Shown in pieces: positions 1 to 64,000 of a stretch of DNA of 64,000 nt; within the stretch, counting starts at the first letter, position 1; every line of letters starts with the position of its first letter. Source of the DNA: Lachnospiraceae bacterium. Lineage in GTDB: Bacteria > Bacillota > Clostridia > Lachnospirales > Lachnospiraceae. The stretch spans positions 31,233 through 95,232 of the forward strand of contig JAGAFR010000051.1 of assembly GCA_017612555.1 (NCBI GenBank), written 5' to 3'. The notes beneath the pieces were generated by a model. That model saw only the letters and a list, made by a program, of their open reading frames with translations, was not told where the DNA came from and did no database searches. The position numbers and the translations under genes were made by a program.

Positions 1-402
1 ATCATCCATCAGGGTCGTATACTCTTTGGCTAAACGCGCAGCCTCTTCACCCTCCGCCTTATCCATGAGCGGCACAAGTTCATCGAGCCTGGCCTTCTCG
101 TCAAGAAGATCCGCAAATGCCTTGCTGATCTCTTCATCAACGGTAGCTGACAGGTCATCGAAGGTTATCTGACGAAGATAACCTATCACAGGATTGCCAG
201 CGGCAGTTATCGTCGGCTCTTTTCCGTCTTCTTTCGTAAGCTCAACTTCCCCGGCAATGACCTTTAGCAATGTGGTCTTCCCGGCTCCGTTACGACCGAC
301 TATGGCGATCTTTTCATTTTTATTTCTGACTTCAAAATCAAAGTCAGACAATATAGTATCGGCCGCGAACATTACGCGGCCGTCTTTGATCTGATATAGC
401 AT
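1..402 (-). CDS. ABC-F family ATPase, N-terminal part (gene runs off the left edge)
   Basis: Not in the ORF track because no stop lies in the window. Minus-strand translation from ATG 402..400 reads MLYQIKDGRVMFAADTILSDFDFEVRNKNEKIAIVGRNGAGKTTLLKVIAGE..., with Walker A GRNGAGKT followed by an acidic linker. The start overlaps the upstream stop as TAATG. Confidence 0.7.
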   Translation of the reverse strand, partial: MLYQIKDGRVMFAADTILSDFDFEVRNKNEKIAIVGRNGAGKTTLLKVIAGEVELTKEDGKEPTITAAGNPVIGYLRQITFDDLSATVDEEISKAFADLLDEKARLDELVPLMDKAEGEEAARLAKEYTTLMDD

Positions 403-1844
403 TATCTGATTAACGATCCTAACATCTTGAATCCGTATTTGACGTAGTTACCGAAGATCGACGGATGCTTTACGCATTCCCCCATCTTCTTTGCGATATA
501 TCCGGGCCGCAGATAAAATCCCAGCAGTATCTTCCTGCGGAGCTTTTCAACTTCTTCCTGTGACAGATATTTTGTTCCCTTAAGCGCCGAATGGAAGAAA
601 TCCGATCCGAGCGGTGAATCGGCAAGCAGGTTCATTTCCTTGGCTGCCTTATAAAGCTCCGTGCCGTAAAAAGGAAGTGCCATCTTGACTTCGATGAAGT
701 CGGGCTTCTGCTTCATTATCATCTTCTTTGTCTCAAGAATATGCTCTCTTGTCTCCCACGGGAAACCTATGACATAAAAACCCCAGAACGGAAGTCCGAC
801 CTCGTGGCACCATTTTGCGGCGCGAAGGTTCATTTCGACTGTCGTTCCCTTCTTCAGGGTCTTGAGCATTTCATCGGAACCCGATTCAAATCCGAATGCG
901 ACCATGAAGCATCCCGCTTCCTTCATAAGTTCAAGAGTCTCTTTTGAAAGAGGATTTACTCTTGAGTTGGCGGTAAATGCGATCTTTCCGTGAAGGGGCG
1001 AATTGATGATAAGAGAACACATCTCCTTGACCCATGCAGCGTTTATCGTAAACGTATCAGCCTTGAAGAAAAAGTTCCTGATGCCGTGAACATTGTAGCA
1101 CTCAGTAAGTTCATCCATAACGTTCTGCGGACTTCTGAACCTGACGCATTTACCTGATATGACAGGTGTCAGACAGAATACGCATGCCGAAGGACAGCCA
1201 CGTGAAGTCTGTATCGTAGCCATGGGTTCATCGGTGTCCGGACGAACGTAAAGTGAATTGTTCATGAGCTGCCTTGCAGGAAAAGGTCTCGAATCAAGAT
1301 CCTCGTTCCACTCATGGAACTTCGTTCTTGCGAAAGTGCCGTCCTCTTTTTTATATAAGATGGAAAGTATATTCGCGGGATCACCCTCGCCGCGAAGCGC
1401 ATAGTCTGCGATCTCACCGATAGCAAAATCAACCTCACCGCCGATCATGTAATCGACACATGACAGGTCGAGCATATCAAGCATCTCCTGCTCGGGATCA
1501 TAAAAGAGCGCGCCCTTTATGACGATGACCGGGTTATACTTTTCCTTGATCTTCTTAAGGAGCTTTAGGTCATCGAATATCGTCGTATTGGTGATGCTCA
1601 TCATGATAAGATCCGGCGCAAAGCTTTTCATGTCAGACTCAAAGTCTTCCGATGTGCATCCTTCCGTCTGATAATCACGAAGCTTGACCTCGTAGCCTTT
1701 TTGAAGAAGGATTGCCGCTCCGTATCCGAGATCGTTGCATGCACGCATCGCCTCTGCCGAGGCATCCTTTATGTTCTGCTGGCATCTGTCCTCACCGCGC
1801 TGGAACAGCATTCCCGGCGGGTAGAATAATAATACTTTATTCAT
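402..1844 (-). CDS. B12-binding (class B) radical SAM enzyme
   Basis: 480 aa. The N-terminal Rossmann-like region (LLFYPPG..., DLIMMS) resembles a cobalamin-binding domain. It is followed by the radical SAM cluster motif SRGCPSACVFC (CxxxCxxC). There is a 4-nt overlap with the upstream gene and a 1-nt overlap with the downstream gene. Confidence 0.75.
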   Translation of the reverse strand: MNKVLLFYPPGMLFQRGEDRCQQNIKDASAEAMRACNDLGYGAAILLQKGYEVKLRDYQTEGCTSEDFESDMKSFAPDLIMMSITNTTIFDDLKLLKKIKEKYNPVIVIKGALFYDPEQEMLDMLDLSCVDYMIGGEVDFAIGEIADYALRGEGDPANILSILYKKEDGTFARTKFHEWNEDLDSRPFPARQLMNNSLYVRPDTDEPMATIQTSRGCPSACVFCLTPVISGKCVRFRSPQNVMDELTECYNVHGIRNFFFKADTFTINAAWVKEMCSLIINSPLHGKIAFTANSRVNPLSKETLELMKEAGCFMVAFGFESGSDEMLKTLKKGTTVEMNLRAAKWCHEVGLPFWGFYVIGFPWETREHILETKKMIMKQKPDFIEVKMALPFYGTELYKAAKEMNLLADSPLGSDFFHSALKGTKYLSQEEVEKLRRKILLGFYLRPGYIAKKMGECVKHPSIFGNYVKYGFKMLGSLIR

Positions 1845-2578
1845 TTCAGTTTCGTCTCCGTAAAATACTCAAGCAATGAGAGTCTGAGCAGGTTAAGTGC
1901 TTCCGTGACTGCCCTCTGTCTTATCTGCATACGGTCGCCGGTAAATCTGCATTCCTTGATCCGAACACTTCCGCAAACATTACAACCTATGTAGACAAGT
2001 CCCACCGGCTTATCGGGTGTCCCTCCGTCAGGACCTGCGATACCGGTCGTCGACAGACCCACGTCAGCCTTTGTCTCCGCGAGGATCCCCTTGGCCATCT
2101 CCTTTGCGGTCTCGGCGCTTACCGCTCCGTACTTCTCAAGTGTAGACTTTTTGACTCCGAGATATTTTCTCTTTGCCCTGTTAGAGTATGTGACTATACC
2201 TATCTTGATGATCTCACTGGCACCTGGCACGTTTATTATCCTGCCGCTAAGCAGTCCCCCCGTGCACGATTCGGCGGTGGAGATCGTAAGACCGTTCTTA
2301 TCGAGAAGCTCGACTACAGTCTGCTCAAGCGTTTCATCATCATTTGTTGTGTATATCATTGCCCCGTACCGGGCCTTCAGCTCCTTGACAACGGGTTTAC
2401 CAATCTTCTTGGCTTCGGATTCATCTTCTGCGGCCGCACTGACGTGTATATGCGTCTCTCCGATCTGATCGGTCACAGTCACTTCGGGACCGCCATTACC
2501 GATAAGTTCGGCTATATCGCTTCTTACCGCATCCGCATCGACACCTATTATCTTGACCGTTTTACTGTATGTTGCCAT
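1841..2578 (-). CDS. cinA: CinA-type nicotinamide-nucleotide amidohydrolase (PncC domain), lacking the N-terminal MoCF-like domain
   Basis: 245 aa. Motifs LTISTAESCTGGLLSGRIINVPGASE, YSNRAKRKYLGV, STTGIAGPDGGTPDKPVGLVYIG. It sits downstream of pgsA, as in the Firmicute pgsA-cinA arrangement. Confidence 0.8.
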   Translation of the reverse strand: MATYSKTVKIIGVDADAVRSDIAELIGNGGPEVTVTDQIGETHIHVSAAAEDESEAKKIGKPVVKELKARYGAMIYTTNDDETLEQTVVELLDKNGLTISTAESCTGGLLSGRIINVPGASEIIKIGIVTYSNRAKRKYLGVKKSTLEKYGAVSAETAKEMAKGILAETKADVGLSTTGIAGPDGGTPDKPVGLVYIGCNVCGSVRIKECRFTGDRMQIRQRAVTEALNLLRLSLLEYFTETKLK

Positions 2579-2579
2579 A

Positions 2580-3128
2580 TCACCCTATATCCTTGAGAAG
2601 ATCGATGTTCTTGATAATGTAATCAACAAGCGAGATTATCGTAAGCGCAAGTGCGATCCACATAAGCGTCGTTGTGATGATCGAGAATATCTCCACGTTT
2701 CCTATCATGAACCCTACCATGATCATCTGAAATACAGTCTTGACCTTCCCCCATTTACTTGCTGATATGACAACACCGTCATCAGCCGCGATCAGCCTGA
2801 CTCCGCTTATCACAAACTCTCTTGCGATGATCACGATGACGACCCACGCCGGAATACGCTCGAGTTCAACGAGACATATGAGCGCCGAGCATACAAGGAG
2901 CTTATCCGCAAGGGGATCCATCAGCTTGCCGAAGTTCGTAACAAGCTTATACTTTCTTGCGATCCTGCCGTCAAACAGATCCGTAAATGCCGCTATGATA
3001 AAAATAGCAAGTGCGACCCATTTACACCAGCCTTCGCATCTTTGCCCGTCAACCTCGACAAGCATCAGTATGACGAATACCGGTACAGCCAGCACTCTCA
3101 TAACCGTTAATTTATTGGGCAGATTCAT
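2580..3128 (-). CDS. pgsA: CDP-diacylglycerol--glycerol-3-phosphate 3-phosphatidyltransferase
   Basis: 182 aa polytopic protein with the CDP-alcohol phosphatidyltransferase motif DLFDGRIARKYKLVTNFGKLMDPLADK. Confidence 0.9.
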   Translation of the reverse strand: MNLPNKLTVMRVLAVPVFVILMLVEVDGQRCEGWCKWVALAIFIIAAFTDLFDGRIARKYKLVTNFGKLMDPLADKLLVCSALICLVELERIPAWVVIVIIAREFVISGVRLIAADDGVVISASKWGKVKTVFQMIMVGFMIGNVEIFSIITTTLMWIALALTIISLVDYIIKNIDLLKDIG

Positions 3129-4425
3129 CGATCAGCACCCCTTCCAGATCATATTCTCTCGCATCGGTGATGCGGACATCTATCATGTCTCCTGTCATAA
3201 GTTCCCTGTTCGAATATACAAAAACAAGTCCGTCGATATCCGGCGCATCCTTGTAGGATCTTGTCACGTACACATCTTCTTCGGGCAGATAACCGTCGAC
3301 GATAACCGTAAGCTGCGTATCTATCATTGCCTCTGCGGCTTCATATGATATCGCCTGCTGCAGCTCGTACAGTTCCGCCTGACGGGACTTTCTTACATCT
3401 TCCGGCACCATCGGGCGAAGATCATATGCCGGCGTTCCTTCCTCAGGTGAGTAGGTAAATACCCCAAGTCTGTCAAACTCCATCTCATTGACAAATCTGT
3501 AGGTCTCTTCGAAATCCTCCTGCGTCTCACCGGGAAAACCCGCTATGAGCGTTGTCCTTATACAGATATCGCTCATCTTCCTGCGAAGCTTACTTACTAT
3601 ACTGCGTATCTGGCTTTGGTCGGTGCGTCTTCCCATCCTGCGGAGGATGTTATCGCAGCCGCTCTGGATCGGGATATCGATATAATGGCATATCTTCGGA
3701 TTGGTTGACATAATCTCAATCAATTCATCCGTAACTTCTTCGGGATATGCGTATAATATACGGATCCAACGAATACCGTCAATTTCCGAAAGTTTACATA
3801 ATAATTCCGGGAGCGATTTTTTTCCGTACAGATCCGTTCCGTACAGAGTAGTCTCCTGGGCAACGAGTATCAGCTCCCTGACGCCTTTACCGGCAAGATC
3901 CTCCGCCTCGGCGATCAGCTCTTCCATAGCAACCGATCTGTATGGTCCGCGAAGCTTCGGTATGATGCAGTAACTGCAGTGCTTGCTGCACCCCTCCGCT
4001 ATCTTGAGATACTCGTAGTGTCCCGGTGTCGTTATGACTCTGCCCGTCTCATCGGATGGCTGTTTGGGTTCTTTTTCGTCAAGGATCTGCGATATGACAG
4101 CTGCCATATCTTTTTTCTCAAGCGTTCCGACAACGGCATCCACTTCCGGGATCTCTTTTATGATCTCGCTTTTATACCGCTCTCCCAGACACCCACAGAC
4201 AATAAGAGCCTTAAGTTTATCATCCTTAAGGCGCGCCATTTCCAAAATGGTATCGATGCTCTCCTGCTTGGCATCATGAATAAAACAGCATGTGTTGATA
4301 ATAATGATGTCAGCATCGCTCTCATCATCGGTAAGCTCATATCCTGCCTTGCACAGTCCCGATATCATATGCTCGCTGTCCACGAGGTTCTTATCGCATC
4401 CGAGCGAAACAGGGAGAAACTTCAT
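3112..4425 (-). CDS. rimO: Ribosomal protein S12 methylthiotransferase (MiaB-like radical SAM with TRAM domain)
   Basis: MTTase N-domain (SLGCDKNLVDSE, INTCCF), radical SAM motif CSKHCSYC, and a C-terminal TRAM-like region (TRSYKDAPDIDGLVFV). I trimmed the start to ATG 4425 (MKFLPVSLGC), which has a GAGGAA RBS and avoids overlap with rpoZ. Order rimO-pgsA-cinA. Confidence 0.85.
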   Translation of the reverse strand: MKFLPVSLGCDKNLVDSEHMISGLCKAGYELTDDESDADIIIINTCCFIHDAKQESIDTILEMARLKDDKLKALIVCGCLGERYKSEIIKEIPEVDAVVGTLEKKDMAAVISQILDEKEPKQPSDETGRVITTPGHYEYLKIAEGCSKHCSYCIIPKLRGPYRSVAMEELIAEAEDLAGKGVRELILVAQETTLYGTDLYGKKSLPELLCKLSEIDGIRWIRILYAYPEEVTDELIEIMSTNPKICHYIDIPIQSGCDNILRRMGRRTDQSQIRSIVSKLRRKMSDICIRTTLIAGFPGETQEDFEETYRFVNEMEFDRLGVFTYSPEEGTPAYDLRPMVPEDVRKSRQAELYELQQAISYEAAEAMIDTQLTVIVDGYLPEEDVYVTRSYKDAPDIDGLVFVYSNRELMTGDMIDVRITDAREYDLEGVLIDESAQ

Positions 4426-4435
4426 CGACCGTTCC

Positions 4436-4669
4436 TCAGACTTCGGCAACGATCTTGATATCACCTTTTTCGAGTTCTTCGATAGCGACCGAAAGAGGCT
4501 TCTTCAGATTGGCATCCTTGATGGCGGTAGGCCGGCCGTTAACAAGTTCACGTGCTCTCTTGGAAGTAGCCATCACTATCGAGTAACGGCTGTTAACAAC
4601 AGGATGTTCTCCCACTTCAACCTCGCTGTTTGCTACCTTCATCAGATCACTGTAAGACGGATGTAACAT
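4436..4669 (-). CDS. rpoZ: DNA-directed RNA polymerase subunit omega
   Basis: 77 aa, MLHPSYSDLMKVANSE...NSRYSIVMATSKRAREL. AAGGAG RBS 9 nt upstream of ATG 4669. Follows gmk, as is typical. Confidence 0.85.
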   Translation of the reverse strand: MLHPSYSDLMKVANSEVEVGEHPVVNSRYSIVMATSKRARELVNGRPTAIKDANLKKPLSVAIEELEKGDIKIVAEV

Positions 4670-4671
4670 TT

Positions 4672-5319
4672 TCAATTCTCCTTTTTACTGTTTCGGGACA
4701 GGTAGTCCTCGAATTCTTTTTTCTTATCGTTAATAAAATCGCGGTTTCTTGAAACTGCCATTCTCTGGCTTGATACGATCGCATTGAACATTTCAACGCT
4801 TTCTTCAAGAACATCATTTATCATAAGATAGTCATATCTGTCAACGACCGTTATCTCGAGGCCGGCCTTTTTCATCCTCTTTTCAATGACCTCGTCGGTC
4901 TCGGTACCTCTGTGCTTCAGGCGGTTATGTATCTCCTCGACACTGGGCGGCATCACGAACACCAGGACCGCATCCGGATATTCTCTCTTGATGTTAAGAG
5001 CACCTTCGGTCTCGATCTCGAGTATCACGTTCTTGCCAGCCGCAAGCATTTCCTTGACATATGCTCTCGGTGTTCCGTAGTAATTGCCTACATAGTTGGC
5101 ATACTCAAGAAGCTCTCCGTCGGCTATCATCTTCTTGAACTCATCCTCGGTCTTGAAGAAGTAATGAACGCCCTCGACCTCTCCCTCTCTCGGGCTTCTG
5201 GTCGTAGCCGAAACGGACAGTACGTAGTCATCGTACTTCGCCAGAAGTTCTTTGATTATCGTTCCTTTTCCGGATCCGGCAAAGCCGGAAAGTATCACAA
5301 GAATGCCTCTGTTGTTCAT
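4672..5319 (-). CDS. gmk: Guanylate kinase
   Basis: 215 aa. P-loop ILSGFAGSGKGTI, TTRSPREGEVEGVHYFF, YANYVGNYYGTP. Confidence 0.9.
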   Translation of the reverse strand: MNNRGILVILSGFAGSGKGTIIKELLAKYDDYVLSVSATTRSPREGEVEGVHYFFKTEDEFKKMIADGELLEYANYVGNYYGTPRAYVKEMLAAGKNVILEIETEGALNIKREYPDAVLVFVMPPSVEEIHNRLKHRGTETDEVIEKRMKKAGLEITVVDRYDYLMINDVLEESVEMFNAIVSSQRMAVSRNRDFINDKKKEFEDYLSRNSKKEN

Positions 5320-5362
5320 CTTACATCACCAATAATGTGTGTCGCCAACTAGATCGCCTACG

Positions 5363-6241
5363 TTACTCTATATTCTGTATCTGCTCTCTTACCTTTTCGA
5401 TATCGGTCTTAAGATTGATCGCTATATCGCTTGTGATAAGATCGTTCGCCTTAGACAGTATCGTATTGGCTTCCCTGTTCATTTCCTGAGCGATAAAATC
5501 AAGCTTACGTCCGACCGAACCACCCGTCTCGAGTATGTCCTTTGTTGTGCGGATGTGACTGCGAAGCCTTACTATCTCTTCATCCACGCAAATCCTGTCG
5601 GCATATATGGTAACTTCACCCAGTATCCTTGATTCATCGATCTTGGAGTCTGCAAGAAGATCGGCGACCTTGTCGCACAGATCCTTCTTGTACTCTTCGA
5701 TGATCTCGGGTGCACGCTTTTCGATATCGTCAACATACGAAAGCATCCTTCCGAGCTTTTCGATAAGATCTTTCTTAAGATTATCGCCTTCGGCTATCCT
5801 TGCCTCCACGAATCTCTCAGCTGCCTCACGTATCACTTTTTCAAGGTCTGTCCATATCTCATCTTCATCAACATCAGCATCCTCGATCGAGAACACTTCA
5901 GGATATCTCGAAAGAGTCGATACCCGCACATCGTTTTCTATCCCAAACTGTTCGGACATCTCGCACAGATATGAATAATATGCTTTTGCCATATCACGAT
6001 TATAGCGGAGATTATAATTGTTCTCCTTATAATCCTCGTAGGTCAGGAATACATCTACTTTACCGCGCTGTATGTAATCCTTCAGGAGTGTTCTGATGGA
6101 TGCCTCAAAAAAGCCAAGCTTTTTCGGCATCTTGATCGAACAGTCCAGATATCTGTGATTGACAGACTTGATCTCAACGGTTATCCTGCGCTTTTCGTCG
6201 CTATACTCAGCACGGCCGAAGCCGGTCATACTTTTGATCAT
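5363..6241 (-). CDS. yicC: YicC-family stress-induced protein (endoribonuclease-like)
   Basis: 292 aa. N-terminus MIKSMTGFGRAE and C-terminal DFIAQEMNREANTILSKAND are characteristic. yicC-gmk-rpoZ synteny. Confidence 0.85.
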   Translation of the reverse strand: MIKSMTGFGRAEYSDEKRRITVEIKSVNHRYLDCSIKMPKKLGFFEASIRTLLKDYIQRGKVDVFLTYEDYKENNYNLRYNRDMAKAYYSYLCEMSEQFGIENDVRVSTLSRYPEVFSIEDADVDEDEIWTDLEKVIREAAERFVEARIAEGDNLKKDLIEKLGRMLSYVDDIEKRAPEIIEEYKKDLCDKVADLLADSKIDESRILGEVTIYADRICVDEEIVRLRSHIRTTKDILETGGSVGRKLDFIAQEMNREANTILSKANDLITSDIAINLKTDIEKVREQIQNIE

Positions 6242-6299
6242 TATAATCCTTCCGCCATTAGAAACGTCGTAAACCCCAATACATTATAGTTAACAAGCA

Positions 6300-9200
6300 T
6301 TATTCAGTCAAGGAAACCTTCATCTTAAGCGACGCCTTGGCGCCTGTTGCGGTTTCTCTTACCGTGACCGGAACGGTGTACGTTTTACCGGCCCGGGCAG
6401 CCGGCGTTGTGGTTATCGTAAGCAGTCCCTTGTCCGGAGTTGCTTCCACATTCAGTTCCTTCATTTTCTTTGCTTCAATCCCGAACGCATCAAACGCATC
6501 GATGTCAAACACCCTGATCCTTGTCTCATACGAGCCGGGCGCAGTGTAATACTTGTAGCTGTACACAGCCATCACCGGAACTGTAGCGGATCCGGTCCCC
6601 GATTCCTTATCGATCTTAACGGTACTGTTCACACTTCCCGCCGACAGCTTACCGACCGAAGGTTTTATCTTAATCGTTCCTTTCAGCACCGCTTTCGTAT
6701 CAAGCGTCACCTTCAGGGTAACAGTTGTACCCTTTTTCTCATAGACAAAATCCTTACCCGGCCTGATCACTATCATGTCGGATCCCATCGAAGCCTCATA
6801 CATGTTTTTGCCGTTTACGGGTTCAACCTCTGCACTTACTATGCTGCCGGTATACCCGGAAATACCGGGCTTTACGAACACCTGTCCTGCTCCGAGAGCA
6901 TCGATCGATCCTTTCTGATCAAACTTTACCGCCTTGTCGGATGCGGTATCGGAAACGTTTATCGTGAGAGTGAGTTTTTTCTTCTTCCCGTCCGGAAGCG
7001 TTCCGGTGACAAACAGCTTGCAGTTTCCCTTTTTGCCTGCAGCATCCCCCAGCTTTACGGTAAGCGTTCCGTCTTTTGTAAGCGATGACTTGTCAACCGA
7101 CAGTCCCGAAATGAGCCTGTCTTCTCCTTCAACCGAAAGAGTTGTAAGTACCGACTCGGGAAGAGTACCGCCGCCCTTTGCCTTCACCGTAACAACAGCC
7201 TTTTCGTCATCACCGGCATTGTTAAGGTTCAGCGAAATCTTCTTTTGCGTAAGCTCGATCGCAGGAGAACTCTTTGTGAACCTGATCGCAAACTTCGCAT
7301 AGACGAATGCATCTTCCGCCCAACCGTTATAGTGGATACGGATGAACCCGTCCTTGTAGCTGCCCTTCGGTACAGATACAAGGAAGCTTTGATCCGAAAT
7401 ATCCACACCCACGCTGGAACCTTCCACGACCTCATAGTTCCTGCCTTTTCTTATGCAGTAATCGGCTTTCCAGTCATAGTAACCGTCCTGATAGATCAGG
7501 TCTGTTGTCTCATGTACTATTGTTCTTGTTATAGTGCCGCCGGCAAGATCTTCATAAAACGTTGCCGATGATCTGTCAAGCTTTGCCTTCGGCGCCTTGT
7601 AAGTTGTCTTCAGTGTAAGGGGACACTCCACGGCGTTGGTACTGTTAACCCCTCTTACGGAAAATACGATCTTGTTATTTGCGGCCGCCTGTTTTACAAG
7701 GCTTTCCGTAAGGATGTCTTCCCTTAGTTTCAGTCCCACAACTGCGTATCCGTTAGCGTTTTCGGTTATCGCTTCATCATCATATACTACCGAATACCAT
7801 TCGCTTCCTTTTGTAAGGGTAATGCTGTACGGCTCGGCGTTCATGGTCTGTCCCTTGAAGTAAACGAGGACCATATTTGTGCAGTCATACAGATCCAGCG
7901 TATCTTCCTGAACAGCAGTAAACTCGCCCGCAGTTATCTCTTTCTTTTCGGTATCGGTCGATGCGGATCTGTTTTTGGCTTCCGCAGAAAAAGGTGCGCT
8001 TTCGATCGTCGTTCCGTCATCCATCGTTGCAACGGCGTTCATGACGATCATCCCTCCGGATCTTGTTACGGATGAAACGGCCGCCTCAACCTCATACACT
8101 TCCGGATATGATTCATCATATCCCGCGTCCTTTCTGGTCCACTGCGCCTTAACACGATATCCGTGCTTTGCATTGTCATCCTTTACCCAGCTCCATTCGG
8201 GATCTTTGTAACTGTCTTTTATCGGCGCGATCTCATAAGATCTGGTGTCTTCAACCGATACACCCTTCCTTTCCCAAACAGCTTTGTACGTGATACTTCC
8301 CTTCTTCGACCAGGTCTCACCGGTATGTTGCGGCACAAGAACGGTGTCTGCCGGGACATTTTCATCTACCGTCAGTACCTCATCTTCTGCCGATCTTCTC
8401 GTAAGCGTGGCTGTGACCAGATCGTCACTGCCGGCAAACGGATCATCACTCCACTTGACCGAAGAAGCGTCGATCTCCCACTTTCCGTACTGGGGATAGA
8501 TGACCACAACATCCTTCTGAACATAGCGGGAGTCGTAGTACTGATCTTCATATGCAAGTTCAAGCCCGAAAGCATCGTCTATTCCAAGACCGTTTACGGC
8601 TTTGTACCCGTACCCGTCAAGTGACCATCCGTATACTTCACTTGCCTTCGTAGTCGTTGCAGCATCGGGAAGTGCATAAGTATTACCCTCTCCGGTAAAA
8701 TCATCCACGGTCACTTTAGCGATCTCAATCGTCTTATCTTCATATCCCGACAGGTCACTTCGAAGTGACTGATATGCTATCGTAAGTTGTCGTTTACTCC
8801 ACTTCGGATACAGAACGAGATCCTTTTCAAAATGACCGTTCTCGTTGGCGGTAAGAAGCTCCTGCGTAACAGGCTGCGTCAGCGCTCTGTCTTCATACCA
8901 TCCGTCAAAGTCATAGCCGGCCCTTGCCACGTCTTCAAGACTGCACTGTTCCTTATTACCCGGGAAAAACCAGTCCGGAAGTTCGTAGGCCGAAAAGACA
9001 TCCTGTCCCTGCTTCAGGCCTCCGAGATCATAGGTGATGGTATACGGATCAACGGTGATCTCACTTTCACTTGTATAGACTTCTCCGTCATGGAAACACT
9101 TGCATATAAGGTAAGTGCTTCCCGCTCCCACCGCCTTAAGATCTACCTCATCCTTCGTGTTATCTCCTTCGATCACCGCCACATCGGTATTCTCTACGGA

Positions 9201-10979
9201 CCACTCGAGAGTGTATTCTTTTTTCAGTTCCTCGGGCATTTTGCTGTAGCCGCAATCCTGTGACAATCCCTGATGCCCTGTAATCCCTTTTTGTATACGC
9301 GTCTTTGGGCTCGCCGTTCCTACAACGTCATAGTATGTTTGCTGTTTTTTTACAGTGTTGTTGGTAAACAGACGCACCTTGCTGTCAAGATCGCCATGGT
9401 ACTCACCGTTAATCTCTACTCCGCCACCTTCTATATCCGTCTCAACCTTAATGTTGACAATTCTATCCTCACCCTTACACTCTAACGGAACGAGCAGATT
9501 ATTGCCGCTGTAGTATACGGTAACCTCAATATCTTCTCCATCGGGATCGGTCACTTCGAAAGGGTATTCAAGTTCTGCCGTGTAATACCCCGGAAGATCG
9601 GTAACAAACCGTTTGCCTGCCTTATGATTGCTTCCTTTTACCACAACATTGCATCCCACATTCATGCTCGTAACTTCCAGGCCCACAGCAAGTATCTTTT
9701 CGCCCTTATTCACATGGTAATTCTGAACGATCTTAAGCTTGTCGTTGGAAGAATGATAATTATAATATTTGCCGACAGTTCCGGTCTTACTGTACGAATA
9801 GCAGTTATTATACGGATGAATATCCGCATCAAACGCATGCGCCCTTCTGTTATTCAAGGACGCATCCTCATATGATATCCAGAAATATCCGTTACAGTCA
9901 TATCCGTCAGATCCCCAGCTGTTCCGAACAAGCCAAGCTCCGTTCTCACCGGGCATATAATCGGGGAAATTCTCTCTTGAAAAATCATCATCCCAGCCGA
10001 CTATCATGATGACATGATCCACATTTTCATATGTGGATATGTATGAGTTATACTCTTTCGAAAAGAAGCACGCTCCTTTGCTTGTGCTCCTGTCCCCCGG
10101 CGCGTGAATGAGTGTATTCACACCGCCGTGCTCCATTATCATCCACTTGATCAGATCACGGTTGTTCATGGAGGTGTAATATGATCCAGTGAGCATCGCA
10201 CTGTTAACCGACTGCGCGTAGCGGTCCGGCAGACAGTCATCATTTGAAGTATAACCCGCCGCTGAATACGGAAGTTTCTCCTCACTCACAAACCCGATCC
10301 CGTTCATCAGCGTACCCGAAGCCAGTGAACCGTTTCCTCCGTTATTCAGGTAGAAATTTTTCGCTTTGCTCGGAACAAAATAGTATTTATCTTTATCCAT
10401 CCCGTAATTGGACGCCTTAAAATTGTGAGATGTGTAATATGCAAGTTGAAGTTCGGAAAGGTCTATATCAGTTCTTGCCTTCCCGTCATGGATCAGATCC
10501 GCTTCGGCACTTCCAACCGCAGCGAATGCCCAACAGCATCCGTATCTGCCCTGATTCCTGATCTTGGGAAGTTTACCAAGTTCATACACATTATATTTTG
10601 AAGGAAGATCTGCCGACTGATCGGGACCGTTGTCTTCATCCGAAACGGACACATCCGAAAAGTTTTCATCGTCTTCGATACCTTCCACGAACACTTCAAC
10701 CGCGTCATCTTCATCTGCGACGCCGCCAAGACTTCTGACTGCTCCGGTCTCATCGTCATTCGCCTCTGTATCCGGCTGATCTGCCCCCTCTTCGGTGATG
10801 ACCTCTTCCGGCATGGCATTCTCATCTTCCGGCACAAACGTCTCGTATTCGCTTACGAAAGACTCTTCTTCGGAACACAGGACATCCTCATCGGCAAATA
10901 CGGCACTTACGTCGAGTGCTCCTGCCGCCAGAGTTCCCGCAAGGATGATACCTGTAAGTTTTGTAAATCTTCTCTTCAT
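6300..10979 (-). CDS. Giant secreted papain-like (C1) cysteine peptidase with Ig-like and Listeria/Bacteroides-type repeat domains
   Basis: Start trimmed to ATG 10979 (MKRRFTKLTGIILAGTLAAGALDVSAVFA signal peptide, GGAGG RBS). The annotated upstream extension overlaps rqcH. An acidic linker follows, then catalytic motifs NQGRYGCCWAF (Cys), VDHVIMIVGWDDDF (His) and WLVRNSWG (Asn). A Big_2-like segment (VAVIEGDNTKDEVDLKAVGAGSTYLICKC) and GYDFDGWYEDRALTQPV repeat follow. Confidence 0.8.
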   Translation of the reverse strand: MKRRFTKLTGIILAGTLAAGALDVSAVFADEDVLCSEEESFVSEYETFVPEDENAMPEEVITEEGADQPDTEANDDETGAVRSLGGVADEDDAVEVFVEGIEDDENFSDVSVSDEDNGPDQSADLPSKYNVYELGKLPKIRNQGRYGCCWAFAAVGSAEADLIHDGKARTDIDLSELQLAYYTSHNFKASNYGMDKDKYYFVPSKAKNFYLNNGGNGSLASGTLMNGIGFVSEEKLPYSAAGYTSNDDCLPDRYAQSVNSAMLTGSYYTSMNNRDLIKWMIMEHGGVNTLIHAPGDRSTSKGACFFSKEYNSYISTYENVDHVIMIVGWDDDFSRENFPDYMPGENGAWLVRNSWGSDGYDCNGYFWISYEDASLNNRRAHAFDADIHPYNNCYSYSKTGTVGKYYNYHSSNDKLKIVQNYHVNKGEKILAVGLEVTSMNVGCNVVVKGSNHKAGKRFVTDLPGYYTAELEYPFEVTDPDGEDIEVTVYYSGNNLLVPLECKGEDRIVNIKVETDIEGGGVEINGEYHGDLDSKVRLFTNNTVKKQQTYYDVVGTASPKTRIQKGITGHQGLSQDCGYSKMPEELKKEYTLEWSVENTDVAVIEGDNTKDEVDLKAVGAGSTYLICKCFHDGEVYTSESEITVDPYTITYDLGGLKQGQDVFSAYELPDWFFPGNKEQCSLEDVARAGYDFDGWYEDRALTQPVTQELLTANENGHFEKDLVLYPKWSKRQLTIAYQSLRSDLSGYEDKTIEIAKVTVDDFTGEGNTYALPDAATTTKASEVYGWSLDGYGYKAVNGLGIDDAFGLELAYEDQYYDSRYVQKDVVVIYPQYGKWEIDASSVKWSDDPFAGSDDLVTATLTRRSAEDEVLTVDENVPADTVLVPQHTGETWSKKGSITYKAVWERKGVSVEDTRSYEIAPIKDSYKDPEWSWVKDDNAKHGYRVKAQWTRKDAGYDESYPEVYEVEAAVSSVTRSGGMIVMNAVATMDDGTTIESAPFSAEAKNRSASTDTEKKEITAGEFTAVQEDTLDLYDCTNMVLVYFKGQTMNAEPYSITLTKGSEWYSVVYDDEAITENANGYAVVGLKLREDILTESLVKQAAANNKIVFSVRGVNSTNAVECPLTLKTTYKAPKAKLDRSSATFYEDLAGGTITRTIVHETTDLIYQDGYYDWKADYCIRKGRNYEVVEGSSVGVDISDQSFLVSVPKGSYKDGFIRIHYNGWAEDAFVYAKFAIRFTKSSPAIELTQKKISLNLNNAGDDEKAVVTVKAKGGGTLPESVLTTLSVEGEDRLISGLSVDKSSLTKDGTLTVKLGDAAGKKGNCKLFVTGTLPDGKKKKLTLTINVSDTASDKAVKFDQKGSIDALGAGQVFVKPGISGYTGSIVSAEVEPVNGKNMYEASMGSDMIVIRPGKDFVYEKKGTTVTLKVTLDTKAVLKGTIKIKPSVGKLSAGSVNSTVKIDKESGTGSATVPVMAVYSYKYYTAPGSYETRIRVFDIDAFDAFGIEAKKMKELNVEATPDKGLLTITTTPAARAGKTYTVPVTVRETATGAKASLKMKVSLTE

Positions 10980-11013
10980 GTTGTCCTCCAAGTTGGTGTG
11001 ATCACATGACCTG

Positions 11014-12774
11014 TCAGTCATCGGATCCGGTAACGCCCTCCGGGATCTGCGCCTTGGCCACCATTGAATAATTGGTGTAGTAGACAACGAATCCCGGCTT
11101 TGCGCCGGATGGTTTTTTAACTTCTTTTCGCTTTACATAGTCGATCTCGACTTTGCCCATGCTGCGTCCGCTGCTGTAATATGCCGCAATGCTCGCTGCT
11201 TCCTCAAATGCCCTGTCGGGAAGTTCGCTCCCTTCGCATCTTACGATCACGTGACTGCCGGGCATCTTCTTGGCATGAAACCACCAGTCACCGCCGTTTG
11301 CGAGCTTGAATGTGATCTCATCGTTCTGATAATTGTTCTTGCCCACAAAAATATGAAAGCCGTCGGAAGAGACAAAATGAAGCGGTCTGCTCTTTACGGA
11401 CCTCTTCGCGCCCGGCCGTCCTTTTCTCTTTATATATCCGCTTTCGGTAAGCTCTTCCTTTATCTCGGCAAGATCGTCTTCGCCTTCCGCAAGATCAAGA
11501 CTTGTCTCTATGCTGCGAAGATGCTCTATCTCACTGCCGGTCTCTTCAAGAAGCTTCGTGACGGCTTCCTTCGTACGTTTCAGCTTATTGTATCTGTCAA
11601 AATATTTGACTGAATTTGCCATCGCGCTGATCGTGGGATCGAGCGGGATGGTGACTTCCTCATTTGTATAATAATTCTCGCACGTGATCTTATCCGCACC
11701 TTCGGGCGCACCGTATCCGTACGTCTGCAACAGTTCTCCCCACACCCGCAACTTATCCATCTTCTCCGTATCAGCGAGCTGCTTTTTCTGAAGATCATAC
11801 TTCTTGATATTTCTCTCCAGCATCGTCGACACGATCTTCCGAAGGTCGGCACTCTTCTGCCTGATGCGCGTATACTCGTTGCGTCTTGCATAATATGATA
11901 TCAGAACTTCACTGACCGTTTCATAGTATTCATGGACCAGGCCTTTGTACTGTTCAAGCGCTATGACCTCAAATTCTGCGGGATTTCCGTCCTCATCAAG
12001 TATTATCGCGGGGTGAAAATCACCCGACCGGATCCTTTCATCCAGATCGGACAGGATGTCTGTAAGTTTACATAACTCATTCTCTTCATATGTATTTGCG
12101 CCCCTGTCACTGTCAAGCCCTGCCAGCTCACATACGCTTTCTGCAACTACCGGGGAAAATCCCGTGAAGGTGGTGTATATTGCCTTGGCCAGCGGAATAG
12201 GTTTACATAACAGACGTGTGATCTCACTGTTAACCTGTTTACATAATAATACTTTATGTAACTCGGTCTTTCCCTCGGTAACAGGAATGAAATACTCTCT
12301 TCCGGGTAGTACCTCTCTTACGGAAGACACTGCGGCGGATATGTGTTTGATGCTGTCAATGATGGTATTATCGGGCTTTCTGAAGATGATGTTCGAGTGC
12401 TTGCCCATAAGTTCGACGGTAAGTATCTTGCTGCACAGATCTCCCATCTCATCAAGATGTTCTATCGTTATCTCGATTATCCTTTCAAGTCCCGGCTGAG
12501 TTATGTCAACTATTCTGCCTCCCTGTATATGCTTCCGCAGCAGCATGCAGAAATTGGGGGCAGTCATTGGAGCCTGTTTATTCTCGCCCGTAAGGTACAC
12601 AAAAGGAAGAGTGGCCCCTGCCGAAATGAGAAGCCGCTCATTTGAATCCGCTGTCTTAACCGTTAACATGAGTTCATCAGACTCGGGTTGTATGATCTTA
12701 GATATACGACCGCCGACAAGACGCCTGCATAATTCGCCGGTCAGGGCCCTTATTGTGATCCCGTCAAGTGCCAT
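11014..12774 (-). CDS. rqcH: Ribosome quality control factor RqcH (NFACT / fibronectin-binding protein A family)
   Basis: 586 aa. N-terminus MALDGITIRALTGEL, a coiled-coil middle, and a C-terminal NFACT-R-like region (WFHAKKMPGSHVIV). Confidence 0.85.
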   Translation of the reverse strand: MALDGITIRALTGELCRRLVGGRISKIIQPESDELMLTVKTADSNERLLISAGATLPFVYLTGENKQAPMTAPNFCMLLRKHIQGGRIVDITQPGLERIIEITIEHLDEMGDLCSKILTVELMGKHSNIIFRKPDNTIIDSIKHISAAVSSVREVLPGREYFIPVTEGKTELHKVLLCKQVNSEITRLLCKPIPLAKAIYTTFTGFSPVVAESVCELAGLDSDRGANTYEENELCKLTDILSDLDERIRSGDFHPAIILDEDGNPAEFEVIALEQYKGLVHEYYETVSEVLISYYARRNEYTRIRQKSADLRKIVSTMLERNIKKYDLQKKQLADTEKMDKLRVWGELLQTYGYGAPEGADKITCENYYTNEEVTIPLDPTISAMANSVKYFDRYNKLKRTKEAVTKLLEETGSEIEHLRSIETSLDLAEGEDDLAEIKEELTESGYIKRKGRPGAKRSVKSRPLHFVSSDGFHIFVGKNNYQNDEITFKLANGGDWWFHAKKMPGSHVIVRCEGSELPDRAFEEAASIAAYYSSGRSMGKVEIDYVKRKEVKKPSGAKPGFVVYYTNYSMVAKAQIPEGVTGSDD

Positions 12775-12792
12775 GAAATGATATCTGTTGTG

Positions 12793-13134
12793 TCAAGTCT
12801 TGACCTTGTCGAGAATAAGATTGAACTTGACTTCGTTCCCTTCGTATTTTATCTGTCCGCTGTACCATGCATCCCGCACCGACAGTTTCTTCGAAGCAAG
12901 CTGAAGGATCACATCAGCCGTTGCGATTATCCTGCCGTCATGATTGTAGTAGTTGTACGGCTCAACGATACATGCTCTTTCAGCTATCTCAAAATAAAAT
13001 GCTCCGGCACCTTCACCAACGATATCAACTTCAATCGCGACATGTTCGAACACTTCACGTGCATCCGCATTCTCAAATGTCCTGCGGACTTTCTTGACTA
13101 TCTGTTCGAAAGTGATCGGTTTTTTTGCTGCCAT
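12793..13134 (-). CDS. SCP2 (sterol carrier protein 2)-like small protein
   Basis: 113 aa. The pattern FEIAERACIVEPYNYYNHD...ADVILQLASKKLSVRDAWYSGQIKYEGN resembles SCP2 domain proteins. AAGGAG RBS. Confidence 0.5.
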   Translation of the reverse strand: MAAKKPITFEQIVKKVRRTFENADAREVFEHVAIEVDIVGEGAGAFYFEIAERACIVEPYNYYNHDGRIIATADVILQLASKKLSVRDAWYSGQIKYEGNEVKFNLILDKVKT

Positions 13135-13163
13135 TTTACTCTCCTTGAAATACCTTCACTCCC

Positions 13164-13191
13164 ATTCTAGCACAGATATGTTTTCCGTCAA
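13164..13191 (-). promoter_or_regulatory. Putative sigma-A promoter for the SCP2-like gene (and downstream rqcH / giant peptidase)
   Basis: Minus strand TTGACG (13191..13186), 16 nt spacer, TAGAAT (13169..13164). It lies about 30 nt upstream of the RBS. Confidence 0.5.
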
Positions 13192-13260
13192 TATGTTAGT
13201 ATGTGCTAACATTTTTCACGTTTAAAAAAACAAAAAAACTTAATCGTTTTCTTCTCATTT

Positions 13261-13839
13261 TCAGTGCCGGAAAACTATCTCTCCGGTTTCATCGTTCATC
13301 GCATCAACTATCGCCAGAGATTCAACTCTGACGCCGCGTGCGCGCAATCTCTTTCCGCCGTCCTGGAAACCTTTTTCGATGAGTATCCCGACTCCGCAAA
13401 GCGTCGCTCCGGATCCGTTTATTATGTCGATCAGTCCGTCTACCGCACAACCGTTTGCAAGAAAATCATCTATGACAAGTATGTTATCCGAAGGTGAAAG
13501 ATACTTCTTCGAAACGATGACATCATACACTCTTTTGTGAGTAAAAGATTCTATCTTGGTAGAGTATACCGAACCGTCTATATTGATCGACTGACTCTTC
13601 TTGGCGAACACTACCGGAACATTAAAATACTGTGCCACGATGACAGCTGCTGCGATACCGGATGCCTCGACCGTCAGTATCTTGTTTATCGGAGCATCGG
13701 AAAAGATCCTTTTGAATTCTTTTCCTATTTCATTCATCAATTCGATATCGATCTGATGATTTATAAAACTGTCAACTTTTAAAACGTTTCCCGCTTTTAC
13801 TATTCCGTCTTTTTTTATTCTCTGTTTCAAAAGTTCCAT
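13261..13839 (-). CDS. xpt: Xanthine phosphoribosyltransferase
   Basis: Start trimmed to MELLKQRIKKDGIVKAGNVLKVDSFINHQID. PRPP-binding motif ILVIDDFLANG. Confidence 0.85.
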   Translation of the reverse strand: MELLKQRIKKDGIVKAGNVLKVDSFINHQIDIELMNEIGKEFKRIFSDAPINKILTVEASGIAAAVIVAQYFNVPVVFAKKSQSINIDGSVYSTKIESFTHKRVYDVIVSKKYLSPSDNILVIDDFLANGCAVDGLIDIINGSGATLCGVGILIEKGFQDGGKRLRARGVRVESLAIVDAMNDETGEIVFRH

Positions 13840-13870
13840 CGATGTTCCTCCACTTTGCAAGTTCAGATCT

Positions 13871-14866
13871 CTATCTCTCCTCGCGGAAATAATTCAGTCC
13901 GAGACTCTGCGGGAACTGATCCTCGCGTCGGTTCCTCATGCTCGTAAAGATGAGCACTATCAGAGTTACGACATAAGGTATCATCTTATACAGTTCCTTC
14001 ATCTCCATATGATCCATTCCCGTCGGGATATACAGATACAGGATATACAATCCGCCGAACAGTATCGATGCAAATATTCCAAGGTCGGCTTTCCAAAGCG
14101 TGAAGATGACAAGAGCTATGGCAAGCCATCCTCTGTCTCCGAACGCATCGTTGGACCATATGCCGCATGCATAATCCATGACATAATACAGTCCGCCGAA
14201 GCCTGCGATCACACATCCGATACAGGTCGCAAGATATTTGTACTTCGTAACGTTAATTCCGGCAGCATCTGCCGTTGCGGGATTTTCTCCGACCGCGCGA
14301 AGATGAAGTCCCGCTCTCGTCTTCCTGAAAAAGAATGCGACCGCGAGCGCGATCACTATCGCAAGATACGCAAGAAATCCGTATGAGAAAAAGATCTCTC
14401 CCACCGCACCGAGACTCTTTGCAAAAGGAAGTGATGCCCTGAAACATGCACTTGTTTTCGAAAGTGATATCGAAGGAATATCCTGCTTGGACAGCTTGAT
14501 GAGAGACCCTCCGAAAAAGTTACCGAAGCCGACTCCGAACGTTGTCATCGCAAGACCCGTTACGTTCTGGTTGGCGCGAAGCGTTACTACAAGGAACGAA
14601 TATATAAGTCCCATGACAAGAGACCCGGCCACGCAGCACAACACCGGTATGAGAATCGCAAGTGCCGGATTTACTTCTCCGGCTCCTACCGATCCTTCAT
14701 AAAAGAACGATCCTATAACACCGCTTATGGCGCCGACATACATAACGCCCGGGAGTCCCAAGTTAAGGTTACCTGATTTTTCCGTAACGATCTCACCCGT
14801 ACACCCGAACAGAAGCGGGATGGACTGCGCCACGGCTCTCGGGATGAAAGCAAGAAATCCTAACAT
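13871..14866 (-). CDS. ABC transporter permease (BMP/nucleoside-type, second permease)
   Basis: 331 aa polytopic membrane protein. It overlaps the upstream permease by 7 nt and forms an operon with a BMP lipoprotein and a duplicated ATPase. Confidence 0.8.
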   Translation of the reverse strand: MLGFLAFIPRAVAQSIPLLFGCTGEIVTEKSGNLNLGLPGVMYVGAISGVIGSFFYEGSVGAGEVNPALAILIPVLCCVAGSLVMGLIYSFLVVTLRANQNVTGLAMTTFGVGFGNFFGGSLIKLSKQDIPSISLSKTSACFRASLPFAKSLGAVGEIFFSYGFLAYLAIVIALAVAFFFRKTRAGLHLRAVGENPATADAAGINVTKYKYLATCIGCVIAGFGGLYYVMDYACGIWSNDAFGDRGWLAIALVIFTLWKADLGIFASILFGGLYILYLYIPTGMDHMEMKELYKMIPYVVTLIVLIFTSMRNRREDQFPQSLGLNYFREER

Positions 14867-15984
14867 GACCTTACCTCCTGTTGCTTGCTCCTGTCCTTAT
14901 GACCTGTCCTGAAGTGGACCTCATAGTTTATAAAGAATTCGCATCCGATTATAAAGAACAGTATGATTCCCGTGAGTATATCTCCGAACGACTGGTTAAG
15001 ATCAAACCTTGTTGCGATCTCTCCCGCACCTCTGTCCATGAACACTATCACAAAGCTCGTTACGATCATCGCGAACGGATTGAACTGCGCCATCCATGAC
15101 ACAAGAACTGCCGTGAATCCTCTTCCGTCAGAGATCGTTGAAGTAAGCGTATGGTTGATACCGCCGACAAGAATGAGCCCGACGAGTCCGCACAGCGCAC
15201 CCGAGAGTATCATAGTGCGTATGAACACCTTCTTCAGATTGATACCTACATAGACCGACGTCTTAGGCGACTCTCCGACAACCCTTATCTCATAGCCGTG
15301 CTTCGTGTACTTGATATACACATACACAAATACGGTCACTACAACGGCGACTATTATCGGAAGCAGATATTTGGATCCGAACAGCTGGGGGAGCCATCCG
15401 GCATGCGAATCCTGATTGATGATCCCGATCTTACCGGAACCCTTCGGAACCTCCCATTTTATCGTATAGAACAACACGAGCTGTGTCGCGATATAGTTCA
15501 TCATAAGTGTGGAAAGTGTTTCGTTCGTGTTCCACAAAGACTTGCAAAGAGCAGGGATGAATCCCCATAATCCTCCAAGCACCAGACTTGATATGACCAT
15601 CAGGAGTATCACGACCGCATTCGGAAGTTTGTCTCCCAGGCAGATCATACACGCCGCAGCTCCGAGGCCTCCCATGAGCACCTGTCCTTCGCCTCCGATA
15701 TTCCAAAATTTCATTCGGAAAGCGATCGTAAGCGACAGTGATATCACAAGAAGTATCGAAACATCCTGAAGTGTTATCCATGTTTTTCTGGCGGAGCCGA
15801 ACGCTCCGGAAATGATAGAGGAGTAAACCTCCATAGGATTGATACCGGTCGTAAGTCCCGTGATAAATGCACATACGATAAGCGCACATATGACAGCAAA
15901 GATCCTGATCATCATGGCCTTATGCACCGGAATGGATCCGCGTTTTGTCAGATGGATAAACGGTTCTTTTGTTTTACTGTTCAT
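14860..15984 (-). CDS. ABC transporter permease (BMP/nucleoside-type, first permease)
   Basis: Start trimmed to MNSKTKEP (ATG 15984, GGAAGGAG RBS). Polytopic membrane protein. Confidence 0.8.
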   Translation of the reverse strand: MNSKTKEPFIHLTKRGSIPVHKAMMIRIFAVICALIVCAFITGLTTGINPMEVYSSIISGAFGSARKTWITLQDVSILLVISLSLTIAFRMKFWNIGGEGQVLMGGLGAAACMICLGDKLPNAVVILLMVISSLVLGGLWGFIPALCKSLWNTNETLSTLMMNYIATQLVLFYTIKWEVPKGSGKIGIINQDSHAGWLPQLFGSKYLLPIIVAVVVTVFVYVYIKYTKHGYEIRVVGESPKTSVYVGINLKKVFIRTMILSGALCGLVGLILVGGINHTLTSTISDGRGFTAVLVSWMAQFNPFAMIVTSFVIVFMDRGAGEIATRFDLNQSFGDILTGIILFFIIGCEFFINYEVHFRTGHKDRSKQQEVRSC

Positions 15985-17515
15985 CCTTGCCCACTCCTTC
16001 CTGACCAAGACTTGTCATGAGAAGACCGATCTCATTTTTCGTAACCTTGGTGGCGTCAACGATATCACTGACCTGTCCGTCGCAAAGTACCATTATCTTG
16101 TCGGATATCTGCATCAGCACATCCAGATCCTCTCCGACAAACAGGACCGCCACGCCTTTTTTCTTCTGTTCATTGATAAGGTCATATATCTTGTATGAAC
16201 TGTTGATATCAAGTCCTCTGACCGCATATGCCGTAAGGAGCACTTTGGGATTGGATGATATCTCACGTCCAACAAGTATCTTCTGAATATTTCCGCCTGA
16301 CAGTCTCCTTACAGGAATATCAAGTCCCGGCGTCGAAACTTCAAGAACATCAACAACATTTTCGGCAACTTTTCTCGGCTTGTTGCGATCGGTGAACCAT
16401 TTATGGCTCTCACCGAACGTTCGCAGCATCATGTTCTCGGAAATGTCCATGTTGCCGACAAGTCCCATTCCCAGTCTGTCCTCGGGCACAAAAGAAAGAG
16501 CCACTCCAAGCTCTCTTATGTCTCTCGGATGCATACCGATCAGCTCGGTCTCATTTCCGTTCTCATCTATATACTTAACAGACCCCTCATCTACGGCCTG
16601 TATCCCGGCGATCGCCTCAAGAAGCTCCTTCTGTCCGCTTCCCGATATTCCGGCAATGCCGAGTATCTCACCCGAATTCATGTAAAAGCTGACGTTCCTG
16701 ACTTTACGAACGCCTTCCGCATCGGTCACGCATATGTTATTGATGACAAGTCTCTTTTGAGGATTGACAGGTTCGGGCCTCTCTATATCAAGCGTAACCG
16801 CATGACCTACCATCATATCGGTCATCTCCTGCATGGTAGTCTTCGCCGTCTCGAGCTCACCTGCATTCTGCCCCTGACGAAGTACGACTACCCTGTCGGA
16901 TATGGCCATTACTTCATTTAATTTGTGTGTGATTATGACTATCGATTTACCGTCTGCTTTCATGTTCCTCATAACATCAAAGAGACGCTCGCATTCCTGC
17001 GGAGTCAGCACGGCCGTCGGCTCGTCGAGTATGAGAATGTCAGCCCCGCGGTATATCACCTTGACGATCTCGACAGTCTGCTTCTCCGAGACTGTCATGT
17101 TATATACCTTCTTGTCGGGATCGACGACAAAGCCGTACTTGTCGCATATCGATCTGATCTTTGCCTTTGCGGCCGCAACATCGTACTTGCCTTCCTCGCC
17201 GAGCACGATGTTCTCCCATGCGGAAAAAACATCAACAAGCTTGAAATGCTGATGTACCATTCCGATACCGTTTAAGTATGCTTCCGCAGGCGAACTGATG
17301 GTGACTTCCCTGCCGTCTACAAGTATCTGTCCCTCATCGGGATAGTATATTCCGGCAAGCATGTTCATAAGGGTGGTCTTGCCGCTGCCGTTTTCACCCA
17401 GCAGCGACACGATCTCACCTTTATACAATACAAAATTTACATTCGTATTGGCCTGTTTCAGATCAAATCTTTTGCTTATGCCGCGCATCGAGACCGCGGC
17501 TACTTGTTGTGACAA
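15974..17515 (-). CDS. ABC transporter ATP-binding protein with two fused ATPase domains
   Basis: 513 aa. Walker A GENGSGKTT and a second P-loop GISGSGQKE. Signatures LSGGNIQK and ILILDEPT. TTG start with a GGAGG RBS. Confidence 0.85.
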   Translation of the reverse strand: MSQQVAAVSMRGISKRFDLKQANTNVNFVLYKGEIVSLLGENGSGKTTLMNMLAGIYYPDEGQILVDGREVTISSPAEAYLNGIGMVHQHFKLVDVFSAWENIVLGEEGKYDVAAAKAKIRSICDKYGFVVDPDKKVYNMTVSEKQTVEIVKVIYRGADILILDEPTAVLTPQECERLFDVMRNMKADGKSIVIITHKLNEVMAISDRVVVLRQGQNAGELETAKTTMQEMTDMMVGHAVTLDIERPEPVNPQKRLVINNICVTDAEGVRKVRNVSFYMNSGEILGIAGISGSGQKELLEAIAGIQAVDEGSVKYIDENGNETELIGMHPRDIRELGVALSFVPEDRLGMGLVGNMDISENMMLRTFGESHKWFTDRNKPRKVAENVVDVLEVSTPGLDIPVRRLSGGNIQKILVGREISSNPKVLLTAYAVRGLDINSSYKIYDLINEQKKKGVAVLFVGEDLDVLMQISDKIMVLCDGQVSDIVDATKVTKNEIGLLMTSLGQEGVGKDEQ

Positions 17516-17540
17516 TTATGCCCCTCCTATCGGTATTTAC

Positions 17541-18767
17541 TTAGAAGGCCGTATCCAAAAGTGTTATCCCATCGATCTGGAGATCGAAGTAAGGAGCACT
17601 TCTGAGTCCGTCGCCGGATTCGTTGAAGTAACCGTCCTTGATGACTTCATGATCGCCCTCGTAATTGGGATCGGTATCAACGTCAGCCATGTAGGTTGTG
17701 AGTTCTTTTCCTTCTACGGTAAATGTCTTGGTATCAAACACATGTATCTTGCCGGCGATAAGATCAGCCTTTGCTGCCTCTACAGCCTCTTCCGTTCCGG
17801 GAGCAACATTCTTTCCGAAGTGATCGATGACAACAGAACCGGTCTCAAGGGTTCCGGTATAGTCAGCTGCGATAGCCTCGCCCTTTGCTGCCTTTGTGAT
17901 GGAATCCTCAAAATAAGGCTCCCAGTCGATCTTACAATATGAGATGAAAGTCTCGGGACATGCATTATCTGTAGGTCCGTTATATGAGCTGTTGGGAACG
18001 CCTGCATTCTCACATGCTGTCGGTGAACCCATCGAGTCGGCATGCTGTGAAATGAATACGCAGCCGTCTGAGATAAGCTTTGTAGCGCCTTCCTTCTCTG
18101 CCGTCTCATCATACCAGGAACCGGTAAATGTGACTTCCATTGTAGCCGTAGGACATACGGAACGTGCACCAAGGAAATATGATGTATATCCCGAGATAAC
18201 TTCTGCGTACGTGAATGCTCCGATATAACCTATCTTGGCCTGGTCAGCCGTTATCTTGCCTGATTCGATCATCTCGTTAAGCTTCATTCCTGCAGCTATA
18301 CCCGAAAGATAACGTCCTTCATATATTGATGCAAATGCATTATGGAAATTGGGAAGGTTCTCTGTATGAGCCTTTGTACCCGTTGCATGGCAGAACTGCA
18401 CATCTGGATATTCCTTGGCTGCTTCTATCATGTAATCCTCATGTCCGAAAGAATCGGCGAAAACATATCCGCATCCCTGATCAACAAGTTCGCAGGCTGC
18501 GTCGTAGCATTCCTGTCCTTCGGGAATATTGGTCTTGATGACCGCCTCAACACCAAGCTTCTCACATGCTGCCTTAGCTCCCGTTATGAAGTTGAGGTCG
18601 TATGTTGAGTTCTCATCGTGAAGACAGATAAAACCTGCCTTGATGTTAAGCTTGTCAGATCCCTGATCAGCGCCGGAATCTGCTGCTGCAGGAGCAGCTG
18701 CGCCGCCGCAGGCACAAAGCGAGATCGTCATTGCTGTTGCCAAAAGCAACGAAATAATCTTTTTCAT
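17541..18767 (-). CDS. BMP-family (PnrA-like) nucleoside-binding lipoprotein
   Basis: Start trimmed to MKKIISLLLATAMTISLCACGG (lipobox LCAC, GGAGG RBS). Body resembles BMP family substrate-binding proteins (GFICLHDENSTYD, IGYIGAF). Confidence 0.8.
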   Translation of the reverse strand: MKKIISLLLATAMTISLCACGGAAAPAAADSGADQGSDKLNIKAGFICLHDENSTYDLNFITGAKAACEKLGVEAVIKTNIPEGQECYDAACELVDQGCGYVFADSFGHEDYMIEAAKEYPDVQFCHATGTKAHTENLPNFHNAFASIYEGRYLSGIAAGMKLNEMIESGKITADQAKIGYIGAFTYAEVISGYTSYFLGARSVCPTATMEVTFTGSWYDETAEKEGATKLISDGCVFISQHADSMGSPTACENAGVPNSSYNGPTDNACPETFISYCKIDWEPYFEDSITKAAKGEAIAADYTGTLETGSVVIDHFGKNVAPGTEEAVEAAKADLIAGKIHVFDTKTFTVEGKELTTYMADVDTDPNYEGDHEVIKDGYFNESGDGLRSAPYFDLQIDGITLLDTAF

Positions 18768-18966
18768 AATCGTCCTCCCAGATACTCTGTCAGTCACAAA
18801 ATATGACATTTATTTTTTACCTATATACAATATATTGATGTTTTGGTTTCGTCAATGCACAAATCAACAAAAGTATATGTTATTTTATTTATTGTGATAA
18901 TGCACAATTAATCGGGCCCAAATTCTATTGTTCGTCAAGAAGTACAATTTTTCTTTTTTGAAATTG

Positions 18967-18994
18967 TTGACATTTACCATAGATGTGTTATCAT
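18967..18994 (+). promoter_or_regulatory. Putative sigma-A promoter with extended -10 for the small plus-strand ORF
   Basis: TTGACA (18967..18972), 16 nt spacer ending in TGT, then TATCAT (18989..18994). This leaves an ~110 nt leader before ATG 19107. Confidence 0.55.
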
Positions 18995-19106
18995 CTACTT
19001 GTAGCCGACGAAGGCAGATGTTGAGTATTTGCTTTTTACTTAATCGTTAAAGTAACAACATGTTGCGTTGCGGCTGCTTTGGAGGAGTAGAAAGGAAGGG
19101 ATAAAG

Positions 19107-19313
19107 ATGAGAGATTATTACATTAAACAGCTTGGTAAGGAAACATTGTTCTTCGGTTCATTTGAGGAGATGATGGATTCTTTTGATCAAATGGACGAAT
19201 GCGACAAGCACTTCTGCACCGTACACGATGACAACACCGGAAGATACGCACCGGGCTACGACATCGTATGGGCACACGGAAATGTAGCTCATGCATTTAA
19301 GCATATTGCTTGA
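19107..19313 (+). CDS. Small hypothetical protein (68 aa)
   Basis: MRDYYIKQLGKETLFFGSFEEMMDSFDQMDECDKHFCTVHDD.... Strong RBS region GGAGGAGTAGAAAGGAAGGG upstream of ATG 19107. It has its own promoter and terminator. No family recognised. Confidence 0.5.
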   Translation: MRDYYIKQLGKETLFFGSFEEMMDSFDQMDECDKHFCTVHDDNTGRYAPGYDIVWAHGNVAHAFKHIA

Positions 19314-19399
19314 TGACTTGATTTCGAAGAAATCGAGTCGCGGCGACATTTGCGAAGCAAATGTTGGAAATGAGCTAATAAATGGTTTAAGGCTAAAAA

Positions 19400-19427
19400 G
19401 TTCCGGCGCGAGCCGGAACTTTTTTTA
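19400..19427 (+). terminator. Rho-independent terminator
   Basis: GTTCCGGC-GCGA-GCCGGAAC hairpin (8 bp stem, GNRA loop) followed by T8. It is preceded by A5, so it could work in both directions. Confidence 0.8.
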
Positions 19428-19457
19428 TTGACATTCCTACCGCACCCCTAATACAAT
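19428..19457 (+). promoter_or_regulatory. Putative sigma-A promoter of the riboflavin transport/kinase operon
   Basis: TTGACA (19428..19433), 18 nt spacer, TACAAT (19452..19457), immediately upstream of the FMN riboswitch. Confidence 0.6.
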
Positions 19458-19464
19458 ACAAAAG

Positions 19465-19600
19465 TAACTTTCGAGAAAGGGCGCAATTCCCTACCGGTGG
19501 TAAATGACTTGATCGCGAAGTCAACAGTCCACAAACCGCATAAAGTGCGGCCGATCCGGTGTGATTCCGGAACCGACAGTATAGTCTGGATGAGAGAAGG
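19465..19600 (+). promoter_or_regulatory. FMN riboswitch (RFN element)
   Basis: Conserved RFN core strings are visible: AGGGCGCAATTCCCTACCGGTGGTAAA ... CCGATCCGGTGTGATTCCGGAACCGACAGTATAGTCTGGATGAGAGAAGGAG. The 3' end abuts the SD of ribU, suggesting translational control. Confidence 0.9.
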
Positions 19601-19608
19601 AGAAAAAA

Positions 19609-20202
19609 ATGAAAAATCAAAAGATCTCAACCCGTGTCATGGCCGGGTCTGCCATGCTGTCCGCAGTTGCAGTAGTACTGCAATATCTGGAGTTTCCCAT
19701 TCCGTTTTTAATGCCACCCTTTATCAAGTTCGATCTGTCGGATCTTCCGGCTCTTATCGGCGCGTTCGCTTACGGTCCGCTCTCCGGCGTGATCATCGAG
19801 CTGATCAAGAACCTGATACACTGTCTGGCAACAAAATCGGCAACCGTCGGCGAACTGTCGAACTTCATGCTCGGCGCTGTATTTACTCTGACCGCCGGCC
19901 TTATCTACAAACACAACAAGACAAAGAAGACCGCTATCATCGGCGGACTGACCGGTGCCGTTGTCATGGGGCTGTTCTCCATACCGTCCAATTATTTCGT
20001 GGTCTATCCGTTTTACTATAATTTCATGCCGGAAGATGTGGTACTTGCCGCTTACCAGGCAATACTTCCCGGAGTATCAAGCATACTGGCAAGCCTGTTC
20101 ATATTCAATCTTCCGTTCACGATCGTCAAAGGCCTTGTGTGTGTACTCATCGCAATGCCGATCTACAAGCCTCTTACGAGAGTATTAAAGGACAGGACAT
20201 GA
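19609..20202 (+). CDS. ribU: Riboflavin transporter, ECF S-component
   Basis: 197 aa, ~6 TM (STRVMAGSAMLSAVAVVLQYLEFPIPF..., DLSDLPALIGAFAYGPLSG). Directly controlled by the FMN riboswitch. Confidence 0.85.
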   Translation: MKNQKISTRVMAGSAMLSAVAVVLQYLEFPIPFLMPPFIKFDLSDLPALIGAFAYGPLSGVIIELIKNLIHCLATKSATVGELSNFMLGAVFTLTAGLIYKHNKTKKTAIIGGLTGAVVMGLFSIPSNYFVVYPFYYNFMPEDVVLAAYQAILPGVSSILASLFIFNLPFTIVKGLVCVLIAMPIYKPLTRVLKDRT

Positions 20203-20579
20203 ATCTTCCGAAAGTGATAACCGGAACCGTACAGCACGGACACGAGCTGGGAAGGCGCTTTGACACACCCACGGCAAACATAACGCCTTCTGAGGATGTG
20301 TCTGATCTTGCCCACGGAGTGTATTATTCCGACATAACTATAGACGGTATCACTTATCATTCAATAACAAATCTCGGCGTACGTCCCACTGTAAGCAGCA
20401 GTGGGCGCGTTAGCGCCGAGACTTTTATTTACGATCTTGATAAGGATATTTACGATAAAAATGTATCTGTCACACTTCTTGATTTTCGCCGCAGGGAAAC
20501 CAAGTTTTCCACGACCGAAGAACTGTTTGAAACAGTAAAAACAGACCTACTTGCCGGAAGATCTTATCACGGAATATAG
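20199..20579 (+). CDS. Monofunctional riboflavin kinase (RibF C-terminal-domain type, no FAD synthetase domain)
   Basis: Start trimmed to ATG 20199 (ATGA overlap with the ribU stop). Motifs GTVQHGHELGRRFDTPTANI, HGVYYS, NLGVRPTV, ETFIYDLDKDIYDKNVSVTLLDFRRRETKF. Confidence 0.8.
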   Translation: MNLPKVITGTVQHGHELGRRFDTPTANITPSEDVSDLAHGVYYSDITIDGITYHSITNLGVRPTVSSSGRVSAETFIYDLDKDIYDKNVSVTLLDFRRRETKFSTTEELFETVKTDLLAGRSYHGI

Positions 20580-22322
20580 CTTTTCCATCGCCTCCGTATA
20601 TCCTGCAAGGCCGTGTCCCGTTATGCATTCGATTACATATGAACGGATGTAGCTTATCTGTCTGAAGTCCTCTCTTGAATCAACATCCGAGATATGCACT
20701 TCGACAGCCGGTATCCCGACAGCCTTCAGCGCATCAAGTATCGCAACGGATGTATGCGTATACGCTCCGGGATTGATCACTATCCCATCGACCGTACCGT
20801 ATGCCTGCTGTATCGAATCAACCAGGTCTCCCTCATGATTGCTCTGGTACAGATCCACTTCTATCCCCAGATCATCCGCCTTGTCCCTGCAGAGCCGCAG
20901 CAGATCTTCATATGTATTTCTCCCGTATATATCAGGCTCCCTGATACCGAGCATGTTAAGATTGGGACCGTTTATGACGAGGATCTTCATGTTTTTTTCC
21001 TTTCCGATGCTGTCCACGACTTTCTCAGCGACAGACTGTACGCTGCCTGCAACATTTACCACCCTATCCGCTGTCATTGCGTATATGGGAAGCCTCTTAC
21101 AGTACAGCGCCTTAAGATTCTCCGCACCGGCAGACAAAGGCCTGTCGTGGGTCGCAAGCTCATTGAGTCTCCTGTTCAGATATACTACTTTTCCGTTAAG
21201 GGATAACAGCTCAGTGTTCTCGGGATCGAGCACCACTCCCCCGCCGGTTGCGATAACGGCTCCAACGGATGCAGCAGCATGGGCTACGGACAGTTTTTCA
21301 AGCCTCCTAAACTCCGCCTCGCCTTTCTCATTGATACATTTTGACGGAGTCATCCCGTTTTCTTTTGTAAAAAGATCGTCCGTATCGATGTATCTATGTC
21401 CGGTAAGCTTTGAGATGCTCCTTCCGACCGATGATTTTCCGCTCCCGGGCATTCCCGTAAGAACGATATTTTCATTCATTACGGTGATCTGGCTTATCGC
21501 TTCTTCCATCTTCTCTTTTTCGCTGTCCGTAAGGGATCCCACCGGATCTGCTCCGATCTTGTTTCCCATGAACAGCCTTGCGGCAAAAAATCCCTGAGCC
21601 ACGAGCATCGGCAGCCCGCCGGTGCACCGCAGTCCGCGCCTTTTTGCGGCATATATGAGCCGTGTCCTAAGGGGATTATAAACAACATCAACCACAGCCC
21701 GCAGGTTAACATAACCTTTACTTATGTCCACCGGGATACCTTCGATCGCCGGATACATTCCCACAGGTGTGGTATTAACAAGAATCTCGCAGTCGTCGGT
21801 CATATCGTCATATGACACATAGCCTACCGGACACTTTGCTCTGATCCCCATATCCGACGGATGTCTCGATACGATCGTGATCCTTCCGGCCCCAAGTCTT
21901 GACATGGTGTATGCGGCAGTCCTGCATGTGCCGCCGCTTCCAAGTATCGCTACACTCTTTCCCGCGACATCGATCCCGGCGCGCTTTATCATGTATTCGA
22001 AGCCGAACGTGTCGGTATTATATCCTCTTACGCCCGAATCCCCGTTTACAAGTGTATTAACACACCCTATCGCCGCCGCGTTTTCATCGGGCGCACAGTA
22101 TGCCATGGCCTTTTCCTTGTATGGGATAGTGACATTTACACCGGCAAAATCAGCCTTTGCAAAAAAGTCATCTATCCTGCCCTGCTCCACCTCGATAAGG
22201 CTGTACTCATAGCCTCCGAACAGAGCGTGCAGCATGGGAGAAAAGCTGTGTCCCAGCTTTTCCCCCACAAGGCCGTATCTTTTATTTTCTGTTTTACCGT
22301 TTGCGCTTTTGTTCATCGTCAC
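20547..22322 (-). CDS. Trifunctional fusion: shikimate dehydrogenase (AroE) - shikimate kinase (AroK) - type II 3-dehydroquinate dehydratase (AroQ)
   Basis: 591 aa. AroE part: YGLVGEKLGHSFSPMLHA, NVTIPYKE, GYNTD, ILGSGGTCR. AroK part: LTGMPGSGKSSVGRSISKLTGHRYIDTDD. AroQ part: MKILVINGPNLNMLGIREPDIYG, SNHEGDLVD, INPGAYTHTSVAILDAL. Confidence 0.85.
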   Translation of the reverse strand: MTMNKSANGKTENKRYGLVGEKLGHSFSPMLHALFGGYEYSLIEVEQGRIDDFFAKADFAGVNVTIPYKEKAMAYCAPDENAAAIGCVNTLVNGDSGVRGYNTDTFGFEYMIKRAGIDVAGKSVAILGSGGTCRTAAYTMSRLGAGRITIVSRHPSDMGIRAKCPVGYVSYDDMTDDCEILVNTTPVGMYPAIEGIPVDISKGYVNLRAVVDVVYNPLRTRLIYAAKRRGLRCTGGLPMLVAQGFFAARLFMGNKIGADPVGSLTDSEKEKMEEAISQITVMNENIVLTGMPGSGKSSVGRSISKLTGHRYIDTDDLFTKENGMTPSKCINEKGEAEFRRLEKLSVAHAAASVGAVIATGGGVVLDPENTELLSLNGKVVYLNRRLNELATHDRPLSAGAENLKALYCKRLPIYAMTADRVVNVAGSVQSVAEKVVDSIGKEKNMKILVINGPNLNMLGIREPDIYGRNTYEDLLRLCRDKADDLGIEVDLYQSNHEGDLVDSIQQAYGTVDGIVINPGAYTHTSVAILDALKAVGIPAVEVHISDVDSREDFRQISYIRSYVIECITGHGLAGYTEAMEKLYSVIRSSGK

Positions 22323-23385
22323 TTTCTATCATGTCAGTCAGCATCAGTGCCGTCATCGCTTCCACACACGGAACCACACGCGGTACTATGCACGAATCAT
22401 GTCTTCCTTCTATCCTGAGTTCGCACTCTTCCATAGTCTCAAGATCTACCGATCTCTGGGGCTTGTATATCGACGGAGTCGGCTTTACGGCCACTCTGAA
22501 TATAAGCGGCATTCCGTTCGTGATACCTCCCTGTATACCGCCGGAATTATTCGTAACGGTCCTCACCTTTCCATCCTCTATGCAGAATCCGTCATTGCTC
22601 TTTGATCCGTAATCGGAACACACTCCGAATCCTTCACCGAACTCGATCCCCTTTATGGCAGGTATCCCAAACATCCCATATGAGAGAACGGATTCAACGC
22701 TTGTGTATATAGGATCTCCGATGCCTGCCGGAAGTCCCGTGACTTTACACTCTATACATCCTCCGACCGAATCAAGATCACGGCTTGTCTCTTCCATAAG
22801 CTTTGTCATGCGATCTCCCGCCTCGGCCGATACAACAGGCAGCGTATGATCCGCAAGTACATCCTTTTTATCCGATACCGGATCAAAAGGCAGATCCTCA
22901 ATCCCTCCGACAGATCTGATGTGTGCCTGTATGCCGATGCCCCGCTCTTTTAATATCTGCATGCATACCGCTCCGGCAAAGCACATGGGAAGTGTCATCC
23001 TTCCGGAGAAAAACCCGCCTCCGGCCATATCAAGCTTTCCGCCGTATTTTACATATGCAACATAATCGGCATGGGACGGTCTCGGTATGGTCCTCATCTT
23101 CCCGTAATCTTTGGACCTTGCGTTCTCGTTCATAAACTTAGCGCTAAGCGTCTGTCCGGTTAGCTTACCGTCGGCAAGTCCCCCAAGTATTATCGGCTCA
23201 TCCTTTTCTTTTCTTGCCGTTGTGTAAACGGCATTGCCGCCCTGCCTTCTTTTGAGGAACGCAAGTACATCCTCCATGTTTATGGCAACACCGGCAGGAA
23301 GATTTTCCAGCTTTACGTTTATCGATTCAGAATGGGATGCACCTTCAACAGTCATCCTGATCTTTTCGCCTATTGTAAACGACAT
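22294..23385 (-). CDS. aroC: Chorismate synthase
   Basis: 363 aa. GASHSESI, RPSHADY and GGISNG-like GGIQGGITNG motifs. Confidence 0.9.
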   Translation of the reverse strand: MSFTIGEKIRMTVEGASHSESINVKLENLPAGVAINMEDVLAFLKRRQGGNAVYTTARKEKDEPIILGGLADGKLTGQTLSAKFMNENARSKDYGKMRTIPRPSHADYVAYVKYGGKLDMAGGGFFSGRMTLPMCFAGAVCMQILKERGIGIQAHIRSVGGIEDLPFDPVSDKKDVLADHTLPVVSAEAGDRMTKLMEETSRDLDSVGGCIECKVTGLPAGIGDPIYTSVESVLSYGMFGIPAIKGIEFGEGFGVCSDYGSKSNDGFCIEDGKVRTVTNNSGGIQGGITNGMPLIFRVAVKPTPSIYKPQRSVDLETMEECELRIEGRHDSCIVPRVVPCVEAMTALMLTDMIESDDEQKRKR

Positions 23386-24677
23386 TTTTTCATCCCCATC
23401 TTTTCCATGAATTCAAAAAATCCCGGATACGATTTATTGACTGCGCCCGAGCCTGTTATCGTAACATCGCGGTCCGTCGCAACGGCTATCGCATATTCCG
23501 CCATCGCTATCCTGTGATCGTTATAGCTTGAAAAATGCGGATCGACAGCGGGTGCAGCTTCGTTCCTGCCGTGAACAGTCAGATCTTCGTGACCGTCCGC
23601 TGACTTGGCAGCGCTTGTCTTAATGCCTATCACATCAAGCACGGCGCTTACCGCATCGATCCTGTCGCATTCCTTTGCGCGCAGGCGCTCTACATTCCTA
23701 AAGCAACTGTCTCCATCCGTAAACGCCGCTATCACCGCAAGTGCAGGCACAAGGTCGGGTATCTGCGAACAATCGACATCCACAGGTCTTACCGGGTATC
23801 CGCATATCACATGCTCGGATGTCTCATCATCATAATAAGCATCGATACCGAACTGTCTGAGTATCCCGATGACCGCCCGGTCTCCCTGTATGCTGGCGGG
23901 ATCAAGTCCTGCGATCCTTATCCCGTTATCCCCGCTTCTTCTGTCCAATATGAACGGCGCCATAACATAAGCGGCATTCGACCAGTCCCCTTCAGCGATA
24001 ATACGATTACTTCCGGAAACTGATGCAGGAGCTGCATACTTCCGGTTACCGGCTATCATGTAGCCGCCTTCTTCTTTTACGATGCTTATCCCGAACTTCG
24101 CAAGAACGTCTATTGTCATGTCAACATATGCCGCAGACTCAAGTTCTCCTTTTATCACAAGATGCGAATCACCTTCAGCAAGAGGAAGCGCAAACATGAG
24201 TCCTGTTATGTACTGGGACGATACATTCCCGGGTATCTCGTATGTGCCCGCAGCAAGTCTGCCCGAAACGGTTATCGGAAGGTTATCGGCATCAACACTT
24301 GCTCCCGCATGACGCAGCACATCACACAGCGGTCCCATGGGACGCTCTGGCAGCCTGCCCCTGCCGGTAAGCGTTGACGAGCCCGACACCATCGTTGAAA
24401 GAGGCAGTATAAACCTTGCGGTCGAGCCGCTCTCGCCGCAGTCTATCGTTACATTGCCGCATCCGCCGGCGGGTTCGTTTACAACAAGTTCAAAGCTTTC
24501 GTCACCGGAAGGGATCGTATCTATCTTTGCACCGAGACTTGTAAGCGCGGATATGGTAGCCTTCATATCGTCGGATACAATGTTTGTAACAACGGTGACT
24601 TTTTCATTACACAACGCTGCCGCGATAAGCAGACGATGCACGTAGGATTTGGAGGTTATCGCGGTGACTGTCTTCAC
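23370..24677 (-). CDS. aroA: 3-phosphoshikimate 1-carboxyvinyltransferase (EPSP synthase)
   Basis: 435 aa. KSYVHRLLIAAAL, GESGSTARF, LTGRGRLPERPMGPL, NDHRIAMA. Confidence 0.9.
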   Translation of the reverse strand: MKTVTAITSKSYVHRLLIAAALCNEKVTVVTNIVSDDMKATISALTSLGAKIDTIPSGDESFELVVNEPAGGCGNVTIDCGESGSTARFILPLSTMVSGSSTLTGRGRLPERPMGPLCDVLRHAGASVDADNLPITVSGRLAAGTYEIPGNVSSQYITGLMFALPLAEGDSHLVIKGELESAAYVDMTIDVLAKFGISIVKEEGGYMIAGNRKYAAPASVSGSNRIIAEGDWSNAAYVMAPFILDRRSGDNGIRIAGLDPASIQGDRAVIGILRQFGIDAYYDDETSEHVICGYPVRPVDVDCSQIPDLVPALAVIAAFTDGDSCFRNVERLRAKECDRIDAVSAVLDVIGIKTSAAKSADGHEDLTVHGRNEAAPAVDPHFSSYNDHRIAMAEYAIAVATDRDVTITGSGAVNKSYPGFFEFMEKMGMKKCRLQ

Positions 24678-25534
24678 TTCTTTCCCCTCGCTTTTGCTTC
24701 CTTTTCCTCGTCATCCTCTTTTCTGATGCGTCCGTCGCGAAGAAGCGCCACCAGCCTGTCCCTGTTGTGTCCTTCTATCGCGTTCTCGTATTCCATCAGA
24801 TGATTGATGAGCGAGTCTATCTCCGATACGATCGCGTCCTCGTTCGCCAGGAACAGATCTGCCCACATGTTCTCGTTGAGCTTTGCGACCCTGGTCATAT
24901 CCTTAAATGACCCTGCGGAAAAACCATACCGTTTTTCAAGCGTGGGACTCTTGATATAGGATGACGATACTATGTGCGCAAGCTGCGATGTATAGGCGAT
25001 AACGCTGTCATGCTCTTCATATGTTGTATGGACCACACGTGAAAACCCGATCTTTTTGAAAAGTTCATCAGCAACAGCGAGTGCACCCTCATCGGTGTAT
25101 TCATCCGTACACAGTATCATTGAAGCGCCCTCATACAGACTCGCATCGGCATTTTTGTATCCGGCAACTTCTTTCCCCGCCATCGGATGACCTCCGATAA
25201 AGAACAGGCCCATATCCGACAGTTGCCGCGACAGTTTTGTACAAATGACCTTTTTGACTCCTGTGCAGTCGATGACGATACAGCCCTTTTTGAGACGTGG
25301 TGCAACATCCAATATTATGTCAACCACATCGGTCGGATATAAAGCGACAAGAAGCATATCGATCTTATCGAAATGCTCCTCAAGTCCTGCCGTGATCACG
25401 CCTTCCGAAACGGCTGTCTCCATCACTTTCTCATCGGCGTCCATGCCGTATATGCTGCAATCTGTCTTTGACCGTATGGCCTTTGCCATCGAGCCTCCTA
25501 TAAGGCCCAGACCGATCAGTCCTATAGATCTCAT
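24674..25534 (-). CDS. tyrA: Prephenate dehydrogenase
   Basis: 286 aa. NAD fold IGLIGLGLIGGSMA, GGHPMAGKE. Sits within the aromatic operon. Confidence 0.85.
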   Translation of the reverse strand: MRSIGLIGLGLIGGSMAKAIRSKTDCSIYGMDADEKVMETAVSEGVITAGLEEHFDKIDMLLVALYPTDVVDIILDVAPRLKKGCIVIDCTGVKKVICTKLSRQLSDMGLFFIGGHPMAGKEVAGYKNADASLYEGASMILCTDEYTDEGALAVADELFKKIGFSRVVHTTYEEHDSVIAYTSQLAHIVSSSYIKSPTLEKRYGFSAGSFKDMTRVAKLNENMWADLFLANEDAIVSEIDSLINHLMEYENAIEGHNRDRLVALLRDGRIRKEDDEEKEAKARGKK

Positions 25535-26541
25535 AACTGTACAACAACCTCTCTGATCTTATCGATACCCGTCGAAAGCTTCGCGAAGGCCTCGGGAGTT
25601 ATCGACTGCTGTCCGTCACACCATGCATTCTCGGGATCGTTGTGAACCTCCACGATTATGCCGTCCGCGCCTGCTGCAGTCGCTGCAAGGGATACGGATG
25701 AAACATACTTGGAAAATCCCGTGGAATGAGACGGATCTATGATTATCGGAAGGTGAGTCTTTTCTTTGAGTACCGGAACAACCGAAATATCGAGAGTGTT
25801 TCTTGTGGCAACTTCAAAAGTCCTGATACCGCGCTCGCACAATATAACCTTCTCATTTCCGCCGGCCATGATGTATTCTGCGCTCATAAGAAGTTCGGCT
25901 ACGGTATTAGCAAGACCGCGCTTTAACAGGATCGGCTTATCTATCGTTCCGAGTTCCTTTAAGAGCCTGAAGTTCTGCATGTTTCTCGCGCCGACCTGGA
26001 TCACGTCAACATCGGCAAACATATCAAGATCCGTAAGCTCCATGATCTCGGTCACTATAGGAAGACCCGTTGCCTTCTTCGCTTCAAGCAGATAGTCGAT
26101 ACCCGTCTTGCCAAGGCCCTGGAATGCATAGGGAGAAGTCCTGGGCTTGAACGCACCGCCGCGGAGCATATGTGCGCCCGCTGCTTTTACCGCCTGTGCT
26201 ATACCCGTTATCTGCTCGGGTGTCTCTACCGAGCACGGACCTGCGATCTTTACAAAGTTACCTCCGCCGATCTTGACATCTCCGACTTCGATGACAGAGT
26301 CCATCGGATGGAACTTCCTGTTTGCCGCTTTATACGGCTCCTGTATCCGTGTCACGGACTCGACTATGTCAAGCGCCGATACCGCATCGATATCCACCTT
26401 GGACGTGTCGCCCACAAGTCCTAGGATGGTTGATTTTTCACCACGGCTGTAATGGATATCAAGGCCAAGATCTTCCTTGATCCATGATTCCAGTTTATGG
26501 TATTTTTTCTCATCTGCATTTGGTTTAAGTACAATGATCAT
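25531..26541 (-). CDS. 3-deoxy-7-phosphoheptulonate (DAHP) synthase, class I-beta with N-terminal regulatory domain
   Basis: 336 aa. MIIVLKPN... ferredoxin-like N-domain, then IAGPCSVE, LRGGAFKPRTSPYAFQGLG, DPSHSTG. Confidence 0.9.
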   Translation of the reverse strand: MIIVLKPNADEKKYHKLESWIKEDLGLDIHYSRGEKSTILGLVGDTSKVDIDAVSALDIVESVTRIQEPYKAANRKFHPMDSVIEVGDVKIGGGNFVKIAGPCSVETPEQITGIAQAVKAAGAHMLRGGAFKPRTSPYAFQGLGKTGIDYLLEAKKATGLPIVTEIMELTDLDMFADVDVIQVGARNMQNFRLLKELGTIDKPILLKRGLANTVAELLMSAEYIMAGGNEKVILCERGIRTFEVATRNTLDISVVPVLKEKTHLPIIIDPSHSTGFSKYVSSVSLAATAAGADGIIVEVHNDPENAWCDGQQSITPEAFAKLSTGIDKIREVVVQL

Positions 26542-26589
26542 GATAAAACTCCTTTAATGCTTTCGCGCTTTAACGCTTTTAACCACTAA

Positions 26590-26618
26590 AGTATATCCTC
26601 ATTCTTTTTCTTTGTCAA
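26590..26618 (-). promoter_or_regulatory. Putative sigma-A promoter of the aromatic amino acid operon
   Basis: Minus strand TTGACA (26618..26613), 17 nt spacer, TATACT (26595..26590). Confidence 0.55.
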
Positions 26619-26634
26619 CAATCTCTTTTCGGAT

Positions 26635-27246
26635 TCACAAAGCGGGGTTACTGTAAGGCGAGCGCGGATCTGTATCCGTAGGATCCCATCCTCTCGTTGC
26701 CGGATTGGTCTCGTCTATTTTGATTATGGGACGTGTGAGCTGATATACAAGGTTCGGATCCTTCACAACATTTACCGTTGTACCGGGCACCGTGTTCTCA
26801 TATATCCATTTCGCATCGGCAAGTGCGAGTCTGCAGCATCCGGCCGATGCAGGAGTACCAAGCTTATTGAACTGTCTGTATTCGAGTGAATCGGGGGAAT
26901 GTCTGTAATACGGAACCGAATGCATCAGTTCATGCTGATTGAATCGAACCGCATATCTTGAATATACACCTCCGTTCATGAGGTGCCAGTCATAATAATT
27001 CGTTGTCCTGTATGTACCGACTGTTGTATTTCCGTGTCTTCCCGTTGAGCATGCGAAAACCTGTATCGGAGCATTACTCTGATCGTAAGCAATAACCTGC
27101 TCGGTAGCGGTGTTTATCGTGATCGATGAAACCGGACACGGCAGGAGCGATGTCAGTATTCCCGAACCCGGTATCGGAAGAGCGTAAACGCTCGTGGAAA
27201 CAAACAGAGCGATCATTACGGCAAGTACCGGTATCTTCTTTATCAT
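26635..27246 (-). CDS. L,D-transpeptidase (YkuD domain), secreted
   Basis: 203 aa. Signal peptide MIKKIPVLAVMIALFVSTSVYA. Catalytic region HSVPYY...GTPASAGCCRL (His ... S-x-GC-x-R). Confidence 0.8.
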   Translation of the reverse strand: MIKKIPVLAVMIALFVSTSVYALPIPGSGILTSLLPCPVSSITINTATEQVIAYDQSNAPIQVFACSTGRHGNTTVGTYRTTNYYDWHLMNGGVYSRYAVRFNQHELMHSVPYYRHSPDSLEYRQFNKLGTPASAGCCRLALADAKWIYENTVPGTTVNVVKDPNLVYQLTRPIIKIDETNPATRGWDPTDTDPRSPYSNPAL

Positions 27247-29798
27247 CAGCCCTGTTCCCTTTCCGTCATTTCCTGTACCGTTCTGATCTTCTCAGGCGGG
27301 ATATAATAAAACAGCATCGCCTCGAGGTCCTCCGGATGGATGGGCTTTGAGAGATAATCCCTGTATCCCATTGCGATATACTCTTCCCTGATGCCCTGTG
27401 AGACATTCGAAGTAAGAGAGATGACAGGCTTACCTTTACTTCTGTTGGCGGATAGCTTATTCATGTTCTCAAGTGTCTGCGGGCCGTCCATATCAGGCAT
27501 GAGATGATCGAGAAGTATCACATCATATTCATTTGCCTGTACAAGACGTAGCGCTTCTTCACCTGACACAGCCGTATCCACCTTGATCTTTGTCTTCTTC
27601 AGAAGGCTCTGTGCAACCTTCAGATTGACGGTCGAATCATCCACTACGAGTATGCGGGCATCTTCGGCTGTAAAGCTGATACGCTGCTTCCTGTCGATCG
27701 TCTTCTTGATCCAGTCTTTGAGTGCACCGACAGGTTTATCATCAACAACTTTCTGAATGATCTCAAATCCGAATACGGATCCTTTGCCGTATGTACTTTC
27801 CACATCAAGCCTGCTTCCCATCAATTCAAGAAGCTGCTTCGTGATCGACAGTCCCAGTCCGGTACCTTCTATCTTGCGGTTTCTCTTCTCATCAAAGCGT
27901 TCATATTCCTCAAAGAGACTGTTCATATCCTCAGCCCTGATGCCTATTCCGGTATCGGAAACGGATACCCTGAGTCTTACGGATCCGTCCGGATCATCCG
28001 GTTTCATGTCGGTCTTTGCAACAGACAGGGTGACTGTTCCGCTTTCGGTGTATTTGACTGCATTGGTAAGAAGATTTGTGACCACCTGCTTGATCCTCGT
28101 ATCGTCACCGAAGAGAACAGACGGGATCGACGGATCAATATCTAGCTTAACCGTCAGACCCTTATCATTTGCACGCAGTTTTACAACGTTGTACATATCC
28201 TTTATCGCAGATGTAAACTCATACTCTACAGGTACGATGCTCATCTTACCGGCTTCTATCTTGGAGAAGTCGAGGATATCATTGACTATGTTGAGCAGAT
28301 TGTTACCGGCCGAACGTATGCTGTCCGCATATTCAAGAGTTCCGTCTTCATGGCTTTCGCGGAGGATCATCTCATCCATTCCGATGATCGCATTTATAGG
28401 TGTTCGGATCTCGTGGGACATATGGGACAGGAACGCTGATTTTGCATTGTTGGCATCCCTTGCCTCTGCAGCCATGTCAACAAGTTCCGTTGTGATCTTA
28501 CTGAGAAAAACAGACATCCTGTCAGACAGTGACAGTGCGCGCCCGCGGCGAAGTCCTTCAACCGTCGGATGATCGTATTCCACGTCGATCGATGATCCGG
28601 ATCCTTCTTTGAGGCCTATCGCGAGATGTGCGCTGTTAAGAATACCGCCCCGTTTGTTATGGTAGAACAGTTCACACCCGCCGTGCATGAGTGCATGATC
28701 GGGACATACCTTTGAGAACTCGTCCCACTCGATATGAGCATCCTCTTTAAGGAAGTTGATACGGTTGCCGCAAAGAGTAAGGAACAGCGCTTCCGGTTTG
28801 AACTCCTCCATATTGTCGAGTGATACCCGGCTTGCGGACAGTACTTCATCGTGTGATGCAAAAGTAAACCTGAGCTTATCTTCAGGGTGAAGCGTCATCA
28901 TAAAGTAAAGCCGTCCGTCCTTGTCACAGTCGATGGGGATCATGCATATGCCTATGCCTTCACGCTCGACAATGAGCGGAAATTCACAGACATTGGTTAT
29001 CAGATAAGCATCAGGATACACTCCCAGATATTCCCTGTAAATATCAACCGCGGGGAGTGAGTTGATGGTATTGACCACAGTCTCTCCCCTTGATGCATTT
29101 TCACCGAGTTCGATCGACAGATTCCTTCCGATGGGATTCCATCCGAGTGCGTAATCGGCCCTGACCCTCAGATTCTCTCCGCCGAATACTACAGCCACAA
29201 ATCCGTCATATACGATATCTCCTCCGACTATGAACTCATCCCTTGCCATTCCGGGACCTACCTGTTCAACCTCAACCGTATTCTCCGTCTCTTCTACCGA
29301 AACCTTGGTGGGAAGTCCGCGTATGGTTGACGTTCCGAACAGAACAACATCTTCATGCCCTTCCATGGCACTTTCAATAAAACGCGTCGTATTGAGCTTC
29401 ATGTTGGAAACGAACAGCTCAACGGCCTTTGCGTTGCTGCAGCCGTCCAGATAACTCTTAAGTTTTGATGCCGCCTCATATTCACCGCCGGGTTCGCAGT
29501 ATGCGGTCACAACATCGATATACGCTTCCTGTGCCGCGATCAGATTCAGCAGTATACCGGTCCCTTCAGGCATCAGTTCGGCGATGATCGTGATGGCTAT
29601 CCCGGCAACTTTCAGTTCCGGATGTCCGAGATCATTTATCCGCTTAAGCAAAGCCTCGACATCCCCTGTAGAAAGACCGGCTTCATAAAACGTGATAACG
29701 GCAGATCTGTGCTCTGTCTTTGACAACAGTTCACCGATCGCGTCGATCGCGCTGTTTGCCTCACTTATGGTTTTGCAAAGGTATTTCTTTTGAATCAT
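27246..29798 (-). CDS. Cytoplasmic hybrid sensor histidine kinase: FIST-like N-terminal sensor, HisKA, HATPase, receiver
   Basis: 850 aa with no obvious TM segment. The ~420 aa N-terminal region resembles FIST_N/FIST_C. H-box SAFLSHMSHEIRTPINAI, N/G boxes (NLLTNAVKYT, DTGIGI, GTGLGLSI). C-terminal REC: ILVVDDSTVNL...DVILLDHLMPDMDG...SLTS. Confidence 0.8.
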   Translation of the reverse strand: MIQKKYLCKTISEANSAIDAIGELLSKTEHRSAVITFYEAGLSTGDVEALLKRINDLGHPELKVAGIAITIIAELMPEGTGILLNLIAAQEAYIDVVTAYCEPGGEYEAASKLKSYLDGCSNAKAVELFVSNMKLNTTRFIESAMEGHEDVVLFGTSTIRGLPTKVSVEETENTVEVEQVGPGMARDEFIVGGDIVYDGFVAVVFGGENLRVRADYALGWNPIGRNLSIELGENASRGETVVNTINSLPAVDIYREYLGVYPDAYLITNVCEFPLIVEREGIGICMIPIDCDKDGRLYFMMTLHPEDKLRFTFASHDEVLSASRVSLDNMEEFKPEALFLTLCGNRINFLKEDAHIEWDEFSKVCPDHALMHGGCELFYHNKRGGILNSAHLAIGLKEGSGSSIDVEYDHPTVEGLRRGRALSLSDRMSVFLSKITTELVDMAAEARDANNAKSAFLSHMSHEIRTPINAIIGMDEMILRESHEDGTLEYADSIRSAGNNLLNIVNDILDFSKIEAGKMSIVPVEYEFTSAIKDMYNVVKLRANDKGLTVKLDIDPSIPSVLFGDDTRIKQVVTNLLTNAVKYTESGTVTLSVAKTDMKPDDPDGSVRLRVSVSDTGIGIRAEDMNSLFEEYERFDEKRNRKIEGTGLGLSITKQLLELMGSRLDVESTYGKGSVFGFEIIQKVVDDKPVGALKDWIKKTIDRKQRISFTAEDARILVVDDSTVNLKVAQSLLKKTKIKVDTAVSGEEALRLVQANEYDVILLDHLMPDMDGPQTLENMNKLSANRSKGKPVISLTSNVSQGIREEYIAMGYRDYLSKPIHPEDLEAMLFYYIPPEKIRTVQEMTEREQG

Positions 29799-29811
29799 AA
29801 TCTACACCTTC

Positions 29812-30507
29812 TTATTTAACCTTAAGACTGCGAAGAAACTCTTTATGTTCGGGTGTTACCCGGTTACTTTCGATACTTTTCTGTATCGCCTTGTTGTGCG
29901 TCCAGTCGTCGAGCTTTCTTTTTTCGATAAAAGGAACGACCGCATCATACTGCTTGGCAAGAGCGGTTGCGAAATACCAGGCGATCATCATGTTGATATA
30001 GTACTCTTCCGATCGAAGCTTTGCCACCATTTCAGGATACCTGATGTCAAAATCCTCATCGAGAAAATGCTCCATCAGCATCCCAACTCCAAAGCGAACC
30101 GTATATGTTTTATCCGATGCGATCCACTTTTCTATCGGTGCGATGATATCCTGTCTGTGCTTTTTGAATATCTTCGGTGACATCTGATCGCAAGTAGCCC
30201 AATTGTCCACAAACGGAAGGAACTTTTCAAGCTCCGTCATGCACAGCCCGTAATCCTTCATCGCGGAAATGATAAATGCATGGAGCTGATCCTCATCAAA
30301 GAACCTGTGGGGAACATCTGCAAGAAACAGTGAGATGTCTTCACGTTTTGCAAGCTCCTTTGCATATGCCCGAAGCTCCGGCGTCCTTACCCCGACAAAA
30401 TGATCTATCGGAACATTGGGTATGAGCTTTGCCTGAAACTCTCTGTATTCCTTGTCCGCAAGCGCAGACAGTTCTTTTTCGATCTCTTTTGTGATCGTCT
30501 TTGCCAT
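29812..30507 (-). CDS. DNA alkylation repair (AlkD-like HEAT-repeat) family protein
   Basis: Start trimmed to MAKTITKEIEKELSALADKEYREFQAKLIPN (a GTG at 30531 is an alternative). GVRTPELRAYAKEL and WATCDQ motifs are typical of the family. Confidence 0.7.
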   Translation of the reverse strand: MAKTITKEIEKELSALADKEYREFQAKLIPNVPIDHFVGVRTPELRAYAKELAKREDISLFLADVPHRFFDEDQLHAFIISAMKDYGLCMTELEKFLPFVDNWATCDQMSPKIFKKHRQDIIAPIEKWIASDKTYTVRFGVGMLMEHFLDEDFDIRYPEMVAKLRSEEYYINMMIAWYFATALAKQYDAVVPFIEKRKLDDWTHNKAIQKSIESNRVTPEHKEFLRSLKVK

Positions 30508-30523
30508 TGATCTTATCTCACAT

Positions 30524-31168
30524 TTAAGCACTATACGGTGCCTTCTTATCTATGCTTTCAAGATTGAGTACGTACTCCCGATCCCCCATCTTCTTATACC
30601 CGGTCTTTTCAAGAAAAGCCGTATGGTTGACCGGATCCTGACAGAATACGAGTGTTTTGTAGCCTTCTTCGGCAAGCCTCTTATACAGGAACCGTCCTGC
30701 CGATGTATCGCGATACGCCGGCGTTGCGTAATCAAGAACAGTCTCGATCCTGCCGGGCTGCGTTTCTTTTCCGAGGAACAGGCAGGCGGGGTCCGATCCG
30801 CAGCTGACGATATATGCTATATCCGCACTGACCCCTTCAAGTGAAACGTCGGGAAAGATGTGCCGTATATCCTCACCGCATTCAGACAGCATGTATGTAA
30901 AAAATCCGTCATTTTGACTGCTCTTTATCAGGTGGTAACTCTTCTTTTCATTGAACAGCTTCGTAAGCTGATATATGTTGATACCGGCAAGCGCTATGTT
31001 CATGATCGCCGTGGGATACGACCTGATCATAAGGGCATAACCCGCGAATATGACGCTTCCGATCAGATTGATCACGCGAAGCCTTACGACCGATGTCATG
31101 AGCATCGACACGAGAACAAGTGCCGAACCTGCATATCCTATCAGTTCTATTATCACCGCTTTATCCAT
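30524..31168 (-). CDS. Fusion of a 3-TM YgjV-like membrane module with a GNAT-like C-terminal domain
   Basis: 214 aa. Three N-terminal TM helices (IIELIGYAGSALVLVSMLM, LRVINLIGSVIFAGYALMI, PTAIMNIALAGINIYQL). A soluble C-terminus (YRDTSAGRFLYKRLAEEGYKTLVF) is reminiscent of the acetyltransferase fold. Confidence 0.5.
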   Translation of the reverse strand: MDKAVIIELIGYAGSALVLVSMLMTSVVRLRVINLIGSVIFAGYALMIRSYPTAIMNIALAGINIYQLTKLFNEKKSYHLIKSSQNDGFFTYMLSECGEDIRHIFPDVSLEGVSADIAYIVSCGSDPACLFLGKETQPGRIETVLDYATPAYRDTSAGRFLYKRLAEEGYKTLVFCQDPVNHTAFLEKTGYKKMGDREYVLNLESIDKKAPYSA

Positions 31169-33117
31169 TAAGCTGTTTCAACCTTCTCTTTCGGCAGATA
31201 CCTCATCAGCATCTTTTCAAGTGCATATCCTTCAACGGGCTTTGCCATGTAATCGGTAAACCCTTCCGCAAGATATCTTTCCCTTGCACCTACCACGGCA
31301 TCCGCAGTCAGGCATACGACCGGCGAGTCACTGCTCGCTCCGCCTTGTGTGGCACGTATCCTGTGAAATGCTTCGGTACCGTCCATCTCGGGCATCCGCT
31401 GATCCATCAGGATCAGATCGTACATCGTCTTTTCAGCCATCTGTATGGCATCGGCTCCGCTGGTGGCCTTGTCGAAAATGACCTGTGTATGCTTAAGAAG
31501 GTGCATCACGACCATGATATTGACCATCGTGTCATCGACAATAAGCACCCGCGCCGTAGGTGCCCGGAACAGACCGCCGGATATATCCTGCTTCGTCTCT
31601 TCGGCCGTATCGGATGAACTCTGTATTTCCGGTGCACTCTCCTTCTCGGGCTCAAGCTCGGCGATTGCGGTATCTTCCACCACTTTCTGTGATATCGTGA
31701 CCGTAAATATTGATCCGCGTCCGTATTCACTCTCTACGGAAACCGTTCCGTCCATCATATCAAGAAGGCGCTTTGTGATAACAAGACCCAGTCCAGTACC
31801 CTGAAGCGTACTGTTTCTTTCCATTTCCAGCCGTTCAAACTTTCCGAAGAGCCTGTCCCTGTCCTCGGCTTTTATACCGATACCCGTATCACTCACCACA
31901 AAAGACAAAAGAACCGTCCCCGTATCCTGCCTCCGGCCGGTGACCTTGAGGCTGACGCAGCCTTTCTCCGTATATTTGACGGCGTTATTGAGCAGATTGG
32001 TAAGCACCTGACGAACTCGGACGGCATCACCGCAAAGCTTGTCGGGAAGCGACCTGTCTATGTCCTCGATATACTCAAGATCCTTATCCTTTGCTTTGAT
32101 GCGTATCATGTTTCCGATCTCGCCAAGAAGGTTCCCGAGACTGTACGGAGCCTCCGACAGATCGATGCGTCCGGCTTCTATCTTGGAAAAATCAAGTATA
32201 TCATTAACAAGCGCCAGGAGATTATGTCCGGCGTTCTGAACGTCACCTGCGTATCCGAGAATGTTGTTCATCGATTCCTTCGCGGTCTTTGCATCGATGT
32301 TCTCAAGACCTTTTGATGCGCGGCTCTCACGCATTATCATCTCGTTCATTCCCAGCATCGCGTTGATGGGCGTCCTGATCTCATGAGACATATTTGCAAG
32401 AAAATCACTCTTTGCGATATTCGCACTCTCGGCCCTGACTTTCTCCTCAAACAGTTCCGTCTGCATCTTCATGAACGGCCTTACGGTTGAAAGTGACAGC
32501 GCCGCCGCTACAAGCAGCGATATAAGAAGAATGATAAGGTAACTTACAACCGTCGAACGCATCTGCGATGTCAGCTGACCGTCAAACCAGTCCGCGGAAA
32601 AATCCACCGCTATTATTCCGGCTACATTTCCTTTGGAATCAAATACGGGACTGTAGGCACTGTAGAACTCACCCCATTTATCCGTATAAGGCTCCTCGTC
32701 CACAGCCGATATTCCGTCTCCCGCCCGTGCAAGAGCTTCCGTATACTCTACACTGTCCCCGTATGCGGCCGGTGTTTCCTGATCCAGATCCATCGTGAAC
32801 ACGAACTGTCCGTCGGCCTCTTCCCTGATGCTGTATATGTACTCCAGCTCGACATTATCGCGAAAGACCGCGAGCCTTCTGTACAGATCGTTGTAGACAT
32901 CACTTCCGACATCATCCTTTGTAAGCGCCCCAAGCGCATCTCCGTCCAAGGAACCCGAAGCGCAGTTCGCTATATCCAGCATTCTCTGCTGGATGGCTTT
33001 ACGTATGCCTATCCTTGCCCTGTACACGGATATTGAACAGAACAGCATACTGGTGATCAGCAATATTGCCTCCACCATCAATATGACCTTGGAAGAAAGA
33101 TGGGTATTGTTTTTCAT
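31168..33117 (-). CDS. Membrane hybrid sensor histidine kinase: Cache-like extracellular domain, HisKA, HATPase, receiver
   Basis: 649 aa. TM1 VILMVEAILLITSMLF. Cache-like sensor (YIYSIREEADGQFVFTMDLD, WGEFYSAYSPVFDSKGNVAGIIAVDF). TM2, H-box SDFLANMSHEIRTPINAM, DTGIGI, GTGLGL. REC: VLIVDDTMVNI...DLILMDQRMPEMDG. The start overlaps the stop of the upstream peptidase gene (ATGA). Confidence 0.85.
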   Translation of the reverse strand: MKNNTHLSSKVILMVEAILLITSMLFCSISVYRARIGIRKAIQQRMLDIANCASGSLDGDALGALTKDDVGSDVYNDLYRRLAVFRDNVELEYIYSIREEADGQFVFTMDLDQETPAAYGDSVEYTEALARAGDGISAVDEEPYTDKWGEFYSAYSPVFDSKGNVAGIIAVDFSADWFDGQLTSQMRSTVVSYLIILLISLLVAAALSLSTVRPFMKMQTELFEEKVRAESANIAKSDFLANMSHEIRTPINAMLGMNEMIMRESRASKGLENIDAKTAKESMNNILGYAGDVQNAGHNLLALVNDILDFSKIEAGRIDLSEAPYSLGNLLGEIGNMIRIKAKDKDLEYIEDIDRSLPDKLCGDAVRVRQVLTNLLNNAVKYTEKGCVSLKVTGRRQDTGTVLLSFVVSDTGIGIKAEDRDRLFGKFERLEMERNSTLQGTGLGLVITKRLLDMMDGTVSVESEYGRGSIFTVTISQKVVEDTAIAELEPEKESAPEIQSSSDTAEETKQDISGGLFRAPTARVLIVDDTMVNIMVVMHLLKHTQVIFDKATSGADAIQMAEKTMYDLILMDQRMPEMDGTEAFHRIRATQGGASSDSPVVCLTADAVVGARERYLAEGFTDYMAKPVEGYALEKMLMRYLPKEKVETA

Positions 33118-35993
33118 TTTACGTAAAGTTCACACGTAGCTGTATTATATCCGCTGTTTTCCTCGGAAGGCGTTGCCACGATCTCATAATGTCCCGGACT
33201 TGCCTCAGAGCTTACCGACACAACTCCGTTCGCGTTTATCGTTACACCCGGAACTTGGGGATCTATTTTCCAGGTTACATTCGGCTGATCCTGTTTTTTC
33301 TTGGGAACCGCGATAGATACAGCAGCGGTCTTTGCTTTTGCGCCCGGCTTCGGGATTGCCACCGTTACCGATGTCTGCTTCAGCAGCAAATACTCCTCCG
33401 GTGTATCGGCTGCCACATCGATCGAAGATGATACTTTGCCGGACTTTACGGTTATGGTTCCCTTTGCTCCGGGCTCCGTTGCAATGACATACCCGAACTT
33501 TGTTACTTTGATACCTTTTCCCTTAACACTGAAGGCAAGATCCTTTGGATCGGTATTCCCCACTGTGTCGGTGACCTTCAGCAGTTCGCCCTTACCGACG
33601 GCAAGTTTATCAGCTCTGTGCAGTTGGAGCTCCGCAATGGGCTTTTTGATGATCAACTTTGTGTAGGCCTTTGTTTCATTACCATCTGCATCTGCCAGCG
33701 ACCACTCGAGATATGTTGCTCCGGCGTCTTTCGGTATGATCTCAAATGTAGCTTTGGAACCGTTACTGCTGCATGACAGCTTGCGAAAACCGCATAATTC
33801 GGCTTTTTCTGCGATACAAGAGACTTTTCCGGCCCTGTCCCGCAGATTCGAAGGGATACTTACAACAGCCTTGCCGTTTGTTCCCACGTTAAGCGTAAGT
33901 GTTTTGGGTGCGGTTATCTGGCTTTTCTTCCCGCCTTCCGTTATCGGTACATTCTCGCGCACCGTCCCGTCAACAGTGATCTTATAGCTGAGAGTTGTCC
34001 CTTTGGATACCACCTTTACATCCGCATGTCCGGTTTTGCCTTTCGGGATATTTCCGGCGGTTACCACACCGTTTTTAACGCTCACGCAGTTTTTGGGTGA
34101 AGCGTTCTCAACGATCCACTTAAGTCCGTATAAGTACCGTCCCTCAATAACACTCAGTCTTCTGACTTCGCCCGGAATGAGTGTCAGCTCATTATTATCT
34201 GTAACGGTCACATGACATGCAGCCGTATATCCTCCGTCATTTGTTGTTACGGTGATGTCAGCCTCGCCTGCCTTGACAGGTACGATCACATCCATCCCTG
34301 ACATCTGCGTAACATATGCAACCGACTCATCCGAAGATGACCATGTCACCGTCTTATCACCGGCATATGAAGGCTTTACCGTATATAGTATCTGGGTATA
34401 CTGATTCACCTTTACACTCATATTGGGCAGAACAGATACTCCGGTAACCGGGGAGCACCAGTTGGTAAACGCCTTTATTCGGAAATCACCATATATACTT
34501 TCCCCCATTACCTCGTTGGCGGTTTTCCACGAATCACCGTCAAAGCAAAGACTACGTCTGCCCTCGGTATGCGCGGTTGTATCATATGACATACTCTTTA
34601 CTGTCTTTTCAGCCCCCATAGATATATCCTCGGGAACCGAGACCACAACCGAAAATGACTCACCGGGTTCCAATTTCACGGGTTCCGTCAGTTCTATCGT
34701 ATGTCCTCCCGAATAGTCCGTTTTGCCCTGTTGGGTAGTCATCGCACGGATTCCGCTCTCCGGCTCTCCCGGGGATACTCCGGTATAAACATCTATCTTG
34801 TAATCAACGTTTGCATCGAAGGTCATAAAGTAAACAGCAGTCAGCATTTGTGGAGCGTCAGATGATGTTGTGAAAATATTTGCAAACTTCTGCTGACCGG
34901 ATATGAGTCCCGATTGTATACTTCCGTCATACTGATAGTTGTGAACATATTTATCGGCGCTTTCCATATCAAACGCATAGCAGCGCAGCAGCGACTTATC
35001 ATAATAGGATATCCAGAAATAAGAATTCCGCTCAGGTTCATCGCCTATAAGCTGTCCATTCGACGCAACGTAATTACCGGCCTCCCAGCTGTTCCTTATC
35101 AGCCATGCCCCGTCACCTTCCGGCTTTTCGCTGTATGCAAACTTATCCCTTGAAAAATCATCATCCCATCCAACGATCGAAATAAGATGATTAAGGCCAC
35201 GCGCTTCGGGCAAATAGTAACAGTTGTTCTCCTTGCTGTATATATCTTTAAATTCAGGCTCCGATTCCGACACGTTAAAGTATCCACTTGCGACCGCCCC
35301 GTAGTCCTTGATAAGCTTCTTTACTCCCTCACGGTCATCATCGACTTCAGCATAATAAAAGCCCTTCAGGTGCATGACATCGTCTATGGCATTTTCACGT
35401 GCGGTCGAAAACTTTCGCAGACTTTCGTCATTGGCATACGGATAATCTTTCTCATCAGCCGTACCGATCCAGCTTGCAAGAAGCTGAGCCGCAGTCTCGG
35501 GATTGCCGCCGCTTCCAAGATAGTCATCATCCGGTACTGCGTTAATGTCTCCTTCAAATCCTCCGATCGGATTATACGGTTCGTTATACTTTCCGTAAAA
35601 ATACGCAAGATGAAGTTCCGACAGATCGATCTTGTTATTTGCCGTACTGCCGTCACGGAGCTTTACTCCGTGCTTTACAGCAGACATCTCTGCAGCAGCC
35701 ATGGTAGCAAAAGCCCAGCATGTTCCATACGGGTCCTGACACCTTGAAGGTATCTTCGATGCTTCCGGAGAGATATAGAAACGTTCTGCGACTTCGAACA
35801 GCTCATCCGCAGACCGTCCCTTATTTACGCTTTCATACTTATCCTCGGTCGGAGATGGTGCGTATCCGGGTACGAACACAAATATAGGCTCCTCTTCCGG
35901 GGTCTCGTCGGCATATACCGGCACCCGAATAACAGATACGGTGAGTACCGCAACAAGTAAGGATGCTACTATTCGATGTAATTTCATTTTCAT
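33114..35993 (-). CDS. Secreted papain-like (C1) cysteine peptidase with Ig-like (Big_2-type) C-terminal domains, paralog 1
   Basis: 959 aa. Signal peptide MKMKLHRIVASLLVAVLTVSVIRVPVYA. Cys motif QDPYGTCWAF, His motif LNHLISIVGWDDDF, Asn motif WLIRNSWEAGNY. Big_2-like segment TWSSSDESVAYV...GEADITVTTNDGGYTAACHVTV. Confidence 0.8.
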   Translation of the reverse strand: MKMKLHRIVASLLVAVLTVSVIRVPVYADETPEEEPIFVFVPGYAPSPTEDKYESVNKGRSADELFEVAERFYISPEASKIPSRCQDPYGTCWAFATMAAAEMSAVKHGVKLRDGSTANNKIDLSELHLAYFYGKYNEPYNPIGGFEGDINAVPDDDYLGSGGNPETAAQLLASWIGTADEKDYPYANDESLRKFSTARENAIDDVMHLKGFYYAEVDDDREGVKKLIKDYGAVASGYFNVSESEPEFKDIYSKENNCYYLPEARGLNHLISIVGWDDDFSRDKFAYSEKPEGDGAWLIRNSWEAGNYVASNGQLIGDEPERNSYFWISYYDKSLLRCYAFDMESADKYVHNYQYDGSIQSGLISGQQKFANIFTTSSDAPQMLTAVYFMTFDANVDYKIDVYTGVSPGEPESGIRAMTTQQGKTDYSGGHTIELTEPVKLEPGESFSVVVSVPEDISMGAEKTVKSMSYDTTAHTEGRRSLCFDGDSWKTANEVMGESIYGDFRIKAFTNWCSPVTGVSVLPNMSVKVNQYTQILYTVKPSYAGDKTVTWSSSDESVAYVTQMSGMDVIVPVKAGEADITVTTNDGGYTAACHVTVTDNNELTLIPGEVRRLSVIEGRYLYGLKWIVENASPKNCVSVKNGVVTAGNIPKGKTGHADVKVVSKGTTLSYKITVDGTVRENVPITEGGKKSQITAPKTLTLNVGTNGKAVVSIPSNLRDRAGKVSCIAEKAELCGFRKLSCSSNGSKATFEIIPKDAGATYLEWSLADADGNETKAYTKLIIKKPIAELQLHRADKLAVGKGELLKVTDTVGNTDPKDLAFSVKGKGIKVTKFGYVIATEPGAKGTITVKSGKVSSSIDVAADTPEEYLLLKQTSVTVAIPKPGAKAKTAAVSIAVPKKKQDQPNVTWKIDPQVPGVTINANGVVSVSSEASPGHYEIVATPSEENSGYNTATCELYVK

Positions 35994-36035
35994 GAAAGCT
36001 TCCTTTCCGGTGAAGATACAAATCAGTTAAATTTT

Positions 36036-36064
36036 ATTATATCACACATACCGTTTGCCATGTG
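36036..36064 (-). promoter_or_regulatory. Possible internal promoter (extended -10) ahead of peptidase paralog 1
   Basis: This is the only long (80 nt) gap in the array. The minus strand has TGATATAAT (36044..36036, TGn + TATAAT) with a poor -35 (CACATG). A 6-bp hairpin GCCGTT...AACGGT lies just upstream. Confidence 0.35.
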
Positions 36065-36073
36065 AACGGCTGT

Positions 36074-39016
36074 CTATTTTACGATAAGCTCGCACGTGGC
36101 TGTGTTATATCCGCTCTTTGTATCGGAAGGTGTTGCCGCTACCTCATACAGTCCCGGCTTTGCCTCAGAGCTTACCGACACGATCCCGTTCTCATTAACC
36201 GTTACGCCAAGATCGGCGGGACTTACGCTCCAGTTTACCTTCGGCTGCTCTTTCTTCGGGGAAGCGATCGTGATCTTGGAAGTCTTTGCCCCGGACTTGG
36301 GAGCCTTCACCGTTACCGATGTCTGCTTCAGAGCCAGGTACTTCTCCGGTGTTGAAGCTGTCACTTCGATCGATGATGATACTTTTCCCGACTTGACGGT
36401 AACAGTTCCTTTTGCTCCCGGCTCCGTTGCAACAACGTATCCGCTCTTTGATACTTTGATCCCTTTTCCCTTAACGGAAAAGACCGGATCCTTCGGATCG
36501 GTATTATCTGCGGCACAGGTAACCTTCAACCATTTACCCCGGCCAACGTCAAGTGTATTCTCTTTTGAAAGCTTAAGTTCCGTGACCGGCTTTTTGACGA
36601 TCACTTTCGTGTAGGTGCAGGTCTCGTTTCCCTTGTCGTCTTTGAGCCCCCACTTTATATATGTTGTACCGACATTGATCGGTGTGATCTCCATCGCAGC
36701 CTTGGAACCGTTGCCGCTGACCGGCATCTTATGTAAGTTTACGATCGCCTGGGCATCTGCGGCGTAACCGGTTACCTTCGATGAGTAAGCGCGCATGTTT
36801 GCAGGTATGCTTACTACAGCCTTGCCCTTCGTTCCCACATTAAGAGTGAGTGCTTTTGTTGCAGTGATCTGTGCTGTCTTTCCGTCTACGGTGATCGGGA
36901 CATTTTCAAACGCCGCCGGCTCAACGGTGATGTTGAACGTATGCGTATCCGCTCCGCATACGGCTTTGACAAGAGCTTTTCCGTATGCTGTTCCCTTCGG
37001 AAGATCCTTTGCGGTCACAACGCCGTTAGTCACGCTCACGCAGTTCTTCGGAGATGCGGTAACGCTCCACTGTGCCCCGAATATGTACCTTCCGTCTGAG
37101 CTTATGTTGAGTCTTCTGACTTCACCCGGATAGAGTCTTAAGTCATTATCATCCGTAACGGTCACATGACACGTGGCCGTATAGCCTCCGTCTTTTGTTG
37201 TTACGGTGATATCAGCCTCACCTTTTGCGACACCTACAAGAGCCGGTGTCTTACCGCTGTAAGTCACATAAGCAACCGATTCATCCGATGAGGACCATGT
37301 TAAGGACTTATCGCCGGCATATGAAGGTTCTACCACAGGTGCGAGTCCCAACGGTTTTCCCACCTTGACCTTCGCTTGAGACACAAGCGATATACCTGTG
37401 ACCGGAGCACGCCAGTTGGTAAATGCCTTTATTCGAAAATCACCGTTTGTTTCCCGACCCGATGCCTCACTGGCTGTTTTCCATGTGTCACCTTCAAGGC
37501 AGAGGCTCCGTCTTCCCTCTGTATGAGCAGTTGTCACATAATATCCTTCATCAGACTGCTCAACCATCATTTTGGTACTCTTGGGAACCGTAAGCACCAC
37601 CGAAAAGTTCTCACCCGGTTCCAGTTCCACGGGTTCGTTAAGTTCTATCGTGTATCCTCCCGAATAATTGATTTTCCCCTGCAGAGTTTCCATCGCGCGT
37701 GTTCCGCTCTCAGGCTGCCCTTCCTGCACATCCTTATACACATCTATCTTATAATCAACGTCTGCGGAATAAGTATCAATATATACAGCCGTCAGCAGCT
37801 GAGGTTCGTCAGTTGCCCTGAATATATTTGCGTACTTCTCATGATCAGACACCTGATCTGATGTCATACAACCGTCATACTGATAGTTATGTACATATTT
37901 ATCGGGACTTTCCATATCAAGTGCATAACACTGATCATCCAGTGATTCGTCATAATACGAGAGCCAGAAGTATGAATTGATCTGAGGAAAATTGCCTATA
38001 AGCTGTCCATCCGATGCAATATAGTTACCCGCCTGCCAGCTGTTTCTTATAAGCCACGCCCCGTCACCTTCCGGCTTTTTGCTGCTCGCAAACTTTTCCT
38101 TCGGAAAATCATCATCCCATCCCACAATGGCAACAAGATGATTGATATCTTTATGTTCCGGCACATAATAGCAATTGTTATCCACACTGCAATATTCATA
38201 GAATTCGGGAGAACCGGTGTCAGCATTGTAATACAATGCTGCAACGGCTCCGTACTCACGGATGAGATTCTTTACTCCCAAACGGTCATTACGGGGATTG
38301 GCTACATAATATCCTTTCATGTGCATCACATCATCTACGGCGTTCTCCTTTGCAGTCTCAAAATCTTCGAGGCTTGAGTCATTGGCATACGGATAACTCT
38401 TTTCATCCGCCGTTCCGATCCAGCTTCCCAAAATATGTACTGCATTGACAGCATTGCCGCCATGAAGAAAGTTATCATTTTCCCTGCCGTTCATGTCCCC
38501 TTCAAATCCACCGATGGGGTTGTAAGGCTCGTTCCTCTTTCCCGCAAAATAAGAAAGGTGAATTTCCGACAGATCTATATCATTTACGGCCGGACTACCG
38601 TCGCGAAGTATTACACCGTGCTTAACCGCAGACATTTCTGCAGCAGCGATGGTCGCGAAGGCCCAGCATGTTCCATGGGGGTTCTGCCCCCTCGAAGGGA
38701 TCATCGCCGTTTCCGGAGAGATATAAAACCGTTCTTCATTCTCAAGCAGTTCATCCGATGACTGAGTGCTCCTCACTGTCTCGTATTCATGTTCATTCGG
38801 AACCGGCAAGTATCCCGGTACGAATTTATTGACCACTGCTTCTTCATAAGCATCCTCCTCTGTTTCTGTTTCCGCCTCTGTCTCTGTCTCTGCTTCGGCT
38901 TCCGTGACTATGATCTCTTCCCGGGTCTCGTCTGCATATACCGGCACCCGGATTATTGATACGGTAAGAACGAGTGCAAGTACGGATGCAAAAATACGAT
39001 GTAATGCTCTTTTCAT
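36074..39016 (-). CDS. Secreted papain-like (C1) cysteine peptidase with Ig-like domains, paralog 2
   Basis: 980 aa. Signal peptide MKRALHRIFASVLALVLTVSIIRVPVYA. An ETEAETE acidic repeat. GQNPHGTCWAF, INHLVAIVGWDDDF, WLIRNSWQAGNY. Big_2-like TWSSSDESVAYV. Confidence 0.8.
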   Translation of the reverse strand: MKRALHRIFASVLALVLTVSIIRVPVYADETREEIIVTEAEAETETEAETETEEDAYEEAVVNKFVPGYLPVPNEHEYETVRSTQSSDELLENEERFYISPETAMIPSRGQNPHGTCWAFATIAAAEMSAVKHGVILRDGSPAVNDIDLSEIHLSYFAGKRNEPYNPIGGFEGDMNGRENDNFLHGGNAVNAVHILGSWIGTADEKSYPYANDSSLEDFETAKENAVDDVMHMKGYYVANPRNDRLGVKNLIREYGAVAALYYNADTGSPEFYEYCSVDNNCYYVPEHKDINHLVAIVGWDDDFPKEKFASSKKPEGDGAWLIRNSWQAGNYIASDGQLIGNFPQINSYFWLSYYDESLDDQCYALDMESPDKYVHNYQYDGCMTSDQVSDHEKYANIFRATDEPQLLTAVYIDTYSADVDYKIDVYKDVQEGQPESGTRAMETLQGKINYSGGYTIELNEPVELEPGENFSVVLTVPKSTKMMVEQSDEGYYVTTAHTEGRRSLCLEGDTWKTASEASGRETNGDFRIKAFTNWRAPVTGISLVSQAKVKVGKPLGLAPVVEPSYAGDKSLTWSSSDESVAYVTYSGKTPALVGVAKGEADITVTTKDGGYTATCHVTVTDDNDLRLYPGEVRRLNISSDGRYIFGAQWSVTASPKNCVSVTNGVVTAKDLPKGTAYGKALVKAVCGADTHTFNITVEPAAFENVPITVDGKTAQITATKALTLNVGTKGKAVVSIPANMRAYSSKVTGYAADAQAIVNLHKMPVSGNGSKAAMEITPINVGTTYIKWGLKDDKGNETCTYTKVIVKKPVTELKLSKENTLDVGRGKWLKVTCAADNTDPKDPVFSVKGKGIKVSKSGYVVATEPGAKGTVTVKSGKVSSSIEVTASTPEKYLALKQTSVTVKAPKSGAKTSKITIASPKKEQPKVNWSVSPADLGVTVNENGIVSVSSEAKPGLYEVAATPSDTKSGYNTATCELIVK

Positions 39017-39036
39017 GAACGCTTCCTTTCCTGAAT

Positions 39037-42027
39037 CTATTTAACGATAAGCTCGCATGTAGCTGTGTTATATCCGCTTCCTTCTTCGGATGGTGTTGCC
39101 ACCACCTCATACAGTCCCGGCTTTGCAAGATCACTTACCGACACTATCCCGTTCTCATTGATCGTTACACCAAGATCAGCGGGAGTAATACTCCATTTTA
39201 CCTTCGGCTGATCCTTCTTCGGAGAAGCGATGGTGATCTTTGCGGTCTTGGCACCGGACTTGGGGGCCGCTACCGTTACCGATGTCTGCCCCAGCACCAG
39301 ATACCTCTTGGGTGTTGCGGCTTCCACATCGATGGAGGACGATGCTTTGCCGGACTTGACTGTAACGGTTCCTTTTGCTCCGGGAGTCGTTGCAACAACG
39401 TATCCGCTCTTTGATACTTTGATACCTTTTCCCTTAACCGAAAATACCGGATCCTTCGTTTCCGTGTTGTTCCTGGTTCCGGTGACCTGAAGACGCGTAC
39501 CCACACCTACGGCAAGCTCGGTATTTCCCGTAAGGTTAAGCTCTGTGACCGGCTTTTTGACGATCACCTTCGTATAGGCCTTAGTCACGTTGCCTTTTTC
39601 ATCCGCAAGTAACCACTCGATATAAGTTGCTCCGGCTTCCCGCGGTACTAACTCAAATGTGATCTTGGAATTATTACTGCTGTTTGACATCCGGTGTACT
39701 CCGCACACTCCGATGTCATCCCGGTTCCAATCGATCTGATCTGCCCTGTTTCGCAGATTCGCAGGGATACTTACGGCAGCCTTACCGTTTGTACCCATAT
39801 TCAGAGTGATCGTTTTGGGTGCAGTGATCTGTGTTTTCTTTCCGCCTTCGGTTATGGGAACATTTTCATGAGCCGATGCGTCAACCGTGATGTTGAATGT
39901 ATGGGTTTCAGATCCGCATACTGCCTCAACAAGTGCTTTTCCGTATGTTGTTCCTTTCGGAAGATTCTTGGCGGTTACAACACCGTTTGTCACGCTCACG
40001 CAGTTCTTCGGAGATGCGGTAACACTCCACTGTGCCCCGTAAATACACCTTCCGTCCCCGCTTAAGTTAAGTCTTTTGCTCTCACCGGGATAAAGGATCA
40101 GATTGTTATCATCTGTGACGATAACATGACAGGTGGCCGTAAATCCGCCGTCATTTGTTGTTACTGTGATATCGGCCTCTCCTTTTGCAACAGCATTGAC
40201 CGCTGCAGCTTTTCCGTAATACTCCACATACGCAACAGAATCATCCGAAGATGACCATGTAACCGACTTATCAGCCGCGTGCGCAGGTTTTATTTCAGGT
40301 TCGATCTCTGCCAATTCTCCTGCCTTGATGTTCATTCTGGGCGCAAGAGATACACCGGTAACATGAGCGCTCCAGTTTGTAAGCGCCTTGATACGTATAT
40401 CGCCATATTGGTCTGAATTCATATACTCAGCGGCTGTTTTCCACGTATCTTCGTCCAGGCAGATACTGCGCCTGTCCTCGGTATGTGCTGTCGTTACGTA
40501 AGAATCATTCGAAGACTTCTCCGCATTCATGCCGGTACCTTTCGGAACCGTGATCACGACCGAGAATCGCTCACCCGCCTCCAATTCCACGGGATTGGTA
40601 AGTTCTATCGTATATCCTCCGGCATAGGTCAGTTTACCCTCCTGAGTGGGCATCGCACGCGTTCCGCTCTTGGGCTGTCCTTCCGACACTCCCTTATACA
40701 CATCTATCTTATACGGAACATTTGCGCTGCCTGTAGCGAAATAAACAGCAGTCAGCTTCTGCGGTTCGTCAGTTGCCGTGAATATATTTGCGAATTTCTC
40801 CGGTCCGGTTACATACTCCGTTGTCATACATCCGTCATATTGATAGTTATGCTCATATTTATCAACGCGTTCCATATCGAAGGCATAACACTCATCAGCC
40901 GATGTCTTGTCATAGTATGAGAGCCAGAAATATGAGTACAGTTCAGGATGATTGCCGGCGAGTTTTCCATCGGTTGTTACATAGTTACCTGCTTCCCAGC
41001 TGTTTCTTACAAGCCATGCTCCGTCACCTTCCGGCTTTTCGCTGTAAGCGAAGTTTTCCTTCGGAAAATCATCATCCCATCCGACTATTGAAACAAAATG
41101 ATTGATACCTTGTTTTACCGGCACATAATAACAATTGTTCTCACTGCTGTATACATCATTAAGTGTAAGTCCCTGATCATTGTTATTCTGGAATGACCAG
41201 TATATCATCGAGGCCGAACCGTATTTTTGAATAAGAGCCTTTACCGCGGAAGGGGCTGTATGGAGACCGGCTATATAGTACCCCCTCTGGTGTATTACAT
41301 CATCAACTGCATTCTCCCGTGCAGTCTCATACTTGCGAAGGCTGGGATCATTAACATACGGATAACTCTTCTCATCTGCCGCACCGATCCAGCTTGCCAG
41401 AATGCTCACGGCGTTATCGGGACTGCCGCCGGCAAGAAAGTCACTATTCACTACGCTGTTTGTGTCCCCTTCAAATCCACCGAGGGGATTGTATGGTTCG
41501 TTCTTCTTACCGCAGAAATACGCAAGATGCAGCTCCGACAGATCTATCTTATTATTAGCTTCACTGCCGTCTCTAAGCGTTACTTTATTCCTTAACGCAG
41601 ACATTTCAACAGCTGCCATGGTCCCGAAGGCCCAGCATGCGCCGAACTGTCCCTGATCTCTTGAAGGGATCCTGGAAGCCTCCGGAGAGATATAGAATCG
41701 CACATCCTCATCAAACAGTTCTTCAGCTGCCTGTTCTTCACTTACGCTTTCAAACATTCCCTCATTGGGAGCCGGAAGGTATCCCGGTACAAATCGTGAA
41801 ACCTTCTCCGCCATCTTTTCGGGATCTTCCTTTTTCCCGGGGGCATCAGGCTCTTCCGGGACTTCCGCTTTATCCGTAACTGCCTCTTCTTCAAGTGTCT
41901 CCGTCTCTGCCTCGGTGACAACGATCTCTTCTTCGGGCTCCACGGCATATACCGGCACACGGATCATGGATGCGGCAAGAACAAGTGCAAGTACAGATGA
42001 AATGATACGATGTAATGTCTTTTTCAT
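39037..42027 (-). CDS. Secreted papain-like (C1) cysteine peptidase with Ig-like domains, paralog 3
   Basis: 996 aa. Signal peptide MKKTLHRIISSVLALVLAASMIRVPVYA. DQGQFGACWAF, INHFVSIVGWDDDF, WLVRNSWEAGNY. 20-nt intergenic gap with an AGGAAAGGAAGCG RBS. Confidence 0.8.
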   Translation of the reverse strand: MKKTLHRIISSVLALVLAASMIRVPVYAVEPEEEIVVTEAETETLEEEAVTDKAEVPEEPDAPGKKEDPEKMAEKVSRFVPGYLPAPNEGMFESVSEEQAAEELFDEDVRFYISPEASRIPSRDQGQFGACWAFGTMAAVEMSALRNKVTLRDGSEANNKIDLSELHLAYFCGKKNEPYNPLGGFEGDTNSVVNSDFLAGGSPDNAVSILASWIGAADEKSYPYVNDPSLRKYETARENAVDDVIHQRGYYIAGLHTAPSAVKALIQKYGSASMIYWSFQNNNDQGLTLNDVYSSENNCYYVPVKQGINHFVSIVGWDDDFPKENFAYSEKPEGDGAWLVRNSWEAGNYVTTDGKLAGNHPELYSYFWLSYYDKTSADECYAFDMERVDKYEHNYQYDGCMTTEYVTGPEKFANIFTATDEPQKLTAVYFATGSANVPYKIDVYKGVSEGQPKSGTRAMPTQEGKLTYAGGYTIELTNPVELEAGERFSVVITVPKGTGMNAEKSSNDSYVTTAHTEDRRSICLDEDTWKTAAEYMNSDQYGDIRIKALTNWSAHVTGVSLAPRMNIKAGELAEIEPEIKPAHAADKSVTWSSSDDSVAYVEYYGKAAAVNAVAKGEADITVTTNDGGFTATCHVIVTDDNNLILYPGESKRLNLSGDGRCIYGAQWSVTASPKNCVSVTNGVVTAKNLPKGTTYGKALVEAVCGSETHTFNITVDASAHENVPITEGGKKTQITAPKTITLNMGTNGKAAVSIPANLRNRADQIDWNRDDIGVCGVHRMSNSSNNSKITFELVPREAGATYIEWLLADEKGNVTKAYTKVIVKKPVTELNLTGNTELAVGVGTRLQVTGTRNNTETKDPVFSVKGKGIKVSKSGYVVATTPGAKGTVTVKSGKASSSIDVEAATPKRYLVLGQTSVTVAAPKSGAKTAKITIASPKKDQPKVKWSITPADLGVTINENGIVSVSDLAKPGLYEVVATPSEEGSGYNTATCELIVK

Positions 42028-42047
42028 AAACGCTTCCTTTCTTGAAT

Positions 42048-44936
42048 CTATTTAACGATAAGCTCGCATGTAGCTGCGTTATATCCGCTGTCAGGATCCG
42101 AAGGCGTTGCCACTACCTGATAGATTCCGGGCGACGCCGCATCGGTTACCGACACAACTCCGCTTTTTTCATCTATCCCTACACCCGGAACGTTCCAGTC
42201 AAGACTCCAGATGACCTCCGGCTGATCCTGTCTTTTCTTGGGAACAGCGATGGAAATTGCGGTAGTCTTTGCTTTTGCGCCGGGCTTCGGAGCCGTAACC
42301 GTCACCGAAGTCTGCTTCAATGTCATATACTTCTCGGGTGAATCAGCTGCAACATCGATCGTTTTGGATGCTTTCCCGGCCTTGACCGTTATCGTCCCCT
42401 TCGCTCCCGGCTCCGTTGCAATGACATGACCCGTCTTTGACACCTTGATACCTTTTCCTTTGACACCAAATGTCAGATTGTTTGAATCAGTGTTATCTTT
42501 GTCGGCAACAACTCCTATCCACGTACCTTGACCGACAGTAAGTGCGGTATCACATGAAACTTCGAAGTTATCACCGTCTATGGGTTTTTTGACGATCACT
42601 TTCGTGTACGCCTTGGTCTCATTACCCTTTGCATCTTTCATAGACCACTCTATGTATGTCGCTCCGGCATTGACCGGTGTGATAGCAAATGCGGCCTTGG
42701 AACCGGCCTTATTATATGTCGGACCACTCACCGAGCAGATTCCTTCAGTATAAATCCCGTAATCAACACCTGCCGTCTTACTCCTCAGGTTTACGGGAAT
42801 ACCAAGATCAGCCTTGCCGTCTTTACCTACAGTAAGATTTATCGTCTTCGGTGCGGTAAGCTGTATCTTCTTGCCTCCGTCAATGATCGGAACGTTTCCA
42901 TGCGCAGTGCCGTCCACTTTGATATTAAACCTGTATACATTCGATGAGTTTGTGGCAGTTACAACAGCCTCTCCGGTTGTTTTCCCTTTCGGAAGATTCT
43001 TTGCCGTTACTATACCGTTCGATACGCTCACACAGTTCTTCGGTTCAGCGGATTCAACATTCCACTTAAGTCCGAACGCATACAGTTCATACTCGGCAAG
43101 GTACAATCTTCTGACCTCACCGGGAATAAGTACGAGATCGCTGTCATCGGTAACTGTCACACGACATACATCCGTAAATCCTCCGTCAACCGTTGTTACG
43201 GTTATATCAGTCGTACCCTTCCCGACAGCGGTAACCGTTCCGTTTACATCCACCGATGCAACAGTATCATTCGAAGATGACCATGTTACCGACTTATCGG
43301 TTGCATACGAAGGCTCTACTGTGGGCGTAAGAGTAAACGTACCACCGGCCTTTACGCTCTTGCTCTTCGGAAGGGATACACCCTTAACCGCTACGGGGCC
43401 GGCAGATCCGTTTTTGGTAAATGCCTTGATACGAAAATCACCCCAGGCACTATCTTTTAATCTCTGACTTGCCGTCATCCACTTATCACCGAACCAACAC
43501 AAGCTTCGGCTTCCTTCGGTATGAGCAACGGTCTCATAATAACCGCTTGAAGATTCCTCAGCATCCATGTACGTCTCCTGCGGGACTGTAATAACGACGG
43601 AAAAGCTCTCTCCCGGCTCAAGATCCACCGGCCGTTCGAGTTCTATCGTATATCCTCCCGCATATGACGTTTTCCCGCTCTGCCCTGACAGCGCGCAGGT
43701 TCCGCTCTCGGGATCCCCTTCGGACACACCCGTATAAACATCTATCTTATAGTCAACATTTGCACTGTGGGTTGAGAAGAAAACAGCTGACAGCTGCTGC
43801 ACAGAATCATCCGAGGCCGTGAAGATGTTCGCATATTTCTTTTGACCCCAGAGATAACCTCCGGTCATACATCCGTCATACTGATAATTGTGGTCATATG
43901 TGTTGACGCGGTCCATGTCAACCGCATAAGCACCCGTCCATAATGACTGGTCATAATATGACAGCCAGAAATAGGAATTGTATGCGGCATGTTCACCTGT
44001 TAATTCACCCTTTTCGTTAACGTAATTACCGGCCTCCCAGCTGTTCCTGACAAGCCACGCTCCGTCGCCTTCCGGCTGAGCTCCGTTTGTGAAGTTTTCC
44101 CTTGAAAAATTATCGTTCCATCCGACAAGGGCGATCACATGATTGGTCCCGGGATTGTAGGAAAGATAATAACAGTTATTATCTCTGCAGTATATTCCAT
44201 CTTCATCATAATATACCGCAACGACAGCTCCGTAATCTTTGATGAGCTTCTTGACCGCATCCGGGTCATTTTTCGGGTTGGCAAAATAGAAACCCCGTAA
44301 ATGCATCACATCGTCAATGCCGTTTTCACGATCTGTCTCATAAGAGTAGAGGCTTTTATCAATGGCATACTTATAATCATTCTCGTCTGCCGTGCCGATC
44401 CAGTTTGCAAGAAGCTGCGTTGCGGTACCGGCACTTCCCCCGTTATCAAGGAAGTTCTTTTTTGTACCGTTACGGTCTCCGGCAAATCCCCCGAGAGGAT
44501 CGTAGGGCTCGATCTTCTTTCCCGCAAAGTAGGCCAGGTGAAGTTCCGACAGATCGGTGCCTTCGTTTGCATACGATCCGTCTCGAAGCTGTGTACCGTA
44601 ATTGGCAGCCGACATCTCTGCCGCGGCCATTGTTGCAAACGACCAGCACGTTCCAAAACGCCCCTGCTCTCTCGAAGGTTTCCTGGTCGCTATCGGAGAT
44701 ACGAAGAAATCTTCCTCGGCTCCGAAAAACTGATCCGCGGACGGATCCATATTCACACTTTCATACTCATCCTCATGAGGAGCAGGTGCGAAGCCCGGCA
44801 CGAATCTGATGCCGTCTGATCTGTACTGGTAGCTTTCTTCTTCAATTTCCGTAGCATATACCGGCACCCGGATCATGGTAACGGCTATGACCGCTGCAAG
44901 TACAGATGAAATGATTCTGCGTAATGATTTTTTCAC
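42048..44936 (-). CDS. Secreted papain-like (C1) cysteine peptidase with Ig-like domains, paralog 4 (first gene of the array)
   Basis: 962 aa. GTG start with an AGGAAAGGG RBS. Signal peptide (M)KKSLRRIISSVLAAVIAVTMIRVPVYA. EQGRFGTCWSF, TNHVIALVGWNDNF, WLVRNSWEAGNY. Confidence 0.8.
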   Translation of the reverse strand: MKKSLRRIISSVLAAVIAVTMIRVPVYATEIEEESYQYRSDGIRFVPGFAPAPHEDEYESVNMDPSADQFFGAEEDFFVSPIATRKPSREQGRFGTCWSFATMAAAEMSAANYGTQLRDGSYANEGTDLSELHLAYFAGKKIEPYDPLGGFAGDRNGTKKNFLDNGGSAGTATQLLANWIGTADENDYKYAIDKSLYSYETDRENGIDDVMHLRGFYFANPKNDPDAVKKLIKDYGAVVAVYYDEDGIYCRDNNCYYLSYNPGTNHVIALVGWNDNFSRENFTNGAQPEGDGAWLVRNSWEAGNYVNEKGELTGEHAAYNSYFWLSYYDQSLWTGAYAVDMDRVNTYDHNYQYDGCMTGGYLWGQKKYANIFTASDDSVQQLSAVFFSTHSANVDYKIDVYTGVSEGDPESGTCALSGQSGKTSYAGGYTIELERPVDLEPGESFSVVITVPQETYMDAEESSSGYYETVAHTEGSRSLCWFGDKWMTASQRLKDSAWGDFRIKAFTKNGSAGPVAVKGVSLPKSKSVKAGGTFTLTPTVEPSYATDKSVTWSSSNDTVASVDVNGTVTAVGKGTTDITVTTVDGGFTDVCRVTVTDDSDLVLIPGEVRRLYLAEYELYAFGLKWNVESAEPKNCVSVSNGIVTAKNLPKGKTTGEAVVTATNSSNVYRFNIKVDGTAHGNVPIIDGGKKIQLTAPKTINLTVGKDGKADLGIPVNLRSKTAGVDYGIYTEGICSVSGPTYNKAGSKAAFAITPVNAGATYIEWSMKDAKGNETKAYTKVIVKKPIDGDNFEVSCDTALTVGQGTWIGVVADKDNTDSNNLTFGVKGKGIKVSKTGHVIATEPGAKGTITVKAGKASKTIDVAADSPEKYMTLKQTSVTVTAPKPGAKAKTTAISIAVPKKRQDQPEVIWSLDWNVPGVGIDEKSGVVSVTDAASPGIYQVVATPSDPDSGYNAATCELIVK

Positions 44937-45017
44937 TGGTTAACCCTTTCCTGTTTTAACTGTTGATGATTCCATTTCATTTTCACCCATCGGGCAAAGT
45001 CTAATACCCTAAGTTAC

Positions 45018-45046
45018 ATTATACTTTCCGGAAATGGATTTGCCCA
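45018..45046 (-). promoter_or_regulatory. Possible promoter of the peptidase/kinase operon
   Basis: Minus strand TGGGCA (45046..45041), 17 nt spacer, TATAAT (45023..45018), about 80 nt upstream of the GTG start at 44936. Confidence 0.4.
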
Positions 45047-45076
45047 CATTTTTTTAGATCATATTTGACTATTGTA

Positions 45077-45105
45077 TTGATTTATTCGAACATTTGTTCT
45101 ATAAT
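45077..45105 (+). promoter_or_regulatory. Sigma-A promoter with an embedded LexA (Cheo/SOS) box
   Basis: TTGATT (45077..45082), 17 nt spacer, TATAAT (45100..45105). The spacer contains CGAACATTTGTTC (45087..45099), which matches the Firmicute LexA core GAAC-N4-GTTC exactly. Confidence 0.65.
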
Positions 45106-45151
45106 GTTCTTACGGGGAGAATCGGTACTGTAAAGACATGCAGGATGTGTT

Positions 45152-45454
45152 ATGGGTACAGACATGATCAAGAGCATAGATGTGATCTGTCAGCACAAGG
45201 CAGACGGAACGATGATCCCGCTGAAGCTCCGCCTGCTTGATGAGGACGGTGCATATCAGGAATACAAGATCCATTCCTTTAAGGATCTGACATACAAGGG
45301 TGTTCCGCTGGATCAGCTTGATGTGAGCAGGATACACTCTTCGGGTATATTCCCTTTCGAGTGCAGGATAGAATCTTTCGGACATGAGCGCACCATCAGG
45401 ATCTTCTACAGCAGCTATGAACACAGATGGAAGCTTTCGTCACGCCAGTTTTGA
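45152..45454 (+). CDS. Small hypothetical protein (100 aa), candidate SOS-regulated gene
   Basis: MGTDMIKSIDVICQHKADGTMIPLKLRLLDEDGAYQEYKIHSFKD.... Codon usage resembles neighbouring genes (AAG/ATC/CTG/GAC rich). It lies directly downstream of the LexA-box promoter. ATG 45164 is an alternative start. No family recognised. Confidence 0.5.
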   Translation: MGTDMIKSIDVICQHKADGTMIPLKLRLLDEDGAYQEYKIHSFKDLTYKGVPLDQLDVSRIHSSGIFPFECRIESFGHERTIRIFYSSYEHRWKLSSRQF

Positions 45455-46693
45455 ATTTCTTTCTTTTGAATCCATCCTGACCAGATCCATGATCGCTTTA
45501 TCCGCGATAAGTTCGGTCCATGCTTTGTGCGCTGCGCGGCGAAAATCATCCGATACGGGCAGCCTGCCTTCAACGAAGGGGCAGCTGTACGGTACGTCCA
45601 TATAGTACAGGACCATTTCAAGCTCTCCGTCATCCGATATACAGGGTTGCAGCGGGAAAGTGCGGCACTGTATGGGGCGAAGCCTGCGGTCACACTTTTC
45701 CATCCCCGGGCAGCGGACAATATACACATACTCTCCCCACGACTTCGGAAGATCATGTTCTTCTCTTTTCTGGCGCTCGATATGCATGTCACACCCGGCC
45801 GATTCCAGATACTCCTTCTCTCCCGGGAGCAGATAGATGTATGAATCCCCGTCGTCAAATGACGAATCGCTGCAACATATGCTTCCGCAGTGTCTGCCGC
45901 AGTCATAGTCCGCGGGACCGATATTCTCCAGCATCGCATATATTTCACCATACTTTTGTATACTGAGCATGCTTCCCGCTTCCCGGCCGGAAGAAGACGT
46001 GATCATTTGTATCTCCTCATTGGACAGTTCCCTGTACTCCCCTTCCGAGAGCGCAGGATCGAGCTGCAGTCCTCCTATGGAAAGTCGCTGCAGGTACACT
46101 ACTTTCTTCCCTCGCGAAGCGACCATGCGCTTTACCTGATGATATTTTCCCTCGCTTATCGTAACAACGGCTTCCGTTCCGTCATCCGATGAGATCTCAA
46201 GCCTTGCCGGAGCAAGCTCTGTTCCGTCGCCGAGGGTGATGCCTGCTGCAAATGCAGATACATCCGTCCCGTCAAGAGGTGCATCCGTTCGGATCAGGTA
46301 ACGCTTATCCACATGATTTTTCGGGCTCGTGATCCTGTGCGCCAGATCACCGTCATCGGTTATTATGAGAAGCCCGACGCTGTCCTTGTCAAGACGTCCC
46401 ACCGGAAAGAGGCCTTTTCTCATATCCGCCGGAAACAGATCGATGACAGTCTTATCATCCGCATCTTCCGTTGAGCTGACTACTCCCGCAGGCTTATTGA
46501 GCATATAGTAGACATGCTCCCTGTATATGACCCTCCGTCCGGCAAGGAGCACTTCATCGGAGCGGCTCACCTTCATCCCGGGATCTTTTGCCACCACGCC
46601 TCCGACCGTTACACGCCCTTTTCGGATATGCTCTTTTACTTCACTCCTGGTCCCCGCGCGAGACAGAGCCAGATATTTATCAAGTCTCATCAT
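45440..46693 (-). CDS. RsuA/RluB-type pseudouridine synthase (S4 domain + catalytic domain) fused to a C-terminal YkgJ/UPF0153-like cysteine-cluster domain
   Basis: 417 aa. S4: MRLDKYLALSRAGTRSEVKEHIRKGRVTVGG. Catalytic motifs GRLDKDSVGLLIITDDG and KYHQVKRM. After ~residue 245: CGRHCGSICC ... RCPGMEKCDRRLRPIQCRTFPLQPC ... YSCPF. Confidence 0.75.
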   Translation of the reverse strand: MMRLDKYLALSRAGTRSEVKEHIRKGRVTVGGVVAKDPGMKVSRSDEVLLAGRRVIYREHVYYMLNKPAGVVSSTEDADDKTVIDLFPADMRKGLFPVGRLDKDSVGLLIITDDGDLAHRITSPKNHVDKRYLIRTDAPLDGTDVSAFAAGITLGDGTELAPARLEISSDDGTEAVVTISEGKYHQVKRMVASRGKKVVYLQRLSIGGLQLDPALSEGEYRELSNEEIQMITSSSGREAGSMLSIQKYGEIYAMLENIGPADYDCGRHCGSICCSDSSFDDGDSYIYLLPGEKEYLESAGCDMHIERQKREEHDLPKSWGEYVYIVRCPGMEKCDRRLRPIQCRTFPLQPCISDDGELEMVLYYMDVPYSCPFVEGRLPVSDDFRRAAHKAWTELIADKAIMDLVRMDSKERNSKLA

Positions 46694-46736
46694 TTCTCCC
46701 GTTACATGACTGCCCGTTTATAAATACTCTGTTTTA

Positions 46737-46745
46737 TGGTATTAT
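46737..46745 (+). promoter_or_regulatory. Possible extended -10 promoter element for the diguanylate cyclase gene
   Basis: TGGTATTAT (TGn + TATTAT) 34 nt upstream of ATG 46779. The -35 is weak. Confidence 0.35.
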
Positions 46746-46778
46746 CATATTCAGTATTCAGAAAAAGAAGTCACCTTT

Positions 46779-48431
46779 ATGAATAATAAATCGATCAACA
46801 TACAAATACTTCACGCGATATATTGTATCACAGTGATCGCGATACTGGGATATGCAGTCTTTGGCACCGATCTTACTCAAGGCGGCAGCAAACGTTATGA
46901 CTGGAGCAGGGGCTGGGAGACTGATGACGGTAGGATCATAAGCACGGACGACATCCGCGCAGGGGCTGAGGGCATCACCATCTCCAAGGAACTACCCGAT
47001 GCCTTCAATGCAGATGATTCGCTGTGTTTTGTTGCCGACAACATATCTTTTACCCTTAGCATCGGTGATGATGAGATATACAGTTTCACATCCGAAGAAA
47101 ACCTTACAGGTAAAGGCTACGGCATATTGCGCCAGAGTTTTCCGCTGCATCCGCAGTACGCGGGAAAAGTTGTCACCATCACGCTCAGATCCGTGTTCGA
47201 TGATAGCGGCCGCGATACCGACGGTGACGGACAGATCCAGAATATGTGCATATGCCCGGAAAAAGCTCACACGGCTATCCTTCTTCTCGGAAGGCTTCTT
47301 TCCGCTCTCCTGTCACTCCTGATCATATTCTTCGGAGTTCTCCTGTCAGGCATATACATTGCAGTACCGCGAAAGGACCTGCTGCTCTTTAACATGGCGG
47401 CTCTCGGTCTTATGGCAATACTGCTCGGCCTCTGGTGCTTTATACAAACCGGATTCATACAGCTGATCACGGGAAGAACGATAGGTCTTCGCATACTGAC
47501 GTATGTACTCGTGATATTTGTGGAATACCCTACTCTTGTTTTCGTCAACTCATACACGATACTCAAGAAGAGCGCATATACGAAGATCATGTTTGCATTC
47601 TGGCTGATGTCTTTCGCATCCCTTTTTGTCATGCGTTTTACGCTCGGGATCGATTGTCATAACACACTGCCTTTGTTCAGTTTCAGCTATGGTGTCGTCC
47701 TTTTCTTTCTTGCCTGCATCCTTATAGAAGACATAATGTACTGCAAGGCCAACAACATCACACGGAACCGGAAACATTTCGTTACCGGTGCGATATGCTT
47801 CACGGCCTGCTCTGCGGTAGAGATACTGTCATATGTTACCAAAGAAAAGATCATCTCTTCAAACGGCAATATGCTTCGCATCGGACTGTGCTTCTTTTTC
47901 TTCGAGATGCTCATGCAGTTCCTGTATTGGTGGTCTGGTGAACAGGAAGGAAAAGAACAGCTGATCAGGATCGGCTTCAACGACCTTATGACCGGTACCG
48001 GAAACAGACGTGCTTTCGAGGAATTTTCGAAGACCGGGATCATCCGGGACGGTACATACGGTTACCTGATGTGTGATATAAACGGACTTAAGCAGGTGAA
48101 CGATGTGGAAGGACATGATGCGGGGGATGCTCTCATCAAGGACGTAGCCTCATGCATGCTTGAAGTGTTCGGCGAGAAAAAGGTCTTCCGCCTTGGCGGC
48201 GACGAATTTGTCGCAATTTCCGATACGGATAACGAAGGATCATTTCAGTCTATGGTCCGGGATCTTCGCGGCAAGCTCGATGAGCGAAAGCGAAGCGCTT
48301 CACTCGGCGCCGTGTTCGTAGAGAACAACAACATGGATTTCAGGGAAGTCCGCAAGGTTGCCGATAAGCTCATGTATGATGAGAAGGAACGCTTCTATCA
48401 GGGACGACACGAACGCCGACGAAGAAGATAA
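46779..48431 (+). CDS. Membrane diguanylate cyclase (7TM-DISM-like sensor + GGDEF)
   Basis: 550 aa. N-terminal extracellular region, then ~7 TM helices. C-terminal GGDEF domain: TGTGNRRAFEEF, YLMCDINGLKQVNDVEGHDAGD, FRLGGDEFVAI. Confidence 0.85.
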   Translation: MNNKSINIQILHAIYCITVIAILGYAVFGTDLTQGGSKRYDWSRGWETDDGRIISTDDIRAGAEGITISKELPDAFNADDSLCFVADNISFTLSIGDDEIYSFTSEENLTGKGYGILRQSFPLHPQYAGKVVTITLRSVFDDSGRDTDGDGQIQNMCICPEKAHTAILLLGRLLSALLSLLIIFFGVLLSGIYIAVPRKDLLLFNMAALGLMAILLGLWCFIQTGFIQLITGRTIGLRILTYVLVIFVEYPTLVFVNSYTILKKSAYTKIMFAFWLMSFASLFVMRFTLGIDCHNTLPLFSFSYGVVLFFLACILIEDIMYCKANNITRNRKHFVTGAICFTACSAVEILSYVTKEKIISSNGNMLRIGLCFFFFEMLMQFLYWWSGEQEGKEQLIRIGFNDLMTGTGNRRAFEEFSKTGIIRDGTYGYLMCDINGLKQVNDVEGHDAGDALIKDVASCMLEVFGEKKVFRLGGDEFVAISDTDNEGSFQSMVRDLRGKLDERKRSASLGAVFVENNNMDFREVRKVADKLMYDEKERFYQGRHERRRRR

Positions 48432-48496
48432 TATCGGTACTGTAAAGTTTTCTATGAATGGCGTGGCTCTCAAGAAGAATCAGGGAGAACAAAGAT

Positions 48497-48721
48497 ATGG
48501 ATGCAAACGGACTGGATCCGGAACAACAGGCATTACTTGCCAGCATAATGGGAAAATCACCTCAGGCAGGCGGAGGTGCGGCTTTTACCGCATCTCAGGT
48601 TAGTGCTGCTCCGGCGGCAGCTCCTACACCTGCGCCGGCTGCTGCAGCTTCTGCTCCTGCAGATCCCGGAAGAATGCTCTCACAGGAGGAAATAGATGCT
48701 CTGATCGCGTCCATGACATAG
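48497..48721 (+). CDS. Small Ala/Pro-rich protein ending in a FliM/FliY-like LSQEEIDALI motif
   Basis: 74 aa from ATG 48497 (GGGAGA RBS 8 nt upstream): MDANGLDPEQQALLASIMGKSPQAGGGAAFTASQVSAAPAAAPTPAPAAAASAPADPGRMLSQEEIDALIASMT. The middle is low complexity, so coding status is uncertain. Confidence 0.45.
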   Translation: MDANGLDPEQQALLASIMGKSPQAGGGAAFTASQVSAAPAAAPTPAPAAAASAPADPGRMLSQEEIDALIASMT

Positions 48722-48734
48722 TTTCAGAGACCAT

Positions 48735-49105
48735 TCAGCTGCTTCTGAATAAAGCCCGCATCACCGTTCTTCCACCGTGATCCCACAGGATCAGCATATA
48801 CCTGTCTGCCGGATAGTTTTCCGTGCTCCATGAAACGAAGTTCTCCAGCGTCTTCTCGTCTCCCATCGATGCGAGCGGTTCTGTTTTGTCAAGCTTGTAT
48901 GTATTGCCCTCAAGGTGGTAGAATCCGAGACTGTTCGTATCGATCGGTGGGATATCGGCATTGTCGGAGAATTCCTCGGTATGCCATTTTTCGCACCCGC
49001 CGGTCTGCACCACAACATTAACAACAATACCGCAACTACTATCGCTATAACGAGGAGGACTATCTTCGCTGTTTTTTTATTATTGTTGGTGCTATTCGTG
49101 TTCAA
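48735..49105 (-). pseudogene. Remnant of a clostripain-like (C11) peptidase gene: frameshifted N-terminus, truncated after the catalytic His region
   Basis: Frame A (from TTG 49105) gives a membrane anchor: MNTNSTNNNKKTAKIVLLVIAIVVAVLLLMLW. Frame B (49013..48735) gives ...TLENFVSWSTENYPADRYMLILWDHGG, which resembles the C11 His motif. It then diverges and stops, so no Cys-containing half is present. Confidence 0.45.
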
Positions 49106-49129
49106 CTACCGGGGATATTCCTCTCTTAC

Positions 49130-49546
49130 TCATTTAGGCGACCAGTTTTCCTGTAAGTCTTCGATAACAACATTCTCATCTACTTTCACTGCTACCTGAT
49201 ATTCATCCTCATATACGATCTCTCCGGGAAAGTTCGTATACACCACATAGTACGGATGCTCATATCTTTCAAGCAGCCACATCAGCGGTCCGATCATCTT
49301 CATCATCATCTCGCTGTTTTCGGTCTTGAAATAGCATATTACCTTTTCCTGCCGCTTACACTGCGGGGGCCATGGCAGCTCCTGGGCAAACCACGAATCG
49401 ATCTCTTTAAAGAGCTGGACATCTTCATCATCCATCACCCCGTTTGTTACCATCTGATTGAGCATGCTGAATATACCCTTGCCGGTCCTTGTATTAACGG
49501 CAAGTTCTTTTCCCTGTATCCTGCAATATTTAAACTTAACAGCCAT
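49130..49546 (-). CDS. Hypothetical cytoplasmic protein (138 aa)
   Basis: MAVKFKYCRIQGKELAVNTRTGKGIFSMLNQ.... No TM segment or recognisable motif. Co-oriented downstream of the guaA-like gene. Confidence 0.45.
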   Translation of the reverse strand: MAVKFKYCRIQGKELAVNTRTGKGIFSMLNQMVTNGVMDDEDVQLFKEIDSWFAQELPWPPQCKRQEKVICYFKTENSEMMMKMIGPLMWLLERYEHPYYVVYTNFPGEIVYEDEYQVAVKVDENVVIEDLQENWSPK

Positions 49547-49592
49547 AATATATCCCCGCTACCCGATGATCCTGTTGTCAAAGAACCGTTGT

Positions 49593-50570
49593 TTATTCGT
49601 ACTCGATCGTGGCCGGGCCCTTCGTGGAAAGGTCGTAGAGGACACGGTTTACGCCGGATACTTCGGCGAAGATTCGGTCGCGTATCTTCTTTAAAAGGTC
49701 ATACGGGATCTCTTCGATCGTGGCGGATGTTGCATCGGTTGAATTGACTGCGCGGATGATGACCATCCAGTCGTCGGTACGCTTGCCGTCCTTGATACCC
49801 GTTGATGTAAAATCGGGTACAACGGTAAAGTACTGCCATACTTTTCCTTCAAGACCTGCTGCTGCAAATTCTTCGCGAAGGATCGCATCGGATTCGCGGA
49901 CAGCTTCAAGTCGGTCGCGTGTTATGGCGCCAACACATCTGACACCAAGACCGGGTCCCGGGAACGGCTGGCGGTATACCATGTTATCGGGAAGCCCCAG
50001 CTGTTTTCCTACGACTCTGACTTCATCTTTGTACAAATACTTCACCGGCTCCACAAGTTCAAAATCAAGCTCTTTCGGAAGACCTCCCACATTATGGTGT
50101 GCCTTTACTCCGTCAGACTCGAGTATGTCGGGATATATCGTTCCCTGTGCAAGGAAACGGATACCGTCCTGTTTCCTCGCTTCATCCGCAAACACATCTA
50201 TGAATTCCTTACCGATGATCTTACGCTTTGTCTCGGGATCCGATACACCTGCAAGCTTATCGAGGAATCGGTCTACAGCGTCTACGTATATGAGGTTTGC
50301 ATCCATCTGATCGCGGAATACCCTGATGACCTGCTCGGGCTCTCCCTTACGAAGGAGTCCGTGGTTTACGTGTACACATACAAGATTTTTGCCTATGGCT
50401 TTAATGAGAAGTGCGGCAACTACCGATGAATCAACGCCGCCTGAAAGTGCAAGGAGAACTTTACCGTCTCCCACCTGGTTTTTTATCGCTTCGATCTGAT
50501 CGTTTATGAAGTCGTTAGCGGCTTCGGGTGTTGTGATACGCTTAAGTGAATCGGGTCTTAAATCTGCCAT
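49593..50570 (-). CDS. guaA: GMP synthase ATP-pyrophosphatase + dimerisation domains only (no glutamine amidotransferase domain)
   Basis: Start trimmed to MADLRPDS (ATG 50570, GGAGAA RBS). PP-loop LALSGGVDSSV. GTIYPDILES, HHNVGGLP and the C-terminal end GPATIEYE match the C-terminal ~320 aa of GuaA. Confidence 0.8.
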   Translation of the reverse strand: MADLRPDSLKRITTPEAANDFINDQIEAIKNQVGDGKVLLALSGGVDSSVVAALLIKAIGKNLVCVHVNHGLLRKGEPEQVIRVFRDQMDANLIYVDAVDRFLDKLAGVSDPETKRKIIGKEFIDVFADEARKQDGIRFLAQGTIYPDILESDGVKAHHNVGGLPKELDFELVEPVKYLYKDEVRVVGKQLGLPDNMVYRQPFPGPGLGVRCVGAITRDRLEAVRESDAILREEFAAAGLEGKVWQYFTVVPDFTSTGIKDGKRTDDWMVIIRAVNSTDATSATIEEIPYDLLKKIRDRIFAEVSGVNRVLYDLSTKGPATIEYE

Positions 50571-50688
50571 GATGTTCTCCTTTTTTGAAATCAAGATTCT
50601 TCTCGCTGACACCTCAGGTCAGCTCCTATCTACATATCTTATCAATATCTTGGCAAATTCTCAAGTTCGGTATATTATATGGAGTGCT

Positions 50689-51438
50689 ATGGATCGTGTG
50701 GATTATTCACTCAAACTTCAGACAAACAGGACCGAGTTTGCACAGGGAATGCGTGACGGCATACCTATAGGACTCGGTTATTTTGCGGTGGCGTTCTCGC
50801 TCGGTATCACGGCAAAGACCATTGGGCTTCATCCTCTGACCTGCATGATCACAAGCGTGCTCTGCCACGCATCGGCAGGTGAGTACGCGGTATACTCAAT
50901 GATCGGTGCTGCCGCAACATATGCGGAGATGGCGATAATGGTCCTGATCGCGAATGCGCGCTATCTTCTTATGAGCTGTGCCATGAGTCAGCGCATGCAT
51001 CCGCGTCTTTCTTTTTTTCACAGATTGTTTATGGGATTCGGTATAACCGATGAACTGTTTGGCATATCGATCGCGCGTCCGGGACATCTTAATCCGAACT
51101 ATATGTATGGCGGAATGCTCATCTCCATCCCCATGTGGGCACTCGGTTCCGCGATAGGATGTTTCTCCGGAGGTGTCCTTCCCGAAAGAGCGGTAAGTGC
51201 ATTATCCGTTGCTCTTTTCGGAATGTTCCTTGCGATCATAATCCCGCCCGCTGCAAAGGATAGGGTCATTGCAGTGCTCATAGTCGTATGCTTTGCTGCA
51301 AGCTATGCATTTACCAGATTATCGATATTTGACGGTATCTCAGGCGGCACAAAAACAATAATCCTGACGGTCGTCATTTCTGCGATAGCGGCGATCCTGT
51401 TCCCTCATAAAGAAGAGGGCGAGGAGGAGATATCATGA
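50689..51438 (+). CDS. azlC: Branched-chain amino acid exporter, large subunit AzlC
   Basis: Start trimmed to MDRVDYSLKLQTNRTEFAQGMRDGIPIGLGYFAVAFSLG (GGAG RBS). Polytopic. ATGA-coupled to azlD. Confidence 0.8.
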   Translation: MDRVDYSLKLQTNRTEFAQGMRDGIPIGLGYFAVAFSLGITAKTIGLHPLTCMITSVLCHASAGEYAVYSMIGAAATYAEMAIMVLIANARYLLMSCAMSQRMHPRLSFFHRLFMGFGITDELFGISIARPGHLNPNYMYGGMLISIPMWALGSAIGCFSGGVLPERAVSALSVALFGMFLAIIIPPAAKDRVIAVLIVVCFAASYAFTRLSIFDGISGGTKTIILTVVISAIAAILFPHKEEGEEEIS

Positions 51439-51740
51439 ACAGGAGCGTGTTCATCTACATAACGATTGCGGCTGTTGTAAGCCTTCTGATAAGAGCGCTT
51501 CCCACTACTCTCCTGCGCCGACAGATCAGGAACAGTTTTGTGCGCTCGTTTTTGTACTATGTTCCTTACGTAACCCTTTCGGTCATGACTTTTCCCGCGA
51601 TAACACTGGCCACGAAAAACCCGCCGGCAGGCTATGCTGCACTCATCGTCGGGATCATCGTGGCCCTTGTAAGAAAGAATCTGTTTGAAACAGCCGTCAT
51701 GTGCTGTCTTACTGTTTTGCTGACAGAATTTCTGATCTGA
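51435..51740 (+). CDS. azlD: Branched-chain amino acid exporter, small subunit AzlD
   Basis: 101 aa, 3-4 TM, immediately after azlC with a 4-nt overlap. Confidence 0.75.
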   Translation: MNRSVFIYITIAAVVSLLIRALPTTLLRRQIRNSFVRSFLYYVPYVTLSVMTFPAITLATKNPPAGYAALIVGIIVALVRKNLFETAVMCCLTVLLTEFLI

Positions 51741-52536
51741 TACCCAGCTTCTCGCCTGCAGTCACCGGCGTTTCCACCCCAAGCGCGGACGCCTGCAGTA
51801 TCTCGTCATAAAGGAACAGTCTGTCCTTTTCGAAAAGAAGTATGATCGTCGATCCGCCGTACTTGAAAAATCCCTTTTCCTCTCCTCTTCTGAACGCATG
51901 ACGTCCGTGGTGATTTTCTATCCTGCCCACGAGCATCGCACCCACTTCCATCTGAACAACTCTTCCGAAGTTACGTGTCTTCATCACAGTGAATTCGCGG
52001 CTGTTCTCGGTGAACACCGGAACCTTCTCAAGCGCGATCGGCTGCACCGTATGGAGCTTACCCTGTATGAAATGATTGGGTCCTTTTATGCCGTCATCAA
52101 AATAATGATATCTGTGGTAGTTATCAACGCACAGTCTGAACACTAGGCAGTATCCGCCTTCATAGCGCTTCGCAAGCTTTCTTGAATGAAGGAGCCTGGG
52201 AATGGAATACTGTGACTGCTTGACCGGAAGCACGGTCCCATCTTCTATCTCATATACCGTAAGAAGTCCGTCGCACGGCGATACAAAAGCTGCCGGATCC
52301 GCATCAAAGGGTCTCATGCCCGGAAGAACACGGCGCACGAAGCAGTCGTTGAAGCACTTCATGTCGTGGGTAAAATACTGAGACATATCGATCCCATTCG
52401 CGCGAACGAAAGGACGGATAAGAAGCGCCGACACCGGCGAGTCCATAAACCATCCGACTATACGTGATATGAAAGGTGCAGCAAGTATCCGAAGGATACT
52501 TCTTCCGACAGGTGTGTTGTAAAGAAAATCAAGCAT
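51709..52536 (-). CDS. psd: Phosphatidylserine decarboxylase proenzyme
   Basis: Start trimmed to MLDFLYNTPVGRSILRIL (TAATG overlap with the pssA stop). The self-cleavage motif region FKYGGSTIILLF (G-S-T) lies near the C-terminus. Confidence 0.85.
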   Translation of the reverse strand: MLDFLYNTPVGRSILRILAAPFISRIVGWFMDSPVSALLIRPFVRANGIDMSQYFTHDMKCFNDCFVRRVLPGMRPFDADPAAFVSPCDGLLTVYEIEDGTVLPVKQSQYSIPRLLHSRKLAKRYEGGYCLVFRLCVDNYHRYHYFDDGIKGPNHFIQGKLHTVQPIALEKVPVFTENSREFTVMKTRNFGRVVQMEVGAMLVGRIENHHGRHAFRRGEEKGFFKYGGSTIILLFEKDRLFLYDEILQASALGVETPVTAGEKLGIRSEILSAKQ

Positions 52537-53228
52537 TATTTCATCGACCTCAATATTGCCATTATCATGAATTCCACGGCACCAATGCCGCACAGTATCA
52601 GTACGCCCTTTAATCCCGGTTTTCTGACTTCGATCTTGGATACGAACAGGTATCCGACAAGAAGCATGACACCATAGTATACGACAGTCATGTCAAGCGG
52701 GGTCATGAACTGAAGGAGCATCACGAACGGGAAAATAAGTGCTGCACTTGTTACCGGAAGTCCGGTGTATGCTTTTCTCTTTCCGCCTTCCTCTTTCTGA
52801 CGCTTCTCTTCCATAACGTTGAAGTACGCAAGTCTTATCATCGCCATCAGAACATAGAGCATCATGACAAGCATTGCAAGGACCGGAACGATAAAGTCAA
52901 GCCAGTTTCCGGTGTGGAGCTTCGGCACCATTGAAAACTCCGGATTCTGCCATATCATCGCTTCACCTATGACTGCGGGAAGCACTCCGAACGCAACAAG
53001 ATCCGACAGCGAATCGATCTGGATACCGAACTTGATCTCGTCTTCGGTCCTGTTCTTCTTGCGGCGCGCAACCTCTCCGTCAAACGCATCACACAGTCCG
53101 CAGAACAGGAGGAAGAAAGTTCCGAGGAACGGATGTCCCTGTCCGATGAGTGATATCGTGATCCCCAGTCCCGCTGAGACAAGTGAGAGATATGTCAGTA
53201 TAACCGTGTAATTATAATATCCAAGCAT
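52536..53228 (-). CDS. pssA: CDP-diacylglycerol--serine O-phosphatidyltransferase
   Basis: 230 aa polytopic protein with CDP-alcohol transferase motif DAFDGEVARRKKNRTEDEIKFGIQIDSLSDLVAFG. Confidence 0.85.
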   Translation of the reverse strand: MLGYYNYTVILTYLSLVSAGLGITISLIGQGHPFLGTFFLLFCGLCDAFDGEVARRKKNRTEDEIKFGIQIDSLSDLVAFGVLPAVIGEAMIWQNPEFSMVPKLHTGNWLDFIVPVLAMLVMMLYVLMAMIRLAYFNVMEEKRQKEEGGKRKAYTGLPVTSAALIFPFVMLLQFMTPLDMTVVYYGVMLLVGYLFVSKIEVRKPGLKGVLILCGIGAVEFMIMAILRSMK

Positions 53229-54283
53229 CAGTCATTGTCCTCATTTCCAAATATCTTGATCCTTCTGTTAAGTGAAAAATATCCTATCCCGACTATCAGT
53301 ACGCATGTAAGGACACATATGTAAAAAGACACGCCTCGGCTCGCAAGTTCAAGACTTGTTGCATCCTGTTCACTCATAAGGTCCTTCATTCCGTCAAGGA
53401 GCAGAGCGTCTATGACACCGATCGCTCCCGGGATCGGAACGCAGTTGGAACCGATGACGGAAAATGCATGCGTGGCCCATATATCAAGTGCCATGGAACC
53501 CTTCCCTCTTCCTGCGAGAAAGATCATGACCGACACACATATCTGAAGGCATCTCTGCACAAGGTTATAAATGAAGCATTTGATGAGCATGCCTCTGTGT
53601 CCGTCGATCATATTGGCACAATCGCTGTACTCTTTTGTTATACGGTCAAGCTTCTTCTCTAAGCGTCCGGTATTCCTGATCAACTTGATCTTACCGGATA
53701 AGCGGATGATGAAAGAGCCTATCGAATGCACCCAGTCTTCTCTTTTTATAAGAAGTATGGTAAACACAACAAGCGTTGTGAGTATCACATATCCTATGAT
53801 GATCAGCGCTTTCGACGGCATAACAAAGTTCATGAAAATACCCGGGCGGAGCACAAGCGCGATGAGTCCTATCGTCATTATCGATGCGTTATACATTACA
53901 AGATTTAAAAGAAGGGCAACCGCACTTACCGCCGCGGGCACGCCGTCGGACATCATAAAGAAAGCACACGCCGGCTGTCCTCCCGTAGCCGAAGGAGTTA
54001 TCGCCGAAAAATAAATATCCGCCGCGGAGTATACTACTCCTTTATGTATCGCTCTTTTGTATCCGAATGCCTTAAGCACCGTCAGTATCGCAAAACCCTC
54101 AAACAGTATGTACGATATCATGCACACCACTGCCATGACTATCCAGAACGGATTCGCATCACGAAAATAGTTCTTGAAATCCTTCAGCGAATAATCCTTG
54201 AGATGGCTTGCTACAACCCAGATCGACAGAGCCGCAAGGGCAAGTGCTATGGCAGACCATATTTCATTTTTCTTCTTTGTCAA
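53228..54283 (-). CDS. UPF0104 / MprF-transmembrane-like (flippase-like) membrane protein
   Basis: 351 aa, ~8 TM. Apparent TTG start overlapping the receiver-gene stop (TTGA). The general pattern resembles the lysylphosphatidylglycerol-synthase TM-region family. Confidence 0.6.
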   Translation of the reverse strand: MTKKKNEIWSAIALALAALSIWVVASHLKDYSLKDFKNYFRDANPFWIVMAVVCMISYILFEGFAILTVLKAFGYKRAIHKGVVYSAADIYFSAITPSATGGQPACAFFMMSDGVPAAVSAVALLLNLVMYNASIMTIGLIALVLRPGIFMNFVMPSKALIIIGYVILTTLVVFTILLIKREDWVHSIGSFIIRLSGKIKLIRNTGRLEKKLDRITKEYSDCANMIDGHRGMLIKCFIYNLVQRCLQICVSVMIFLAGRGKGSMALDIWATHAFSVIGSNCVPIPGAIGVIDALLLDGMKDLMSEQDATSLELASRGVSFYICVLTCVLIVGIGYFSLNRRIKIFGNEDND

Positions 54284-55041
54284 ACCTTTTTCCCCGCAAA
54301 AAAATCTGCCAGCTTCTGTAACAATTCTTCTCTTTGTATCGTCTTTAAAAAGTACCCTTCAGGCTTAAGTGCAACAACCGCCATGACGCTCTCCTTGTCA
54401 CTTTTTCCGGTAAGGAAGATGACGGGTATCGACTTGGTCTCCTCATCGCTTCTAAGCATCTCAAGAACCTGCGGACCTGTAGTCACAGGCATCTCATGAT
54501 CAAGGAGTATCAGATCGACCTTGTTCTTGCCAAGCCACTTGATGGCCTGAAGTCCCGAATTGGCCATGGCAACTTTGTACGTCCCCTTAAGCCAGTCTCT
54601 TACAAGATTGAGATAACTCGGATCGTCATCCACGATAAGCACACTCTTTCTGAACTCTCCCGCTTCGACTTTCTTGTATAGTTCGGTAACGGTATTAACA
54701 TATTCCTCGTTATCTATAGGTCTTGTGAATGACTTGTAGATCATATCAGCAGGAATACGATCCCATATGTAAACAATGTCTTCCTTGTCTCCGATCGGGA
54801 TCATCAGTGCTCCGCTTTCAGCCATCTTGTCGCGCAGGAAGTGGACCACTCTTTCACTGATCTTATCACCGTCGCCCATGAAGACCGTGACGAGTCCCAC
54901 ACCGTCCCATTTTGAATTTATGTCGTCTATCGACCACGGGCAAAAGAAACTGTCAATGCCCGCGTCCAATATCTTCTTGACAAGCACGCGCACCAGGAAT
55001 GTTTCCTTTTCACCTATGACCATTATCCTGTTATCCGACAT
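54280..55041 (-). CDS. Response regulator without output domain (degenerate N-terminal receiver-like domain + canonical REC)
   Basis: 253 aa. C-terminal REC: VLIVDDDPSYLNL...DLILLDHEMPVTTG...IFLTGKSD. The N-terminal ~120 aa is receiver-like (IMVIGEKETFLVRV) but lacks clear acidic-pocket residues. No HTH. Confidence 0.8.
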   Translation of the reverse strand: MSDNRIMVIGEKETFLVRVLVKKILDAGIDSFFCPWSIDDINSKWDGVGLVTVFMGDGDKISERVVHFLRDKMAESGALMIPIGDKEDIVYIWDRIPADMIYKSFTRPIDNEEYVNTVTELYKKVEAGEFRKSVLIVDDDPSYLNLVRDWLKGTYKVAMANSGLQAIKWLGKNKVDLILLDHEMPVTTGPQVLEMLRSDEETKSIPVIFLTGKSDKESVMAVVALKPEGYFLKTIQREELLQKLADFFAGKKV

Positions 55042-55043
55042 AC

Positions 55044-58000
55044 CTACTCCTTAATGATTTTTTCAAGTTCATCCCATTGAAAGCTTTTAAGCATCCTGCC
55101 GATCTTTCCAATCTTCTCTGCATCAGCGTCGGGAAGCTTGTATTCTTCAAGACCGGCAAGTATCATCTCGACCGCATCGTAATCCATGTTCGGGATTACC
55201 TCCGCAAGTGCTGCATATGCATCGGCAAGCTCGTCCTCAGGGATCATCGGCCTGTCATCAGAGCCGCCCTGCTCGCGTATCTTCGAAAGCTCACCTGAAA
55301 ATGCGCGAAGATCACTTAACATCCTGTCCGTATTTTCATCGATAAATCCCATGTCATCTTTGTTGCCGGCATCTTCAAGCTTCTGACACAGTTCGGACAG
55401 TTGCGAAGCTCCTATGATGCGCGCGCTGCTCTTTAAGGCATGGACTTTTACCGTGTATAGTTTTATGTCTTTTTCATGATATGCATCTTCGATGACTTTT
55501 GCATTCCCGTCAATAGTATCATAAAACAGCTCGATTGACGAAATAAAAGTTTCGATCCCGCCGGAATTTTTGATTCCGTCGTCGACAGATATGCCGCGAA
55601 CCCCGTACAGCCACTTCTTATCCTCAGGGAATACTTCCTGCACAGGCGCCTCTTTCGGCGCTGTCTTCATGACGATGTTCTCGGGAAGGTGTTTGAGGAT
55701 CGTATTTTCAAGGGTATAACTGTCGATGGGTTTTGCAAGATACCCGTTGAAGCCCTTGGATATGTAAAAATCCTCTCCCGCGGTCGAGTTGGCGGTAAGC
55801 GCATATACCGGAAGGTCGGGATTTTTCTCGCGGATACGCGCAAGTGTTTCAACACCGTCCATTCCGGGCATCATATGGTCAAGGAGCACTACATTGTAGT
55901 TTCCGTATTTGATCTTCTCAAGACACTCCTCGCCGCTGTCGGCCGTTGTCACGAACATCTTTGTGGACTTGAGGAGTCCCTTTATTACGGAAAGGTTCAT
56001 CGGATTGTCGTCCACAACGAGTATCTCCGCCTCGGGAGCAACAAACTGCGGAACGTACGGTCCCTTCATACTGTTGTCATCTTCTTCGACAAACTCACCG
56101 AGTTCCTTCCTGTCAACGATCTTCTGACTGAATGTGAAGATGAACTCCGATCCCTCGCCGTACTTACTCTCGCACGTTAATGTGCCGCCCATAAGTTCGG
56201 CAAATCTCCTTGATATGTCAAGCCCCAGCCCGGTGCCCTGGATGCCGCTGTTCTTCTCTTCATCCAGGCGCTCATATGCCGTGAACAGCTTGTCCATATC
56301 CTCCGGCTTGATACCGATACCCGAATCCTTTACGGAAAATCTCAGGCGGCAGCTTTCTTCCGTTTTTTCTTCAACGGTTACCGTCAGTGCAAACCCGCCT
56401 GTCTCGGTGTATTTGACGGCATTGGTCAGAAGATTTAGGACAACCTGCTTGATCTTTCCGTCATCACCGTAAAGCCTTACGGGGAGTGTTTTGTCTATGT
56501 CAACGTCAAAGGCAAGATCCTTCTCCCTGCCCCTTACACGTATCATCGCTACTATAGCCCTGAGCATCTCCGCAACGTCATAATTTCTCTCGACAAGATG
56601 CATCTTGCCCGACTCGATCTTCGACATGTCGAGAAGATCGTTGATAAGTCCGAGAAGCGCTTCCGACGCACGTCTTATATCGAGCGCGTAGTTTACGACG
56701 GACATAAAATATCCCTTAGGAACATCGGTCGCATCCTCACGGAGTATCATCTCATCCATGCCCATGATGGTGTTTATGGGGGTTCTGATCTCATGCGACA
56801 TATTGGCAAGGAACCGGGTCTTGGCCATGTTGGCGCGATCCGCCTCATCCTTTGCAAGCCTTATCTGCTCATACTGCCTGCGGATGACCGTACCCGTCAG
56901 GATACGCCATACGATAAGGCCCGCAAGTGCGGCCAGGAATGCAACGAACAGAACACGTACCGCCATGAGTTCATATATCTGCGGCTTTTTTGTGATCTTG
57001 TATGAATCGTCCTGGATAAGAGATCCCGTAGAATCATCGAGTATCTGTATGTGAAGAACGTAATCGCCGTATTTAAGATTCGTGTATTCGAGCGTCGTCA
57101 GGTTACTCTGGCGTGCGGTGATACCTCCGTCATCGTTACCCTCAAGAAACGCATGGATAGTCGGGTTTGTCATCGTGTAGTTGAGTATCGCGGGAGTGAT
57201 CTGGATACGTCCGGCATTTGCGGGTATCGTATATCTGCCGCTCCCGTCCGCATAGATCTGCCCTTCGCTGCATGTGATCGAACGTATTCCTGTCCTGATC
57301 GCCGATGACTGATCAAAATAATTGTTGATGTTTACCTTGGAGACTCCGTTCCTGCATGACATATACAGGTCCCCGTTATCATCAAGTTCGCTGAAGGAAT
57401 TGGCGGTAACGGCGCCCTGAAGTCCGTTTGCGATCGTATAAAGCTTGTAATCGGACACGGCGTCATCAAGAAGCGACTGCGCCTTCATCACGAACACACC
57501 GTATGACGACAGGACCCATATGTTATCGTCATCCGCAAAGTATATGTCAAAGTTGTTGTTGTACGGGAAACTGCTGACACTGTGTATCCTGCCGTCCTTC
57601 ATATACTCGATAGAGTTGGATGTGATGATCCAGTATACACCCCTTGCTTCGTCCTTTTTGATACGAAGTATGACATCGCTCGTAAGGCCGTCGCTGCGCC
57701 CGAGCCTGTATGTACTTTTCTTTCCTATCACGTATATTCCGTCGCCGTCCGTTCCGGCATAGATATCACCGCCGTCACCTTCCTCAACAGTGAGGAAAAA
57801 AGTATTGACTATCACGTCGGACGCCGCTGCTGTCCTGATGACTTTACGGTCCTTTACAACATCAAGTCCTTCATTGGTACCTACAAGAACGGATCCGTCG
57901 GAAGCAATACGGCAGCATCTTATCTGATCGCTCGTCATACCACTGTCCGTGGTGAGGTTCATGATCTTCTCATCGGCTGTATAGCATACGAGTCCGAGAT

Positions 58001-59246
58001 CGTTCGTGTATGCGGCTATCCAGAGGTCATCATTGTTATCCCTTGTGATACACCGGATCCTCGTTCCTTCAAGGTATTTGGTAAGTTCATTCTCTACAGG
58101 TGTTGTCCCCTTCAGTATCTGAAGTCCGTTGTCGGTTCCGATGTACAACAGACCGTCACGAAGGCATGTGCTGTTGACAACGCTTTCCTGCAGATGCGCT
58201 TCCTGTGTCAGGTTACGGAAGTTGTTCGTCACGATCTTCATGACACCCTGTCTTGACGATGCAACCCAGAGGTTGCCCTGGTAGTCTTCCGTCAGCATGT
58301 ATATGGAACTGTCCATCGGAAGATTTTCAAGAACGTGGTAACTACGGTGCTCATCAAGATAGCCTACGCATTCCTCGGAGCATATCCAGATCCTTCCGCA
58401 TGCTTCGCTGATCCAGTATATATTCGAAATAGGAGCGACGCTTATCTCTTCCATGGAAGAGATCTTTTTCCCGAATTCACCGTAATATACAATGTCCTCT
58501 GCCGTTCCTATGTACACCCTGTCATCATAGCTTGGATCAGGGTATATGGCTGTTACCTGCCTGAGTCCCAGTTCACCGTATTCATGGAATTCCAGTTGTC
58601 CGTCAGCGATGGAAAAAATATCTCCGTCCTCGGTATTTCCGTATATACGTCCGTCCAATGATGAAACAAGATGTTCAATCGTCTTGTTCCGAAGATGCTC
58701 GTCTTCAAATACACGTATCGTGCCGTCATTCTCATAGCGGCATATGCCTTTGGTGGATCCAATGTATATGACCCCCGCGCCGTCTTCGGCAAATGCACGT
58801 ATCGAGGCCGACGTGAGGCCGTTTGCATCGGTAAGGTGGGTGGTTTGCATCCCGTCTATCATGACAACACCGTTATCATTTGTTCCTACCCATATCCTGT
58901 GACCCCTGTCTTCGAAGATCACTCGCCCGCTTGTAAGGCCTTCCGACGAGTCCATTCGCTCGAATGAAGATCCGTCATACTTAATGACACCCGCATAACC
59001 TCCTATCCAGATGCAGCCGTCACTTGCCGCGAGTATCCAGTTGGCATCCGATGTGGGAAGTCCGTTTGTCGCATCGTAGATTTTGGCAGTATAACTGACA
59101 TCGGCCACCTGACCTGAAGCCGCGTAGCCGCCGCCTGTCAGGTAGGAAGCGCTACCATGGTCGTTCGTATCGGCGTGGACCGTAACTGCTCCCATGCATA
59201 ATAAGGCTGCTAAACATATCAGCATTCTGATCTTCATTCTCATCAT
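55044..59246 (-). CDS. Giant hybrid sensor histidine kinase: signal peptide, Reg_prop beta-propeller repeats + Y_Y_Y domain, TM, HisKA, HATPase, REC, Hpt
   Basis: 1400 aa. Repeated propeller motifs (DGCIWIGGYAGVIKYDG, GHRIWVGTNDNGVVMIDG, NLWVASSRQGVMK...). YGDYVLHIQILD (Y_Y_Y-like). TM LMAVRVLFVAFLAALAGLIVW. H-box TRFLANMSHEIRTPINTI, DSGIGI, GTGLGL. REC: ILVVDDNPMNL...NVVLLDHMMPGMDG. Hpt: VKVHALKSSARIIGA. Confidence 0.85.
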   Translation of the reverse strand: MMRMKIRMLICLAALLCMGAVTVHADTNDHGSASYLTGGGYAASGQVADVSYTAKIYDATNGLPTSDANWILAASDGCIWIGGYAGVIKYDGSSFERMDSSEGLTSGRVIFEDRGHRIWVGTNDNGVVMIDGMQTTHLTDANGLTSASIRAFAEDGAGVIYIGSTKGICRYENDGTIRVFEDEHLRNKTIEHLVSSLDGRIYGNTEDGDIFSIADGQLEFHEYGELGLRQVTAIYPDPSYDDRVYIGTAEDIVYYGEFGKKISSMEEISVAPISNIYWISEACGRIWICSEECVGYLDEHRSYHVLENLPMDSSIYMLTEDYQGNLWVASSRQGVMKIVTNNFRNLTQEAHLQESVVNSTCLRDGLLYIGTDNGLQILKGTTPVENELTKYLEGTRIRCITRDNNDDLWIAAYTNDLGLVCYTADEKIMNLTTDSGMTSDQIRCCRIASDGSVLVGTNEGLDVVKDRKVIRTAAASDVIVNTFFLTVEEGDGGDIYAGTDGDGIYVIGKKSTYRLGRSDGLTSDVILRIKKDEARGVYWIITSNSIEYMKDGRIHSVSSFPYNNNFDIYFADDDNIWVLSSYGVFVMKAQSLLDDAVSDYKLYTIANGLQGAVTANSFSELDDNGDLYMSCRNGVSKVNINNYFDQSSAIRTGIRSITCSEGQIYADGSGRYTIPANAGRIQITPAILNYTMTNPTIHAFLEGNDDGGITARQSNLTTLEYTNLKYGDYVLHIQILDDSTGSLIQDDSYKITKKPQIYELMAVRVLFVAFLAALAGLIVWRILTGTVIRRQYEQIRLAKDEADRANMAKTRFLANMSHEIRTPINTIMGMDEMILREDATDVPKGYFMSVVNYALDIRRASEALLGLINDLLDMSKIESGKMHLVERNYDVAEMLRAIVAMIRVRGREKDLAFDVDIDKTLPVRLYGDDGKIKQVVLNLLTNAVKYTETGGFALTVTVEEKTEESCRLRFSVKDSGIGIKPEDMDKLFTAYERLDEEKNSGIQGTGLGLDISRRFAELMGGTLTCESKYGEGSEFIFTFSQKIVDRKELGEFVEEDDNSMKGPYVPQFVAPEAEILVVDDNPMNLSVIKGLLKSTKMFVTTADSGEECLEKIKYGNYNVVLLDHMMPGMDGVETLARIREKNPDLPVYALTANSTAGEDFYISKGFNGYLAKPIDSYTLENTILKHLPENIVMKTAPKEAPVQEVFPEDKKWLYGVRGISVDDGIKNSGGIETFISSIELFYDTIDGNAKVIEDAYHEKDIKLYTVKVHALKSSARIIGASQLSELCQKLEDAGNKDDMGFIDENTDRMLSDLRAFSGELSKIREQGGSDDRPMIPEDELADAYAALAEVIPNMDYDAVEMILAGLEEYKLPDADAEKIGKIGRMLKSFQWDELEKIIKE

Positions 59247-61396
59247 GTCTCCTGATATTTTCGAAGTACCTTCTTGACTTCCGGAAGGTTGTCCATAAAT
59301 ACTTCAACACACTTGGGATCAAACTGTGTCCCTGCTCCTTCTTCTATGATGGAAAGAGCCTTGTCGAGAGGAAATGCCGGCTTATATACACGCGGTGAGG
59401 CAAGCGCATCGAATACATCGGCTATCGCCATGACACGCGCGGACAACGGGATGACCTCGCCCGCAAGGCCTTCCGGATAACCTTTGCCGTCCCATCTCTC
59501 ATGGTGGTATGCAGCCATGTTCCTTGCTTCCTTCAGATAGCTCTCACCCTGTACGGTACTGATCGCTTTTTCCATTATGTTCATGCCGGCCGTTGTATGT
59601 GTTTTCATGATCGTATATTCTTCGTCGGTTAGCTTGCCCGGCTTGTTGAGCACCGCATCGGGTATATTGATCTTGCCGACATCATGAAGCGGCGCCGACA
59701 TCTCCACATCAAGCATGTATTTATCCGTGAGCTTGTCGGCGTAGTATCCTTTTTTCTTCAGTCCCTCCAGTATTATCTTTACATAAGCGGATGTCTTCTG
59801 AACGTGTGCTCCGGTATCCGAGTCGCGATTTTCGACCATGTCCGCCATCGTTACGATAAGACCGTTCTGCATCCTCGTCATGGAATCGGCATAATGTCTG
59901 ATGTCGCGCATCTGGTCTGCCATATCCGCCGCCATCTTGCATATGACCTGATAGAGATCTTCTATCTCATCCCCGGTATGTACTCCGATGCCTCGTATCT
60001 CCCTTACTCTTTTATCAAGTGTTTCCTGATCCTCGTTGTCTTCTATAAGGTTTCCCGTATATGTTGCAATGGCTTTGACCGGGTATATCAGGTCGTACTT
60101 GGCCACCCAGAATCCGTATCCGAGTATGACGGCAAGGAAGCCGAGGAACACGAGCAGTATCTGCGTAAAGAACGATCTTGCATAGTCCTCCACATATGTC
60201 ATGGAAACGTCTGCACCTGCGTAGGCAACGCACCTTCCGGATGAATCAAATATCGGCTCATAAGCCGTGATGAAAAATCCGTATTTATCATCGTTTATTA
60301 TCGGTTCTATCGTCTCGCCCGCAAGAAGCGACGGTATATACTCCGAAAAAGCTTCTTCGAACTCGAGGAGGCTTCCGATGCTGACCTTTGCATCAGGTCC
60401 CGAGACATCCGGGTCCGTATCAAATACTATGTGGCATCCGTCCTCGCGTATCTGGTATACATACAGGTACACAAGTCCCGGAGAACTGTTCTGGAACGAT
60501 CTGAGCGTTTCAAGGTTCTTTCTGTATTCACGGTCGGGATATTCCGACAGATACTGACCGCTTCGGATATATGAATCCACGTTGTCTCCGTTGACGCTTG
60601 CAGCCGCAAACTGAGCGGCCTTGACCGCCTTTTCCGTATATTCGGTTTTGAGGTTTCTGAAGTAAAGAGATATGCCCGTAAAAGCCATGACGACTGCCAT
60701 TGATACGGCAGCAAAGACAACAAGCCAGGTAAGTCTCATGTTAAGTGAGATACGTTTCCCTTTTTGGGTATTGTATCTTCTGATATCCTCATCGGAAAGA
60801 GGTCTCTGCTTCCATCCGCTGTCCTTAACAAGCCGGCTGACATCCTCCGGCACGAAGCGTATAGCAATAAAAGCAAGCCCGCCCGATATGACTTTATCAA
60901 CAAGGTTCAATCCGATATTGATGATGGTAGAGCAGGTGAACGATCCAAGCCCCGTGTTTGCCGATAAGATCTCAGCGGTTCTTGCTACATCCGCAAACTG
61001 AGGTCCGCCGATAAGCATCCACTGGAAGATCATCCCCAGCACACCGCTCACAAGCGTGATGGCTGCAAAAAACAGGACTATCATCTTCCTGCCGCCGGAC
61101 TTTTCCTTTCCGGCAAACCAGGCTGTCAGCATCGCTATCAGCACACCTATGAGCGTATAATACAGCGCATATGAATTGAAGAACACGCAGAGCAGGTTTG
61201 TTGCTATCGCAGTCAGCATCGCAGGGAACATTCCGCCAAACAGTGCGATGAATATCGTTCCCGCCGTATCAAGGTACAGCGGCAGTCCGATCTTATCAGC
61301 CGCAAAAGAAAGCATCACATTGAAAACCGCAGCGATCAATATGGATACTGTTCTGTATACCGTCCCCTTATCGTTTTTCCAAATACTCTTTTTCAT
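59243..61396 (-). CDS. Membrane HD-GYP phosphodiesterase with polytopic N-terminal module and Cache-like extracellular domain
   Basis: Start probably ATG 61396 (MKKSIWKNDKG) or 61405. ~6 TM N-terminal module. Cache-like domain (VYLYVYQIREDGCHIVFDTD, YGFFITAYEPIFDSSGRCVAYAGADVS). HD-GYP motifs HDVGKINIPDAVLNKPGKLT and HHERWDGKGYPEGL. Confidence 0.85.
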   Translation of the reverse strand: MKKSIWKNDKGTVYRTVSILIAAVFNVMLSFAADKIGLPLYLDTAGTIFIALFGGMFPAMLTAIATNLLCVFFNSYALYYTLIGVLIAMLTAWFAGKEKSGGRKMIVLFFAAITLVSGVLGMIFQWMLIGGPQFADVARTAEILSANTGLGSFTCSTIINIGLNLVDKVISGGLAFIAIRFVPEDVSRLVKDSGWKQRPLSDEDIRRYNTQKGKRISLNMRLTWLVVFAAVSMAVVMAFTGISLYFRNLKTEYTEKAVKAAQFAAASVNGDNVDSYIRSGQYLSEYPDREYRKNLETLRSFQNSSPGLVYLYVYQIREDGCHIVFDTDPDVSGPDAKVSIGSLLEFEEAFSEYIPSLLAGETIEPIINDDKYGFFITAYEPIFDSSGRCVAYAGADVSMTYVEDYARSFFTQILLVFLGFLAVILGYGFWVAKYDLIYPVKAIATYTGNLIEDNEDQETLDKRVREIRGIGVHTGDEIEDLYQVICKMAADMADQMRDIRHYADSMTRMQNGLIVTMADMVENRDSDTGAHVQKTSAYVKIILEGLKKKGYYADKLTDKYMLDVEMSAPLHDVGKINIPDAVLNKPGKLTDEEYTIMKTHTTAGMNIMEKAISTVQGESYLKEARNMAAYHHERWDGKGYPEGLAGEVIPLSARVMAIADVFDALASPRVYKPAFPLDKALSIIEEGAGTQFDPKCVEVFMDNLPEVKKVLRKYQET

Positions 61397-62339
61397 ACGA
61401 GTCATCAACACTCTCTGTGATGTCATAATCCTTACGCAGTATCTTGTTGTCATTCAAAAATCTGATAGTATCATTAAGCGCAGTGATATCTTCCTGCGTA
61501 ATCTCAACCGTATACCTGAACTTGGGTATCATCTGCTCCATCTGTTCTTCGGTAACATTCAATTCCGCCGCTACAAGCGAAGCCGTGGCATCATCGAGAT
61601 CTGAAAGCTCATTGGCTGCCCTTTTGTACTGAGCCAGTATCTGCGTGATGATTTCCGGATTGGCAGCGGCATATTCATTTCTTGCCACTATCCCGTTCGT
61701 ACCCGCAAGTCCGCACTCGGAGCCGGATGCGAGGATACGAACGCTTCCGTCCGAAGTGATCCTTGTAACATTCGGTTCCCAGATGGACACTGCATCAGCC
61801 TGCCCTCCGAACAGAACAGAGGCGGCATCACCGGTTGATATGTTCACAAGGTCTACGTCATCCATCGACAGACCGGCTGTTTGAAGATATTTCTCCACCA
61901 TGTTATGCGCAGTCGATCCGAACGTTGTAGCTATACTCTTCCCCTTAAGATCCTCAGCAGATGATATCGGCGAATCGGTCGGAACAAGTATTGCATACGA
62001 ATCAGCCGCCTGAGCAGCTATGGCAACAAGACTCACATCATTGCCCGGGGCACACACATTCGCAACCGGAACATCACCGATAACTCCTACATCGGAATCC
62101 CCGGCTAAAAGAGACTCATTCATCGGCGGACCCGACTCAAAAGACTCCCATTTCACGGTTACTCCCATGGGCTCAAGAGCTTCTTCTATCCATCCCTTTT
62201 CCTTTGCCACATAGAGCGGGATAAATGCAGCACTTGGCTGGATCGCTATATGGACCTCCTTTGCCGAGCGCGCAGAAGCCGCGCAACCCGACAGCACCAT
62301 GGCAAGACATATTATTAAGGCAGAAACTGTCTTCTTCAT
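61368..62339 (-). CDS. Lipoprotein, NMT1/SsuA-like periplasmic solute-binding protein (no cognate ABC permease or ATPase nearby)
   Basis: 323 aa. Lipobox LSGCAAS. The pattern HIAIQPSAAFIPLYVAKEKGW...VKWESFESGPPMNESLLAGDSDVGVIGDVP resembles the type-2 SBP NMT1/THI5/SsuA family. Confidence 0.65.
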   Translation of the reverse strand: MKKTVSALIICLAMVLSGCAASARSAKEVHIAIQPSAAFIPLYVAKEKGWIEEALEPMGVTVKWESFESGPPMNESLLAGDSDVGVIGDVPVANVCAPGNDVSLVAIAAQAADSYAILVPTDSPISSAEDLKGKSIATTFGSTAHNMVEKYLQTAGLSMDDVDLVNISTGDAASVLFGGQADAVSIWEPNVTRITSDGSVRILASGSECGLAGTNGIVARNEYAAANPEIITQILAQYKRAANELSDLDDATASLVAAELNVTEEQMEQMIPKFRYTVEITQEDITALNDTIRFLNDNKILRKDYDITESVDDSYEKEYLEKR

Positions 62340-62349
62340 TATCGTCCTT

Positions 62350-64000
62350 TCACTGCGTTACAACTTTGTAGCTAAGAGACTTACTTCCCGTAAATTCTCC
62401 CATACCGCAGACCGTGATCTTGTATGAACCCGGCGCACCGTTATCTATACCGGAAACGGTTATGTTTGCCTTTCCTTTCTCATATTTTGCCTTACGGGGA
62501 TATATATACTTGTATACCGTTTGCCGGTCTCTTGTAGTGCAAGCCAGTTTTAGTATCTCAGCCCCCTGCAGTGCATCATCAAGAACCAGCACAACATCCT
62601 GCGACTGCGGATCCTTAACGCCGCTCTTTGGTATTGTGATCTTATTGTTCATCAGTGATACCGCCTTTCCGGGAAGTTTCTTTCCTTTTATCTTGACGGT
62701 TACGACAGCGGGCTTGTATGAGCCGTACTGTTCCTTGTAAGCATCCTTTAACTCCAGCGCGATATAGTACGTACCTGCATCATCCAGCATATTACCGGAC
62801 ACCGGGTCGGTCAGATTCTTGTCATGATAAGCAACAACCGGAGTCTTGATCCGATCAAACGGTACATCACTTCTTCCCGCTTTTAACAACTTGATATTAT
62901 TCGCATTGACAAACGTCGAGGCTGTGTAACCTGCGCCGCGGTAATAGTCACGCGAAGTATCCTTAAGAGTGGCTTTAAGCTGATTTTTCTCTTTTGAATA
63001 AGCGTACACCCTGGTACGGCATGTACTTCCTTCGACATAATCATATGTCGTGGCTTTGGCCGGTTTGACCGCTTTTGCCTCCACTTCTATCTCGTAAGTC
63101 TTATTCGAATTGTAAAGTTCCGCAAGGGCTGCGGTCGTTATCTCCGCACCGTCTTTGTAATAGTGTATCTCATAATCATTTGCGGATACTTTATTCCCGC
63201 TTGGCAGCAAAACGTTCGTCTTTAACGTTATACCTTTCTTTGCACTGCCGGCAAGCGGAACAAAGAACTTGTCGGTAGTAAGCCTTGCATCGGAAAAGTC
63301 TGCGGGAAGTATCGTGAACTTAACCACATATGACAGCTGCTTATAATTTCCTTTTCCTTTGATCGTCATTGTGGGCGGCTTTGCGGATGAGGGATCGCCA
63401 GCGTTCTTATTATTCTTGTAGGACACTGTATAGTCTACATCTTCACAAAGCAGCTTTCCGTCTTTGTCATGGATCACGAGACCTATGACCTTTGATCCGG
63501 TCTTGGTCGACGTTGTCGTCACAAGGTTCGTTGCGTTATAACGAACGTCTGCGACCGGATCGATCACAACATCGACATTTCCTTTTTTCTCCGGCGATCC
63601 GAACCATATGCCGCTCGGATCTGCGAGGACAAGCTCAAATATATCCTCCAGCCGCACATTTGCACCGTCAATACTCTTATATCTGCTTATATCGGTTTCA
63701 TCCGAATCGAGCGCAATGACAGTGTCATCATCGATCGTCAAAGGTATCGGTGTGCCGCTTTCAGTACCATTGTAGTAGGTGAAATAACCCTTCTCCGGAT
63801 CCACAAACAGCCTGGTGGGTTTTCCATCTTTGCGCAGACAGTAATCAAAACCGTTCCACTCGTCTTTTCTCTCATAAGCTGCGGAACACTCTTTTCCATC
63901 CGTACCCTTTGAGTACATCTTTACCTGCAGATCCGACGGAGACAGATAATCCCCGTTTTGTTTTTTGATGCCATCCTTCAGGCCAAACTTAACGTACACC
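62350..64000 (-). CDS. C-terminal part of a large surface protein built of Ig-like repeats (gene continues past right edge)
   Basis: The ORF is open to the window edge. It contains repeated beta-rich modules with the recurring pattern DYTVSYKNNKNAG...TIKGKGNYK, seen in Firmicute Ig-like/MBG-type adhesin repeats. The stop lies 10 nt before the SBP gene. Confidence 0.55.
   Translation of the reverse strand, partial: VYVKFGLKDGIKKQNGDYLSPSDLQVKMYSKGTDGKECSAAYERKDEWNGFDYCLRKDGKPTRLFVDPEKGYFTYYNGTESGTPIPLTIDDDTVIALDSDETDISRYKSIDGANVRLEDIFELVLADPSGIWFGSPEKKGNVDVVIDPVADVRYNATNLVTTTSTKTGSKVIGLVIHDKDGKLLCEDVDYTVSYKNNKNAGDPSSAKPPTMTIKGKGNYKQLSYVVKFTILPADFSDARLTTDKFFVPLAGSAKKGITLKTNVLLPSGNKVSANDYEIHYYKDGAEITTAALAELYNSNKTYEIEVEAKAVKPAKATTYDYVEGSTCRTRVYAYSKEKNQLKATLKDTSRDYYRGAGYTASTFVNANNIKLLKAGRSDVPFDRIKTPVVAYHDKNLTDPVSGNMLDDAGTYYIALELKDAYKEQYGSYKPAVVTVKIKGKKLPGKAVSLMNNKITIPKSGVKDPQSQDVVLVLDDALQGAEILKLACTTRDRQTVYKYIYPRKAKYEKGKANITVSGIDNGAPGSYKITVCGMGEFTGSKSLSYKVVTQ

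What the first reader, a model, noticed from the sequence alone, without database searches (positions are those of the whole stretch)
33114..44936. Four tandem, tightly coupled paralogs of a secreted papain-like peptidase fused to Ig-like domains
- Four consecutive genes of 959-996 aa share one architecture. Each has a near-identical Sec signal peptide (…RVPVYA), a short linker, and a C1-type catalytic domain.
- In all four copies the Cys (G[TA]CW[AS]F), His (NH…[IL]VGW[DN]DxF) and Asn (W[LI][IV]RNSW) motifs are intact.
- A beta-rich middle region follows, then several Big_2-like Ig domains, ending in GYNTATCEL[IY]VK.
- Units 4/3 and 3/2 are separated by only 20 nt carrying the same RBS. The last unit overlaps the start of a hybrid histidine kinase (ATGA).
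- I see no LPXTG, S-layer, choline-binding or other obvious anchoring motif.
- A four-fold in-operon expansion of intact extracellular cysteine proteases wired to a sensor kinase is not a textbook arrangement. The substrates (host or dietary proteins, competitor surfaces, own wall proteins) are unknown.
- This is my best candidate in the window for an uncharacterised functional system.
Basis: partly seen in the sequence, partly recalled or inferred. Interest (0 to 1): 0.7.

Follow-up and report, generated by a model that had tools for sequence, protein, structure and literature searches.

The report
Tandem Cwp84-like secreted cysteine proteases
An uncultured Lachnospiraceae gut bacterium carries four side-by-side, diverged but intact copies of a secreted cysteine protease. 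The protease is of the type known from Clostridioides difficile Cwp84, and the array is a local expansion of a very large, common but largely unstudied protein family, not a new kind of system.

Summary
Four same-strand ORFs (959, 980, 996 and 962 aa) share 53-64% identity. Each has a signal peptide, Peptidase_C1, the Cwp84 "Lectin_like" domain (PF18560), one Big_2 and four further Ig-like domains. The Gln/Cys/His/Asn catalytic residues are intact, and the junctions are as described.

The closest solved structure is C. difficile Cwp84 (sequence E about 1e-23; Foldseek TM 0.75-0.79). However, the CWB2 wall anchor is missing and no other anchor was found.

The protease plus lectin-like module is very common: 1,568 clusters at 50% identity at E<=1e-30, nearly all in Lachnospiraceae. 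Tandem arrays of 2-3 intact paralogs occur in at least 8 of 80 distant loci. Close relatives carry 1 copy, or 3 plus 2, at the same rluB-to-kinase locus. The array is therefore a lineage-specific birth-and-death expansion under purifying selection (dN/dS 0.16-0.29).

The ATGA overlap with the hybrid kinase is a generic feature of this genome. Even so, hybrid kinases recur just downstream of family members elsewhere, which is suggestive but unexplained.

Most likely function: a co-transcribed battery of secreted pro-enzymes with diverged S2 pockets for extracellular protein breakdown. Verdict: new member of a known kind, modest interest.

The parts
45018..45046 (-). Promoter-like site (TGGGCA-17-TATAAT) about 80 nt upstream of the C4 start. 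It is the likely promoter of the array.
   Evidence: This is a consensus scan only; the sequence was read. The surrounding 67 nt (44992-45058) are 79% identical to the region upstream of a related protease cluster in L084.
42048..44936 (-). C4, the first gene of the array (962 aa, GTG start). It is the most divergent paralog (53-57% identity to the others).
   Evidence: ORF and translation; Pfam Peptidase_C1, Lectin_like and Big_2. It is identical to NCBI MBO4266821.1. The ribosome-binding site GGAAAGGG lies 7 nt before the GTG.
39037..42027 (-). C3 (996 aa), with a long acidic linker after the signal peptide.
   Evidence: It is identical to NCBI MBO4266820.1. The best PDB match is Cwp84 4d59/4ci7, E about 2e-23.
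36074..39016 (-). C2 (980 aa), the copy that was modelled. Domains (residues, then window coordinates): signal peptide 1-28 (38933-39016); linker and pro-segment 29-95 (38732-38932); C1A protease 96-372 (37901-38731); lectin-like 373-536 (37409-37900); Big_2 537-621 (37154-37408); four Ig-like domains 622-980 (36077-37153). Catalytic residues are Q111, C117, H293 and N325.
   Evidence: AlphaFold2 mean pLDDT 86.9. Foldseek hits Cwp84 with TM 0.75-0.79. The tail model has pLDDT 91. The catalytic residues are invariant across 60 homologs.
35994..36073 (-). The 80-nt C2/C1 spacer. It contains a short hairpin (CCGTT...AACGG), a TGaTATAAT extended -10-like element and the shared ribosome-binding site. 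It may be an internal promoter for C1 and the kinase.
   Evidence: The sequence was read directly. The hairpin was listed, but without a T-run on the sense strand. This is inference only.
33114..35993 (-). C1, the last gene of the array (959 aa). Its stop overlaps the kinase start (ATGA).
   Evidence: The NCBI model (957 aa) starts two codons later. Ribosome-binding-site spacing in the paralogs favours the ATG at 35993.
31168..33117 (-). Hybrid histidine kinase (649 aa). Layout: transmembrane segment 7-32, an extracytoplasmic domain of about 150 aa (weak sCache_3_2 match), transmembrane segment 185-216, then HisKA, HATPase_c and REC domains.
   Evidence: Pfam; hydropathy. The sCache_3_2 match has E 1e-3, below threshold. 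Orthologs sit downstream of the protease gene(s) in L003 (79% identity) and L001 (72%).
30524..31168 (-). YgjV-like membrane protein with a soluble C-terminal half (214 aa). It is a syntenic neighbour, and its link to the proteases is unproven.
   Evidence: Pfam Imp-YgjV. The same gene follows the kinase in L003.

Best explanation
**What it is**
The region is a lineage-specific tandem expansion of a secreted Cwp84-type cysteine endopeptidase. The host is an uncultured Lachnospiraceae bacterium, probably from the ruminant gut.

**How it most likely works**
1. Each gene encodes a Sec-exported pro-enzyme. The signal peptide is cut after VPVYA.
2. A variable acidic linker and a short conserved pro-segment (FVPGYxPxPxE) follow. 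By analogy with Cwp84, the pro-segment probably lies in the active-site groove until it is removed.
3. Next comes a papain-fold catalytic domain with the Gln/Cys/His/Asn machinery, packed against a lectin-like beta-sandwich that forms one wall of the substrate groove.
4. A stalk of five Ig-like domains ends the protein. With no wall anchor, the enzymes are released or only loosely held at the surface.
5. The four genes are probably transcribed together from a promoter upstream of C4, and translated from identical ribosome-binding sites.
6. The copies are old duplicates kept under purifying selection. They differ at the two segments that line the S2 specificity pocket in Cwp84, so they most likely act as a battery of endopeptidases with different cleavage preferences.

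**Most likely role**
Extracellular breakdown of dietary or host proteins to supply peptides and amino acids.

**Shown versus inferred**
- Shown: gene structure, domain content, catalytic residues, fold, family size, copy-number variation and selective constraint.
- Inferred: secretion, zymogen activation, co-transcription, differing specificity and the nutritional role.
For: **Family and fold**
- Pfam finds Peptidase_C1, Lectin_like and Big_2 in all four copies.
- The best sequence and structure match is Cwp84.
- Q111, C117, H293 and N325 are invariant across 60 homologs.
- The models are confident, with pLDDT 87 and 91.
- The tail gives only generic multi-Ig stalk matches. It shows no carbohydrate-binding or wall-binding fold.

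**Export without an anchor**
- There is a single N-terminal hydrophobic segment, no LPXTG motif and no anchor domain.

**Constraint and age of the duplicates**
- dN/dS is 0.16-0.29 for every paralog and ortholog pair tested.
- The direct repeats are only 62-86% identical, with no long identical tracts between paralogs.

**Diverged specificity**
- The segments that align to the Cwp84 S2-pocket residues Ser235 and Thr317/Asp318/Asp320 (PMC4089489) differ between the copies. They read SG/AL/MI/AV and LR/DQ/DE/TG.

**Expansion at a fixed locus**
- The same rluB-to-kinase locus holds 1 copy in L003 and 3 copies in L001, and that genome has 2 more members elsewhere.
- The NJ tree shows duplications both before and after the split of these genomes.
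- The family is large and often tandem.

**Operon signals**
- The ribosome-binding sites are shared, the spacers are 20 nt, and a promoter-like site lies upstream of C4.
- No sense-strand terminator-like site falls in any of the spacers.
Against: - No expression, secretion or activity data exist for these genes.
- The only characterised relative, Cwp84, is wall-anchored and processes a specific S-layer precursor rather than feeding the cell.
- The S2-pocket mapping rests on an alignment at 26% identity, and I could not inspect the model coordinates.
- The 80-nt C2/C1 spacer carries a possible internal promoter, so transcription as a single unit is not assured.
- The Ig stalk might bind the cell surface in a way the tools cannot detect.
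- The habitat is inferred from the record titles of related loci.
Confidence: 0.6

Rival explanations
1. These are surface-protein maturation proteases, as Cwp84 is. The enzymes would stay at the cell surface through their Ig-like stalk and process one or several of the bacterium's own surface or S-layer precursors. In this view, each paralog matches a different substrate protein.
For: - The closest characterised homolog is Cwp84, which cleaves SlpA (PMC4089489).
- Other family members do carry SLH or choline-binding wall anchors.
- The tail model also matches S-layer assembly domains such as Sap and SbsB, among many other Ig arrays.
Against: - There is no CWB2, SLH or other anchor in any of the four copies.
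- No S-layer-type gene was found among the ORFs scanned in the window.
- The S-layer matches are generic multi-Ig hits with TM below 0.3.
- Copy number varies from 1 to 5 between close relatives. That fits poorly with an essential one-to-one processing role.
Confidence: 0.15
2. These are host- or competitor-directed colonisation factors. They would be glycoprotein-targeting proteases, with the lectin-like domain binding glycans, that cut mucins, immunoglobulins, matrix proteins or rival cell surfaces. They would diversify through an arms race.
For: - Cwp84 has been reported to degrade fibronectin, laminin and vitronectin (PMC4089489).
- Gene content at the locus turns over by birth and death.
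- C4 and a gene in a co-resident species share a mosaic tract that is 100% identical, while housekeeping neighbours are only 72-77% identical.
Against: - dN/dS is uniformly low (0.16-0.29), and no domain stands out as fast-evolving.
- No glycan binding has been shown, even for the Cwp84 lectin-like domain.
- The identical tract could be cross-talk within one metagenome assembly.
Confidence: 0.12
3. This is a protease-plus-sensor circuit. The array and the downstream Cache-type hybrid kinase would form one functional unit. Peptides or amino acids released by the proteases would be sensed by the kinase, which would then tune expression.
For: - C1 and the kinase overlap by 4 nt, and the adjacency is kept in L003.
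- In 80 distant loci (739 gene-sized ORFs), all 4 hybrid-kinase-like ORFs lie within two genes downstream of a family protease. They fall in 3 loci.
Against: - The sensor domains of those kinases all differ: multi-pass membrane, FIST plus Hpt, PAS, and Cache-like here.
- The kinase cores are no closer to the window kinase than the window's own other hybrid kinases are.
- In L001 an opposite-strand MatE gene separates the array from the kinase.
- Four-base overlaps are generic in this genome.
- No cognate response regulator or Hpt gene lies in the locus.
Confidence: 0.1
4. These are non-catalytic adhesins, or decaying duplicates of one functional gene.
For: The long Ig-like stalks resemble adhesin extenders.
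Against: - All catalytic and oxyanion residues are intact in every copy.
- The reading frames are uninterrupted.
- Purifying selection is seen in all comparisons.
Confidence: 0.03

Closest known systems
Cwp84 of Clostridioides difficile (MEROPS family C1A; PDB 4ci7, 4d59)
   Same: - It has the same order of parts: signal peptide, pro-segment, cathepsin-L-like C1A domain, then the lectin-like domain PF18560.
- The Gln/Cys/His residues align.
- Sequence match E is about 2e-23, and Foldseek gives TM 0.75-0.79 at 26% identity.
   Different: - Cwp84 ends in three CWB2 wall-binding repeats and is a single gene in the S-layer (cwp) cluster. It has one known substrate, SlpA.
- The proteins here end in five Ig-like domains with no anchor, and come as four tandem paralogs.
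- No S-layer gene was found among the ORFs scanned in the window.
- They also keep the canonical papain-type Asn (RNSW), where Cwp84 has KSSW.
Uncharacterised multidomain 'lectin like domain-containing' or 'Ig-like domain-containing' C1 peptidases of Lachnospiraceae (Butyrivibrio, Roseburia, Agathobacter and rumen metagenome-assembled genomes)
   Same: - They share the same protease plus lectin-like core at 28-50% identity, often with Big_2 domains.
- They are often found in tandem arrays of 2-3 intact paralogs.
   Different: - The accessory domains differ: InlB B-repeats, SLH, LRR, fn3 or choline-binding.
- The specific four-Ig tail seen here is confined to a handful of sequences, and it also occurs on non-protease exoproteins.
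- Four copies is the largest array I saw.
Papain and cathepsin L (classical C1A peptidases)
   Same: They share the catalytic machinery and fold: Q-x5-CW, NH...GW and NSW.
   Different: [quoted passage not shown] The review in PMC10380794 states that prokaryotic genomes usually carry one C1A gene and occasionally up to three.

Membership tests
Papain family C1A (Pfam PF00112) | A significant match to the Peptidase_C1 profile, above the curated cut-off | tested here: met
   Scores are 33-47 bits against a cut-off of 20.7 in all four copies.
Papain family C1A (Pfam PF00112) | Catalytic Cys and His, the oxyanion-hole Gln and the orienting Asn, all at the aligned positions | tested here: met
   In C2 these are Q111, C117, H293 and N325. 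They are invariant in the four copies and in 60 homologs. Cys aligns to the C116A position and His to H262 of Cwp84.
Papain family C1A (Pfam PF00112) | E-64-sensitive endopeptidase activity | not testable with these tools
   This needs recombinant enzyme.
Cwp84-type protease module (C1A plus lectin-like domain, PF18560) | A lectin-like beta-sandwich immediately after the protease and packed against it | tested here: met
   PF18560 scores E 1e-19 to 3e-22 over the full profile length. One Foldseek alignment spans both domains of 4ci7/4d59 with TM 0.75-0.79.
Cwp84-type protease module (C1A plus lectin-like domain, PF18560) | A non-globular N-terminal propeptide that occupies the active-site groove | tested here: inconclusive
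   A conserved segment of about 30 aa (FVPGYxPxPxE) precedes the protease. Residues 71-80 have pLDDT 89. More columns align to the pro-form 4ci7 (486) than to the processed 4d59 (447). I could not inspect the coordinates.
C. difficile cell-wall protein (Cwp) family / S-layer maturation protease | Three CWB2 (PF04122) wall-binding repeats | tested here: not met
   There is no CWB2, SLH or choline-binding hit in any copy. The C-terminal 360 aa fold as four Ig-like domains.
C. difficile cell-wall protein (Cwp) family / S-layer maturation protease | Genomic or functional link to an S-layer precursor substrate | tested here: inconclusive
   No S-layer-type gene was found among the ORFs scanned in the 64-kb window. 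The rest of the genome was not available.
Sortase-anchored surface protein | A C-terminal LPXTG motif, then a hydrophobic segment and a positively charged tail | tested here: not met
   The regex and hydropathy scans were negative. The proteins end ...CEL[IY]VK, which is the last strand of an Ig-like domain.
Single operon (co-transcribed, translationally coupled array) | Same strand, short spacers, no internal terminator, one upstream promoter, and a continuous transcript | tested here: inconclusive
   The same strand, the 20/20/80-nt spacers and the shared ribosome-binding sites are confirmed. A promoter-like site lies upstream of C4, and no sense-strand terminator falls in the spacers. An extended -10-like element in the 80-nt spacer leaves room for an internal start. 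No RNA data are available.
Two-component-regulated protease locus | Protease-kinase adjacency conserved beyond shared synteny, with a cognate regulator | tested here: inconclusive
   The adjacency is kept in L003 and interrupted in L001. Hybrid kinases lie downstream of family proteases in 3 of 80 distant loci, but their sensors differ. No response regulator or Hpt gene lies in the locus.

The most novel reading that the evidence does not exclude
The recurrent placement of hybrid histidine kinases directly downstream of Cwp84-like protease genes might reflect a real and so far undescribed regulatory pairing in Lachnospiraceae. This placement is seen in the window clade and in three distant loci, each with a different sensor domain. 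In this reading, secreted protease batteries are co-expressed with, or feedback-controlled by, a dedicated phosphorelay. The array would diversify by duplication and by exchange of gene segments between co-resident species.
Probability: 0.1. Interest if true: 0.55.

Novelty: new member of a known kind. Interest (0 to 1): 0.3.

Why it matters
- Extracellular proteolysis by gut and rumen Firmicutes drives nitrogen turnover and, in ruminants, loss of feed protein. The enzymes responsible are poorly defined.
- This locus points to a very large, experimentally untouched family of secreted Cwp84-like cysteine proteases in Lachnospiraceae as candidate agents.
- It also offers a natural set of four diverged paralogs for asking how specificity evolves in that family.
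- It shows that prokaryotic C1A genes can reach higher copy numbers than a recent survey reported (PMC10380794).
- It does not reveal a new mechanism.

Tried and rejected
- **NCBIfam:** no model matched any of the four proteases.
- **Rfam:** there is no known leader or riboswitch upstream of the array. The only weak hit (SNORD47, well below its gathering score) is spurious.
- **Remnant gene upstream of C4:** blastx of the 500-nt region against the proteases, the relative's GH10 and rluB found no decayed copy.
- **Recent gene conversion between paralogs:** none was seen. Repeat families are 62-86% identical.
- **Plasmid or mobile origin:** only two distant plasmid hits turned up, in Methanosarcina and Monoglobus.
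- **Pseudogene in relative L001:** the split middle copy is due to a scaffold gap of Ns, not a frameshift.
- **Special C-terminal sorting signal:** the conserved ...CELIVK end is the final strand of a Big_2-like domain. The same pattern (GGYTATCHVTVT) occurs in the internal Big_2 domain.
- **Specific tail function:** the tail-only model gave only generic multi-Ig matches.
- **Literature:** I found no paper characterising this family in Lachnospiraceae or the rumen.
- **ATGA overlap as evidence of functional coupling:** rejected, because such overlaps are common in this window.
Full report

Yes. The minus strand carries four consecutive long ORFs:
- C4: 42048-44936, 962 aa, GTG start
- C3: 39037-42027, 996 aa
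- C2: 36074-39016, 980 aa
- C1: 33114-35993, 959 aa

They align end to end with 53-64% pairwise identity and 73% mean column identity. A period of about 3 kb is visible in the DNA as direct repeats that are 62-86% identical.

The C4/C3 and C3/C2 spacers are 20 nt. The C2/C1 spacer is 80 nt. Every start codon is preceded by the same GGAAAGG-type ribosome-binding site. The C1 stop overlaps the start of a hybrid histidine kinase as ATGA.

IRVPVYA ends the signal peptide, and Q-x5-CW, NHxxx[IL]VGW and RNSW are all present. There are two small corrections:
- C4 ends GYNAATCELIVK.
- The conserved C-terminus is just the last beta-strand of a Big_2-like domain. The internal Big_2 domain has the same pattern (GGYTATCHVTVT), and all tail homologs end [CF]E[LIV][IVM]VK.

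The same four-gene array appears in independent assemblies from two samples. It is therefore not an assembly artefact.

**2. What the proteins are**

Pfam finds Peptidase_C1, the 'Lectin_like' domain PF18560 and one Big_2 in every copy, all above the curated cut-offs. PF18560 was defined on Cwp84 of Clostridioides difficile, and Cwp84 (4ci7, 4d59) is the best solved-structure match by sequence, at E about 2e-23. The catalytic Cys aligns to the C116A position and the His to H262.

An AlphaFold2 model of C2 (mean pLDDT 86.9) gives this layout:

| Residues (C2) | Part |
|---|---|
| 1-28 | signal peptide |
| 29-64 | disordered acidic linker |
| about 65-95 | short pro-segment |
| about 96-372 | C1A protease domain |
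| about 373-536 | lectin-like domain |
| 537-621 | Big_2 |
| 622-980 | four more beta-sandwich domains |

Foldseek puts Cwp84 first (E about 1e-25, TM 0.75-0.79 over both domains). A separate model of the last 360 residues (pLDDT 91, pTM 0.81) matches only generic chains of Ig-like domains. These include NUP210, Dscam, cadherins, RTX-adhesin extenders and S-layer assembly domains. No carbohydrate-binding or wall-binding fold appears.

No anchor was found. There is no CWB2, SLH, choline-binding or LPXTG feature, and no second hydrophobic segment. Q111, C117, H293 and N325 (C2 numbering) are invariant across 60 homologs.

**3. Where it comes from, and how common it is**

C1, C3 and C4 are identical to proteins of an NCBI 'MAG: Lachnospiraceae bacterium' on a 115-kb contig (MBO4266820.1 and MBO4266821.1).

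The species is absent from the GTDB representative set, where the best hit is 49% identical. However, more than 549 relatives were found there. Almost all are Lachnospiraceae from rumen or gut, including Butyrivibrio, Roseburia faecis, [Lactobacillus] rogosae and Acetitomaculum.

An exhaustive HMMER scan with the protease plus lectin-like module found 1,568 clusters (50% identity) at E<=1e-30 and 6,090 at E<=1e-10. Protein lengths range from about 580 to 3,400 aa. Accessory domains vary widely and include InlB B-repeats, SLH, LRR, fn3, choline-binding and Big_2.

The Cwp84 structure paper had already noted that the protease plus lectin-like combination occurs in many Clostridiales (PMC4089489). 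I found no paper characterising any Lachnospiraceae member.

**4. Tandem arrays and copy-number dynamics**

In 80 distant loci, at least 8 carry 2-3 tandem family members. These are 36-82% identical to each other, and all but one copy keep the catalytic motifs. They include cultured Butyrivibrio sp. MC2021 (3 copies) and [Lactobacillus] rogosae (2 copies).

In the window's own clade the locus is syntenic but the copy number differs:
- L003 has rluB, then one protease, then the same hybrid kinase, then the YgjV-like gene.
- L001 has rluB, a GH10 gene, three proteases, an opposite-strand MatE gene, then the kinase. The apparent split of the middle copy is a run of Ns.
- The same scaffold as L001 carries two further members 15 kb away.

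A neighbour-joining tree pairs C3 with L001_b (100% bootstrap). It places C4 outside a fully supported (100%) clade that holds the other six array copies, near the single-copy L003 gene and P0007. Some duplications therefore predate and some postdate the split of these genomes.

dN/dS is 0.16-0.29 for all pairs. Divergence is spread evenly over the domains at 55-70% identity. The four-copy array is thus the upper end of a common birth-and-death pattern. It does exceed the 'one, occasionally up to three' stated for prokaryotic C1A genes in PMC10380794. The window also holds a fifth, distant family member at 6300-11087.

**5. The link to the kinase**

The kinase (31168-33117) has two transmembrane segments. 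They flank an extracytoplasmic domain of about 150 aa with a sub-threshold sCache_3_2 match, followed by HisKA, HATPase_c and REC domains.

The ATGA overlap is not informative by itself, for two reasons:
- Four-base overlaps occur at five other unrelated junctions in this window.
- The overlapping gene string runs on through a YgjV-like gene, a DNA-alkylation-repair gene, a FIST hybrid kinase and a YkuD transpeptidase.

One observation is not explained. Among 739 gene-sized ORFs in the 80 distant loci, the only four hybrid-kinase-like ORFs (E<1e-40) all sit within two genes downstream of a family protease. They fall in three loci: L016, L046 and L056. Their sensors differ (multi-pass membrane, FIST plus Hpt, PAS). 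Their cores are no closer to the window kinase than the window's other hybrid kinases are. I treat this as suggestive only.

**6. How it most likely works**

Steps that are shown:
- Four intact genes lie on one strand with shared ribosome-binding sites.
- A promoter-like TGGGCA-17-TATAAT lies at 45046-45018. The 67 nt around it are 79% identical to the region upstream of a related protease cluster.
- No sense-strand terminator-like site falls in the spacers.

Steps that are inferred:
- The proteins are exported through Sec and cleaved after VPVYA.
- The pro-enzyme is held inactive by the conserved FVPGYxPxPxE segment lying in the groove, as in Cwp84. Removal then leaves a released endopeptidase on an Ig stalk.
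- The two segments that align to the Cwp84 S2-pocket residues (Ser235; Thr317/Asp318/Asp320) read SG/AL/MI/AV and LR/DQ/DE/TG in C1-C4. This suggests different P2 preferences.

I therefore favour a battery of secreted proteases that broadens the range of extracellular protein breakdown for nutrition. The rivals are surface-protein maturation as with Cwp84, host- or competitor-directed proteolysis, and a protease-sensor circuit. They are less well supported but are not excluded.

**7. An oddity**

C4 and its 84%-identical ortholog P0005 sit on a different scaffold of the same metagenome sample. They are 100% identical over about 1,050 nt inside the gene. The gene flanks fall to 53-95% identity, and the housekeeping neighbours are only 72-77% identical. 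This is either recent exchange between co-resident species or assembly cross-talk. The present data cannot tell which.

**8. Verdict**

The locus is a new, unusually large tandem set of a known protease type (the Cwp84-like C1A plus lectin-like module), carried on an anchorless Ig-like stalk. It is of modest interest as an entry point into an abundant, uncharacterised protease family of gut and rumen Lachnospiraceae. It is not a new kind of system.

Noticed in passing
window 6300-11087 (-); likely true start near 10979: This is a fifth Cwp84-like C1 peptidase (about 1,559 aa from M37). It has its own signal peptide, Peptidase_C1 (E 7.6e-19), a weak Lectin_like match and a Flg_new/InlB-type repeat. 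It is 26-33% identical to the array copies, and the Q-x5-CW and RNSW motifs are present.
   Followed up: partly
window C4 nt about 451-1500 (roughly 43437-44486) versus L084 5677-8574: The two sequences are 100% identical over about 1,050 nt with a gene on another scaffold of the same metagenome sample. The gene flanks are 53-95% identical, and the housekeeping neighbours only 72-77%. This is either recent inter-species recombination or assembly cross-talk.
   Followed up: partly
window 49130-49546 (-): A 138-aa gene with no Pfam match is 91% identical to the gene immediately downstream of the C4 ortholog in L084 (8573-9030). In the window it lies 4 kb upstream of C4, beyond rluB and a GGDEF gene, which points to a local rearrangement.
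   Followed up: no
window 44992-45058: The predicted promoter region of C4 is 79% identical to L084 158-224. That segment lies upstream of a 1,131-aa gene with no Pfam match, which heads a cluster made of the 1,131-aa gene, a 642-aa protease and the C4 ortholog.
   Followed up: partly
L016, L046 and L056 (distant Lachnospiraceae loci): Hybrid histidine kinases with unrelated sensor domains (multi-pass membrane, FIST plus Hpt, PAS) lie within two genes downstream of Cwp84-like protease genes. These were the only strong hybrid-kinase hits among 739 ORFs in 80 loci.
   Followed up: partly
window 27246-29798 (-) and 55044-59246 (-): The window holds two further hybrid histidine kinases, one FIST-type and one Reg_prop/Y_Y_Y-type with an Hpt domain. 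That makes three hybrid kinases in 64 kb.
   Followed up: no
window 19463-19605 (+): An FMN riboswitch (RF00050) scores 99.9 bits.
   Followed up: no
window about 48735-49013 (-): A 92-aa ORF was called as a Peptidase_C11 (clostripain) fragment in the equivalent scaffold L088. It is probably a gene remnant.
   Followed up: no
L086 and L087: The four-Ig tail of the array proteins also occurs on non-protease exoproteins. These sit next to Big_2-rich and transglutaminase-core proteins, so the tail looks like a shared, portable stalk module.
   Followed up: partly
window 20547-26541 (-): An aromatic amino-acid biosynthesis cluster lies directly downstream of the same minus-strand gene string. It includes DAHP synthase, prephenate dehydrogenase and a shikimate dehydrogenase / shikimate kinase / dehydroquinase fusion.
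   Followed up: no
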